Shown here piece after piece: positions 1-64,000 of a DNA stretch of 64,000 nucleotides. Position 1 is the stretch's first letter; every line of letters begins with the position of its first letter. The notes under the pieces were generated by a model. It worked only from the letters and a program-made list of their open reading frames with translations, was not told the DNA's origin and ran no database searches. The translations under genes were made by a program, and so were the position numbers. Origin of the DNA: Zancudomyces culisetae HAW-14-8 (taxonomy: Eukaryota > Fungi > Kickxellomycota); contig JBNJNM010000012.1 in assembly GCA_052426225.1 (NCBI GenBank), positions 930,001-994,000 of the forward strand. Direction: 5' to 3'.

Positions 1-3000
1 TTTCATCGTCAAATCAACCTTGGATGTCTGTAATAGCTGTTTGTTGGCACTTTTATAATATACTAGTGCTTTCTGACCTATGCGTTTATTTATTTTAAAA
101 GAATTGTATTCAATCGAAATATTATTCATTTAGATAATTCATGTACAAGAATTGTTGTTGTTAAATTTACCATTAGAAGGTTTGGGTAGGTATAAAGCTT
201 TTAGGCCTAAAATATTCACAGTATTTCTTATTATGAAGTATTTCGCAAAGAGTACTTCCTTTATTGCTTTAAGAATCGAGGTATATGCTAAAGTACCAAA
301 ATATAAGAGTGTATAACTTTTACTTTCACTTACCCGCTTGTTCATCATTTCCGATACTTGGTGAAATTAGTACATTTAATTTGCTGTTATTCGTTGCCAT
401 ACTCTATGGTTTATTGTCGGTGTATAAATTGCAAGGTCTGTTTTCGTGGTTTTAAAGGTAAATCTCGATTTAGTTGGTCTATGTTTTAAATTCTTGAATT
501 TATTTACATTAAAAGATGGTAGAATTTAGTTCAAATCAATCTAAGGTCTCAAAAATAAGCAAAACATTTGTGGCCAATTGGCTCTGGAACGCTAGATCAA
601 AAGATTGTGCATAATTCACCCAAATCTGTGTTGTGAGATTTCGTTGTTTATTACTAAAAAAATGTAACACAAGCTAATAGGGCTAAATGTACTTATTTAG
701 GCAGACATAGTTTGTGAGCTGAACTCCAAAACAGGTTAATGCCAAATTTTCCCTAATATTTCTATGAAAGTGGTAAATGCCCATAATCACTGCCGTGGCA
801 TCAGTTTAAAAAATATATCTATTTTGCAATAGTTGTTATACCTACAGATTGAATAATTTTGTGGAGGTAAAAAAAGTTCATAAACTGACATGTTTAGGCA
901 TTACTCTGCGATCTAACTTGAGATTTGCATTTCACAAGTATAACTATTTTACTAAATCGAATTGAAAAAGATAAAAAAAAATACTGTCATTTCTAATATG
1001 TAATTTTTGTGCATACTTCAGAACAATATTGTATAAATGCCAATGGTTTGGATAACAAAAGTAATATCCAGAAGTTCCAAATTCAAATCTAGCTAATGTC
1101 AAAAAATTGTCACTAGGTAACAAAGATAGCATTTAAGCATAGTATTCTACTATCCGCTTAAAACAAATTTGAGAGTTACAACGATTGTATTGAAAAAAAT
1201 AAGAGACAAATCGACTTTGAGAAAAATCAATATATATAATGTTTAAGGCATTGTACATATGCAATTTTATCATTATGGCCTACTTCAACTCTAAAATTCA
1301 AGATCAATATATTAAGATGGATTTATACAAGTGTTTTAAAAAATATATTTTTTCATACAGTGAAAATACACTAACTATGAATAATAAATACAGTTCAGTA
1401 ACACAAGTCACCTATAAGGAGCGGAGAAAAAGGTGCAATGTGTCAAAGGAGAATATTAGGACAGGTAAACATAAATTCTGGCTTTTAAACACTAACACGA
1501 ATTTCTAATTTTAACACAAGTTTAAACCTATACAGTTATCAGAGCAATTGAGGATAATGTCCCCACAGTTACAAAAGATATTCCAGAACATATAACCAAA
1601 TCCGAGAACAACCGTGAGCTGAAACGTCTAAACTCAATAATTATAGTTTACCCTTATATTAACGATTAAATAAAAATATATACATGATAGGCAACATAAC
1701 AGCTATATTAAAAAAAAAAGATACAAATGTAAAAACGAAAAAGCATGAATCAACCTATGATACCAATTCTCCTAGGGTAAAAGCTGAGCAAGAGTATTTT
1801 TTCAAGCCTTCCAACATAAATGGGGATACTCACTTAGCTGTAACAAGTATGAACATTGGACTCATAAAAATGTATGTTTTTATTATCAGAAACAAAAAGA
1901 ATTCAACAAGATTAATAAACATAGCTTGTGTACAAATAGAAGCAATATAGAAAACAAGCCCAAACGCAAAAAAAAGTTAGATAGATATGCAAGTCATCAG
2001 AGAAATATTAAAAAATCAACCAAAGGAAGATGTATTTATAGCGGTGTAGAATTAATTCACCTACCACTTGATGGTATGGGAAAGAATAGCCCTAAGCGTC
2101 TACTTTCAGATAACACAAACGATCTTGGGGCAAGTTCTCAGTTTATAACAATAAAGCCTACAAAAAGGAAAAAGAAGTTCAAGCTGACCTTACCTAAGAG
2201 ATTAAATAAAAATAGTAAAAAAGGTTCTGGGTTAGATGAGCTACAAAAAGTTGTGGGTGCGCAGACTTGGAAAACTAAAAAGGGAAATACATTAAATTTT
2301 GTAGCAGAATCAAAGGAACCAACGATGATTCTTGATCAACCAATTTCCGAAAATGGCGAAGATGATGAACTGAGTATTGACAGCGTAGGCAATTGTAGGG
2401 ATTTTGTCAGTATTTTTTGAAGCGTTAAATGCAACTTTTTACAGTGCTCGATTAATAAAAAGAAGTCCAGGTTTAATAAACCGAGACTATATATTATACT
2501 AGCTGAATTTTGTCATTGTTAGTGGTTAGCTCTAGGAAGAAGAAACGATCGCATTTAGTGCGGGATCTTTCAAAATATTCCGAAAAGATTGATTGAAATA
2601 GGCTACAATCAGGTTTATTCAAATATAAGCAAAAGAAATCAAACCAAAATAAAGTGAGGGTAGCCTAACAAAATATTTTTCAGAGATAAATGAAAAAAGA
2701 CACTTTAAAAATACGATAAAAATAAACATTTCCCAAAGAGAAAAACAGTGAATAAATCACAAAAGGTTTATTTGGGTTTGGATTGTGAAGTACTCGAAGC
2801 AGAGCCGGCCTCTTTCTATTGTAGAATAAATCTGGGTGAATATAGAGTAAATTTGAAATTAAATTTAGATTACCTCTTGCTGCTTTTTCTAAAATATAAA
2901 CAATAAAAGATAATTAGCATATAGTACTTGGACAGTTAAAATGAGATAAAAGCTAAAATGAATTACAAAAGAATATAGGAAAATAAATCTTACAAGTTGC

Positions 3001-3989
3001 TTCTGCCTCATGATTTCTGCATCCCTATTAGAAAAAAAAAGTTATTATTGAACAGTAAATGGCAGTAAAAGTATAGAAAGTACCTTTCTTTTCTAGAGGT
3101 CAAACTTATATCATCCTTTTTCTGACCCTTGGCCAGTTTCTCTAGTTTTTTTCTGTTTTTTTCTCTTGCTAGATCTCTTTGATTTCCGCCTAGTATAGTA
3201 ACAAAAAGTTAAGTATATATCATTATACAAAATTATAGATAACTTACGAGTCATTTTCGAATCTCAAGAATAAAGCTCAATTCACAAAACATAAATTAAA
3301 GAAAAATAAAAAACCAGGATGGTTTATAAATAATTGTTAAAATATTAATATATGTTTAATTGGGGTAAATAGTCTAAAAAAAATGAGTGAAGGCAATTCA
3401 ATTAATGAAGTAGAAACTAATTGGTCAAAAATACTTCCAAACCGAATATGCTATTTTGGAGTATTAGGTTTTATAACTTTTTGATAGCAAATTAAGTTTT
3501 AAAACAAATACACCTAATAACCAATTAAATTGAAATAATTCTAAAAGATAAATAATAGGTATTAAAAACATGAAATATATGCAAACTGAAATAAATCTAA
3601 CCATTTAGCGATAGTAAATGAAAGATATACAAGTAAATTAAAATAAATTAACATAAGGTGATATACACAAAAATGAATTATAAGACTAGATACTAAGATC
3701 CATAAGATCTGAGCTATACAAAGTTCATAAAAAATTATCAAGTTAAGTATGAACAATAAGTTAATCTTATTAATATTGAAACTAGAGTTAAAATTCAACA
3801 TCAAGATCTTAAAATTAGTTGATAAAATGTAATAATAAATAATGAAATTATGAAAATTATTGGTAAGAGAGATAAATCGAAATAACGACTTTATAATATT
3901 ATAGATGATTCTGTAAAATAATAATATAAACTAATAATGTTTAGTAAAATAAAAATAGTAAAAATTTTTTAATTATACATGAATAATGT

Positions 3990-3997
3990 AAAAAAAA
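3990..3997 (-). terminator. Pol III oligo-dT terminator of tRNA-Thr
   Basis: TTTTTTTT on the minus strand, 2 nt after the discriminator base. Confidence 0.85.
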
Positions 3998-3999
3998 CG

Positions 4000-4072
4000 T
4001 GCCTTCTGTCGGAATCGAACCGACGACCTTCTGCTTACTAGGCAGACGCTCTGCCAACTGAGCCAAGAAGGC
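4000..4072 (-). tRNA. tRNA-Thr (anticodon AGT)
   Basis: Reverse complement GCCTTCT TG GCTC AGTTGGCA GAGC G TCTGC CT-AGT-AA GCAGA AGGTC GTCGG TTCGATT CCGAC AGAAGGC A folds as a full cloverleaf; no encoded CCA; T8 run just downstream (A8 at 3990-3997). Confidence 0.97.
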
Positions 4073-4079
4073 GTTGTGT

Positions 4080-4468
4080 TGTCGGAATTTATTTTCCATT
4101 TGTCGGTCTTATCCGACTTTACTGCTTTCACTAGTATTATGTTTATTTACTACCAGTAAGCGGTAGGACCTTAGTTCTTTTGTTAATATTGTTTTATTAT
4201 AATAAAGTGTATACTAAATACTAATCCGAAAATAAGATGCTAAAAACATAGAAGAGAAAAAGCAGTGCTTAAATGCATTTTCCTCGTATATACTAATATA
4301 TTAAAATACTATGAATAATATAAAAACCATCCGAAATTAATTAATATTTGGGAAATGATGATTTACGCATAGTGAAAAACCTCATAGGTGAAAAGCACTA
4401 GGTAAATCATCACATCTCACTCGCTATAACCCGAGTGAGACGCCCATCTGTCGATCTTTGATGCGACA
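4080..4468 (-). repeat. Family A 3' LTR (389 bp)
   Basis: TGTCGG...GCGACA, adjacent to the PPT (AAAGGGGGGGGAGAAC on minus strand, ~4469-4484). Confidence 0.95.
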
Positions 4469-4482
4469 GTTCTCCCCCCCCT

Positions 4483-7400
4483 TTAAGCGCGAATTGAAGG
4501 GTCGCGAATTTGTTTGAATCTTCTAAGTCGAGTTTGCAGTCGTGGGCCTACATCTGGAATCATGTGCTCGGATTCGCGGTACAGTTTCAGGCTGTCTCCA
4601 TTACACAGTTCTCTTCTTCCTGTGTTATCAGTAATTACATAAACCCCTTTGTTTAACTCCCTAGTAATTTGGTATGGTCCTTCCCATGTTTTGCCTAGCT
4701 TTAACTTATCTCCTTCTACTAACCTAAGTACAGTATTACCAATATTAAATTTAAATATCTTTACTCTCTTATTATAGCTTTTTTCATCACGCTTTTTTGC
4801 TACTAGGTTATGCTGGTGAGCTAATTTTCTAAGTTCGGGTAATTGGTCGTTTATGGCTAAAATACGAGAATTGACTAGCTCTTCTTCGTTCTCTATCTCG
4901 CCATTATATTTCCATGTTGTTGATAACTGTGGTTGAATTCCATATAGTAACTGTGCTGGACTATATTTAGTCGATTTGGATACCAATGTTCTTATTATCA
5001 ATAATGATTTCCAAAGAAAAAGATCCCAATTTTTCATGTCAGTCCTACATTGTTTCCGTAAAGTATTCTTAAGTGTCTGGTTTAACCTCTCTACCTGGCC
5101 GTTACTTTGCGGTCGGTAGGAGGTACTCGGAGTGTGTTCAACTCCTAACCAATTGAATACATTAGTGGTAGCCTCACTTACGAAGCCGGAGCCTCGATCG
5201 GTTATTATCTGCTGCGGAATGCCATAATGCTGAATAATATGGTTCATGATGAAGCTGATAATTGTTTCACTGGTGATGTTAGAGACTGCTGCCGCTACAG
5301 GCCATTTTGTGCAATAATCTATTGCAGTCAAAATGTACCTATTGCCACTTTCTGTTACAGGTGAAATAGGACCCACGGCGTCTATGCCGAAAATTTCGAA
5401 TGGTCTTGAGCTTATAATCGGTTCCAATTCATGTTTTCTAGATTTTCCTCCATCATAAAACTGACATGTATTACATGTTTTTACTACCTTCTCAACAACT
5501 TTGAATAACCCTCTTCCACAGTATTTTTCGGTAACTCTTCTCAGTGTACTTCTAATGCCCTCATGACATTCGTCATGTATTTTCCTCACCTCTAACTCAA
5601 CATTAACTTCATGTAATAATTCTTTGTACTGTTGTCCAACTTTCTTATAAAGCTTCCCTCCTTTGACTAAAACTTGTTTGGCTCTATTCCTTACTTTATT
5701 CCTGATTTCCGGTGTTGCATTGTGTGGATACTCTGAGGTGCTGATAAAATGTTTAATTGCTTCGTACCATGCCAAATCAATTGAATAAACTTCTAAGGGT
5801 TCCTCGTTTGCTACGGTTAAAGGATTACGTGATAAGATATCCGCTGGGTTTGTGCTACCCGCTATGTGTTCCAAGTCGTAATCATAGTTACGCAAAATCA
5901 TGGCCCACCGGGCCAGCCTACCTGTGATTTCTGCGCTGTTGAATAGTTGCATAAGTGATTTGTGATCGGTTCGTATTGTAAACCTGGTTCCCCAAATGTA
6001 GTACTTAAATTTTGTCACAGCCCACACCACTGCAAGTCCTTCGAGGTGTGAGATGGAATAATTCTGTTCGTGAACGTTTGTGGTTCTGCTGATATATTCG
6101 ATTGGTCTCTCACCAGTTGCAGTCATTTGTGATAAAATTGCGCCTATACCGTTTTTGCTTGCGTCTGTGGTTATGACAAATGGCTTTGTCCAGTCCGGAT
6201 GTATTAGAACAGGTGCTTCCATCAATTCCTGCTTCAAAATATTTAGTGACTCTTGTTTCTCATTGTCCCAACTCCATGCTGTATTTTTTCTTAATAATGT
6301 TGTAAGTGGTTTAGCGATGCTCGCAAAGTTGTTTACAAATTTACGGTAGTAACCTAATAATCCCAATACTGATTGTAATTCTTTAACATTAGTTGGTGCT
6401 ATTATTTTACTTATTGATTCAACTTTACTTTTACTGGTTGAAATTCCCTTGTCACTAATGTGGTGACCTAAATACTCGATTTCCCTTTTTCCAATATGAC
6501 ACTTGTCTCTATGCAGTTGGATTTTTTGCGTTTTAAATAGGTTAAATACTGTCCTAAGATCTTCTTTGTGCTGTTCTGGAGAGTCAGAAAACACAACTAC
6601 ATCATCTACAAAAACTATTGCTGACTTCCACAAAACTGGGGACAGGACCTTCTCCATGGTCCTTTGAAACGTTGCCGGGCTGTTGGTTAAGCCAAACGGC
6701 ATGACGTTATAATGGAAGCTTCCGTGTCCTGGAATGGAGAACGCTGTCTTCTCTTTATCCTGTTCTCTTAATTTGATCTGCCAAAACCCACTCATGGCGT
6801 CAAGTGTGCTAAATATTCTAGCACCTGACAACGCCATGAATAGGTCTTCCACCGATGGGAGAGGGTACGCGTCTTTCTTGGTTATAGCATTAAGACGTCT
6901 GTAGTCTGTACAGATCCTCATCTTCCCGTTTTTCTTCCACACCACCACCAGTGGAGAACACCAATCCGATTGCGATGGTGATATGATTTTTTTTTCTTCC
7001 ATGAGCTTAAGTTCCTTTTTAACTTCCTCTTGCAATGTTTTGGGTATTCTATAAGGTCGGAGCTTGATTGGATTATTATCAGTTAATGTAATTATATGTT
7101 CGGCTACTGTTGTTTGTGTTAGCTCTTGCAGATCACTTACAAAAATATCTTTATATTCTTCCAAAAGATCTGTATACATATTTTTTAAAATAATGTCTTC
7201 ATCTGATTCACTTTGACATTCTTTTAATAAAAAATAGACCTCCGTTTCTTTGTGATTACTTAATTCGACTGGTATAAAAAGATTAAGCATTATGTGGATA
7301 TCCGAATTTTCCAGAGGTAGTATTAACTTTGGAACTGAAAGATCAATTTTTACTTTATATTTTACGAGCCAATCGGTTCCTAAAATAAGCGCATCGTCAT

Positions 7401-8856
7401 CACGGTTGATAATCAGTAAGTTTATTGGAAAAGTTGTATCTGATATTTTTATAGGTACGTCATGTACAATACCCAGTACCGGATGGCGATTGCCGTCTGC
7501 TGTGATTATAGACTGAGTACTTTTCTTGTCCGCCTCAATTCCACATTTATTTAATAATTTTAAAGTTATTATCGAGCATGCAGCTCCTGTATCGATTACG
7601 GCAGCCGCTACTACTCCAAAAATAGTTACTTTAACCTTACAGTTTGTGCTTTGCATGCTGTCAACGACTAACTCGTTAACGTCGGGCCGCCTTGCCGAAA
7701 TTCCAAACGTGTAAAACTCGTCGCACATTGCTGGAGAAATATCCAAAAGTTGAGGTAAGGATATTTTGATCTGCATTTTTTTCAACTCTTCGGCCAGTGA
7801 AAACTCGTTTTTACTAGCTGCTCTAATATTTGTGTTGTTATTAGTATCTGCAAGTAAGTTTGTTGGATCACTGGGTTCAATATTTTGCAATGAAACTTGT
7901 CCTTCTTGGTTATTATTTTTACTACGTTTTCCGCTTTCCCTCTGTGAACTTTCACTCTCTCTGCGGCGTTTCTCAAGTGCAAAAACTTCTTCATCAACGT
8001 TCCCCGCTTCTTCTACTAACTCCACTATATTCACATTTGGGTTAGTTACCTTTTGGTCCTCGCGGTTGTTTGTACCACCATTTCTTCTTCTGCACTCATA
8101 TTTATTATGCCCTCGTATTCCGCAAGATTCACACACAATCTTGTTATACTGTCCTTGTCTCCTATCACGTTCATCTCGCTCCTTGAACCTACACTCGATT
8201 AATTTATCTACGTCTGCATTAATATCTGCACGCTGTGCTGCAAATAATTTCTCCAACCTGCCTAGCAACCTGTCCTCAATCTTGCTTTCCAATTCTTCTT
8301 CTTTTATTTGCGTCTTCTCCATAACTGGCCCTACTGAAATTCCAGTATATCTTTGTGTACTGTCCTTAACGACAACTTTGTTCACTTGTTTTGTAGTTAA
8401 AAGGTTTTTAATCAGAACAAAAGCCTCTTCCCATGTTTTGGGATTGGTACTGTTTATTTGGGTTCTCAGTGATGTGTTAATTGTTCTTACAAAACAATTA
8501 AGTTTGTAGTCATCATCCTTAATTCCTGCCCTCTCAAATAACTCCTCTAACTCCCATTCAAACTCATCCATGTCCTGGTATTCGTCTAACTTCATTCCGT
8601 TGAGTTTCTCCCACACTGCATACTTGCTGTCCTCTTCTTTGAACTTGTTTGTAAACATTGTCTTAGTGGTTTCCCAGTTATTGAATTTTCCTTTGTACTT
8701 CCTAAACCAAATGGTCTCCTTGGTTCCTAAGTAAATGCGCATAAACTCCACTTTCTCTGTATCACTCCACCTGTTGTACGATGCTAATAACTCGTAGTCT
8801 TCAATCCATTCTGTAGCATCCATCATGGATTTGGAATCAAATTTTGGTAACTGCAT
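4483..8856 (-). CDS. Gag-Pol polyprotein, family A copy 1 (Gag, CCHC knuckle, protease, RT, RNase H, integrase)
   Basis: CESCGIRGHNKYEC; DTGA protease; MPFGL...FVDD RT; TDAS RNase H; H-H-C-C plus DAVGP/TDRG/ERLN integrase; GPY. The ORF track starts at a GTG inside the LTR (9066); the first ATG (MQLPKFD, 8856) aligns with the Gag starts of the other families. Confidence 0.93.
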   Translation of the reverse strand: MQLPKFDSKSMMDATEWIEDYELLASYNRWSDTEKVEFMRIYLGTKETIWFRKYKGKFNNWETTKTMFTNKFKEEDSKYAVWEKLNGMKLDEYQDMDEFEWELEELFERAGIKDDDYKLNCFVRTINTSLRTQINSTNPKTWEEAFVLIKNLLTTKQVNKVVVKDSTQRYTGISVGPVMEKTQIKEEELESKIEDRLLGRLEKLFAAQRADINADVDKLIECRFKERDERDRRQGQYNKIVCESCGIRGHNKYECRRRNGGTNNREDQKVTNPNVNIVELVEEAGNVDEEVFALEKRRRESESSQRESGKRSKNNNQEGQVSLQNIEPSDPTNLLADTNNNTNIRAASKNEFSLAEELKKMQIKISLPQLLDISPAMCDEFYTFGISARRPDVNELVVDSMQSTNCKVKVTIFGVVAAAVIDTGAACSIITLKLLNKCGIEADKKSTQSIITADGNRHPVLGIVHDVPIKISDTTFPINLLIINRDDDALILGTDWLVKYKVKIDLSVPKLILPLENSDIHIMLNLFIPVELSNHKETEVYFLLKECQSESDEDIILKNMYTDLLEEYKDIFVSDLQELTQTTVAEHIITLTDNNPIKLRPYRIPKTLQEEVKKELKLMEEKKIISPSQSDWCSPLVVVWKKNGKMRICTDYRRLNAITKKDAYPLPSVEDLFMALSGARIFSTLDAMSGFWQIKLREQDKEKTAFSIPGHGSFHYNVMPFGLTNSPATFQRTMEKVLSPVLWKSAIVFVDDVVVFSDSPEQHKEDLRTVFNLFKTQKIQLHRDKCHIGKREIEYLGHHISDKGISTSKSKVESISKIIAPTNVKELQSVLGLLGYYRKFVNNFASIAKPLTTLLRKNTAWSWDNEKQESLNILKQELMEAPVLIHPDWTKPFVITTDASKNGIGAILSQMTATGERPIEYISRTTNVHEQNYSISHLEGLAVVWAVTKFKYYIWGTRFTIRTDHKSLMQLFNSAEITGRLARWAMILRNYDYDLEHIAGSTNPADILSRNPLTVANEEPLEVYSIDLAWYEAIKHFISTSEYPHNATPEIRNKVRNRAKQVLVKGGKLYKKVGQQYKELLHEVNVELEVRKIHDECHEGIRSTLRRVTEKYCGRGLFKVVEKVVKTCNTCQFYDGGKSRKHELEPIISSRPFEIFGIDAVGPISPVTESGNRYILTAIDYCTKWPVAAAVSNITSETIISFIMNHIIQHYGIPQQIITDRGSGFVSEATTNVFNWLGVEHTPSTSYRPQSNGQVERLNQTLKNTLRKQCRTDMKNWDLFLWKSLLIIRTLVSKSTKYSPAQLLYGIQPQLSTTWKYNGEIENEEELVNSRILAINDQLPELRKLAHQHNLVAKKRDEKSYNKRVKIFKFNIGNTVLRLVEGDKLKLGKTWEGPYQITRELNKGVYVITDNTGRRELCNGDSLKLYRESEHMIPDVGPRLQTRLRRFKQIRDPSIRA

Positions 8857-8995
8857 GATTTCTGGTCTCTTAGAATTGACAAATTCTCGTAGTGTCTTAG
8901 TATTGGTAATACTTTCGACAACTGTGTGCTGGTTAATTAATACTTTATTATTATTTTTTGAATTTTTATTTTCTTTATTAAGATGTTTTTGGCTG

Positions 8996-9013
8996 TCCCC
9001 GGTCAAGCCCCCA
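8996..9013 (-). promoter_or_regulatory. Primer-binding site, tRNA-Pro-like (family A)
   Basis: TGGGGGCTTGACCGGGGA, 1 nt after the LTR; resembles the classical tRNA-Pro PBS TGGGGGCTCGTCCGGGAT. Second copy at 13930-13947. Confidence 0.8.
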
Positions 9014-9014
9014 C

Positions 9015-9402
9015 TGTCGGAATTTATTTTCCGTTTGTCGGTCTTATCCGACTTTACTGCTTTCACTAGTATTATGTTTATTTACTACCAGTAAGCGGTA
9101 GGACCTTAGTTCTTTTGTAATATTGTTTTATTATAATAAAGTGTATACTAAATACTAATCCGAAAATAAGATGCTAAAAACATAGAAGAGAAAAAGCAGT
9201 GCTTAAATGCATTTTCCTCGTATATACTAATATATTAAAATACTATGAATAATATAAAAACCATCCGAAATTAATTAATATTTGGGAAATGATGATTTAC
9301 GCATAGTGAAAAACCTCATAGGTGAAAAGCACTAGGTAAATCATCACATCTCACTCGCTATAACCCGAGTGAGACGCCCATCTGTCGATCTTTGATGCGA
9401 CA
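9015..9402 (-). repeat. Family A shared middle LTR (388 bp)
   Basis: Matches the flanking LTRs apart from a 1-bp deletion near 9118 (TTGTAA vs TTGTTAA); PBS on one side and PPT on the other. Confidence 0.95.
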
Positions 9403-9416
9403 GTTCTCCCCCCCCT

Positions 9417-12400
9417 TTAAGCGCGAATTGAAGGGTCGCGAATTTGTTTGAATCTTCTAAGTCGAGTTTGCAGTCGTGGGCCTACATCTGGAATCATGTG
9501 CTCGGATTCGCGGTACAGTTTCAGGCTGTCTCCATTACACAGTTCTCTTCTTCCTGTGTTATCAGTAATTACATAAACCCCTTTGTTTAACTCCCTAGTA
9601 ATTTGGTATGGTCCTTCCCATGTTTTGCCTAGCTTTAACTTATCTCCTTCTACTAACCTAAGTACAGTATTACCAATATTAAATTTAAATATCTTTACTC
9701 TCTTATTATAGCTTTTTTCATCACGCTTTTTTGCTACTAGGTTATGCTGGTGAGCTAATTTTCTAAGTTCGGGTAATTGGTCGTTTATGGCTAAAATACG
9801 AGAATTGACTAGCTCTTCTTCGTTCTCTATCTCGCCATTATATTTCCATGTTGTTGATAACTGTGGTTGAATTCCATATAGTAACTGTGCTGGACTATAT
9901 TTAGTCGATTTGGATACCAATGTTCTTATTATCAATAATGATTTCCAAAGAAAAAGATCCCAATTTTTCATGTCAGTCCTACATTGTTTCCGTAAAGTAT
10001 TCTTAAGTGTCTGGTTTAACCTCTCTACCTGGCCGTTACTTTGCGGTCGGTAGGAGGTACTCGGAGTGTGTTCAACTCCTAACCAATTGAATACATTAGT
10101 GGTAGCCTCACTTACGAAGCCGGAGCCTCGATCGGTTATTATCTGCTGCGGAATGCCATAATGCTGAATAATATGGTTCATGATGAAGCTGATAATTGTT
10201 TCACTGGTGATGTTAGAGACTGCTGCCGCTACAGGCCATTTTGTGCAATAATCTATTGCAGTCAAAATGTACCTATTGCCACTTTCTGTTACAGGTGAAA
10301 TAGGACCCACGGCGTCTATGCCGAAAATTTCGAATGGTCTTGAGCTTATAATCGGTTCCAATTCATGTTTTCTAGATTTTCCTCCATCATAAAACTGACA
10401 TGTATTACATGTTTTTACTACCTTCTCAACAACTTTGAATAACCCTCTTCCACAGTATTTTTCGGTAACTCTTCTCAGTGTACTTCTAATGCCCTCATGA
10501 CATTCGTCATGTATTTTCCTCACCTCTAACTCAACATTAACTTCATGTAATAATTCTTTGTACTGTTGTCCAACTTTCTTATAAAGCTTCCCTCCTTTGA
10601 CTAAAACTTGTTTGGCTCTATTCCTTACTTTATTCCTGATTTCCGGTGTTGCATTGTGTGGATACTCTGAGGTGCTGATAAAATGTTTAATTGCTTCGTA
10701 CCATGCCAAATCAATTGAATAAACTTCTAAGGGTTCCTCGTTTGCTACGGTTAAAGGATTACGTGATAAGATATCCGCTGGGTTTGTGCTACCCGCTATG
10801 TGTTCCAAGTCGTAATCATAGTTACGCAAAATCATGGCCCACCGGGCCAGCCTACCTGTGATTTCTGCGCTGTTGAATAGTTGCATAAGTGATTTGTGAT
10901 CGGTTCGTATTGTAAACCTGGTTCCCCAAATGTAGTACTTAAATTTTGTCACAGCCCACACCACTGCAAGTCCTTCGAGGTGTGAGATGGAATAATTCTG
11001 TTCGTGAACGTTTGTGGTTCTGCTGATATATTCGATTGGTCTCTCACCAGTTGCAGTCATTTGTGATAAAATTGCGCCTATACCGTTTTTGCTTGCGTCT
11101 GTGGTTATGACAAATGGCTTTGTCCAGTCCGGATGTATTAGAACAGGTGCTTCCATCAATTCCTGCTTCAAAATATTTAGTGACTCTTGTTTCTCATTGT
11201 CCCAACTCCATGCTGTATTTTTTCTTAATAATGTTGTAAGTGGTTTAGCGATGCTCGCAAAGTTGTTTACAAATTTACGGTAGTAACCTAATAATCCCAA
11301 TACTGATTGTAATTCTTTAACATTAGTTGGTGCTATTATTTTACTTATTGATTCAACTTTACTTTTACTGGTTGAAATTCCCTTGTCACTAATGTGGTGA
11401 CCTAAATACTCGATTTCCCTTTTTCCAATATGACACTTGTCTCTATGCAGTTGGATTTTTTGCGTTTTAAATAGGTTAAATACTGTCCTAAGATCTTCTT
11501 TGTGCTGTTCTGGAGAGTCAGAAAACACAACTACATCATCTACAAAAACTATTGCTGACTTCCACAAAACTGGGGACAGGACCTTCTCCATGGTCCTTTG
11601 AAACGTTGCCGGGCTGTTGGTTAAGCCAAACGGCATGACGTTATAATGGAAGCTTCCGTGTCCTGGAATGGAGAACGCTGTCTTCTCTTTATCCTGTTCT
11701 CTTAATTTGATCTGCCAAAACCCACTCATGGCGTCAAGTGTGCTAAATATTCTAGCACCTGACAACGCCATGAATAGGTCTTCCACCGATGGGAGAGGGT
11801 ACGCGTCTTTCTTGGTTATAGCATTAAGACGTCTGTAGTCTGTACAGATCCTCATCTTCCCGTTTTTCTTCCACACCACCACCAGTGGAGAACACCAATC
11901 CGATTGCGATGGTGATATGATTTTTTTTTCTTCCATGAGCTTAAGTTCCTTTTTAACTTCCTCTTGCAATGTTTTGGGTATTCTATAAGGTCGGAGCTTG
12001 ATTGGATTATTATCAGTTAATGTAATTATATGTTCGGCTACTGTTGTTTGTGTTAGCTCTTGCAGATCACTTACAAAAATATCTTTATATTCTTCCAAAA
12101 GATCTGTATACATATTTTTTAAAATAATGTCTTCATCTGATTCACTTTGACATTCTTTTAATAAAAAATAGACCTCCGTTTCTTTGTGATTACTTAATTC
12201 GACTGGTATAAAAAGATTAAGCATTATGTGGATATCCGAATTTTCCAGAGGTAGTATTAACTTTGGAACTGAAAGATCAATTTTTACTTTATATTTTACG
12301 AGCCAATCGGTTCCTAAAATAAGCGCATCGTCATCACGGTTGATAATCAGTAAGTTTATTGGAAAAGTTGTATCTGATATTTTTATAGGTACGTCATGTA

Positions 12401-13790
12401 CAATACCCAGTACCGGATGGCGATTGCCGTCTGCTGTGATTATAGACTGAGTACTTTTCTTGTCCGCCTCAATTCCACATTTATTTAATAATTTTAAAGT
12501 TATTATCGAGCATGCAGCTCCTGTATCGATTACGGCAGCCGCTACTACTCCAAAAATAGTTACTTTAACCTTACAGTTTGTGCTTTGCATGCTGTCAACG
12601 ACTAACTCGTTAACGTCGGGCCGCCTTGCCGAAATTCCAAACGTGTAAAACTCGTCGCACATTGCTGGAGAAATATCCAAAAGTTGAGGTAAGGATATTT
12701 TGATCTGCATTTTTTTCAACTCTTCGGCCAGTGAAAACTCGTTTTTACTAGCTGCTCTAATATTTGTGTTGTTATTAGTATCTGCAAGTAAGTTTGTTGG
12801 ATCACTGGGTTCAATATTTTGCAATGAAACTTGTCCTTCTTGGTTATTATTTTTACTACGTTTTCCGCTTTCCCTCTGTGAACTTTCACTCTCTCTGCGG
12901 CGTTTCTCAAGTGCAAAAACTTCTTCATCAACGTTCCCCGCTTCTTCTACTAACTCCACTATATTCACATTTGGGTTAGTTACCTTTTGGTCCTCGCGGT
13001 TGTTTGTACCACCATTTCTTCTTCTGCACTCATATTTATTATGCCCTCGTATTCCGCAAGATTCACACACAATCTTGTTATACTGTCCTTGTCTCCTATC
13101 ACGTTCATCTCGCTCCTTGAACCTACACTCGATTAATTTATCTACGTCTGCATTAATATCTGCACGCTGTGCTGCAAATAATTTCTCCAACCTGCCTAGC
13201 AACCTGTCCTCAATCTTGCTTTCCAATTCTTCTTCTTTTATTTGCGTCTTCTCCATAACTGGCCCTACTGAAATTCCAGTATATCTTTGTGTACTGTCCT
13301 TAACGACAACTTTGTTCACTTGTTTTGTAGTTAAAAGGTTTTTAATCAGAACAAAAGCCTCTTCCCATGTTTTGGGATTGGTACTGTTTATTTGGGTTCT
13401 CAGTGATGTGTTAATTGTTCTTACAAAACAATTAAGTTTGTAGTCATCATCCTTAATTCCTGCCCTCTCAAATAACTCCTCTAACTCCCATTCAAACTCA
13501 TCCATGTCCTGGTATTCGTCTAACTTCATTCCGTTGAGTTTCTCCCACACTGCATACTTGCTGTCCTCTTCTTTGAACTTGTTTGTAAACATTGTCTTAG
13601 TGGTTTCCCAGTTATTGAATTTTCCTTTGTACTTCCTAAACCAAATGGTCTCCTTGGTTCCTAAGTAAATGCGCATAAACTCCACTTTCTCTGTATCACT
13701 CCACCTGTTGTACGATGCTAATAACTCGTAGTCTTCAATCCATTCTGTAGCATCCATCATGGATTTGGAATCAAATTTTGGTAACTGCAT
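9417..13790 (-). CDS. Gag-Pol polyprotein, family A copy 2
   Basis: Translation identical to copy 1, offset 4934 bp. Confidence 0.93.
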   Translation of the reverse strand: MQLPKFDSKSMMDATEWIEDYELLASYNRWSDTEKVEFMRIYLGTKETIWFRKYKGKFNNWETTKTMFTNKFKEEDSKYAVWEKLNGMKLDEYQDMDEFEWELEELFERAGIKDDDYKLNCFVRTINTSLRTQINSTNPKTWEEAFVLIKNLLTTKQVNKVVVKDSTQRYTGISVGPVMEKTQIKEEELESKIEDRLLGRLEKLFAAQRADINADVDKLIECRFKERDERDRRQGQYNKIVCESCGIRGHNKYECRRRNGGTNNREDQKVTNPNVNIVELVEEAGNVDEEVFALEKRRRESESSQRESGKRSKNNNQEGQVSLQNIEPSDPTNLLADTNNNTNIRAASKNEFSLAEELKKMQIKISLPQLLDISPAMCDEFYTFGISARRPDVNELVVDSMQSTNCKVKVTIFGVVAAAVIDTGAACSIITLKLLNKCGIEADKKSTQSIITADGNRHPVLGIVHDVPIKISDTTFPINLLIINRDDDALILGTDWLVKYKVKIDLSVPKLILPLENSDIHIMLNLFIPVELSNHKETEVYFLLKECQSESDEDIILKNMYTDLLEEYKDIFVSDLQELTQTTVAEHIITLTDNNPIKLRPYRIPKTLQEEVKKELKLMEEKKIISPSQSDWCSPLVVVWKKNGKMRICTDYRRLNAITKKDAYPLPSVEDLFMALSGARIFSTLDAMSGFWQIKLREQDKEKTAFSIPGHGSFHYNVMPFGLTNSPATFQRTMEKVLSPVLWKSAIVFVDDVVVFSDSPEQHKEDLRTVFNLFKTQKIQLHRDKCHIGKREIEYLGHHISDKGISTSKSKVESISKIIAPTNVKELQSVLGLLGYYRKFVNNFASIAKPLTTLLRKNTAWSWDNEKQESLNILKQELMEAPVLIHPDWTKPFVITTDASKNGIGAILSQMTATGERPIEYISRTTNVHEQNYSISHLEGLAVVWAVTKFKYYIWGTRFTIRTDHKSLMQLFNSAEITGRLARWAMILRNYDYDLEHIAGSTNPADILSRNPLTVANEEPLEVYSIDLAWYEAIKHFISTSEYPHNATPEIRNKVRNRAKQVLVKGGKLYKKVGQQYKELLHEVNVELEVRKIHDECHEGIRSTLRRVTEKYCGRGLFKVVEKVVKTCNTCQFYDGGKSRKHELEPIISSRPFEIFGIDAVGPISPVTESGNRYILTAIDYCTKWPVAAAVSNITSETIISFIMNHIIQHYGIPQQIITDRGSGFVSEATTNVFNWLGVEHTPSTSYRPQSNGQVERLNQTLKNTLRKQCRTDMKNWDLFLWKSLLIIRTLVSKSTKYSPAQLLYGIQPQLSTTWKYNGEIENEEELVNSRILAINDQLPELRKLAHQHNLVAKKRDEKSYNKRVKIFKFNIGNTVLRLVEGDKLKLGKTWEGPYQITRELNKGVYVITDNTGRRELCNGDSLKLYRESEHMIPDVGPRLQTRLRRFKQIRDPSIRA

Positions 13791-13948
13791 GATTTCTGGT
13801 CTCTTAGAATTGACAAATTCTCGTAGTGTCTTAGTATTGGTAATACTTTCGACAACTGTGTGCTGGTTAATTAATACTTTATTATTATTTTTTGAATTTT
13901 TATTTTCTTTATTAAGATGTTTTTGGCTGTCCCCGGTCAAGCCCCCAC

Positions 13949-14337
13949 TGTCGGAATTTATTTTCCGTTTGTCGGTCTTATCCGACTTTACTGCTTTCAC
14001 TAGTATTATGTTTATTTACTACCAGTAAGCGGTAGGACCTTAGTTCTTTTGTTAATATTGTTTTATTATAATAAAGTGTATACTAAATACTAATCCGAAA
14101 ATAAGATGCTAAAAACATAGAAGAGAAAAAGCAGTGCTTAAATGCATTTTCCTCGTATATACTAATATATTAAAATACTATGAATAATATAAAAACCATC
14201 CGAAATTAATTAATATTTGGGAAATGATGATTTACGCATAGTGAAAAACCTCATAGGTGAAAAGCACTAGGTAAATCATCACATCTCACTCGCTATAACC
14301 CGAGTGAGACGCCCATCTGTCGATCTTTGATGCGACA
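13949..14337 (-). repeat. Family A 5' LTR (389 bp)
   Basis: Same sequence as the other two LTRs; bordered by TSD GTGT. Confidence 0.95.
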
Positions 14338-14344
14338 GTGTTGT

Positions 14345-15689
14345 TGTCGTGTCGGGAAAAATTTACACAATAAGATTTTCCTAGAGAGAATCGCGGGATT
14401 GGCGGTTAATCTTCTCACAATAGGATCAACCGAACATCCTATTGTGAGCAAAATTAACAATTACTTATTATCCTATCTTTTAGTAGTATTTATTAGTATA
14501 AACTTATTTATTAGTACAACGGAAATTAGATATAAGCAAAGCTAATTTCCTCTGTTTCGAACTTTACCTTCAAATTTCACAATAAATCGTATACATAGCA
14601 ACAATAGTAAATTTTATACGACAGTCGTGTAGTGTAAATACTTAACGTCCTACTTGGTAACTTTCGCTACCAAGTACTACACGGGACGGGTCAATTTCAA
14701 TAATATATAAATTTATTATACTATTATTTATCTGTGAAAAAGGACAATTTATTAATTAATTCACAATAAACATATTTATACTATTTCTATAAAATACATC
14801 TATTAAACTAACCAATAAAATTGGGACAACTCTTCAGTATAGTTTACTATACGACAGAATCCCCCCCTTAAGCTTAGATCGTCCCGATCAAGCTTATCTA
14901 TAGTCACCCTAATACCTAAAAAATGATATTTTATAGAATACTACAAAATACTTATAAAACTAACACTAGGCTAGCTATCTGCTGATACTTCTTGAACACT
15001 AATCTGTGCTCATCTCAACTCTGAATCTTAAATCTGAATCTCATAATCTTGAATCTCATTGCCTAAATCTCAAAATCTAAATTTCCTAATTTACCTCTAG
15101 GACACCTGTATTGGCTGTACTCTGGCCTTTCCTAACTCGGAGTCCAATCGTAGCTACTTCCTAAGGTCCCTAGCTATTCTTCTATGCTTCACGCTGCAGA
15201 TTCCTACTGCACTGACGTCCCTCACATATTCCTAATTTAGCGTCACCCGAAGTCCACGAGCTTCCGTTATCCATTCTGGCACTTCCTGACAGCTTCAATA
15301 ACCCTTTAGTCCAACTCTAGGTATTCCTATACCTAATCTCCGAGATTGCAATTTACTCATTTCGAGATTTCGAAATCTCATCTCGAGCCAATCAGATTCC
15401 TGGCTCGGCCCAAAAAGACCCTGCTCAACGGAGTGGGTCCTGGCTGGATCACCACTGTCGTGTAGTGAAAATGCTTAACGTCCTACTTGGTAACTTTCGC
15501 TACCAAGTACTACACGGGACGGGTCAATTTCAATAATATATAAATTTATTATACTATTATTTATCTGTGGAAAAGGACAATTTATTAATTAATTCACAAT
15601 AAACATATTTATACTATTTCTATAAAATACATCTATTAAACTAACCAATAAAATTGGGACAACTCTTCAGTATAGTTTACTATACGACA
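14345..15689 (-). mobile_element. Non-autonomous miniature LTR element (TRIM-like)
   Basis: Two 234-bp LTRs (14345/14624-14856 and 15456-15689); 599-bp internal region with no ORF of 60 aa or more; PPT (AAGGGGGGGATTC, 14857-14869); PBS TGGTGATCCAGCCAGGAC (15437-15454, tRNA-Arg-like); TSD TTGT (14341-14344 / 15690-15693). Confidence 0.88.
14350..14623. mobile_element. Solo LTR (274 bp) inserted 5 bp into the end of the TRIM-like LTR
   Basis: TGTCGG...TACGACA flanked by TSD GTCG (14346-14349 / 14624-14627); removing it restores TGTCGTGTAGTG, the TRIM LTR end. A diverged inverted relative lies at ~38969-39231. Confidence 0.85.
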
Positions 15690-15692
15690 TTG

Positions 15693-15926
15693 TGTCGTGT
15701 AGTGAAAATCCTTAAGTTCCTACTTGGTAACTTTCGCTACCAAGTACTACACGGGACGGGTCAATTTCAATAATATATAAATTTATTTTACTATTATTTA
15801 TCTGTGGAAAAGGACAATATATTAATTAATTCACAATAAACATATTTATACTATTTCTATAAAATACATCTATTAAATTAACCAATAAAATTGGGACAAC
15901 TCTTCAGTATAGATTATTATACGACA
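15693..15926 (-). repeat. Solo LTR of the TRIM family
   Basis: 234-bp copy with a few substitutions relative to 15456-15689; no clear TSD. Confidence 0.9.
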
Positions 15927-15931
15927 GCTTG

Positions 15932-17159
15932 TGTCGTAGAATAAAGAAATTTTATTTATACATAATTTAAAAACAATATAATTTGTAACTCTAAGTAAGT
16001 ATAATACTTGATAACTAATACCACTTAAAGATTAACTTGTACGGATATATTGAGTGATTAGAATCTAATATTTATTAATGTGAACCAAAAACCTGATAGA
16101 TAAAACTCTCACAATAACTCTACCAAACCTTAAATAAAAACTAATTACGCTTAAAGGGATTCAATTTTAATTGTTTTATTATACGTAATTTTAACCAATA
16201 AAACCTATCTAAAATATCTTTATAAAATTGAACTAAAAAATAACTAAAATAAACAAAACTAAACTAAAATATAGCACTATTGTACTATACGACAGCACTC
16301 CCCCTTTAGGCGATAATGCCCTCATTATTTTGAGCCTGTTTAAAGGTAAGTAACTTAGGTCGAAGTCGATTTGAAATTTCGGGAATCAAAATTTAGATTC
16401 ATGGTACTTCTTTAGCAAGTCTCCGTTGACTAAATCTCTATTTCCGAACTGATCTGAGATTAAGTAAGCCCCCTTAGTAAACTTTTCCATAACTGTATAT
16501 GGGCCTTCCCATAAACTTTCAAGCTTTCCTCTTTCATACTCTACTAACTTTAACACTTTTTCTCCAACTTGAAATTTTGTAAATTTAACGGTTTTATTAT
16601 ATCTTACTTTTTCAGATTCTTTTGCTGCTACAGCTTTGCGAACCCCGATTTTTCTTATTTGCGGTAAGTTACTCTTCATTAGCTCCAATCTACTTTTAAC
16701 TTGTTCAACTTCATCTTCAATTACACCATTAGATTTCCAAGTCGAGGGAATGCACATTTCGGTTCCGTACATCATCTCGGCGGGTGTATAACCGGTACTC
16801 TTGCTCTCCATAGTTCTCATGATGAGTAACACCTTCCACAGGTAACGATCCCATTATTTTTGTCTTTCCTACATATCTTCTGTAACAAATTTACTAACGT
16901 CTTGTTCAATCTTTCACACTGTCAGTTGCTCTGCGGACGGTATGAAGTGGTAGGACTGTGGTCCAGCTGTAACCAGTTCAATACCTCGGTAGAAACGTTG
17001 CTGACAAAGCTCGAACCCCTATCTGTTATTATCTTCTGTGGTACACCGTAGTAAGTAATGATAATGTAAATTATAAAGTATACTATAGTTTCACTTAACA
17101 AGTTGTCTACGGCCATGGCTATCGGCCATTTCGTGCAATAATCTATAGCTGTTAGAATA
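15932..17159 (-). mobile_element. Truncated Gypsy element: 3' LTR (15932-16294), PPT and decayed integrase (16306-17159)
   Basis: TGTCGTAG...TACGACA LTR; PPT; IN fragments TDRGSSF, YRPQSN, WEGPY; frameshifted tail IPEISNRLRPKLLTFKQ; cut at the TA of the Tc1 element. Confidence 0.88.
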
Positions 17160-18727
17160 CAATGAGTTTCAAAATTGTCTCAAAATATTGATAATAATTT
17201 GCAAAGTGTAATATCTCGCTCAATAATATCTAGAATTTATATGTTTTTTATATTATCTAATGCACAAATGTTATATTATATTTTTATATAATTAGTATTA
17301 TTATTGGTTAAAAATTCACTATAAAAATATAAACTGAAAAAATTTTAAAAATGAGACAATTTTGGGAATTTTTCAAAAAAAAACTTTAAAATTCTGTCCA
17401 ACTTCCTTTAGACTTGATAACTGCCTCAACTCTTTTGGGCATACTATCTATAAGACCAAGTATTGTTCCCACTGAAATTGAATTCCATTCCGTTTCTATT
17501 CGCTCCCATAATATGATCATCCCGGACGGTGGTTTACTGTATCTATTTAGGCGTTTTTTGATGATTGCCCATATAGTTTCGATTGGGTTTAAGTCTGGAG
17601 ATTGTGGCGGCCAGTCCAATGTATTATATTTCTGGTTTTCAAGCCAGCATGTAACTAACTTTGAGGTATGTTTAGGATCATTGTCATGTTGAAATATTAT
17701 TGACTTGGGATCCAACTTGTAGTACTTTATTGTATTGCTAAGCTCGTTTTTTTAAATGTTTAAATAACCTTTCTTGTTTAACATTCCTTCTATTCGGCAC
17801 ATGTAGCCAGTTCCAAATGCTGTGATGCATCCCCAAATCATTAATGATCCTCCACCGTGTTTTACGGTCTGGTTAATATTGTGCGGCTGTAGACTCACAC
17901 CATCACGAACCCAAGTCCATTCATTTCCATCAGATCCAAATCGGTTGATTTTAGTTTTGTCGGACCAAATTACTCGCCTCCATTCATCAGTAGTCCAGTG
18001 GCGATGAGATTTTGCGAATCTCAACCTTTTTGCAATATTTTTAAGGCTCAGTTTCGGTTTGGATGCCTTCTTTTTTGCAACGGCTTTTAAATCATTAAAA
18101 GCCCTATATATTGTAAACTTACTTGCACAAACAATATTATCCATTTCTAATTTCTTTTGTATCGAAGTAGCAGTTCGATACATTCCAGATAATATCATCC
18201 TAGTACATATTCGCTTGCTTTGGGGTGAAAGCTTCGCTGGACAACCGCGTTTATTAGCCGGTAAATTGATATTCATTGCTGCTTTAATTCTGTATATTGT
18301 TGCTTTACTAACTCCATGTTCCTTAATGATTAGGTCAATGCTTCTGCCTTCAAGTAACGCGTTTTTAATATCCAGTTTACGTTGTTCAGATATCATTTTT
18401 TAAAAAATTATTATTTTGATTAGTATAACAATTATATATATTATTATATTTAAAATTTTAAATATTTTAAAGTTTGAATTCATAAAGTTATGATTGTTTA
18501 AATTTTTTTTTTGAAAAATTCCCAAAATTGTCTCATTTTTAAAATTTTTTCAATTTAAAATTACATAATGAATTTTTATCCAATTAATTTACAGAATATA
18601 TAAAATTAACATATAACATTTGTGCATGATAAAATTTAAATATTATATAATTTCTGAATATTATTGCGCGAGATATTACACTTTGCAAATTATTTTCAAT
18701 ATTTTGAGACATTTTTGAAACTCACTG
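17160..18727 (-). mobile_element. Tc1-like DNA transposon, copy 1
   Basis: TA-flanked, ends CAATGAGTTTCAAAA / TTTTGAAACTCACTG, ~225-bp imperfect TIRs, transposase on the minus strand. Confidence 0.93.
17386..18396 (-). pseudogene. Tc1 DD34E transposase, frameshifted near 17750
   Basis: WSDKTKINRFGSDG, KHGGGSLMIWGC, FQHDNDPKH, WPPQSPDLNPIE split over two ORFs (17752-18396, 17386-17715). Confidence 0.9.
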
Positions 18728-18729
18728 TA

Positions 18730-19094
18730 AGTGTATTGTATGAATGTATACAAGATACTAGATACTGAATCCAAGACAGGAAAATTGTACCCTTTTTATA
18801 CTTTTTTCCATGCCTTGGATTTTGAACATAATCACATGTAAACTGCGGAATAGCTAAATATGCGTGCTAAAGTAAAACGTGTTTGATACTAATCCAATTT
18901 GATTAGTAATCAAACAAAAATCAAATATGAATGCTATAAAATTAAACATGTGAAAATTATTACGTAAAAATAATTAATTAATAAAGTGAGTTTTCGGTAA
19001 TGTTCTAGAATGTTGGGGAACATTCTAAACATTACTACGGAATAAATTAGAAGATTCTAGTATGTTTTCAACATTCTAGAATCAGTTCATGACA
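18730..19094 (-). repeat. Truncated, inverted solo LTR of the chromovirus family
   Basis: Reverse complement of 20944-~21310 with scattered differences; the U5 end is missing at the Tc1 boundary. Confidence 0.88.
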
Positions 19095-21415
19095 GGTAAA
19101 TATAAATGGCTAATAAAAAACTAATAATGACCATATTTTAGTGTTTAATAACCTATTAAAAAATGTCAATACTATTTCGATAAATAATGTCCCATATTCT
19201 GACCATAAATCACTTTCATTTAGTTTATGTGAAATTCAAACAGAAAACGCTAACAAAAGAATTTATAGAAACTTGGTAATTTAATTCCAACTTTTAAATA
19301 ATGATCATTTCAAACTTGCAATGGAGACACTTTTCAATTTACATTAGTGAATGTCCATTAGACAATTGAGCAACATTTAAATTAAATAAAAGAGTATACC
19401 ATTTGGTTGGGTATAAAATATTACGAAACCTATTAATTTTTTAGTTTGGGAATAGAAGGAAAACAATGCAATTTATTCATATATCAAATCCGCATCAAAT
19501 AAAATATTAAACACGGAAATCTTTGCTGTAGTGCAAAAATTTCAAATTAAAATTGAAATGAAATTCCAAGGAATGGCAATTAGAGCAAAACAAAATTATT
19601 TACTGGGACATGAAAAACCCAGCAAATACTTCTTTAATATGCTAAAGGTGAAAGATCGTAAGAAGATGATTTATTCGCTAAAGATGACAACGGCTTCTTA
19701 ATCACAGAACAACGTTTGTAAAAAAATACTATATTTAATTTATACAGTAATTTATTTGAATCTGGTCAAACAGAAAAAATTTGCCAAAATTTTTTATTGA
19801 GCAAAATGAAAATCATTTGACCATGGAACAAAGAGAAGAAATGGATAATGAAATATCCAAAGAAGAGATTGAAGAGGCAATTATGACCAGCCCAAGGGAA
19901 ATATCCCCAGGCCCTGATGGCCTAACTTTTGAATTTTATAAAAAATATATTAATGAAACAACTTACATACTATATGAAGTATTTAATAGTTACATGATTG
20001 GGTACAATAAATGGCTTGGGAGTCCATCATAACAACGATTCCCAAACCAGGAAACCCATCTTTGATATAAAATTATAGTCCAATTAGTCTGTCTAGCTGC
20101 GACGAAAAGATACTAACAAGGATACTGGCAACACGATCGCAAAAGTATATTCGCTTGTTAGTAGAACCCAATCAAACAGGATTTATCAAAAAGCGTAGTA
20201 TTTTTGATAACATCCATCTAACCAATACCTTATTGGAATTTGGAAAGATGGATCCTGAAACCTATAAAGAACATTTGATCCTTCTGGATCAAGAAAAAGC
20301 CTATGATAGGGTCAATTGGGAATATATGTATAGATGTTTAAGAACCTTCGGTATTGACCCTTGGTTTTTACATTTTATACAAAAAATCTACAATGATGCT
20401 ACGACCAGAGTAGTAGTAAATAAGGAATTTACTGATCCAATAAAAATAAAAAATGGCCTACGGCAAGGTGACCCACTATCACCATTGCAATATAATCTAG
20501 TAATAGAACCACTATTACTGGCCATATAAGATGAAATATCAGGCATTCATTTGCCTGGAGCAATTTTTAATGCAATAGCTTATACGGACGACATTGCTAT
20601 TGGCATTAAAAATTGTGATGACCTTGAAAAATTAAATGATTTACTCAATAAGCACTACAATGCTGCAAATGCTCGCATTAATATTGACAAATCAGTGTTA
20701 ATTAAAGTGGGAAATCCACTACCAGTAACATTCGAAATTCCATTAATCGCCGAAAATGAGAATTTCAAATACCTTGGTGTATGGCTCAATTCGAAAGGAG
20801 TGGACATAAAATACACCAATGGTATCCTCCTAAGCAAATTAGAATCAAAAATTAATTCTATGAAACTTAGAAATCTCTCTTTGAGAGGCAAGGTGCTGCT
20901 AACCAATACATTTTTGTATTCAAAAATTTATTTTGCAGCCCATTGTCATGAACTGATTCTAGAATGTTCGAAAACGTTCTAGAATCATCGGATTTTATTC
21001 CGCAGTAATGTTTAGAATGTTCCCCAACATTCTAGAACATTACCGAAAATTCACATTATTTATTAATTTTTATTACGTAATAATTTTCACATGTTTAATT
21101 TTAATAGCATTCGAGTTTGAATTTTGTTTGATTACTAATCCAATTTGATTAGTAATCAAACACGTTTTTCTTTAGCTTGAATTTTTAGCTATTCCGCAGT
21201 TTTCATAGTGATTATGTTCAAAAACCAAGGCTGGAAAAAAGTATAAAAAGGGTACAAATTTCCTGTCTTGGTTTCAGTATCTAGTATCTTGTATACATTC
21301 ATACAATAAACTTTAATAATAATAAATATAACTTTCCAGACTCCAGATCTTGACACTATACTAGATCAAAATATTATATTTATTATTTTCTGACACCAGC
21401 CTAAGTATTTTAACC

Positions 21416-22636
21416 ATGGAACCGTTTAGCCCAGAACAAGTTGAATTCCTCAACAAAGCCGCCGTGACCCTGCCAACAGTTGAAGAAGCCCTCCAGCAAC
21501 TACTAATAAGAGTAGAAAAAGCCGAGTCTGCCATCAAGGAACACCCTGCCACAGTATCCAAGAAAATTTATGACAAGGTCAAAGCAGACACTACCAAGTC
21601 CATCCAGACCATTCTTGACTCCATGAACAACCTCCAGTCCGATATCCAGAATTCAGACCAGCTAACCCAAAGCGCCATACAGGCCAACCAGTTGGAAATC
21701 CAATCCCTTCAGGACCAGCTCAGTACCCTCAGGAACGAAGTCATACTTTATATAACTGAAAACCGTGCCACCAAAGTTGCTAGTACTTCTGAACCTAGTA
21801 TCAAAGTAAGACACCCAGACACATTTTCAGGAAAACCCTCCGCCTGTTCCAACTTCTTTTCACAGCTTGCTCTCGTCTTTGCCGCTTCACCCGATAAATT
21901 CAACACAGACTCAAGTAAAGTCTTGTATGCCATCTCCTACCTCTCAGGCACACCATTCAGTTTCATGGAACCTTACCTCATGAAAGCAAACCTTCCAGAG
22001 TCTGATCGTCCTGCCATCCTCTCCAACTACAATCTGTTTAAAGAAACTATCACTCGTGCCTTTGGTGATCCCAACCCTATTGAGAATGCTGATAGGGCAA
22101 TCCGCCAACTCCGCCAAACCACTTCCGTTGCCGCATATGCCACCGAGTTTAGACGCCTACAGATGTTAATTGACTGGAACCAACCACCTTTGATCTCACA
22201 GTTTCTATCCGGTCTCAAGTACAACGTATCCCAGGAACTCAACCGTAGAGAACAAATAGAAGACATCGATACCCTGATCTCTACAGCCATCCAGATCGAC
22301 AACCGCCTCTTCAGCCATCCACAACGTCGTCAACCTCCAGTTAACCCCACTGCAACTATGCCACCCAAACCCACTGCTTACAACCCGTTTGCTTCACCTG
22401 TTTCTGCACCATCTACCACTCCACCAGCTAATAGTGATGGACCTCAACCAATGGATCTCAGTACCGCTTCATCGACTAGAAGACCACCACTTACTCCTGC
22501 TCAAAGAGCATACCGTATCGAAAACAACCTCTGTCTCTATTGTGGCGGTAATGACCATTTCAACATCAACTGTCCAAAAAAACGCCACAACATCTCCAGC
22601 ATTACACCAACACAGGAAAACGACACCGCCCAGTAG
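21416..22636 (+). CDS. gag: Gag (chromovirus)
   Basis: PDTFSG, LRQTTSVAAYATEF, PQPMDLS, CLYCGGNDHFNINC zinc knuckle. Confidence 0.93.
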   Translation: MEPFSPEQVEFLNKAAVTLPTVEEALQQLLIRVEKAESAIKEHPATVSKKIYDKVKADTTKSIQTILDSMNNLQSDIQNSDQLTQSAIQANQLEIQSLQDQLSTLRNEVILYITENRATKVASTSEPSIKVRHPDTFSGKPSACSNFFSQLALVFAASPDKFNTDSSKVLYAISYLSGTPFSFMEPYLMKANLPESDRPAILSNYNLFKETITRAFGDPNPIENADRAIRQLRQTTSVAAYATEFRRLQMLIDWNQPPLISQFLSGLKYNVSQELNRREQIEDIDTLISTAIQIDNRLFSHPQRRQPPVNPTATMPPKPTAYNPFASPVSAPSTTPPANSDGPQPMDLSTASSTRRPPLTPAQRAYRIENNLCLYCGGNDHFNINCPKKRHNISSITPTQENDTAQ

Positions 22637-22674
22637 ACAGTAAGGGACACCTATTGGGCAACTTAGCCAGTCCC
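22615..22674 (+). promoter_or_regulatory. Predicted -1 ribosomal frameshift signal (slippery site plus pseudoknot)
   Basis: G GAA AAC (22615-22621) in the gag frame; 6-nt spacer; stem GCCCAGTAG/CTATTGGGC; loop GGGAC can pair with GTCCC (22670-22674); the -1 frame is open into the protease. Confidence 0.75.
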
Positions 22675-25600
22675 CACGCCACTGTAACCACTCCTGTTTC
22701 TGACACCCAATCTCCTGATAAACCAAACACCTTGACCATTCCTGTAACCATCTTGTCCAAGCACCACCACATCAAAACCTACGCTATGGTTGATTCTGGT
22801 GCTTCGTCCTCGTTCATTGACGCCACCTTTGCTCTAAAAAACAATCTACCATCTATATCTAGAAAAATGACAATCACGCTCGCTGACGGATCAAAGCTTA
22901 GATCCAACTCTGCCTCCCAAGTAACACTAAAAATCAACGATAACCATCTCGAAAGTATCTATCTGCAACAAATAGATCTTGGATCTTCACCAATCATCCT
23001 TGGTCTTTCCTGGCTTCAACAACACAATCCTGACATCAACTGGACTGAAAACGTAGTCCATCTGCCGTGTACCTTGTCTTCTTGTGGGCCCAACCATGTC
23101 AACCTAGACATATCTCTTGTGGGCTCAAACCAGTTTAAAGAACATCTGAAGGCACCAGACACTGTCTATGCTGGTGCAATTACCGTGAACAATCTTGAAT
23201 CCCTTGTAGCTCCTGAATCTTGTGAAAATCTCTGTCTTGTCTCTGAATCTAATCCTGAAACCCCTGTTACTCCTGTAATCCCTGAAAAGTATTAAATGTT
23301 TGAATCTGTCTTCTCTGAATCCCAATCTGCCAAACTGCCTGAACATCGTCCATATGATCATACCATTCCTTTGCTTCCTGACTCAAAGATACCATATGGC
23401 CCATTGTACAACCTCTCCCAATTGGAACTAAAGACCCTGTACGACTACATTCAGGAAAACCTAGCCAATGGTTTTATCCAACGCTCTGAATCCCCGGCTG
23501 GGGCTCCCGTCCTATTTGTAAAAAAGAAAGATGGTAGTCTCCGGTTGTGCGTCGACTATAGAGCCCTGAATAAGATCACTGTCCCCAACCGTGCAGCCTT
23601 GCCACTCATCTCTGAAACCTTGGATCGGCTTGGCAAAGCCAAGATATTCACCAAGCTGGATATGAAATCCGCATACCACATGATCAGGATCTCGCCTGGT
23701 GAAGAATGGAAGACCGCGTTTCGTACACGCTACGGCCACTTTGAGTATAAGGTCATGCCGTTTGGCCTTATGAATGCTCCAGCCACGTTCCAGTCCTTTG
23801 TTAACGATCTCTTCCGTGAATACATTGATCAATTCCTTGTTGTGTACATCGATGATCTGTTAATCTACTCAGATGATATCGATAAGCACTATGACCACGT
23901 CTGCCTTGTCTTGAAGAAGCTTCAGGAACACAATCTCACCCTCAAGCTAGAGAAATGTGAGTTTGATGTACAATCAGTACAGTTCCTCGGTTTTGTAATT
24001 GGTCCCAACGGAATCTCTATGGATCCATCTAAAGTATCCAGCGTTACCGAATGGAAGACACCAACTTGTGTCCGTGACGTTCAGGTATTCCTTGGCCTTA
24101 CAAACTTCTACCGCCGTTTTATTCTGAACTACTCCAAGATATCTCTGCCACTCACCGCCTTGTTGAAAAAAGGTGTTCAATTCCAGTGGACACCCAAAGC
24201 TGAAGAAGCTTTCGCCTTGCTAAAAGAAACCATGATCAGTAACCCAGTCTTAGCTCACTACAATCCTGACCAGCCTTGTATCATCGAAACCGATGCATCA
24301 GATTTTGCATTAGGTGCCATTTGCAGCCAGTATGACAACGAGGGACAACTCCACCCTGTTGCATACTACTCCCGGAAACTCCTGCCTGCTGAAGTGAATT
24401 ATCAAATCTATGATAAGGAACTGTTAGCAATTATCGACGCTTTTGCTCACTGGCGTCACTACCTTGAATTTTCTGTACACCCAACCGTTGTTATGACCGA
24501 CCATAAAAACTTGGAATACTTCTCCACTACCAGAAATCTTAGTCGCCGCCAAGTCAGATGGTCAGAATACCTCAGTAACTTCAACTTTGTCATCAAGTAC
24601 CGCCCTGGAAAACAGAACACTGCCGCCGATGCTCTTTCTCGGAAAGACCAACCTTGGAAGGGGGGTGACTCCCGTACTGACCAAAACAAAATAACTTTGC
24701 TGCCTCCTGAAATCTTCTTGAAGTCCATGACTAGTACACCTGTTGAACCTTTGTCCTCCACGCTCATGAACAACATCAAGTCACTACAACATAAAGACAC
24801 GTACTTTGGACCCATTTACACTGACTTATCCAAGAAACCTGATACCCATGAAAAGTTCGCTCTTGTTGACAATCTTCTGCACTATGATGGACTAATCTGT
24901 ATCCCCTCAGACGACAACATCAAAAGAACAATTCTGATTGAATGCCATGATTCCCCTGCTGCCGGCCACTTTGGAAATGCAAAGACGTACGAACTTGTAT
25001 CTCGCAACTTTTACTGGCCAACCATGAGAAAATATATCAAAGACTACATCTCTGGTTGCGATACCTGTCAACGCAACAAATCCTCTCGCCATAAACCATA
25101 TGGCTACCTCGCTCCACTTCCCGTTCCTGATTCACCTTGGTCATCTGTTTCTGTCGACTTCATCACTCAGCTACCTCCATCCAATAACTTTACTGCAATC
25201 TGTGTATTTGTGGATCGCCTTACCAAGATGGCGCATTTTGTTCCCACAACCAATGAAATTGATGCTGAAGGTACTGCAGATCTGTTTATCCAACATGTCT
25301 TCTGCAAACATGGGCTCCCTAAAGTCATCGTATCTGATAGAGGTGTAACCTTCAACTCATCATTCATGCGTACTCTAATGAAATCTCTGAATATTGAACA
25401 GAAAATGTCCACCGCATTCCATCCTCAGACAGATGGACAAACTGAACGCGTAAACTCAGTATTGGAACAGTATCTCAGGTGCTACATTGATTACCAACAA
25501 ACTGATTGGTCAAAGTGGTTACCAATTGCTGAATTCGCCTACAACAACACATCTCATGCTTCTACTAAAACCACACCTTTCTACGCCAACTATGGCTTCC

Positions 25601-26232
25601 ATCCACGCTTCTCAGTCATAATCCCTCGTACTCAAGTTTTAAATCCTGCCTCCTCTGATAGATCCAAACGACTATCTGATATCCACCAAGAACTGAAGTT
25701 TAACATCTCCCTTGCCCTTGAAGACCATGAGAAATACTACAACCGAAAAGTATCATCACAACCTGACTTCAACATTGGTGATCTTGTCTATCTATCAACT
25801 AAAAACATCAGGACTCAAAGACCAAGCAAGAAGCTTGACTATCGGAAACTTGGTCCATTCAAAGTATTGGAAAAGATTGGACAAAGATCATACAAACTTC
25901 AGCTACCACACACAATGAAGATTCACCCAGTATTCCACGTCAATCTCCTTGAACCTTGTAAACCAGATCTGATCCCAGACAGACTATCAAAACCGCTTCC
26001 ACCTGTGATCATTGATGGTCAAGAAGAATATGAAGTTGAGAAAATCCTAGACAGTAAAATATTTGGTAGAACTGTCAAATACCTGGTACACTGGAAAGGA
26101 TACCCAGACACTGAACGTACCTGGCAAACATATTCTGACTTAGCAAATGCAAAATATCTTGTCACTGAATTCCATCGTCACCATCCTGAAAAACCAAAGC
26201 CACCACAAATGCTTCACGGAGCTCAGCCTTAA
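22616..26232 (+). pseudogene. pol: Pol (protease-RT-RNase H-integrase-chromodomain) with one in-frame TAA at 23293-23295
   Basis: DSGA, YIDD, TDAS, DFIT/SDRG/ERVN, GPF, chromodomain EYEVEKILD...YLVHWKGY...TW; ORFs 22654-23295 and 23296-26232 are in the same frame. Confidence 0.9.
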
Positions 26233-29200
26233 GAGGGGAGGTCGTGTCATGAACTGATTCTAGAATGTTCGAAAACGTTCTAGAATCATCGGATTTTATT
26301 CCGCAGTAATGTTTAGAATGTTCCCCAACATTCTAGAACATTACCGAAAATTCACATTATTTATTAATTTTTATTACGTAATAATTTTCACATGTTTAAT
26401 TTTAATAGCATTCGAGTTTGAATTTTGTTTGATTACTAATCCAATTTGATTAGTAATCAAACACGTTTTTCTTTAGCTTGAATTTTTAGCTATTCCGCAG
26501 TTTTCATAGTGATTATGTTCAAAAACCAAGGCTGGAAAAAAGTATAAAAAGGGTACAAATTTCCTGTCTTGGTTTCAGTATCTAGTATCTTGTATACATT
26601 CATACAATAAACTTTAATAATAATAAATATAACTTTCCAGACTCCAGATCTTGACACCCATATTGTCCCATTTGACAAATCATTTTTGACAATGGTGAAA
26701 AATAAAATCCGCAATTTTATCTGGGGTGGAAAAAAATCCAAGATAAAATTAGAAACACTTGAACTCCCAAAAAAACTGGGTGGTTTAGGGCTGATTGATA
26801 TTCAAGCTCAAGTAAATTTAATTTACGCAAAAATGATATCAACTTTACTAAGTGAACACAAACAAAACATTTGGAATTTACCAGCCAAATATTTGCTCAA
26901 ACAAACTCAAACAAACTCAACACGGATCTTGATCAATTTGAGGTATCAGAACTCTTTTGGGACACCAAAAGGATAAAAAATAAAAAAAACATGGAACCAT
27001 CAATTAAAATATTATTGAGGTTTGGAACATCTTGAGCTCAATTAGTAATAATATTGTTACTGAATAAACAAAACATGATATTTTGAATCTCAGTGTATCC
27101 TATTTGGATAAAGCACTGGGAATCAAACTAACCAACAACCAATTTAGAATTCTAAAAACCAATGGAATATCTAATTTGGAATAATTTTTCAATCTCTAAA
27201 TATTAAAAAATCAACGCAAAGTGGAATTATAGTCACTTCAACAATACTAGAAGACAATACAGAAATTACAATAGGCAATAAATATGTTTACTAATGGAAT
27301 AGTAAAAAAGAAAAAATCGAGGATTACAAATTACACTCAGGTGTTGTCCGTTTTAAAAAATGCCCATTGGGCAATATTAATAGGAACAATATACAAAAAT
27401 TATTTACTTCAACAAACTAGGAACACAAAATATAGTTGATGCAAACTCCAAACAGCTAAAAATTATTTTTAACTATAGTTTTACTAATTTCAGCTGGAAG
27501 CTACTATACAATTAAATGTAGAGAAAAAAATCAAAAGTAACCTAATTATATTTCTTCATGGCGCAATAACCAATGATTCAGTGGCATCAAATGGTTTGGA
27601 AATCGAACTGAGATCTCAATACGGAATAAATGTAATAATGTTTTAACTGATGATTTTAATTAATATTTATATGACATTGGTATGTTAATAATTATTGTAA
27701 ATAGAATATTCGATTATTTATATTAAACAGATATATATACTCAGAAACGTAAGGCTTGGAAATTAGTTAGATTAAATTGTGATGAAATACTGATTTTATT
27801 ATTAACTAACCACCACCTAAATGAATCCAAAATTTATACGGCAACAACTAATATAATTATCAACATAGCATGTTCAGAATGTATTATCAATTATAATATT
27901 TACTATCTACTTACTCTGCAAAAAGCATCAATATATTAACTACAATCAATTAATAAAAAAAGTCTGGACTGGAAGATTTCAAGAATCGAATTCTTACCTA
28001 TATGAATTCATGTAACCTACCTGTACTTTATTGACAATATTTCCATCAAAACTAAATATAAATTATTTAATACACAAAATGTAAATATTTAATAATGTCT
28101 ATAACCTTTATTTCGTACAGTTTCGATTCTAGTAAGACAAAGTTAAACTAACGTTCTAGAAATATATGTTATTCGTTTAAAATTTAATATAGTATATTAA
28201 TATAGAAGTATGATTTTTCATTTTTTATCTTAAGAAATTCAAATGATAAATGTTATTATTCTAAAATCATAATTAAAATAGCTAAATAACTATTAGGAAA
28301 TACATACTTATGTATTGGTGATTAATTTAGTCAGAATATTAAATATTAATATCATGAAAAGATAAAATTACAGAGTACTTTAATTAAATTAAATTGATTA
28401 TAAAATTGGCATAATTAGGATTAATTTATATAAACTGTAGTAAAGAGGCTTATTTTTTGCCACAAATCAATTGCAATTCCTGAGTAGATAAAAATCACCT
28501 ATCAATCACACTTGATTAAAAGTATTAACGATCTATGACAAAAAAGAGAATAACAAACAGAACTAACATAATGGGCACTTAATGAAACATTATGGTATTT
28601 CTTAACGTTAACTCTTAGCATATTCGATAATACATACTTAAATTGCAAATGTACTTGTTCATTATAGTATATATTTGTTAAGATTAATATGTCATTATGA
28701 ATTATTTCATTTGTTGATTTATTACATAACTCACTGATAAATCACAAAAGAATTTTGATTTAATCGAACAGAATTTGCTAAAAAAAATAATCTATTATAA
28801 CACATGTAGATTACTCATTTACTGCGAAATTCATAAAATGGTATTAGTAATCAATGTAAAATTATAATTCTTTTAAATTATAGAATATAATTAGTTAATC
28901 TATATATTTATAGTTAATAAGATCATTATCAAATTTTATGTAATATTATTATTGTTATAACGATAGAAATTAAATTTACTTAGATTAGTTGCTGAAAACA
29001 TTATGTGTTTAAATATACTGTTAAATATAAAAGTAATTCATATTCTTATTACGAATTAAAAAATTTAGGAGAAAAAGAGACCGGAGATAACTGAATATTT
29101 GTGATAAAATGTAATATTAGTAGATAATATAAGTTATTTGTTATAATATTTCAGCTAATGTGATGGCTGAGTTTAGTATAGCTCTGATTATGTCAGTTAT

Positions 29201-29696
29201 ACTCAGGTCTCGGATCACTTCACGGGTTCTGATTGCTGTAATATGAATGTTTTTAATGTCGTATATTATTAATATAATAATAATAAAACAATAAATAAAC
29301 CGTTTCAGTATCAAGTGCTATTTGCTATTAATAGTATATGTAAACGTATATGTAAAGTATTATCTGGTAAAAAAAGGCTAAAGATGCTATTTTCATTGTC
29401 CACTCTCGTTATATTCGGTTTGTTATTCAATTTACTATCTTAGATCATTTTTACTATTTATGCTGCTAGCACTCATTGGTATTTATCTTCTCTAAGAAAT
29501 CGCAATTGATACGCCAAAAAAAAGTATTTAGGCGTTATACTACAAATCAAAACCGAGCAATACTTCAATAGATATTTAAACAGTATACTACTAACTCTAT
29601 CTTATTTACTCACTTGAAAATTGCAAGAGTCGATGAGCTAAAATAATAATGAAAAATATATAGGAAATGAAAATTTGAATTTTGAGCAAAAATGAT

Positions 29697-29767
29697 TGCC
29701 GTTGCCTGGAATCGAACCAAGGTCGACGCGGCCACAACGCGATGTACTGCCACTATACTACAACGGC
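29697..29767 (-). tRNA. tRNA-His (anticodon GTG)
   Basis: GCCGTTG TA GTAT AGTGGC AGTAC A TCGCG TT-GTG-GC CGCGT CGAC CTTGG TTCGATT CCAGG CAACGGC A; G-1 not encoded (eukaryotic pattern); T5 run a few nt downstream. Confidence 0.95.
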
Positions 29768-29775
29768 AAGTGTGT

Positions 29776-32700
29776 TGTTGTAATTTTAGTTTGCAGAAAA
29801 TTTCTCAGAAAATTTTCGCAACTAAACCTACAAAAAGTTCTGCTAATAGAGGGGGATTGTTACTGGAATAAGTTTTACTTTATTTAACCAGTCAACCCTA
29901 CCTTTTTAGCTTATATTTAATTTAGTTTTATGTATTTATTACTTCAATAAATGCGATAAAACTGGGTAAAATTACGCCCAACTCCTAAAATTTGGTGTGC
30001 AAAACAATTAATTTTGGTCCAAAAATTAGACTCTGATACCTTTCTGATACCCTTTGAAAATTGTGTTACGCTTCACTACCTATGTTTTTTTTTGGTTTTA
30101 GGTAGGTTTTTGCTCAAATCACAAATTTCAATTTTATAGAGTAAAATCAAGTATTTTAGAGCTAATTTGTATTTTATTTAATGAATAACTTTTAAAAATA
30201 AAAAGATAAAACCACCAAACTTGTGGTGGGGTTACTAGTAATATACTAGTACCTGACTAGCTATTTTATTAGAACTTTATATAATAGAAACTTAAAATAA
30301 AATAATCAAAACTTAATATTGACTCACTTTTTGGGTGATAATTTCACCCTAGTAATCCCAGATTACTAGCTCGAACACCCGAGATAACGGTGGTTATTCG
30401 GTGTTTGAGAAGCTGTATGCTGTTTATCCAATAGTTTAGCTTGGATAGAACTAAGCATACAACACCTCCCCCCCACAGCTTACACTCAGGGTTTCAACCT
30501 TTGTGTGCAAGCTTTAATTCTTGAAGCGTCTCAAAGTGCTCCGAATATTCCCTGGCGTGATCTCGGGAATCATATGTTCTGCCTGGCGATATGGTTTAAG
30601 GCGGTCTCCATTAACCAAGTCACGGTGTCCTGCTGGATCTTGGATAACGTATGTGCCTAACCTAAGTACTCTGGTGACGGTATATGGTCCTTCCCAGTAG
30701 GGTTCCAATTTTCCTGAAGGCTGCTCAACTTTTCTGAGCACCTTGTCACCTTCCTTGAAACGGTAGACAGTTACTTGTTTGTCATACCTTTGCTTCATGA
30801 CCTGGTTTGCCTCAGCCATTTTCTCAACTGCTAGGCGCCTTATCTCGGGGATACCAACTTGGATGGCGTTTACCCTTTGAATAATCTCTTCCTCGAGATC
30901 TTCCACTTCTGCAGGAGGTCTCCAAGTTGCTGGGGTTTGCAACTTTACTCCATACAGTAACTCTGCGGGGCTTTTATCTGTAGATCTGTTCTTCATAGTC
31001 CTGATGACTAACAAGACCTTCCAGATATAAGTATCCCACTCTTCCTTGTTTCTCTCAGAAACTTTGGCTAACACATTACGGAAAGTTCTATGGAAGCGTT
31101 CCACTTGACCATTAGCTTGGGGACGAAATACGGTAGTTGGGGTGTGGTGAATCCCCACCTCTTCGTAAAACTTAGAGGACAATTCTGATGTGAATGATGC
31201 TCCTCTGTCAGACATAAGTTGTGCGGGTATACCGAACTCTTGCACCACTTTGGTGAACAAGAAGTTAATCACAACTTCCGAAGTAGCATGTGGCACCGCC
31301 ACAGCAATTGGCCACTTCGTCAAGTAGTCTATCGCAGTTATGACATACTTGTTGCCTGATTTTGCTATAGGATTTATAGGTCCTACAAAGTCAATCCCCA
31401 TTATTTCAAACGGTCGCATGGCTAGGAAGGGATGGAGCGGCTCTCTAAAGAATTTACCTTTATCTTGTTTTTGGCAACGCTCACATTCTCCTACAACTTC
31501 CTCAACTACCTCTCGCAACCCTTTACCGAAGTACTTGTTTCGGGCGCGATTCAGGGTATAGAGTATTCCTTCATGACCTTCTTCGTGAATCTCCCGGATT
31601 TTCTCCTTTTGATTCTCATGGTGAAGTACTTCCCTTATCCCAAACTGCTTTGTTACTTTGCATAACTTATTATCCAGCAGCTTGAACAACTTAGCCTTTT
31701 CCCGAAGGCTTTTCCTGAAGTCGTCATTAGCTCTGTTTGGGTAAGTTCTATCCCTTAGGTAGTTGGAAATAGCTGCGTGATGTAACACACCCATCGCCGC
31801 TATTTCTACTTCCTCGGCCTCTGCTCCTGGGGCTACTTCTTCCGTGATTCCTGGATTTCTTGACAGGAAATCAGTAGGGTTTACAGCACCCCTAACATGT
31901 TGGAATTCGTAGTCAAACTCCCGCAGGAACATTGCCCATCGTGCTACTCTGCCATTTAAGTCCTGGGTGTCAAAGACCTTTAGTAATGCCAAATGGTCTG
32001 TCTTCACCACAAACTTTTTCCCCCAAAGGTAGTGTTTAAATTTCTTTATTCCCCACACTACCGCAAGGCCTTCCAAATGAGTAATAGCATAGTTGGCTTC
32101 ATGAATGTTTAGGGTGCGACTGGCGTAAGCTATTGGGCGTTCTTCGCCGTTTATTTCTTGTGTTAAGATAGCTCCCAGTCCGACCCCAGAGGCATCCGTG
32201 GTCAGGATAAATTCCCTGTCCCAATTGGGATGTGCCAGTGTAGGAGCTTGAGTGAGCAGTCTCTTTAGCTCCCGCACCGCCTCTTTACATTCTTCAGACC
32301 ACTCCCAAGAGACATCTTTCTTTAGGAGGTTTGTCAACGGTCTGGCCACTAACGCATAGTTAGGTATAAACTTCCTATAGTACCCAGTGAATCCTAAGAA
32401 GGATTGTATTTCTTTAACATTTCTTGGGTCTATTAGAGTGTTTATACTCACTATTTTATCCTCATTTGTACTTATACCATTCTTACCAATGGTATGCCCC
32501 AAGTAACGAATCTCGGTCTTGCCGAATTCGCACTTATCTTTGTGCAATTGCACTTTACCCTTCCTGAGACATTCAAAAACTTCTTCTAAATGTCCCTTGT
32601 GTTCCTCCCAGGTCTTGGAGTACACAATTATGTCGTCGATAAACACAATCGCACAACGCCATAAAACGTTTGCCAACACTTTCTCCATCAGTTTCTGGAA

Positions 32701-35700
32701 TGTAGCGGGACTGTTGCAAAGTCCAAAAGGCATAACGTTGTAACAGTACATTCCATCTCCTGGTAGAGCGAATGCTGTTTTGTGTTTATCTGCGGGATTC
32801 ATTTTGACCTGCCAAAACCCGCTCATAGCGTCCATTACGCTAAAAACCCCTGCATTCCCAAATGCCGCAAAGATATCATCAATTATTGGCAATGGGTACA
32901 GATCCTTGCGGGTAACTAAGTTAAGTTTACGGTAATCTGAGCAAATTCTCAACTTCCCGTTCTTCTTAGTTACCACCACTACTGGGGCGCACCAATCGGA
33001 CTGGCAGGGCTCAATTATGCCTTTCTCTGCCATTACCTCCAGTTCCCCTCGCACCTGCTCCCGTAGATGGTGCGGAATCCTGTAAGGGCGAACCTTCACC
33101 GGATTGGCGTCTCCAACCTCAATGCGGTGGTCCAAAACATCGGTCTGTTCTAGATCCATAAGATCAGTCACAAACAGATCCTTATTCTTTTCCAGCACAT
33201 TGAGGAGCCCCTGGGGTACTTCTGGTGCCACTTCAGATGTTGAAGTTGACACCTCCTTTGCTATCCCGTAGAGTTCGTACCCCGAATAATCTACGAGGTT
33301 GCTTTTCTTACTCGTAAAGAGTGTCAAAGCAATCTCCTTGTCGCCCTTGGGTAATATTAATTCTTTACCGCCCAAGTCGACCATAGCACCATGTTTAGTC
33401 AACCAGTCCATGCCTAAGACTAGCTGATTAATACCCCGCTCCATGACCAACAGATCTCCAGTAAAGATGTACCCAGCGATTCTGAAAGGTACACCCGAAA
33501 CTATTCCAAGTGTGGAATGTTTCGCCCCATCTGCTGTCACTATAGTGGGCGTATCCATAGTGTCTATTTCCAAACCCAGCATTTTTAGGAAGTCGTTGGT
33601 GACTACTGAGCAGGCTGCTCCAGTATCTAGGATAGCAACGTGGTATTCACCAAAGACGTCGATGTACGCTTTACAGTTTGTATAGCGACTACCTTCATCT
33701 TCAATGGCTCCCAACTCTTGCTCCTCCAACTTCTGGATGTATGTTAACATCCTCTTCCTAACCATTGGGGAAACCTTGAGGAGGTGGGCATAGTTTAACT
33801 TTGGTTGAATCCTGTTAAACTCTTCCTCAATGGAAAACTCCTTTATTGGGAGTTCTTCCTTGTCCCCAGGTGTCTGGCGAGTTTTCCCAGTCGCCGCACC
33901 TCTCTCGCGTACTATAGCGGCTTTATCAGCTAAGTAGCGTTTTGTTTTAGAGTTGGTTTCCGTCTGGAAAGAGAACCTGTCTTTCGCAGAGTTTCTCGGA
34001 ACCACTCGTATTGCCTGAGGTGGATTTTGGTCTTTTTCGACCTCCATACCAACCTCCCTAATCTCTCCGGTAACCTGTCCCGGAGGATTTTCTCCTGTCC
34101 TAACTCTACCCCTTACAGGGCCGTTGTCTGTTGGGGAGGGGCTTCTGGGCCTTTTCTCCACTCCAAACAACGCTTCCGCCTCTGAGTCGGACATCTCAGA
34201 GCATAGCTCAATACAGCCTAAGTCTTTCGACCCTCCAGCTGCTTCAGGACATTGTGTCCCATGGTGCCCAGGCTTTTTACACTTGAAGCACTCCAGGATT
34301 CTTGGCTTGAAGTCTCTCTGGGGTTTCCTATTGTTTCCCCCATGAGATTTGGCCTCAAGCTTTTCCATCCTGTCGAGAATGTTGAGTTGCAAACCTTGCA
34401 TATACTTCAACGTTCTCTGTAATTCCCCAGCAAAGTTTTCCTTCAGCGAAGTATCCGCTTTTGGAGGACTTTGCTCTTTCTTTTCTACCTTTGCGGGTGC
34501 TCTGGTTTTCTTTGGTGCCGAAAGATTCAGAGCCTTCTCGAGTTTTTCTTCCTCGAGGAGTTTCTCCTTAGCTTCCTTTACCTTAGTAATCCCAGCCTTA
34601 GAAAGAAGGACTTGATTCCTTTGGGTGAGTGCTCTCCGAAAGAGATTCATCCAAGTCTTCGAATCCTCCTTAATACCCGCAGCATTAGCCAAACTATCAA
34701 ACTCGGCTTCGAAAAGCTCAAAGTTTTTAAAGTTTGCTTGCCGCAAATCTATCAGGGTTTCCAATGCCGTTAACTCAGTTTCTTGAGTACCGAACTGCTC
34801 CAGGAATTTCTTGGAAGCGGCTTCCCAGGTTGTCAAAGTTGACAATTGCCTTTTAAACCACTTCTTGTCCTCCCCGGATAGGTACAGCTCAAGATACTTG
34901 AGTTTTTCTGCATCATTCCACCCATACATAGATGAAATTAAACCGTATGTATGCAACCAGTCCTCAACATCGGGACAGTTTGCGCTATCAAACGGAGTAA
35001 TTTCTGGACCCCCGCGGTTAGATATCACTTTTTTACCAGTGTTCCCAACCATTTTTTAGTAGTATAAACTAACTACTTTAATAATAGTTCTTCCCGTAAC
35101 TTGTTCGGAACTTTTAACTTTTTATATTTTTAATTGGGAGTTTTCTCGGAAAAATATCTCCGCAAAAGGAATAGTACCAATTTACTATTATTCCTAGACT
35201 TCTGCTAATTTTTCTGAGGTATAACTACCCAAAATTAATGTTTCCTGCAGGAAAAACTCCTGGTGAAACTTTTAATTAATATTAATTTTTTCGGTAACTT
35301 TAGTCGCTGACTAGTTACCTTTCGCACCCGAGAAACTGTGGTATTTCACCCAGAATGCTCCAGATATATTTTAATACTTATAAAATAATCCTTTAGCAGC
35401 TTAATTGCTGACTAGAGTGGTTATTGCGGGACTTCCCAAGTGTTTTGGTAGTTTCCCGGCAGAGCCCCCACTGTTGTAATTTTAGTTTGCAGAAAATTTC
35501 TCAGAAAATTTTCGCAACTAAACCTACAAAAAGTTCTGCTAATAGAGGGGGATTGTTACTGGAATAAGTTTTACTTTATTTAACCAGTCAACCCTACCTT
35601 TTTAGCTTATATTTAATTTAGTTTTATGTATTTATTACTTCAATAAATGCGATAAAACTGGGTAAAATTACGCCCAACTCCTAAAATTTGGTGTGCAAAA

Positions 35701-36161
35701 CAATTAATTTTGGTCCAAAAATTAGACTCTGATACCTTTCTGATACCCTTTGAAAATTGTGTTACGCTTCACTACCTATGTTTTTTTTTTGGTTTTAGGT
35801 AGGTTTTTGCTCAAATCACAAATTTCAATTTTATAGAGTAAAATCAAGTATTTTAGAGCTAATTTGTATTTTATTTAATGAATAACTTTTAAAAATAAAA
35901 AGATAAAACCACCAAACTTGTGGTGAGGTTACTAGTAATATACTAGTACCTGACTAGCTATTTTATTAGAACTTTATATAATAGAAACTTAAAATAAAAT
36001 AATCAAAACTTAATATTGACTCACTTTTTGGGTGATAATTTCACCCTAGTAATCCCAGATTACTAGCTCGAACACCCGAGATAACGGTGGTTATTCGGTG
36101 TTTGAGAAGCTGTATGCTGTTCATCCAATAGTTTAGCTTGGATAGAACTAAGCATACAACA
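29776..36161 (-). mobile_element. Full-length Ty3/Gypsy LTR retrotransposon (family B)
   Basis: LTRs 29776-30464 and 35472-36161 (~690 bp; two substitutions and one indel seen); PBS TGGGGGCTCTGCCGGGAA (35453-35470, tRNA-Pro-like); PPT GGGGGGGAGG; 8 bp from the tRNA-His 5' end; flanks GTGT / AATG do not form a TSD. Confidence 0.95.
30514..35052 (-). CDS. Intact Gag-Pol polyprotein, family B (1512 aa)
   Basis: CFKCKKPGHHGTQC, DTGA, FIDD, TDAS, DFVGP/SDRG/ERFH, GPY; single uninterrupted ORF. Confidence 0.95.
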   Translation of the reverse strand: MVGNTGKKVISNRGGPEITPFDSANCPDVEDWLHTYGLISSMYGWNDAEKLKYLELYLSGEDKKWFKRQLSTLTTWEAASKKFLEQFGTQETELTALETLIDLRQANFKNFELFEAEFDSLANAAGIKEDSKTWMNLFRRALTQRNQVLLSKAGITKVKEAKEKLLEEEKLEKALNLSAPKKTRAPAKVEKKEQSPPKADTSLKENFAGELQRTLKYMQGLQLNILDRMEKLEAKSHGGNNRKPQRDFKPRILECFKCKKPGHHGTQCPEAAGGSKDLGCIELCSEMSDSEAEALFGVEKRPRSPSPTDNGPVRGRVRTGENPPGQVTGEIREVGMEVEKDQNPPQAIRVVPRNSAKDRFSFQTETNSKTKRYLADKAAIVRERGAATGKTRQTPGDKEELPIKEFSIEEEFNRIQPKLNYAHLLKVSPMVRKRMLTYIQKLEEQELGAIEDEGSRYTNCKAYIDVFGEYHVAILDTGAACSVVTNDFLKMLGLEIDTMDTPTIVTADGAKHSTLGIVSGVPFRIAGYIFTGDLLVMERGINQLVLGMDWLTKHGAMVDLGGKELILPKGDKEIALTLFTSKKSNLVDYSGYELYGIAKEVSTSTSEVAPEVPQGLLNVLEKNKDLFVTDLMDLEQTDVLDHRIEVGDANPVKVRPYRIPHHLREQVRGELEVMAEKGIIEPCQSDWCAPVVVVTKKNGKLRICSDYRKLNLVTRKDLYPLPIIDDIFAAFGNAGVFSVMDAMSGFWQVKMNPADKHKTAFALPGDGMYCYNVMPFGLCNSPATFQKLMEKVLANVLWRCAIVFIDDIIVYSKTWEEHKGHLEEVFECLRKGKVQLHKDKCEFGKTEIRYLGHTIGKNGISTNEDKIVSINTLIDPRNVKEIQSFLGFTGYYRKFIPNYALVARPLTNLLKKDVSWEWSEECKEAVRELKRLLTQAPTLAHPNWDREFILTTDASGVGLGAILTQEINGEERPIAYASRTLNIHEANYAITHLEGLAVVWGIKKFKHYLWGKKFVVKTDHLALLKVFDTQDLNGRVARWAMFLREFDYEFQHVRGAVNPTDFLSRNPGITEEVAPGAEAEEVEIAAMGVLHHAAISNYLRDRTYPNRANDDFRKSLREKAKLFKLLDNKLCKVTKQFGIREVLHHENQKEKIREIHEEGHEGILYTLNRARNKYFGKGLREVVEEVVGECERCQKQDKGKFFREPLHPFLAMRPFEIMGIDFVGPINPIAKSGNKYVITAIDYLTKWPIAVAVPHATSEVVINFLFTKVVQEFGIPAQLMSDRGASFTSELSSKFYEEVGIHHTPTTVFRPQANGQVERFHRTFRNVLAKVSERNKEEWDTYIWKVLLVIRTMKNRSTDKSPAELLYGVKLQTPATWRPPAEVEDLEEEIIQRVNAIQVGIPEIRRLAVEKMAEANQVMKQRYDKQVTVYRFKEGDKVLRKVEQPSGKLEPYWEGPYTVTRVLRLGTYVIQDPAGHRDLVNGDRLKPYRQAEHMIPEITPGNIRSTLRRFKN

Positions 36162-36860
36162 AATGTTAAATTCAATTAAAAGTGAATTCTAACTGGTTCT
36201 ACTAGAGGGGTGGTTTCACTAGACTGGGTTTAACCCTTTTAACTAGTTACCACTTTCTAGTCATACATATAAATGGAACCGGAACATTTATATGGGTCAA
36301 AATTTGACAATTTATTTAAGATTCAAAATAATAACTTCTTAAATACTAAAATTTACTAGAAAAACTAATAAAATTACTAACTATAAAATTAACCAATAGT
36401 ATGCAAACATTCTATTTTGCATACAACAATGTCGTATGAATATATAGATGATAATGTATAGTAGGTTAATCTACTGTAAATCTCTATTATTCATACTGAT
36501 TGTCTGATTGTTGCAGATGCTTGCACATCTGTTTTCACCATTGTGGTTTTCCTTTGTGCAGCAACAATCAGACAATGGTTTACTTTATTACTATTAGGAT
36601 TTTATAATACTTTATATAACAAACTACTTAAATAGCGACGACAAGGTCTAAGGATACCTTGTTCGGGATTTTATACTCTTTCTTCTAGCGTTTATTATAC
36701 CAACGATAACTAAATAAAAGATTCTTAACTACAGTTAACTAGTTATTTTAGGAAGGTCCTGGACCAATTTTAAACATTAAGTAATAGTGATTACAGCTTC
36801 GTCGTACTGTAATACACTCAATATTTTTATACAATATACAATTTTTCATACGACAATAAT

Positions 36861-37114
36861 TGTTGTGTGTTGCCATGTTTAAGGTCCCATTTAGTGTTTT
36901 TTACACCAAATAACACACGGGACGGGTCATTTTACTTACCATTTACTATATGCTGCGAATTATTATATAGTACTTTGGATTTTGCAAAAGAGGACATTTA
37001 TTTAGTTAAACAAAAATTTCAATTTTATACAATAAAATCTACAAAAAATCTAACTAAAAATTACAAAACACAATTAACCAATGGAAATGTTTCGCCTATT
37101 GTAGGCATACAACA
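36861..37114. mobile_element. Solo LTR with 4-bp TSD, distantly related to the TRIM LTR
   Basis: TGTTGT...TACAACA, TSD TAAT on both sides; shares ACACGGGACGGGTCA and AGGACA motifs with the TRIM LTR. Confidence 0.82.
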
Positions 37115-37949
37115 TAATTGTGGCAACGAATTTGTATATTTATATAGTACTTCCGTTTATTTAATAGTTATGATGGTTTTTAGGGATTAAGTGGTGTAAA
37201 ATCTACTTGTGGCTACGATTAATGGGCTCACTTAATCCGTTATAATGATCTTAAAAAATATCTACTAATGGCTAAAAACTGCAAACTCTTAGTATATGTG
37301 TTTTTTTTCTAAAAAGATAAGATATGAACCTAAACTTACAATCGAAATTTCACACTAAAAAAACCTAACTAAAATTGTCAAAAAAAAAAAGAGTCCAATT
37401 TCTAAAATAATTTTGATTACGTATTTCCATTGAATTTCTTCAATTTCCATACCCTATTTTTATAAAGTATAAAATATTATACGACATGTATCGTATTAGT
37501 TTTTATAGTATATGTATGAACACTTTTTCCCACTGGGTTTTTCCCCTACATTCGTTTAATTCTTATATTAATATCGATAAATATTATTAACGCATTAATA
37601 TGTTTCAAATAAATCAGTGTAATTTATCATGCGGATAAATTACACCAAACCACGTGTGTTTAACACGGGTTAACGATGCTGTTTTGAGTAAACTGTTAAC
37701 ATGATAAGAAATAAATGGGTAGAAAAGATAAACAACGCATAAATTAATAAAACATGTTTGAACAACAGAAGGACATGTAGTGAGTTCAAAACAATGTTGA
37801 CATACTGAAAAACTATATAAACCCCAACTTTTCTTCACGCTTTAATAGAGAAGGTATCGAACTATTTAAATATCTGATTACTTTATATATAATAAATCTT
37901 TAACAAATAAATATTTACTAGTATTCAAAATAAAATAATACTACAGTTG

Positions 37950-38968
37950 TGTATTGTAGTGTTAATCTCTGCTCCTACTTGGTAACTTTCGCTACCAATT
38001 ACTTTTGTGTTAGGAACGGTATATTCAAGTATCCAAGGTTGGGGTGAATTATTACTTATCCTTGAGGTCGAGATGCTTTGTATTTAAGATATTATATAAT
38101 AGTTAATTAAAGGCATAATATTAAATTTAGCAATTAAGGAATAAGACATAATTACTCTAACTTCCATCGGCCGATGAATCGAGTCGGTTTTTATAGTTAT
38201 AATTCCTGGTACCGGTACTGGAATTTTATACTAATAGCTATTAGTATAAGTATATTGAATTGTAGAATATTCATACGTTATTTACCCTCGGCCTCAAATG
38301 GGAATATTCTAAGTGGAATATTGTGTTAAGCGACAAATTAACTATACGATTATTGTTTGTATGATAGATGCAAAAATCTGGCATGATCGAATGATACAGA
38401 ATTTAGCAGTGGAATCAGATATGATTTTGGGATGTTAGTTGAGGTCTACAAGGTAGGAGTGTATCGGTGGATACGGGAATTAGATTCGCATAACAATGCA
38501 ATTATAAAAAGTTGTTGGGTTGTGTCAGCATGATCATGCAGTCGAAATTGAAATTAACTTATGTCAGCATGATTATGCAGTCGTAATTGAAATTGGTTTA
38601 TGTCAGCTAGATTATGCTTACGTTTGGTAGAATTGAATTTAGAATTGGAAAGGTTCTAGATTGTTCTAGAATGTTCTGGAAGAATTTGGAAAAGGTGTCA
38701 TTTGGTAGTAGAGTTTTTATTGAAGTAAGAAGGTTTAGGGATCGATTCCAATGATGAACAATTATTTGTAACAATATTTGTGTTCATAACATTTCGGGAC
38801 GGGTCAATTTCTATAGTATGTAAATTTATTATACTATTTTTTATCTTTGGAATATTACAATTATTAATTAATTCAATTCATACATATTTATACTAATTCT
38901 ATAAAATACATAAATAAAACTAACAAATAAAATTGGGACAACACTTCAGTTTAGTTTATTATCCAACA
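37950..38968 (-). repeat. Old TRIM-family solo LTR split by a 784-bp nested LTR-like insert (38008-38791)
   Basis: Left part TCCTACTTGGTAACTTTCGCTACCAA and right part CGGGACGGGTCAATTTC...AATTGGGACAAC match the TRIM LTR; the insert has TGTTAGGAAC...GTTCATAACA ends and TTTTG/TTTCG flanks. Confidence 0.8.
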
Positions 38969-40239
38969 TGTCGTATAAAATTTAAAATTTTTCTACGTAT
39001 TAATTTATTGTGAATTTGAAGGTAAAATACAAAACACTGGATATTAGCTTTGCATAATCTAATATCCGTTATACTATTAATTAAATTGTTAACAATAAAT
39101 ATTACTAAAAGATAAAGTAATAAGGATCTGTTATTTTGCTCTCAATAAAATTTAAGGTTAATCGTATTGTGAGAATATTAATCGCTGATCCTAGATACTG
39201 TCATGAATATCATGCCATTGTAATACATACACGTGTTGTATTTAATTACTAAATTGCTGCGCTAATTACTCAAATATCTTCTGGGAAATATTATTTTGTT
39301 GATTGCTCAGTAGATTAGGTAATTTAGTAACGTGTTGAAATTACAAAATTTTGCTGCGCAATTTACACGTTTTACATTACTTATCAATTGATTAGTAATC
39401 AATCTAGAATTCTAACATTCTAGAATTTTCTATATAGTTATAACAATGTTTTTCATATTTTTTTATTAGTTTTGGATAAGTATATATAGCAATAGATTTT
39501 ATTGAAATAGAAGCTTCAGCAATAAAATATCTTCACAAGATATATACTACTTTATATAAATAAATAAAATAAATTTAATAATACTTAGTTGTCAGGTCCT
39601 GACAGTCGCTGACACAACTGAGATATATTATTTCTTAAGATTGTATATTATTAGTTTTTTTTATATAAATATACTGTATTAATACTAATTATTAAGTTTT
39701 ACTATACAAGATATTAATTGTAGTTTTAATATGGGTGGTTGAAATATTTAAAATTAAGTATATTATAATTTCACAAACATAATTTCGAAAGGGTTTCATT
39801 CTAATAAAAATTGATAGTTTTTGATATAAATCCAAACATATATTTCTTACATTTTCAATAACTACATATAGAAAAAATATCAAATTCATTTAAAACTAAT
39901 AACTAGCAGTGTAAATATTATTGATTATGTATCCTTATCGACTTCTAAAATTTATTAAGATATATATAAATATAAATACTAAATCATAAGAGACTAATTT
40001 TAGTCGTATAATCAAAATATGTAAAACGATATCTCTATATTACTTGTGTAGTTTTGTTTATGTAAAAAACATCAGAACTTGAAAAATATTAAGCAAAATA
40101 ATATTATTTATAATATCTTATACATTTTATTTACACCAATTATATAATTAAGTAAATAATAGTAATATTTATTAATTAATAAAATAGCCAAATACAAAAC
40201 TTATATACTAGATGTTTTCATAACACCTAACATCTTGTA

Positions 40240-42700
40240 CAAACGGTGATTATCTTATTCTTGCCGTCCGTAGTAGTATTTTTTTCCCATGTTTCTAGAC
40301 TCGCCTGGGCTTTTTTTTCCTTCCTCTATCAAAGCATTCTTTCGTTATATTTGTTTGATCCTGTTTAATAAAAGTTCCTCTGTCGACATGGGTGTTTTCC
40401 AATATATATTCTTCGACTACATGATAGTGTTCAGCTGGTAAAACTCAATTTTTCCCATAAACTAGTGTAAATGGTGGGAACCCTTAGTCCTTTTTGTTGT
40501 AATTCTGTCATCCCATAATGGCTTATGTAAATTATCAGTCCATTCGCTATTAGTTTCTAGACAGTAATTTTTAAGGAATTTACAAATGGTTGATGTCCTC
40601 GTTCGACCATTGTATTCAATTGTGGGTGATAGCTAGATGTTGGCCTTGCATTTAATCCATATTTTTGTAGCATATTTTTTATCTGTGAAGCTGCTATCTC
40701 TCCTCTACCACCTCTTATTGCTTTTACACACCCAAACCTAGAAATTATATTTTCATAAAAAAATCTGTTAACTTCGTTTGCACAGTTAGTATTTAGAGCT
40801 TTAGCTTCTATCCATCCTGACATGTCATCTCTTGCCACAATTAGTATCCTACATCCTTTTGATTAGGGCATAATTACACAGTCTACACCCCATACTTCAA
40901 ACAAATCTGCACCCGTCATCGGTGTTAACGGCTCTTCAACTCTTCGTGTCGAAGTAAACTGACATATCCTGCATAATTTACTATTTCTTCAGTATCCCTA
41001 TACATATTATTCCAGTAGTACTATTTCTTATTAAATCATAAGTATAATTTTTTTGATCTGTGTGTACCCGCAGTACCACAATGCACCTTCTTAATCGCTG
41101 CTACTTGCATATTTTTTTCTAGTAGAACCCGTTTTGGTACTTCCCCGGGCTTCTTTCGCTTAAACATTACTCCATCCATTATTAAAAACTCTTTTGCTAG
41201 GTTTCTTATTTTTTGTCGCTCCCTTATACTTTTTTAGGTAATTTTAAATTTTTTAAAAATTGTTCAACTTTTAACAGCTTCGGATCAACTTCATCCGTAA
41301 TTAAATGCCCAATTAATTTTATACTCTCGTCGGAGTCTTCACTTTTAGGATTGTGTTGTCTACAATTTTCTAGAGATACCGAATAAGTAACTACATTTTT
41401 TTCGCCTTTTATATACCTAATTTCAAAAATAAATACCTTAATGTAAGCTATCCACATACTTACAACAGCGTCAGGTATATCTGGATTATTGAGAATTGCG
41501 ATTACTGATCTTGCATCAGTTTCTAAAATGAACCCTGCTTCATATATGTAATTTTTAAATTTTTTAATCATTTTAAATATACTTCGTAACTCCCTCTTCT
41601 TCTGTCCATAACTTTTTTCTGTAGAATTATATATCATGCTTTCATATCTGCAAGCATACCTGTGATTATTGTCTTCTTGTTCTAAAACACCACCCACTCC
41701 GATCGGCTAGCATCTACAACTAGTATCATTATGTTATTCTTATTTATCGGTCTAATTACCAGATATGTATTTATAATTAGTTTTGCCTTTTCAAAACTTT
41801 CATATTGTACATCACCCCATTGAAACCTTTTTCCCATTCCTAGTAAGTTCAAACATTGGTTCCATTATTAGAGAGAAATTGTTATAAAAAATTTCTTTAA
41901 TATCCCACTATAGCTATAAATCCTCTACTTCTTTTAAGTTAGAAATCGTTTACCAATTATTATTTCGTTTACATTGCTAGCAAGAGGTTGGCGACCCTGT
42001 TCGTCACATCTAAAACCTACAATGTCAATACTTTTTTTTCCAAACTTTGATTTTTCCAATGAAATTGTTAAACCTGCCTTTAATATCTCCTTTAGCATTT
42101 CCTTGCAATCCATTATGTGGTCGTATACAAATCTTCTTACACCAGGTAGAACTATACTTTCATCTTTAAACTTTGATCCTTTGATGCCTCCGTTGTCGAT
42201 AATAATATTTTATTTGTCAGGAATATACTTATATTTCACCTTAACGATAACCATTTGAAATATAGCTACAGAGTTTGTAGTATCAATAGGTAGCATGGTC
42301 GTTTTGATCAGGACTAAGGAATATTGAAAGATTACATGTCTCTTGTCAATTAATCGAGCGGTATCTGGTCGTACCCTGAATAAAATCAAATACAGTGTAT
42401 ATCACCTGCCCAGCAAACGAGTCCGCAAACACATCAGTGAGAGGGGCTAGCCGACCATTTTAACGTCAAGCGATTCGCAAGTTGTATATTCCGAATAAAT
42501 ATTAGTTTATCTTCATTCTTTAAATCAAAATTACCAGATATCATAACTCGAACTGCCGGAATCAAAAACACTGCCGCTATCTTAGTCTTGAGAAGTGTAT
42601 TAACCCGATAATTTAAAGTTAATTGAAATGGTATTAGAGTTAATGATAATGATTTATGTTCCACTACAAACATCTTAATAGGTGGAACTACCGTGCTATA
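40240..42700 (-). pseudogene. Decayed Ty3/Gypsy pol relic (RT, RNase H, integrase) of another lineage
   Basis: Fragments GGVLEQ...RYES...KRELRSI...FILETDA (RNase H) and ARDDMSGWIEAKAL...TSSYHPQLNTMVERGH (integrase); many disruptions; no LTRs resolved. Confidence 0.75.
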
Positions 42701-44584
42701 CTGTAGATCAAATCGGAGACACTTGATGTATATACTTTTTTAACTCTTATCAATTCTCTTATAATGTTATCGATTTAACTGTAAAAAATCTGAAACAATT
42801 ATACGGATGATGTACAAATTAATAGTATAATTATAATATTTGTAATCCGAGAAACCAAAATTTAACTAGAAGATTCATGCATATAAATTATTAGTTGTGT
42901 GTTAACTGGTTTCACCTATTTTCACACCCATATAACTGTTATTGCTAGAATCGCCTGTTTCCGTGGCCCGTAATACTAAAACGATAGAGCTCTAAGTCAG
43001 CTTTACATATATTTTTAACTTTGTTCAACTTGTCTCAATGTCATGAATCCATGTTACAGTTTTCATGTACATCATGTATAAAAATTTCGATAATTATATA
43101 CTTTATCCTATTAATTTAGTAATTATATAAATATTTTGCAATATTAATACACACATTGTTAAACATTAATTTTTAAACACAAACATGTATATTTAGTGTA
43201 TTCATAATATATTAAATAGCATTTATTTGATAATCAACTTAATATCGATATTAAAATTATAGAATAATTAGGAGTTGTAATATTGGATTAATATTATATA
43301 TTCATATACATTGTTATGAAATAATAATTGTATTTATTGTTTTAAAATCAATCCTTATTAATGCGATATTATTATATTATAAAATTAAATACTTAATATT
43401 ATGGACATAATCAATGAACATCTTCTGTTGATTCCCATAATATTCTAAATATTTAATGTATATATTGTTAGGTTTTATTAGAGTTTATAGATAATACATA
43501 TTTTGAAGATTTTAACTTCCTAAATGAAGAGAATATTTTTCACTGCCTCTTCCATCGACATTTTTGTCGGGGTTTAAATACTTGAAAGGAAAGGTGAAAA
43601 TTAAGACAAAATATTTCATGTGCATGAAGTTAATTAACATTATGTGATTTTCAGGATGTTAATCACATCCAGACATATACATATGTCTTAATCCCGTTGG
43701 GAATTTTTCTCCTAGACCTTAATGTGATTAATCACGTTAACATGAGCGTTACTAATTTTGTGATTGTAACGTTGCGTGTTCATGTTACAATTAAATTATT
43801 AATAAAATAAATTATTAATTAAAACTATTTAAGCTAAATTGTAATAACTAATTCATATCATAATACAATAATCTATGAATACAATAAATATTTATTCATT
43901 ACCATTGAAAAACAATACATTACTAAATACTATTAAATTTACATTAAATTAATTTGTGGTTAAATTGAGTATTTCATCAATATTTAATATCATAATAAAA
44001 ATTAAGTTTTAAAATTATATATATAATGAATTTTAATGTGGAATTCTATAAAAACCTGGTTAAGTTATTGTCGCATATTTTTACCTCACTCGAAATATTT
44101 TATATACCATTTTATTTACCACACAATAATCAACTAAAGTAAATTAACGTTGATCATAAATACAACAATACTATTTAGTCAATTGAAAAAAATTTAATAA
44201 TCAAAGAAAAATTATAAAACGAAAAATACAATTAAAAAAGATTATAGAAAATCAACATTCAAATATATGAACAATATGAATACGAAAACGATGAAAAAAC
44301 GAAACCACACGATACAACTCAGTATATTACGTAGAAACATAGGTTATTTGAATTAGCTTTTAGTAGGTTAAACGATATAGTATATATATATAAGCGAAGG
44401 AAGACTCAATGAGGATTCCTAAGCTCTTTTAGTAGTTTTAAGAAACAAGTTAAAAATAAGGAAATAAAGAAAACAGTTAAACAACAAAGTACTCGTTTAA
44501 ACAAGGCTGTATGTTTATAAAGTTTAATAGTGCTACGGCTAAATATGTAAAAGAACATATAATTAAAACATTACTAAAATCTCA

Positions 44585-47500
44585 ATGTCAGGTCTGATGC
44601 AGCAACTCCGTTCAGCCATCATCCAACAGTTCAAGGATGAGGGACGCTATTCTTCCGACAATGACCGTTCAGAAGTATCCAATATGGATATAGAACCGGA
44701 ACAGTCACAGGATCCCTTCCATGAACTAGGGGAGATAGTTAAGCAGGAGTTTCTGACTATCAGAAACCCGACCAAAGAACGTGACCTACCCGGTCACGTC
44801 CGACATTATGAATATTATTTGTACTATATTTCTTTGTTAGTGACATTTGTTGTCGGATATAGAAATCTATTTTATAGCAAAATCTAGGGACATTATACTT
44901 TTTAAAATATGATAAAGTTATATTAAAATTTATGTTACTAATGCTTTATTACCAAATAACGTTTATTAGCCGTAAAATATATTACAATAATTATGTATAA
45001 TAAAACAACAAACATGATTAAATATATCCGAAAAATTAAGTAATATATATACAAATTTATTAAACTTACAAATACATTTAAATAGTCGCAACAGACAAAT
45101 TTATTAATATACAATGAGTTTCAAAAATGTCTCAAAATAATGATAATAATTTTCAAAGTGTAATATCTCGCTCAATAAAATCCAGAAATTAGATAATTTT
45201 ATATAATATAATGCACAATTGGTCTAATTTAATTTATATAATTAGTATTATTATTGGTTAAAAATTCATTATAAAATTATAAACTGAAAAAATTATAAAA
45301 ATGAGACAATTTTGGAAATTTTTCAAAAAAAAACTTTAAAATTCTGTCCACCTTCCTTTAGACTTAATAACTGCCTCAACTCTTTTGGGCATACTATCTA
45401 TAAGACCAAGTATTGTTTCCACTGAAATTAAATTCCATTCCGTTTCTATTCGCTCCCATAATTCGATCATCCCGGACGGAGGTTTACTGTATCTATTTAG
45501 GCGTCTTTTGATGATTGCCCATATAGTTTCGATTGGGTTTAAGTCTGGAAATTGTGGTGGCCAGTCCAATGTATTATATTCCTGGTTTTCAAGCCAGCTG
45601 GTAACTAACTTTGCGGTATGTTTAGGATCATTGTCATGTTGAAATATTATTGACTTGGGATCCAACTTGTAGTACTTATTGTATTGCTAAGCTCGTCTTT
45701 TAAAATGTTTAAATAACCTTCCTTGTTTAACATTCCTTCTATTCGGCACATGTAGCCAGTTCCAAATGCTGTGATGCATCCTCATATCATCAATAATACT
45801 CCACCGTGTTTTACGGTCTGGTTAATATTGTGCGGCTGTAGACTCACACCATCACGAACCCAAGTCCATTCATTTCCATCAGATCCAAATCGGTTGATTT
45901 TAGTTTTGTCGGACCTTAATACTTGTCTCCAATCATTAGTAGTCCTGTGGCGATGAGATTTTGCGAATCTCAACCTTTTTGCAATATTTTTAAGGCTCAG
46001 TTTCGGTTTGGAGGATTTTTTTTTCAACGGCTTTTAGATCATTAAATGCCCTATATATTGTAGACTTACTAGCACTAACAATAATATCGATTTCTAACTA
46101 CTTTTGTACCGAAGTTCAGATCGATAATCTCCAGATAATATCATCCTAGTACATATTCGCTTGCTTTGGGGTGAAAGCTTCGCTGGACGACCGCGTTTAT
46201 TAGCCGGTAAATTGATATTCATTGCTGCTTTTATTCTGTATATTGTTGCTTTACTAACTCCATTTTCTATAATGATTTGGTAAATGCTTCTGCCTTCAAG
46301 TAACGCGTTTTTAATATCCAGTTTACGTTGTTCAGATATCATTTTTTAAAATATTATTATTGTGATTAGTATAACAATTATATATATTATTATATGTAAA
46401 AGTTTAAAAATTAATAAGTTTGAATTCATAAAGTTATGATAGTTTAAATTTTTTGTTGAAAAATTCCCAAAATTGTCTCATTTTTAAAATTTTTTCGATA
46501 TAAAATTTCATAATGAATTTTTATCCAATTAATTTACAGTTTATATAAAATTAACATATAAAATTTGTGCATTTTATAATATAAAAAACATATAATTTCT
46601 GGATATTATTGAGCGAGATATTACACTTTGAAAATTATTATCAATATTTTGAGACATTTTTGAAACTCACTGTATATATTATGAAAAAGTACTGAAGCCA
46701 GTCCTCAAGTATGCGAGAATTAAGGGGATACTGTTGACATCCTATCTCGATGATATGCTTATAATGGGCGAGTTGAAGGACTATGCGCCAGAAACATGGA
46801 GCTGGTACACAAAAAACTGTCAATGTGGGATTTTTAGTCAAGAAGTCAAAGTCCTCACTAATCCCAAGTCAATCGCTGGACCATCTGAGTAAAAATATAG
46901 ACACTAGAGTGATGAGCTTGAGTGTCTCAAAAACCAAGTTTCGAGACCTAATGAAATAGGCCGAGAAGTTAGTCAGCAAGGGTATGACCACACTCAGAAA
47001 TCTAGGATCGTTCACTGATCAGGCTCAGTCACTCTCAGCAGCTCTGCTTCCTGGTCGTCTAATGCTCAGGCGCCTCCAGGAACTCAAAATCAGAGGCTTG
47101 AAGTAGTTTGGAGACTGGAATTCAATGATCCAGATAACCGCACCCACATTGGAGAACCTTTAGAGGTGGAAACTCAGCTGAGACAATGGAATGGTCGGTC
47201 ATTTCTTCCAAAAGTACCGGCAAAGGAAGTATTCACGGATGCAAGCGACTTGGGATGGGGCATTGTCACGGACAGGAAGACATACAGCGGTATCTGGAGC
47301 ACGGAGGAAGCCAAAGATACAATCAATGTAAGGGAATTGAGGATAGTCTTGTGGGCATTGAAGCTCCCAGAGGTAGTGGGGAGAAGTATATTATTGTATT
47401 GCGACAACAATGCAACAATAGTTTACATCAAGAATCAAGGAGGTACCAGGTCGCCGAAGCTATTGGAGATAGCAGAGAGGGCTTATAGCCATTATCTAAG

Positions 47501-49100
47501 CACAGGGACTCGTCCACAGATTGACTACATTCCGTCAGAAATCAATCCGGCGGATTCCCCGTCAAGGCTCTCAGCACAAGTCGAGTGGAAGCTGTCGAAT
47601 CAGATGTTCACCAGGATTGTTCGAATGTTCGGTCCCCACGACATCGATCTGTTTGCATCTCAACAGAACCGGAAGACCCCGAGGTACATGAACTGGTATC
47701 CGGACCCCAAGCAGTAGCAACGAACGCTCTGCTACACCATTGGAATGTATGGAACTATGCATACATCTGTCCCCCCTGGAATCTGATCCTTCAGATAATC
47801 CAGAAGATCCGGAGGAAGAAACTGAAAGTGACTCTGATCACTCCCTACTGGAAGTCGGGCCTGTGGTTCCCAGGCCTGATGAGTTTATCAGTTGCGACAC
47901 CATTGCTGGTTCCTGCGAGGGAGGTACTAGCAGACCCCTGAAGCGGAAAGCGATTGATGAACAAAAACAAGAGTTGAAGCTCGCCGCGTGGAGATTAAGC
48001 GGGCACGGTATGTCAAGAAGGGTTTAAACGACAACATCGTAGCTCTTTTTACTGAAAAACAACGTGTCTCCCACTTAGATACACATTACTCCCGTATCTA
48101 TGAAAGTTCATTAAGTTTTGCGATGAACGTGGAGTATCTGCATCCGATTTCTCTATAGTAGACCTCATCAACTACTTGTGTGACGGTCGCACTAACTAGA
48201 ACGAGTCATACAACACGTTTAAGTTCTACTGTTCAGCTGTCCTGAACATATCCTATTTTAGGGACTTCAATGTGAACGATACTCTTTATAAGGAGTGTGT
48301 TAAACCTTAACAGCTAAGAAAATATTTAATCTAAACTCTTAAAACTATGATTTATCATTTTTAGTATCAACTCTAGTATTATGGGGCATCAACGACACTC
48401 TTTCTCTCGAAAACCCGACTCGGAATCTTTGTTTTCTGCTGGCGATATGCGGTTTCAAGCGTCCCAGCGATATCGAAAGGATCGACAACTCGAAGACTAC
48501 TATGACTAACGACATACTTAAGCTTGTTGTTATCCAGCACAAAGAGAAGCGTATGAGCTTACTACTACCAAGTCGGGATCTATTCACAAGCATCCAGTTG
48601 ACTACATGTGTCCCGTTGCAACTTATTCTAGCTAAAAATATCATTATATTTCATTCGCATTCAAAATCGCATATCAACACCTAAGAAAATAACATAATAA
48701 ACATTGATTATTTAATTTGAAACCAAAAGAATGAGAATAGAAATATTGTACTCAAAGGATAAGCAATCACATAAACTAATTTATAAATCTATTAAATTTA
48801 GCTCCAGATTGTATAATCCGAAGGCTAGGATACTTAATTTGACAGTAGCAACAGAAGCGGGACTAATCTGAACGACATAATATCATATGGTTATGGTCAT
48901 CACAGGTCATATTCAATTCAGACTATCGTTTAACGCGTATATCTAGTATTAATTTAATCTAATGGATTTTATATCTAATCTGAAAAATTTTATAGATATA
49001 ACTCATCTGAAGTTCAATTAAAGTTTGATCAAGTACAATTAAACTAATAATAATTGATGAAGTAGAAAAATACGCTAGATCCACACCTACCCACCCATTA
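44585..49100 (+). mobile_element. Decayed DIRS-like tyrosine-recombinase retrotransposon
   Basis: RT TSYLDDMLIM (~46737-46770); RNase H FTDASDLGWG...INVREL...CDN...NPADSPSR; methyltransferase-like DIDLFAS...CPPWNLI...ITPYW; YR-like FLLAICGFKRPSDI. The 44585 ORF as gag remnant and both ends are tentative. Confidence 0.8.
45112..46672 (-). mobile_element. Tc1-like DNA transposon, copy 2 (same family as 17160-18727), transposase disrupted
   Basis: TA-flanked, same termini and long TIRs; transposase fragments at 45336-45665, 45782-46027 and 46094-46342. Confidence 0.93.
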
Positions 49101-49369
49101 TATATTCAAAAATATTTATAGTTTAAAAAAGCAAAAATCTTAGCCAACGTAATTCTTTAATATTTATATACAATTTGATTACCTATGTTATTAATTTATA
49201 ATTTTGTCATATATTTAGAGTATTTTTCAACTATAAAAATTATATTTGATATCGAGATAATTATTTAATATAGTTTATAATATTTTTAAGTATAGCTCTC
49301 TGACTTCACCTATATATTCTATAATTTTTATTCGGATGATCTGATGGTATAAATTAATTCTCATTCCAC

Positions 49370-50600
49370 TTGTGATGTACACAATAGTTCAAACCGTAAT
49401 CAAGTTCAAATATGATGTCGAAAGTATCCCAATTGATACTTGGATTGTGCTTTTTTAACCATGGCATGCCTAAAATCACATGACCACGAACAGATTGAAT
49501 TGGATGTAAGTTAATGATTCTGTGTGACCATTACCGATTGAAACTTTGATATTATTGTATACATGGTTAATACCAGTTGTACTAAGCATGTTACCATCAA
49601 TAGATTCAATTCTGAATGGTGTATTTAGCATTTTTGGTGGAAGATTTAACTTTTTTGCAGTGGTTGAGTCAATAAAATTTTCAGAGGAGCCTGAATCAAT
49701 AAGACATTTTAAAGAGACAAATTCTTTATTATAAGTTAACAGTTTATTATTGACAACTGGTCTATTAACTGTAAATAAATTGTTGTCAGAGTCGCAAAAA
49801 ATGTTATCCAAAACTAACTTCCGCACTAGTTTTGGATGTCCCTTTTAAATCCGTAACTTTTGCCTTGCACTGAGCAATATAGTGACCCTTTTTTTCACAC
49901 TTAAAACATGTTCTGCTGTTATTAATAGTTGTTTTGCTATGTTTTACTTCAATACTGTCTACTTCCATAGCTTCTGGTTCATTTTTAATTTGCCCAAAAC
50001 GTTTATACCCATGATTAAAATTGATATTGCTGGGGGTGTTAGAGTTGCGAAAATTATTATTAGAGTTGACTGTATTGTTATTAAACGCAATAAACCTATT
50101 TTCGATTTCACTAGTAGTTTGTATAAGCTCATCCAAGATGTGTGGGATATGTGTCATAATTAAATATTGATGTATTTGTCTTTTTAACCCCCTTTGATAT
50201 TGGTCCATTAGAGAGATATCATCAAATCCAGCTCCACGAGCAAGCATTTTAAAATCAGTAGCGTATTCAATAATTGATCAGGTACCTTGATAACCTTTCT
50301 AATTTTGTTTGCCATTTATTTGGTAACTGGGGTCGGAAATACTAGCACTGAAATATTCGTAAAATCTTGCAAAATTCTGCAAATATTCACTATTACCGCG
50401 AATTAAATCTTGAAACCACATAGCAGCTGGTCCTTCCAGATGTGCCCCAATATAGACAATTTTAGATTTATCAGTTGTGAATACATTTTCATTGGCCCAA
50501 ACTATAATTCAAGGCTTGCAACAAAATAATTGTATGACTCCGGATTACCATCAATTTTTTGATATCTGGTAACTTGATTAGATTAAAATTTTGAATATTC
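49370..50600 (-). pseudogene. Gag-protease relic of a chromovirus-like Gypsy element
   Basis: PEAMEVD, CFKCEKKGHYIAQC, LIDSGSSENFID; frameshifted; RT and LTRs not seen. Confidence 0.75.
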
Positions 50601-51277
50601 ACCGCACTCATTTTAATTAATGTTTATAGCTATGTTTAGACTAATTATGAATTTTTATATTAATTTAATTATTCGTAATAAATTTTCGAAGTTTAACAAT
50701 ATTTTAGATACCAATATTATACACAATAATAATGGATTAACAAACTATCACACCGTTAGATTTTGAAAGCTATTAATTAAATGTTTATTTTAACACACAA
50801 TATTAATAATATTTAACTAATAATTCTTTCTATGTATTTACGAGATTGTTAAACAATTTGTTCATCAAATGAAAATGTATACCATTTTTTTCAACTAAGC
50901 TTGTAAAAATTTAATAATGATATAACAACCATTTTATTAAAATATTATCTAATAACTTGTTTTATTAATTTACATTTTTTTTAAAATGTAAAATTTAATA
51001 TTGATTAATACATGAGATCGTAACAACTACACCCTACCTCACTCGATGCTAAATACGTATTACATTTTCTCAGTTTGAGAATGTGGTAACTTTAAATGAA
51101 GACAATTATGAAACTATTGTTATTATACGTCTATATTATATCAAAACGATTTTTATTAGTTAAACAGGTTGTAATTCAAAAGTATATCAGCTAGGCAAAT
51201 GCTAATGAGAAATTTCTAAATAATAATAGTATAAATTTAATGGGTGTTAGATGTCACCGGATTGACCATAACATATA

Positions 51278-52868
51278 TTTAATCTCAAAATATTGTTCAA
51301 ATGATATGATGTTCATAATTAAAAAATTATATCTCATGAATACATATCTTTTCACATTAAAATTAAAAAAATTATACATCTATATACAATGTGTAACCTA
51401 ATAATTAAAAAGAATACTTGAAACAGCCAATCAAATGCGTTAAAATATTTGAAAAATATTTTATTAGAACAATTTTTTCGTTTAAAAATAAAATTATCAA
51501 TATTGGTGATATCTTTATCAAAATTTTAGATATATTTTAAAATATGTAATTACTCATAAAAAAATAATTATTATAAAAACATTTAATATTAATATATATA
51601 TTTTTGGTCAATTTAAATACGATGAAAAAGATCAATAATGATTATTTTGGAGTGTTATAAGCTGCTGGATAATGGATACTCATATAGCCAATTACATCAA
51701 AACTATCTATAATAAAGGAACAATCACTAACATAAAAAAAAATTAATGTTCATCAATAAAAAATTTATCTCCTGGCTGCCCAAATAAATTGACAAAAGCA
51801 AATGAGCGATTAATAATACGGAAAATTACGTCTGGACAATTTGATACAGCGACAGACGCTACTAATTTTCTCAAGGATATGGCCACGTTACTGTGGTTCC
51901 TCAAACAGTGCGGAATAGCTTGAAAAAAAGTGGTTTAAGTGCAAAGCCTAAGGTCAAAAAACCTATGCTAAAATTAGGCCATATTAAACAACGACTTGCA
52001 TTTGCTAAAAAATATCAGCATTGGACTGTAGAAGACTGGAAACGTGTGATATGGTCTGACGAGACTAAAATTAACAGATTTGGGTCAGATGGGCGCATGT
52101 GGTGCTGGATAAAACAAGGGAGCCAGTTAAATCCGAACCATGTTATAAAAACTATAAAACATGGTGGAGGTTCAATCATGATATGGGGATGCATGACTTC
52201 AGAAGGCCCAGGATATCTTACTAAAATTGATTGCGGACTTAATGCAGAAATGTACTGTGATATTCTGAAGACGAACTGGTAAAATCAATGGAGTGGTACG
52301 ACTTAGACAGGGAAAGTACAATTTTTCAGATGATATCGATTCAAAACACACCGCGGAAATTACTAAAGAATGGTTGCAAACTAACCCAATTCAGGCGCTT
52401 GACTGGCCAGCGCAGTCACCTGACCTAAATTCAATTGAACTTCTATAGGTCAGTTTGAAAAGACGGCTATCAAATCACGAAAATGCACCAAAAGGGATAA
52501 ACAAACTTTGGGACCGCGTACAAGACGAGTGGAAAAAGATACATGTGACGAGTGATTGTCGCTAATCAGTAGCATGCCATCAAGATTAATGCTGTATTGA
52601 AAGCCAGAAGTGGATATACTAAATACTTGTTTAATTAAGTTTAATAATTTTTTTAATAAAAGCAAAAAAATTGTTCAAATAAAATATTATTATAAAAAGT
52701 ATAACTACAGTTGATTGGCTGGTTCAAGCAATCACAAATTTTGATAGATAATACATGGTATATTAATAAATAATAATTGTAATTTAAATAGTGATACGAT
52801 ATAATATTCGTGAGATATACTAATTTTAGAATGAACATTAAAAATACTTAACAATTTTTGAGACACTG
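51278..52868 (+). mobile_element. Decayed Tc1-like transposon, second family
   Basis: WSDETKINRFGSDG, KHGGGSIMIWGC, WPAQSPDLNSIE; ~200-bp degenerate inverted repeats; right end ...GAGACACTG, left end eroded. Confidence 0.85.
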
Positions 52869-54241
52869 AATATATTGCTTAGTTGCTAATACTTTTATAT
52901 TAATGATAATTATTTTAGATAATTTTACATAACGCTAAAATAAAAATTATTATAATAAATGAAACTTTGTATATAGTTGATGTATAATATTAAGTCAAAT
53001 GTTAGCTGATAAAATAAATCTCAGTAATTGTATAAGCATTACTTAAAATTTTGGCATAGTACGGGTTATGATATAAATATTTGGTCTTGGGACATTTTGT
53101 GTGATTATAGCCAATACTTTAGATTAAAATTTATTATGAATTATTAGTATTAATCTCATAAAAAATACTAGATAATTTATATTTTCAATTAATTCAATTT
53201 TAATAATTATAAGTATATCTGTTAAATAGATAATTGAGCCAATACAATTTTTCAATCACAGTATAATAAATTTACTATCTAAACAATAAATGTATATAAT
53301 ATCACTTTTATAGCTATCTATGTTATCTATAATTTAGCTGTCATATTAATTTAGTTATTTAGATTTAACCTAAATAATTGTACTAAATTAAATATAAAAT
53401 AAATTTAAATTGTATATATACAGAATTTGATGGTGCGTTTCGTATAGACAGAATTTTACATGATATTCATGTCGCGGATCAATTAACTATTCTTGTTTGC
53501 TGACTGTATATCTATCTCGTTATATTATTTAATATGTATAGTAAATACACAGATATTATATTGAAATTATAGACTAATTGAAATAGTAACATTAAAACCA
53601 TTTTTTAAATTTTTGCAGATGAAAGTTTATGAATTTATTTAAATTTATCTTGTTCATTCGAGTTCAATTAATATTACTTAATATCGTTATACATTTAATC
53701 GATTTTGCTATTATATAAAAATATATTATATAGTTGATATTATTATGAACCTGAAATATTAGCTTCTTATGTGATTAGGTAAGTTTAATTATACTGATTA
53801 TGTGATTAAACTCAGGTCCGGATCTCTTCAAATATTTTTATTTCAGTATAGTATGTTGTATAATATATATATTGTATAATAAATAAAAAAGATATGTAAC
53901 AATATAGTATATAAAGCTAACTTAAATAATTAAATTATAAAAACGGAAAAGGCAATTAATATCTGCCCTGTTATAGAAAAGGATACTTGTTATTTGTCCA
54001 CGATCGAATTTTTCACTGATCGTACTGCGTTCAAACGAAGTAAAATGGTATTATATTACTGATATAGTTATAAATACATTAATGGATATGTTCGCAATTG
54101 AATCAAAATTGATTTGTTCGATAATGGCATAATTTCATTATGCAACTTATTTCAGATCAGTAATTGCGTATGATCGCTGTCATAATTTATATTGCCGAAA
54201 TCACAATATAATGCAAAAATATAAAATTATTAATGTTAAAA

Positions 54242-54314
54242 TAGAGCTGTTGGGGATCGAACCCAAGACCTTCTGCGTGTGAAGCAGACGTGATAGCCAC
54301 TACACCACAGCTCT
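54242..54314 (-). tRNA. tRNA-Val (anticodon CAC)
   Basis: AGAGCTG TG GTGT AGTGGCT ATCAC G TCTGC TT-CAC-AC GCAGA AGGTC TTGGG TTCGATC CCCAA CAGCTCT A, followed directly by TTTT; A1-U72 pair. Confidence 0.93.
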
Positions 54315-54317
54315 AAT

Positions 54318-54399
54318 CGTCACCTGCAGGATTCGAACCTGCGCTCCCAGAGGGAAATGGCTTAGCAGGCCACCGCGTTAACCACTCCGCCAAAGTGAC
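54318..54399 (-). tRNA. tRNA-Ser (anticodon GCT)
   Basis: GTCACTT TG GCG GAGTGGTTAA CGC G GTGGC CT-GCT-AA GCCAT T TCCC TCT GGGA GC GCAGG TTCGAAT CCTGC AGGTGAC G; long variable arm, G discriminator. Confidence 0.96.
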
Positions 54400-54405
54400 C
54401 TATGT

Positions 54406-57400
54406 TGTCAGATACTAACGTTTTTATGCTAGTATCTCTTATATTTAATACTACTATGCTAAATATAAAACTATGTTATTCTATTTTTAAATAATACTAT
54501 GTTCTATTTCAGACCTAAGTTGTATATCTTTTTATTCCTAAATAAACTATTTATTGTGTAACATTTATAAAAAACTAACTAAAAAACTCTTATATAAGAT
54601 ACTACTAAAAAATTATATTTAAAAACGAAATGTTATTAGAAAAAATCACTAGGATAAAAAAAACTAATGCATTTCGGATTCGTAACCAGTTACGAATCAA
54701 TTGTCAATTTGCTATATGACAGCTCCCCCCTTTTAAGCGCGGATGCCCTCATTCCGCCGGGACTGCTTAAATCGCTTCAACTTAGTCTTCAGTGTCGTTG
54801 TTACATCCGGAATCATATAGTTGCTGGTGTGGTACTTCTTAAGCATATCTCCATGAGCTAATTCTCTGTTACCTTCTTGATCACTTATAACATACGCACC
54901 CTTGCTTAAAGCTCTTTCAACCGTGTAGGGGCCTTCCCAATAATGTTCGAGTTTTGACCTCTCCATGTCTACCAACTTAAGAACCTTCTCACCTACCTCA
55001 AACCTATGGTACGTGACACCCTTGTTATACCTTGTTGCCTGTGAACTTTTGGCTTCGATAGAACTCTTATGAGCCAGATTTCTCAACACAGGTAAGTCGT
55101 CATTTATCTGTTTCACCCTGCTTAAAATCAATTCCTCTACGTTTTCAATTTCTCCATTGTACTTCCATGTAGTGGGTAGTGAAAGCTCAACGCCATACAG
55201 CATCTCCGCCGGACTGTATCCAATCGATTTATTTCTCAAAGTTCGTATTACCAGTAGAGTTTTCCATAGGTAGGCATCCCACTTCTGTTTATCATTCCGA
55301 CATTGCTTAATCAATACATTCATGAGAGTTTGGTTCAGTCGTTCCGTCTGACCATTACTCTGAGGCCTGTACGAGGTCGTGGGAGTGTGGTGTATACCCA
55401 ACCACTCGTACACTTGAGTCGCACATTCAGATAGGAAGCTGGACCCACGGTCACTAATCAGTTGTTGAGGTACTCCAAATGGTGCTATGACCTCATTTAT
55501 AAGGAAATTTATTACGGTGTTACTTTGTATATTGGGTACAGCTAATGCAATAGGCCATTTCGTGAACAGGTCTATAGCCGTCAAGATGAACCTGTTTCCA
55601 CTAGCGGAAATCGGTGCTATTGGCCCGATTGCGTCAATTCCGACTATCTGGAAAGGTTTCGTCGTAACTATTGGAACCAGTGGATGCCTTTTACTTTTAC
55701 TACCCTTGTATAATTGGCATACCGGGCAACACTTTACGATTTCCTTGACCTCTCTATATATATTCCTACTGGTATACCTCTGTGATACACGCAACCAGGT
55801 GTTTTCTATGCCTTCGTGCCCTTCGTTGTGTATTGACTCAACTACTTGGCGGATATTTCCTCGATGCAAAACCTCTTTCAAACATCCTTTTACTTCTTTC
55901 ATTAGTTTACCCTTATCGATTTTATATAGTTTAGATCTTCTCTTTAGCCTTTCTTTGTACTCCACATCTATATTGTCTGGTAACTTCTTTTCCGTAAGGT
56001 ACTGTTTTATATCTTCGTATTCTAAAATTTCCATGGCAAACACGTCGAGCTCTACATCATCCTGTTCATTCTCATTCTCAGTAACTAGTCGAGACAGAGC
56101 ATCGGCTGGGTTGATAATTCCGGGTAAATGCTCTATGGTATAATCAAAACTACGTAGGACCATAGCTTAGCGTGCAACACGACCTGTTATATCTGGGCTA
56201 TTGAACAATTGGATTAACGACTTGTGGTCGGTTCTGATTCTGAACTTTCTACCCCATACGTAGAATTTGAACTTTTTAACTGACCAAACCACGGCCAAGC
56301 CTTCCAAATGGCTTATGGAGTAGTTTTTTTCTGCTGGAGTGGTGGTTCGGCTTGCATACTCTATTATTTTCTCACCTTCGCTGGTAATCTGAGATAACAC
56401 ACCTCCTATTCCTATTGCTGATGCGTCCGTGGTGATCACAAACTCGACGGTCCAGTCTGGATGACCTAATACCGGTGCAGAAGACATCAATACCTTCAAT
56501 TGTCTAAGCGCATCTTCCTGCTCGCCACCCCATTCCCATTTTACAGACTTCTTCAGTAGTTGCGTTAAGGGACTGGTGACCCGAGAATAGTTAGGAATAT
56601 ATTTCCTGTAATATCCAGTCATCCCTAATGCCGATTGCAATTCCTTAACGCACGTCGGAGCCTTTATATTGTTTATAGCTTCCACTTTCTTTGGGCTGGT
56701 TCCTATCCCCTTGGCGGATATTGTGTGCCCTAGATATTCGAGTTCTGTAAATCCTATAACGCATTTATCCCGGTGGAGCTGTATTTGATTCTTTTCTAAT
56801 AATGCTAAAACCTTATCCAAATCTTCCGCATGCTTATTGATTTCTTTCGAGAAGACGATAATATCGTCCACAAAAACTACGGCACACTTCCATAACAGAG
56901 GTTGTAGTACTTTTTCCATTGCGCGTTGGAACGTCGCCGGACTATTCGTTAGTCCAAACGGCATGACGTTATATTCAAAAGCGCCACTCCCTGGGATGGC
57001 AAAGGCTGTTTTTGCTTTGTCGGCGCTATGCATACGGATCTGCCAAAATCCGCTCATGGCGTCAAGGCAGCTAAACACAACCGCGCCAGACAAAGCCATG
57101 AACAGATCTGCGATAACAGGGAGCGGATAACTATCCTTTCTTGTCACCTCATTGAGCCTCCGGTAGTCGGCGCAGACGCGTATCTTTCCGTTTTTCTTAT
57201 GGACTATCACCACTGGAGCGCACCATTCAGAAGTTGTCGGTGAAATAATTCCCTGTTTTTCCATTTCCTTTAATTCATGCAATACCTGCTCTTGCTGCCT
57301 ATGCGGTATCCGGTAAGGCCTGAGCTTGATAGGTGTCTCATCTTTTACCTGGATACGATGTTCTATCACGCTAGTTTGAGTGAGCTCGGAAAGGTCGCTA

Positions 57401-59577
57401 ACAAAGATGTTGTTATACTTATGGATTACACTTTCAAGCTCCACCTCCAGGCACGATCCTCTTCCTACTGGTCCTTGCTTTAAGATAGCGTACAGTTCAG
57501 CTTTTTCATCTTCCATGTTCAAATCTGCGGATGTTTCTAGCCTTGTAACTACTTCCACGTTTTCGATTGGTATCCTTAGTTCAGGTACTTTAAGATTCAA
57601 CGAAGCCTTATGTTGTAGTAACCAATCGGTTCCTAGGATAAGAGTATCGTCATTTCTGGACATAACGATCAGATTTACTGGTAATATGAAGCTTGCAATC
57701 ATTAACGGCACCTGCGACAACCTTCCTAGGGTGTTATGCCTCTTCCCATCCGCCGTCACTAATGTTAGCCCACTTTTACTATCCATGTCCAATCCCCAAC
57801 CCTCCATTAGGTTGTAAGTAACAACGGAGCAAGCCGCCCCTGTATCCACCACTGCCCACAATTTTTGTCCGAATACTTGCACCATTATTCTGCAATTAGA
57901 TGTTTTTCTTTCTTGAACTTGTATTTCGTTTAGTTCCATAACCTTGTCCTTTTTGAGGAAGCTCTTCAACTCTTCTGAGTATATTGGGGCATTCTCAATT
58001 AACTGTAAAGCATCAATTTTTGGGTAGACCTTGCGCAACTCTTCGATAATGGAGAAGGTCTTGTTGGTGCCTTTCAACAGCTGGTAGTTTTTACCTCTTG
58101 AAATGTTTGATTCTAGCCTATTCTCATCTCCCAGCGATTCATCCCCAACTTCCGCTGTCGGATGGGCCACACCACTGGTCTCTTCCGGTGTAGAGTGGAC
58201 TCCCCTAGTGCGTGCGGTCCTGTACTTAGTAGGGCGTTGTTCTGTTGCTCCACTGGCTATGTCACTGTGCTTTCTTTTATCAATTGCATACACCTGTGCA
58301 TCGTCTTCCACTGCACTATGGTTCTCAATTACCTCAATATAATTTATGTTCTTTTGAATGTCTACCTTGCTACCATCGCTTGAACCGCTTTCTTTTATCT
58401 TCGGACACTCATACTTACGATGGCCTATTTCATTACACGAATAACATTTTACCACAAAGGGCTGTACTCTTCTATTACTTGTAGCCGCTTCCTTAAGTTT
58501 TTGATCAACTACTTGCTCTACTTTTGTGATCAGACTCACACTCATTTCCTCGAATCTTTTCATCATGTCACTGTACGCTACTGAGTTTTTTGCAATTTCC
58601 TTAACACTTTTCCCTTTTGATGCAGCGTTCGTGGTATAATCCTTCGCTTGAACTTTAGAATCCTTGTGATCCCCTTTCTTTGGACTTACCACTGAGCCAT
58701 CCTCAACCTTTGTGATTAATTCAATTACCTTATCCCACTCAGTTATGCTGTTTTCTTCAACTTTCTCTTTAAATTCTACTCTAAGTGTACTAACTAAAAA
58801 ATCGAATCTGTTCCCAATATCTTTGATGTTAGCTTTATTTAGTAAATGATTCAACTCCACTTCAAGTTCTTCTATACTATCAAATTCAGACTGTTTAATC
58901 GATCGCAACCGATTCCAAATTTTCTCCTTTGAATCTGTAGTACCATATTTTTCTTTGAATCTTTTGCTTAATTCCTCCCAGCTGGTAAATTTTACTTTGT
59001 TCTTCTTGAACCATATCTTTTCCTTGTTCCCTAAAAATAACTTCACAAGGTCAATAAGGTATCTTCCGGCCAACTATTCAACTTTGCGACCAGTTTGAAG
59101 TCCTCAATCCACTCTGCTGGATCTATCCCTTTTCCAGATTCAAATTGCTTTGGTGATGTTATAACCATTTTCTTTATCTCTCTATAATAGAATTATTATT
59201 TTCTAGTCGAATCCTTAAATGAAAATAATCTGAAGGACTTATAGGTCCCACCGTGATCGCCACTGTCAGATACTAACGTTTTTATGCTAGTATCTCTTAT
59301 ATTTAATACTACTATGCTAAATATAAAACTATGTTATTCTATTTTTAAATATTACTATGTTTTATTTCAGACCTAAGTTGTATATCTTTTTTCCTAAATT
59401 AACTATTTATTGTGTAACATTTATAAAAAACTAACTAAAAAACTCTTATATAAGATACTACTAAAAAATTATATTTAAAAACGAAATGTTATTAGAAAAA
59501 ATCACTAGGATAAAAAAAACTAATGCATTTCGGATTCGTAACCAGTTACGAATCAATTGTCAATTTGCTATATGACA
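54406..59577 (-). mobile_element. Full-length Ty3/Gypsy LTR retrotransposon (family C)
   Basis: LTRs 54406-54721 and 59264-59577 (a few differences); TSD ATGT (54402-54405 / 59578-59581); PBS TGGCGATCACGGTGGGAC (59245-59262, tRNA-Arg-like); PPT AAAAGGGGGGAG; 6 bp from the tRNA-Ser 5' end. Confidence 0.96.
54733..59168 (-). pseudogene. Family C Gag-Pol with a frameshift (~59060) and a TAA at a conserved Trp (56167-56169)
   Basis: ATG at 59168 gives MVITSPKQFESGKGIDPAEWIEDF..., which shifts into the 968-aa ORF; GRVAR*AMVLR compared with GRVARWAM in relatives; all pol motifs present. Confidence 0.9.
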
Positions 59578-59578
59578 A

Positions 59579-62500
59579 TGTCTGTGTAATATTTAAAATT
59601 TATATTATATTACCCGTTATGGGTGCACAGTGTCAATACACTAGTTACTTCCTTCACGGATAGTGTTTAAGCTCACCGTTTATGTTAATAACTGAGTTTT
59701 GTGTAGACACTTGTTATATTTTACTATTGTAGTTTATTTTTTATGATATACTTAATAAAAATTGATAATAATCTTTTTCTTAAAACTAGAAATCCAAACT
59801 CCTATATAAAAGTAATGATAACACGAACTTGTTATCAAGGAAGTAGGAAAAAACCCTCCTAGGGAGAAAAGTCCAATCTTCCCAATAAAATGATAATAAT
59901 AATAATAATAATACTATGACTCATTAATAAATTACCTAACCAATTTCTGACAAGGGGTAATCCATCCATTTCTATATGACAGATACTCCCCTACCAGATT
60001 GGACTTATCGTTGGGACATTTTTAAACCGTCTTAACTTGGTACGTAACGCAGACGACACCTCAGGTATCATGTTCTTACTGTAGTGAAACTGTTTTAGCA
60101 TATCCCCATTGACCAGATCTCTCTTCCCTTCGTTATCCGTTATTATATAAGTTCCCTTGGATAATACATTTTCCACTTGATAGGGTCCCTCCCAGATCTC
60201 CTCTAGCTTACTCTGGGTTTGCTCTGTCATCTTTAGTACTAAGTCCCCTTGATTGAATTTGTACGGTTTAACCTGCTTGTTATATGATTCACGATCCTTT
60301 TCTTTAGCGAGTACGTTATTCCTTACACTATCAGTTCTCATCTCCGGCAATGATGATTTTATAGCATCAATTCGTTCTTGTACTGCAATATCTAGATTGT
60401 CAACATCGGGAGGCGGAGTCCATACGCTAGGGGTAGCAATTTGCACTCCGTATAGCAACTCAGCAGGACTATACTTGGTAGATTTGTTTCTCATTGTCCG
60501 GATTGCAAGTAGCGATTTCCAAATGAACTTATCCCAGTTTTGTTTGTCCTTTCGACATTGTCGCACTAATGCATTCTTCAGGGTTTGATTCAGCCGTTCC
60601 ACTTGGCCGTTGCTTTGGGGGCGATACGGCGTTGTCGGTGTGTGACGAATTCCCAATTCCTTATATACCTGTTCCGCCAAGTCGCTCACAAATCCTGAGC
60701 CGCGGTCGGTTATGATTTGGCTAGGCACCCCGAACCACTGAATAATATGGGTTAGTATAAAACTAATAATGGTCTCAGTCTTTATATTACTTACTGCAGC
60801 GGCCACTGGCCACTTAGTAAAGTAATCAATTCCCGTTAAAATAAATCTATTACCTGTTTTACTCACCGGATTGATGGGTCCAATTGCATCTAATCCAAAT
60901 ATGCTGAATGGTCGCGGGCTAAATATAGGATTTAGGTTGCTTCTTCGTGTTCTTCCACCTTTATATCTTTGGCAGGTGATACATTCATTAACTATTTTTT
61001 TCACAACTTCATATAGTCCTTTGCCAGTGTATTTCTCTTTCACCTTTAGCCATGTGTTTTCTATACCATTGTGTCCCTCTTCATGAATGGTGGATATAGT
61101 CTCCTCAATGTTTTTCTCGTGCAGGACCTCCTTGACTTGTCCTTTTATAACACGGCACAGTCTATCGTTTTTCAGTGTATATTTCCGTGCCTTGTTACGC
61201 AACTTCTCCCGAAACCTCTCATCTGCTCCTCTAGGGTACTCTTTCTCTCTCAAGTAAGTCGTAATAGCCGTGTAATATAGAAAGTCAAGCGTGAGTATGT
61301 CCAGTTCTTCAATGGAAGTCGAGGGTTCATTGGTTGGGAGCCTAGACAACGCGTCAGCTGGGTTCCGCTTTCCCATACAATGCACAATGGAGTAATTATA
61401 GTTGCGGAGTATCATTGCCCAACGGGCGACACGTCCGGTTATGTCTTTACCATTAAACAGTTGTATTAGCGCCTTGTGGTCAGTACGGATGGTAAAATGT
61501 TTACCCCACAAGTATTGTCTTAATTTCTTTACGGACCATACTACAGCAAGTCCCTCTAAATGTGCCACTGAATAGTTTCTCTCATGTGGGTTTAAAATGC
61601 GACTTAAATAGCAAATCGGCCTTTCACCGTCTTCAAATTCCTGGGAGAGGATCGCCCCAATGCCTATAATGGAGGCGTCCGTTGTAACAATAAATTCCCG
61701 CGTCCAATCTGGATGGGATAAAACTGGAGTCTCGCAAAGTTGTTTCTTTAGTTCTTCTACTGCTGACTGATGTTCCGACTGCCAACTCCACACTGTATTC
61801 TTTTTGAGCAGCTTCAATAACGGGGCTACGATTCTGGCATAGTTCTCCACGAACTTTCGGTAGTAACCAGTCAGTCCAAGGAACGATTGAAGTTCCTTAA
61901 CCGACTTCGGCGACTCGGCTTTTTGTATAGCAATTATTTTATCCATACACGTCTCAATACCCTTACCTGAGATGGTGTGTCCTAAGTATGTTAACGAATT
62001 TACGGCTAAACTACATTTATTCTTGTGAAGTTGTATATTGTTAGTTTTAAGAAGCTGTAGAACCTCACGGACATCGACTAGATGTTGTTCAAAGGATGTT
62101 GAGTATACCACAATATCATCTATGAAGACGACCGTAGTCTTCCAGAGCACAGGTGCGAGAGCTTTTTCCATCATTCGCTGGAAGGAGGCTGGGCTATTCG
62201 TGAGCCCAAACGGCATCACGTTATAGCAGTACGTCCCACTTCCAGGAATTGCGAAGGCAGTTTTATCGCGATCTTCCAGCGCCATGGGTATCTGCCAATA
62301 CCCACTTAAGGCGTCAAACGAGCTAAATATGGTGGCACCAGCTAATGCCATAAAAATGTCATCTATGGTGGGGAGAGGATAGGAATCCTTCCGGGTGACT
62401 TGGTTCAGTTTGCGGTAGTCCGCACAGATTCGGAGCTTACCGTTCTTTTTCCAGACTGCTACAACGGGTGAGCACCACTCCGATGTGCAGGGCGCAATAA

Positions 62501-64000
62501 CGCCATTCTTCTCCATAATCTCTAGCTCAGTACGGACCTTTTCATATAAGTGGAATGGTATGCGGTATGGACGTTGTCGGATGGGAGTATCCTGTGTTAG
62601 CTCGATACGATGTTGAGTAACATTCGTCTGGGTGAGCTGTTCTACATCCTCAATGAATAGTTCTTTGTTTTCCTCTATCAGTTCCGTGACCCGCGGGTCC
62701 ATAGCTACCTCCTCTGTTCCCTCATCTTGACGTTCACTGATCACTAAATAACTTCCGCTTCATCTGAATCTGCTCCTTCTGCTGCTACGCGAGTGTAAAG
62801 GGGTGCTAGCAATAATTGTTTTCCTACTGGTAGTGCTAGTTCACCTTTCTGCATATCTAGTTTCGTTTTGTGGGCTAAAAGCCAATCCGTTCCTAATATG
62901 AGAATATCGTCAGTTCTTTCCATGATAGTAATGTCAGTAGCGAAGATATACTTTCCTATTTGCACCGGTACATCTCTAATTATCCCCCGAGGTGCATGCC
63001 TTCGGCCGTCCGCTGTGACTATCACTTGTCCATCCGACTGCTCCGTGATTAGACCCCATCCATATACTAAGTTTGGAGTAGCTACAGAGCACGCGGCCCC
63101 TGTATCTACAACTGCCCACATTCTCCTTCCAAATATGGTGATCTCAATTTTGCAACTGGATGTCTTAGATGGATTTAGTCGTATCTCATTTATCTCCTCT
63201 TTTTTTACCTTTTTTGCTAGTTGACTCATATCATGTGTTAATTGTGGAGCAGCCTGTATCAGTTGGGGTAGGCTTATATGAGGGTAGTAACTCTTCAGGT
63301 CCTCCACTAAGCTAAATGGTTCTATACCTTCTGTAATCTTTGGTATCAACTTATTTCTGCTTTTTGGTGGCTCCTCTTTTGTTGCATGATCTTTCGCTGT
63401 TCCAACCACTTGAGGTTTAGCTGGTGGCTCTACCTCCATTTCTGCTCGCACTTCATCCCTGTTGCGTTGTGACATCCTTGTATGGGTAGTAATTGGAGTC
63501 ATCTTCTTATTACTAAAGTCATATGGTTTTTGTACTCCCCTTGGATGTATACCTCTCTGTACTGCAAATACGTCGGTGTCTTCCTCGTTACCAGTAGAAA
63601 GTTCAATAAAATTTACACTGGTATCTTGTACTTTACTCTGCTCTGGACAATCTGGTACTTTGTGTCCTTCGACCCCACACTTAAAACACTTGATGGGACC
63701 CCTGGTGTATGACTGTGGTCTGGGTCTACGATGCTCCCGGAGCTTGTTTTCCATCAACTCGTCAACCTTGGTGAGGAGATTCAAACTCCACTCCTCCATC
63801 TTCTTAACCATTTCTCCGTAACCTAACTTTTCCTGGGCCATATCCTTAATCGGCCTGCCCGAATGCGGAAGCTGAATGCGTGGTTTAGTTTGTTTTTTAT
63901 TGTTTTCTTTTTCAATAGCACTTGGCTTTCGCTGTATAGCTAATTGTTGTTCATCTTTACTTATTAGTTCAACAATCTCTGTCCAGCTTTCAACTCCTGC
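59579..64000 (-). mobile_element. Ty3/Gypsy LTR retrotransposon (family D), running off the window edge
   Basis: 3' LTR TGTC...ATGACA ~59579-59981, PPT, pol and gag; its first bases overlap the family C TSD. Confidence 0.9.
59991..64000 (-). pseudogene. Family D Gag-Pol (partial) with a 1-nt frameshift near 62750
   Basis: CFKCGVEGHKVPDC, DTGA, FIDD, TDAS, integrase DDE, GPY; frame open to the window edge; adding one T restores EAEVYLVISE, matching ETEVYFLLKE of family A. Confidence 0.88.

Follow-up and report, generated by a model that had tools for sequence, protein, structure and literature searches.

The stacked retroelements of this locus raise a simple question. Their integrases end in a shared, short, basic tail, and the elements lie next to tRNA genes. 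Is the tail the module that sends them there, as an earlier note on this DNA had proposed? We examined the tail in the 64-kb stretch of Zancudomyces culisetae HAW-14-8 presented above (the window), in the rest of the genome and in relatives from other fungi.

A shared tail at the integrase C-terminus

The tail follows the consensus M-I-P-[DE]-[VI]-x3-4-[LI]-[KR]-x-x-L-x-[RT]-F-K and is C-terminal in all six coding copies of the 64-kb window as well as in a frameshifted relic. Translation of the minus-strand ORFs reproduces exactly the tails quoted in the earlier note, which confirms that the stacked coding elements share this post-GPY segment. It begins 6-7 residues past the SH3-like GPY/F domain and is about 19 residues long, and its basic character is borne out by a net charge of +3 to +4 over 19 residues. 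Elements A and B contain the Pfam domains RVP_2, RVT_1, RT_RNaseH, Integrase_H2C2 and rve in that order, which is the PR-RT-RNaseH-IN arrangement of Ty3/gypsy elements (Metaviridae). The features of the tail-bearing elements and of the tRNA genes beside them are listed below.

3999..4072, minus strand: tRNA-Thr(AGT), the target gene of the stack formed by the two copies of element A and the relic
4080..4468, minus strand: 3' LTR of element A, which begins with TG at 4468 and whose ...GACA end lies 7 nt from the 5' end of the tRNA-Thr gene
4470..4482, minus strand: polypurine tract of element A, AGGGGGGGGAGAA, directly 3' of the stop codon
4483..4580, minus strand: C-terminus of element A copy 1, HMIPDVGPRLQTRLRRFKQIRDPSIRA followed by the stop, the last 32 codons plus stop by ORF translation; the ORF ends at 4483
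4510-4563, minus strand: core motif of element A copy 1, MIPDVGPRLQTRLRRFKQ
4567..4749, minus strand: SH3-like (GPY/F) C-terminal domain (CTD) of the element A integrase, immediately before the tail, with AlphaFold2 strands at 43-93 of a 125-aa segment
9417..9497, minus strand: tail of element A copy 2, identical to that of copy 1; the ORF ends at 9417
16306-16389, minus strand: tail of the relic, LIPEISNRLRPKLLTFKQAQNNEGIIA followed by the stop, shifted out of frame relative to the integrase remnant that precedes it (16386-16832)
29696..29768, minus strand: tRNA-His(GTG); the 3' LTR of element B ends 7-10 nt away from it
30514..30573, minus strand: tail of element B, MIPEITPGNIRSTLRRFKN followed by the stop (translated C-terminus HMIPEITPGNIRSTLRRFKN); the ORF stops directly after the motif
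54241..54399, minus strand: pair of tRNA-Val and tRNA-Ser genes; the 3' LTR of element C ends 6 nt from the 5' end of tRNA-Ser
54733..54816, minus strand: tail of element C, MIPDVTTTLKTKLKRFKQSRRNEGIRA followed by the stop (translated C-terminus YMIPDVTTTLKTKLKRFKQSRRNEGIRA); the ORF ends at 54733
59991..60071, minus strand: tail of element D, which is stacked upstream of C, MIPEVSSALRTKLRRFKNVPTISPIW followed by the stop (translated C-terminus NMIPEVSSALRTKLRRFKNVPTISPIW); the ORF ends at 59991

The two copies of element A form a tandem dimer with the middle LTR in common. In the relic, the upstream ORF stops after ...HESKF, and intact copies of the same family elsewhere in the genome read KFMIPEISN... 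in frame. Purine-rich codons past the stop, as in the polypurine tract of element A, are present in nearly all tail families.

The untargeted chromovirus of the window (23296-26232) offers a contrast. The earlier note had placed a chromodomain where the other elements have the tail, and Pfam confirms this, with SH3_Tf2-1 and then Chromo (PF00385, 8.6e-13) at the corresponding position.

25777..26229, plus strand: integrase C-terminus of the chromovirus, SH3_Tf2-1 then chromodomain by Pfam, with no tail

Pfam gives no Chromo (PF00385) match in elements A and B, which have 20-35 residues past the barrel. Chromoviral chromodomains, such as those of MAGGY and Tf1, resemble the tail in being appended after the GPY/F domain, where they sway target choice, but they are folded chromatin readers of about 50 residues and the tail is too short for such a fold. 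As a separate observation, chromovirus copies are enriched near contig starts, the sole contig ends checked.

Tail-bearing elements at tRNA genes of Z. culisetae

The tail marks a lineage that homes to tRNA genes in this genome. At 23 of 63 sampled tRNA genes, a tail-bearing integrase end lies at most 1.2 kb upstream and in the same orientation, against 0.21 expected, and no such end occurs near the sampled genes in any other geometry. Chromoviruses were found upstream of none of the 63, and none of their 148 copies in the genome adjoins a tRNA gene. The adjacency that the earlier note had claimed for the elements of the window is upheld. On a B-box map of contigs C6-C12, an indirect measure that covers about 70-80% of tRNA genes, a tRNA gene adjoins 30 of 80 tail copies and 0 of 82 chromovirus copies.

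The insertion site is also narrow. [quoted passage not shown] Element and tRNA gene point in the same direction at every junction read (14/14) and at every adjacent sampled tRNA gene (23/23).

Conservation of the tail

Genome-wide, at least 150 copies (266 candidates) in at least 12 families carry the tail. M100, P102, L112 and F115 are invariant in a 12-family alignment, as is the WEGPY of the GPY/F module. A word-indexed protein search with the tail region found two Z. culisetae proteins only. An exhaustive search of 1.84 billion representatives with a profile of CTD plus tail yielded 165 proteins at E<1e-10, and many of these alignments run through the tail. Taken with the residues invariant across the 12 families, the profile matches indicate that the similarity of the tail across families is far beyond chance.

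Codon analysis gave an amino-acid entropy of 1.01 for the tail versus 0.97 for the SH3 domain, and a third-position entropy of 1.46 versus 1.44, with synonymous sites saturated. Saturated synonymous sites beside fixed amino acids point to the protein as the target of selection. Judged by these codon patterns, purifying selection on the tail acts at the protein level and is as strong as on the barrel.

Predicted structure of the C-terminal domain and tail

The AlphaFold2 model of the element A CTD is a five-strand barrel that matches the integrase CTDs of PFV, RSV and Ty3, and the domain can be aligned to the CTDs of Ty3 and PFV integrase. For element B, Pfam gives a weak match to Integrase_p58_C. 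Past the barrel, AlphaFold2 models the tail of element A as two short strands (pLDDT 76-82) and that of element B as a low-confidence coil (pLDDT 50-60). The amphipathic helix expected in the earlier note appears in neither model, and we rejected that reading on the strands in A and the coil in B. Between them, the two models give no robust structure for the tail. Foldseek and VIA searches against the PDB returned just generic SH3, Tudor and PWWP barrels together with integrase CTDs, and nothing specific to the tail. Co-folding of the element A CTD and tail with host Brf1 and TBP gave a score of 0.00, a value that weighs neither for nor against contact and was obtained with single unjoined exons of intron-containing genes (Brf1 N-cyclin exon, L040:1498-1950; TBP C-lobe exon, L037:1492-1920).

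Tail carriers away from tRNA genes

The same tail is found in elements of Smittium culicis, S. mucronatum, Furculomyces boomerangus and Actinomortierella. About ten loci were examined outside the own genome; the S. mucronatum contig stops 100 nt past the gene. Five external loci of tail carriers have neither a tRNA gene nor any further Rfam Pol III gene in the vicinity; at two of them the visible flank is just 1.4-2.5 kb.

S. culicis, locus L023: two elements, no tRNA gene nearby
S. culicis, locus L033: no tRNA gene nearby
A. ambigua, locus L035: no tRNA gene nearby
F. boomerangus, locus L036: no tRNA gene nearby within a visible flank of 1.4-2.5 kb
A. wolfii, locus L031: no tRNA gene nearby within a visible flank of 1.4-2.5 kb

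Two S. culicis elements directly adjoin tRNA genes, in other geometries. A profile scan of metagenomes yielded 39 distant gypsy loci, all without the tail and without a tRNA gene, a set that is uninformative here.

Within Z. culisetae itself, a canonical tail also occurs in the P0016-like subclade, of which 0 of 9 copies lie next to a tRNA gene, versus 30 of 80 copies of the other tail families (Fisher p=0.026, on the indirect B-box map and 9 copies). This subclade clusters with a non-adjacent S. culicis element, and the tail of the targeted element B is closer in sequence to the non-adjacent P0016 tail than to the tails of the core families. A further set of elements, group V, has lost the RF[KR] motif, is nested among relatives with the canonical tail, and stands at tRNA genes in 0 of 13 cases. 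An Rfam scan of the group V loci found no Pol III gene. The group V ORFs are intact (1561-1595 aa) and occur in identical multiple copies, and for this reason the elements are presumably active.

The statement that the tail occurs only in tRNA-adjacent elements holds within the window and, with respect to chromoviruses, throughout the genome; it fails for some tail-bearing relatives, namely those at the external loci and the P0016-like elements. Sufficiency of the tail as an address is not supported: 0 of 9 P0016-like copies are adjacent on the B-box map, and canonical tails sit at external loci with no Pol III gene nearby.

Comparison with known Pol III-targeting elements

Links between LTR retrotransposons and Pol III genes have been mapped in three systems, Ty1 with AC40, Ty3 with TFIIIB and DGLT-A with TFIIIC. 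The Sir4 motif of Ty5 integrase is a further short targeting peptide.

Ty3 of S. cerevisiae has in common with the elements described here a Ty3/gypsy integrase, insertion at tRNA genes within a few nt of Pol III initiation, and a determinant region, here a candidate one, at and just past the SH3-like CTD. The alpha0 'staple' helix of Ty3 integrase (IN 448-456) binds Brf1 (PMC8632968; cryo-EM 7Q5B). Ty3 integrase aligns with the tail-bearing integrases through the SH3 domain to LKK[FY]....P, and the published numbering (PMC8632968) puts alpha0 opposite L..xL.RFK. From this alignment and numbering, the position of the tail is taken to be that of the Brf1-binding alpha0. Position alone matches, however: Ty3 has a vestigial chromodomain with alpha0 at this place, whereas here, with about 27 residues past the SH3 domain, there is no room for a chromodomain fold and no predicted helix, and sequence similarity is not detectable past ...LKK[FY]....P. 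Wild-type Ty3 inserts in both orientations, as is implied by the discussion in the Tj1 paper (PMC4600332), whereas orientation is fixed here. The TFIIIB contact, by way of TBP and Brf1, is that of Ty3; for the tail it is a candidate role.

For Tj1 of Schizosaccharomyces japonicus we know of no targeting determinant. [quoted passage not shown] The geometry is the same here, with 6-10 nt and a locked orientation, but Tj1 has a gag stop codon whereas the tail-bearing elements have one ORF. The 50 closest integrase relatives include no protein named as Tj1-like; the nearest come from Harpellales at 42-58% identity, after which identity drops to 32%.

DGLT-A of Dictyostelium discoideum is likewise a Ty3/gypsy element without a canonical chromodomain and integrates about 15 bp upstream of tRNA genes, but it contacts the TFIIIC subunit Tfc4 via the RNase H and integrase N-terminal domains (PMC6101501, PMC5006619) and not via the integrase C-terminus. 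As this contact lies outside the C-terminus, the determinant in the present elements need not be the tail.

Ty1, of the Ty1/copia superfamily, targets a window of about 1 kb upstream and not a single site. A short basic motif at the C-terminus of its integrase is both an NLS and a Pol III tether via AC40 (PMC7459421; bioRxiv 10.1101/2019.12.18.879569). A small basic C-terminal motif of this kind is a model for how a small tail could target. The Ty1 motif is bipartite and lies in a long disordered region, whereas the tail has one basic patch and follows the SH3 domain immediately.

Role of the tail

A dozen or more diverged, apparently intact families hit one 6-10 nt window in one orientation. 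Together with sister families off tRNA genes, which carry either the same tail or an altered version, they form a ready comparative panel for the residues that govern site and orientation. The tail, which is short and easily deleted or swapped, is the obvious first candidate.

Most likely the tail is the conserved C-terminal end of the CTD in a Ty3/gypsy lineage that lacks the chromodomain and belongs to early-diverging fungi. This lineage radiated in the Harpellales and has relatives in the Mortierellomycota. We give about an even chance to the reading that it is a conserved CTD extension which helps docking without itself setting tRNA specificity. As an extended and flexible arm, the tail would complete the CTD surface by which an outer integrase subunit of the intasome grips target DNA, TFIIIB or both. 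It would fill the place taken in Ty3 by the alpha0 helix of the vestigial chromodomain, and in the tRNA-homing families it probably aids docking and perhaps the orientation lock. Since the same tail occurs in relatives away from tRNA genes, it would not alone encode the choice of a tRNA gene, and specificity would also have to depend on other parts, for example loops of the SH3 domain, the N-terminal region of the integrase or RNase H. Group V, in which both the motif and the tRNA association are missing, fits a stronger role for the tail than this explanation gives it. The earlier interpretation of the tail as a targeting module draws support from the lineage marker, the protein-level selection and the alpha0 position; the helix, the exclusivity and the sufficiency are not supported. 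If the tail is simply a part of the CTD, which we hold more likely, the gain is the contrast set, together with the demonstration that this conserved tail does not amount to an address.

The tail could instead be a dedicated and sufficient tether, and we consider this unlikely. As a short peptide it would bind TFIIIB, TFIIIC or a subunit of Pol III and in this way steer integration to tRNA genes, in the manner of the Ty1 and Ty5 motifs. Every tRNA-homing family has the tail and chromoviruses never do, but the tail carriers are one clade, so that the contrast with chromoviruses counts as a single evolutionary event. The alpha0-equivalent position speaks for a tether, as does group V, which lacks M...RF[KR], is at tRNA genes in 0 of 13 cases and is nested in canonical-tail relatives. 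The low-confidence, flexible predictions would suit a short linear motif that folds upon binding, and Ty1 provides a precedent for small C-terminal targeting motifs of integrases. Set against these points are the canonical tails without a nearby tRNA gene at loci of S. culicis, A. ambigua, F. boomerangus and A. wolfii (the last two with 1.4-2.5 kb of flank), the P0016-like copies (0/9 adjacent), and the tail of the targeted element B, which is nearer to the P0016 tail than to those of the core families. An explicit version, which we likewise find improbable, makes the tail a minimal TFIIIB-docking peptide, the equivalent of alpha0 or its last remnant. Presented by the SH3 domain, it would tether the intasome to Brf1/TBP and enforce the orientation-locked 6-10 nt insertion; group V would have lost motif and targeting, and the canonical-tail relatives off tRNA genes would be at other Pol III-like sites or mis-scored. 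Should the tail prove to be a tether, no smaller Pol III-targeting module would be known for a Ty3/gypsy element, and the tail would also be relevant to tools for safe-harbour integration.

Also unlikely, in our judgement, is that the tail serves mainly as an NLS, a monopartite basic patch (K-R-F-K or R-R-F-K) that imports the integrase or the pre-integration complex under closed mitosis and has no role in site choice. Most families have KRFK or RRFK, which fits the K-K/R-x-K/R core of a monopartite NLS, and both the conserved K/R-K/R-x-K/R pattern and the net charge agree with such a function. The extreme C-terminal place, the predicted flexibility and the retention of the tail in relatives regardless of insertion site also favor it, and a C-terminal NLS is a known feature of Ty1 integrase. 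Nevertheless, the invariant positions M100, P102, L112 and F115 are mostly non-basic, unlike what an NLS alone would conserve, and group V is presumably active without RF[KR]. Since the NLS and the targeting motif coincide in Ty1, the two roles are compatible and do not exclude each other. Very improbable is a constraint at the nucleic-acid level, with the last codons overlapping a cis-signal beside the polypurine tract and the peptide itself irrelevant. The tract does lie directly 3' of the stop codon, but the third positions of the motif vary as in the SH3 domain (1.46 vs 1.44) while the amino acids are fixed, and element B ends right after RFKN, without an EGI stretch. The codon analysis largely refutes nucleotide-level constraint for the core motif. 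Such a constraint may yet apply to the 6-9 codons past the motif, where the third-position entropy of the ..EGI.. residues goes down to 1.15 and the codons GAG GGC ATC are held in common.

Tail-bearing elements of the window

The minus strand of the window carries five coding Ty3/gypsy elements (A twice, then B, C and D), whose ORFs are either single, of 1512-1527 aa, or split, together with one integrase relic. Every element stack terminates at a minus-strand tRNA gene. Zancudomyces culisetae proteins match the elements of this genome exactly or almost so, which makes the source this species or a very close relative.

Features of the window
G000:C12:930001-994000: the window, from an AT-rich fungal genome of 27.1 Mb
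3999-4072, minus: tRNA-Thr, end of an element stack
16306-16389, minus: relic tail, one frame away from the relic's upstream ORF
21416-26232, plus: chromovirus with SH3_Tf2-1 then Chromo (Pfam)
29696-29768, minus: tRNA-His, end of an element stack
54241-54399, minus: tRNA-Val/tRNA-Ser pair, end of an element stack

The domain order of the tail-bearing elements is PR-RT-RNaseH-H2C2-rve with no chromodomain (Pfam). Translation confirmed all the tail sequences quoted in the earlier note, and its statement that the window chromovirus has a chromodomain at this position agrees with the Pfam result. Intact copies of the relic family elsewhere in the genome hold the tail in frame.

Element A is a perfect tandem dimer (window 4080-14347) in which three LTRs alternate with two internal regions at a spacing of 4934-4935 bp; its two 1527-aa ORFs are identical. 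Other families also form tandem arrays elsewhere, e.g. at C11:283819, 288685 and 293551. A Tc1/mariner-like DNA transposon occurs twice in the window (17283-18729 and 45233-46674, 91-96% identity), with minus-strand ORFs of DDE-type transposase sequence at 17386-17715 and 17752-18396.

Conservation of the tail

The tail starts 6-7 residues past the SH3-like GPY/F barrel. In an alignment of the last 125 residues of 12 families (mutual identity 41-53%), M100, P102, L112 and F115 never vary, I101, L108 and R114 hardly do, and the consensus is M-I-P-[DE]-[VI]-x3-4-[LI]-[KR]-x-x-L-x-[RT]-F-[KR]. Among 1.84 billion representatives, a profile search found 165 proteins at E<1e-10. Clear tails (MIPEV..LRSxLxRF[KR]) are found in Z. 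culisetae, Smittium culicis, S. mucronatum, Furculomyces boomerangus, Actinomortierella wolfii, A. ambigua and environmental contigs; relatives in Rhizopus microsporus retain MIPDV alone. The tail is real, occurs across the lineage and is under functional constraint. No account of this motif, or of tRNA-targeting elements in Harpellales, was found in the literature searched.

Codon alignments gave amino-acid and third-position entropies of 1.01 and 1.46 for the tail, against 0.97 and 1.44 for the SH3 domain. As third positions vary at the SH3 level while the amino acids are held, synonymous sites are saturated; selection on the tail operates at the protein level, and a nucleic-acid constraint behind its conservation is very improbable. 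Third positions vary less (1.15) only in the 6-9 codons that follow the motif (..EGI..), immediately before the polypurine tract, which lies directly 3' of the stop codon and is followed by the TG of the 3' LTR. These codons probably share sequence with a signal adjoining the tract or form a cis-acting extension of it. The post-motif codons ..[DN]EGI[RHIW][AP]* have GAG GGC ATC in common at the nucleotide level, in the window (4486-4509, 54736-54765) as well as at the corresponding codons of other loci.

Association with tRNA genes

A genome search with the last 125 residues of element A integrase gave at least 150 matches among 266 candidates, with the motif inside the alignment in nearly all. 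We took 63 tRNA genes scored by Rfam search as the reference. At 23 of them a tail-bearing integrase end lies 341-1035 nt upstream in the same orientation, where 0.21 would be expected by chance; within 2.5 kb, none of the 63 has such an end downstream or in the opposite orientation. Of the 148 chromovirus C-termini, not one falls within 2.5 kb of these tRNA genes (Fisher p=2e-8). Base-by-base reading of 13 own-genome junctions from 8 families placed the LTR terminus ...ACA 6-10 nt ahead of the mature tRNA 5' end. In this genome the tail is the mark of the tRNA-homing radiation. The geometry, including the fixed orientation, matches that of Tj1 of S. japonicus, which inserts at 5-11 bp and always co-directionally (PMC4600332).

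Chromoviruses are enriched near contig starts (22/148 within 60 kb vs 3/150 tail-bearing elements), which suggests subtelomeric accumulation. A D-family element stands in front of a tRNA-His with anticodon ATG (ARAGORN; L018:2293-2367, G000:C21:~1497938-1498012). This anticodon would be unusual, and either the call may be wrong or the tRNA may be a variant.

In the contigs read outside this genome, the idea that the tail predicts tRNA adjacency held at some loci only. The local geometry, with the same 6-10 nt spacing at one junction, recurs in one contig of a public Z. culisetae assembly. Two tail-clade elements of S. culicis touch tRNA genes (L032:5161-5540 and L034:5117-5510): one, a young element with 100% identical LTRs, lies 13 nt downstream of the tRNA-Ser 3' end, just beyond the T-run, in convergent orientation, and the other is divergent from a tRNA-Thr, with its 5' LTR 5-6 nt upstream of that gene. 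The orientation lock of Z. culisetae may be absent in Smittium. Neither a tRNA nor any other Rfam Pol III gene was seen in the readable flank of three further S. culicis elements (two in L023, one in L033) and of A. ambigua L035, or in the visible flank of F. boomerangus L036 (2.5 kb) and A. wolfii L031 (1.4 kb).

Structure and possible role of the tail

In an integrase tree rooted on the chromovirus all tail-bearers form one clade, which falls into three parts. The core group, with A, C, D and others, has support 100/98; a second part unites B with an environmental relative; and the third is a subclade in which group V is sister to Z. culisetae P0016 and S. culicis P0047 (support 95/94). P0016 and P0047 have canonical tails. 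The four group V families (ORFs up to 1561-1595 aa) have tails such as GIPNVISTRIISSLRDQ, without Met and without RF[KR], and 13 of 13 group V loci have no tRNA within 1.5 kb downstream. Copies were scored by coordinates on contigs C6-C12 against a map of tRNA genes and B-box patterns, the latter recovering 14-16 of 20 known tRNA genes. On this map 30/80 core and B copies are tRNA-adjacent, against 0/9 P0016-like copies (core vs P0016-like p=0.026); group V (0/9) and chromoviruses (0/82) gave none. Group V may have lost the motif by relaxation once targeting was gone, which would mildly support a role for the tail, or by unrelated drift.

The P0016-like copies, like the external loci with no Pol III gene nearby, do not fit the earlier description of the tail as confined to tRNA-adjacent elements. 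Since their tail is canonical, such a tail is insufficient for tRNA adjacency, and a pure tethering peptide, in which the tail alone picks the target, is quite unlikely. The amphipathic helix proposed to bind TFIIIB, TFIIIC or Pol III was predicted in neither AlphaFold2 model. For the CTD and tail of element A (38-sequence alignment, mean pLDDT 85.9) the model shows a long linker helix and a five-strand barrel, with two short strands (IPD and LRRF, pLDDT 76-82) in the tail; the tail of B came out as coil (pLDDT 50-60). Fold searches gave no matches beyond generic small barrels and the C-terminal domains of integrases. The host Brf1 and TBP genes contain introns, and a co-fold of the CTD and tail with one unjoined exon of each (Brf1 N-cyclin, linker and C-cyclin start; TBP C-lobe) gave no answer and counts neither for nor against.

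The alignment of Ty3 integrase (7Q5B) to element A starts at the zinc domain, spans the SH3 barrel and ends in ...FLKKFVYRPDAYP vs ...LKxYxxSxxMIP. The Ty3 SH3 fold spans IN 369-433, the vestigial chromodomain IN 446-511 and its alpha0 helix IN 448-456 (PMC8632968). With the numbering offset of ~1011 between polyprotein and integrase implied by the alignment, alpha0 would fall opposite L..xL.RFK of the tail, a correspondence of position and not of homology. DGLT-A contacts TFIIIC through RNase H and the integrase N-terminal domain (PMC6101501, PMC5006619), so such elements can reach the Pol III machinery by parts other than the tail. We give an even chance to the view that the tail is a conserved basic CTD extension sitting where Ty3 has its Brf1-binding element. 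On this view the tail would probably help the integrase to dock on DNA or TFIIIB and might also contribute to nuclear import, while the choice of tRNA genes would be set also by other parts of integrase or Pol. That the tail is an NLS only seems unlikely.

Apparent insertions next to group V elements

All four copies of one group V family have an apparent convergent 3' LTR end of another element 0-5 nt beyond their own 3' LTR end (...ACGACA).

Group V copies and their apparent convergent neighbours
L097, G000:C21:2288125-2291514: family A, 5 nt, sequence-confirmed
L098, C6:2118212-2121601: inferred from a TGTTG... terminus only
L099, C9:926073-929462: likewise from the terminus only
L100, C21:1145159-1148536: consistent with the adjoining tail-bearing element, 4 nt

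ARAGORN and Rfam found no tRNA at these four LTR ends, and it looks as if tRNA-homing elements also insert there. At two places (G000:C6:2351179-2362145 and C7:372910-379514) a group V element is directly preceded, in the same orientation, by a P0016-like element, whose 3' LTR should then meet the 5' LTR of the group V element. Such a pair might be a segmental duplicate or a composite, or might point to what P0016-like elements target.
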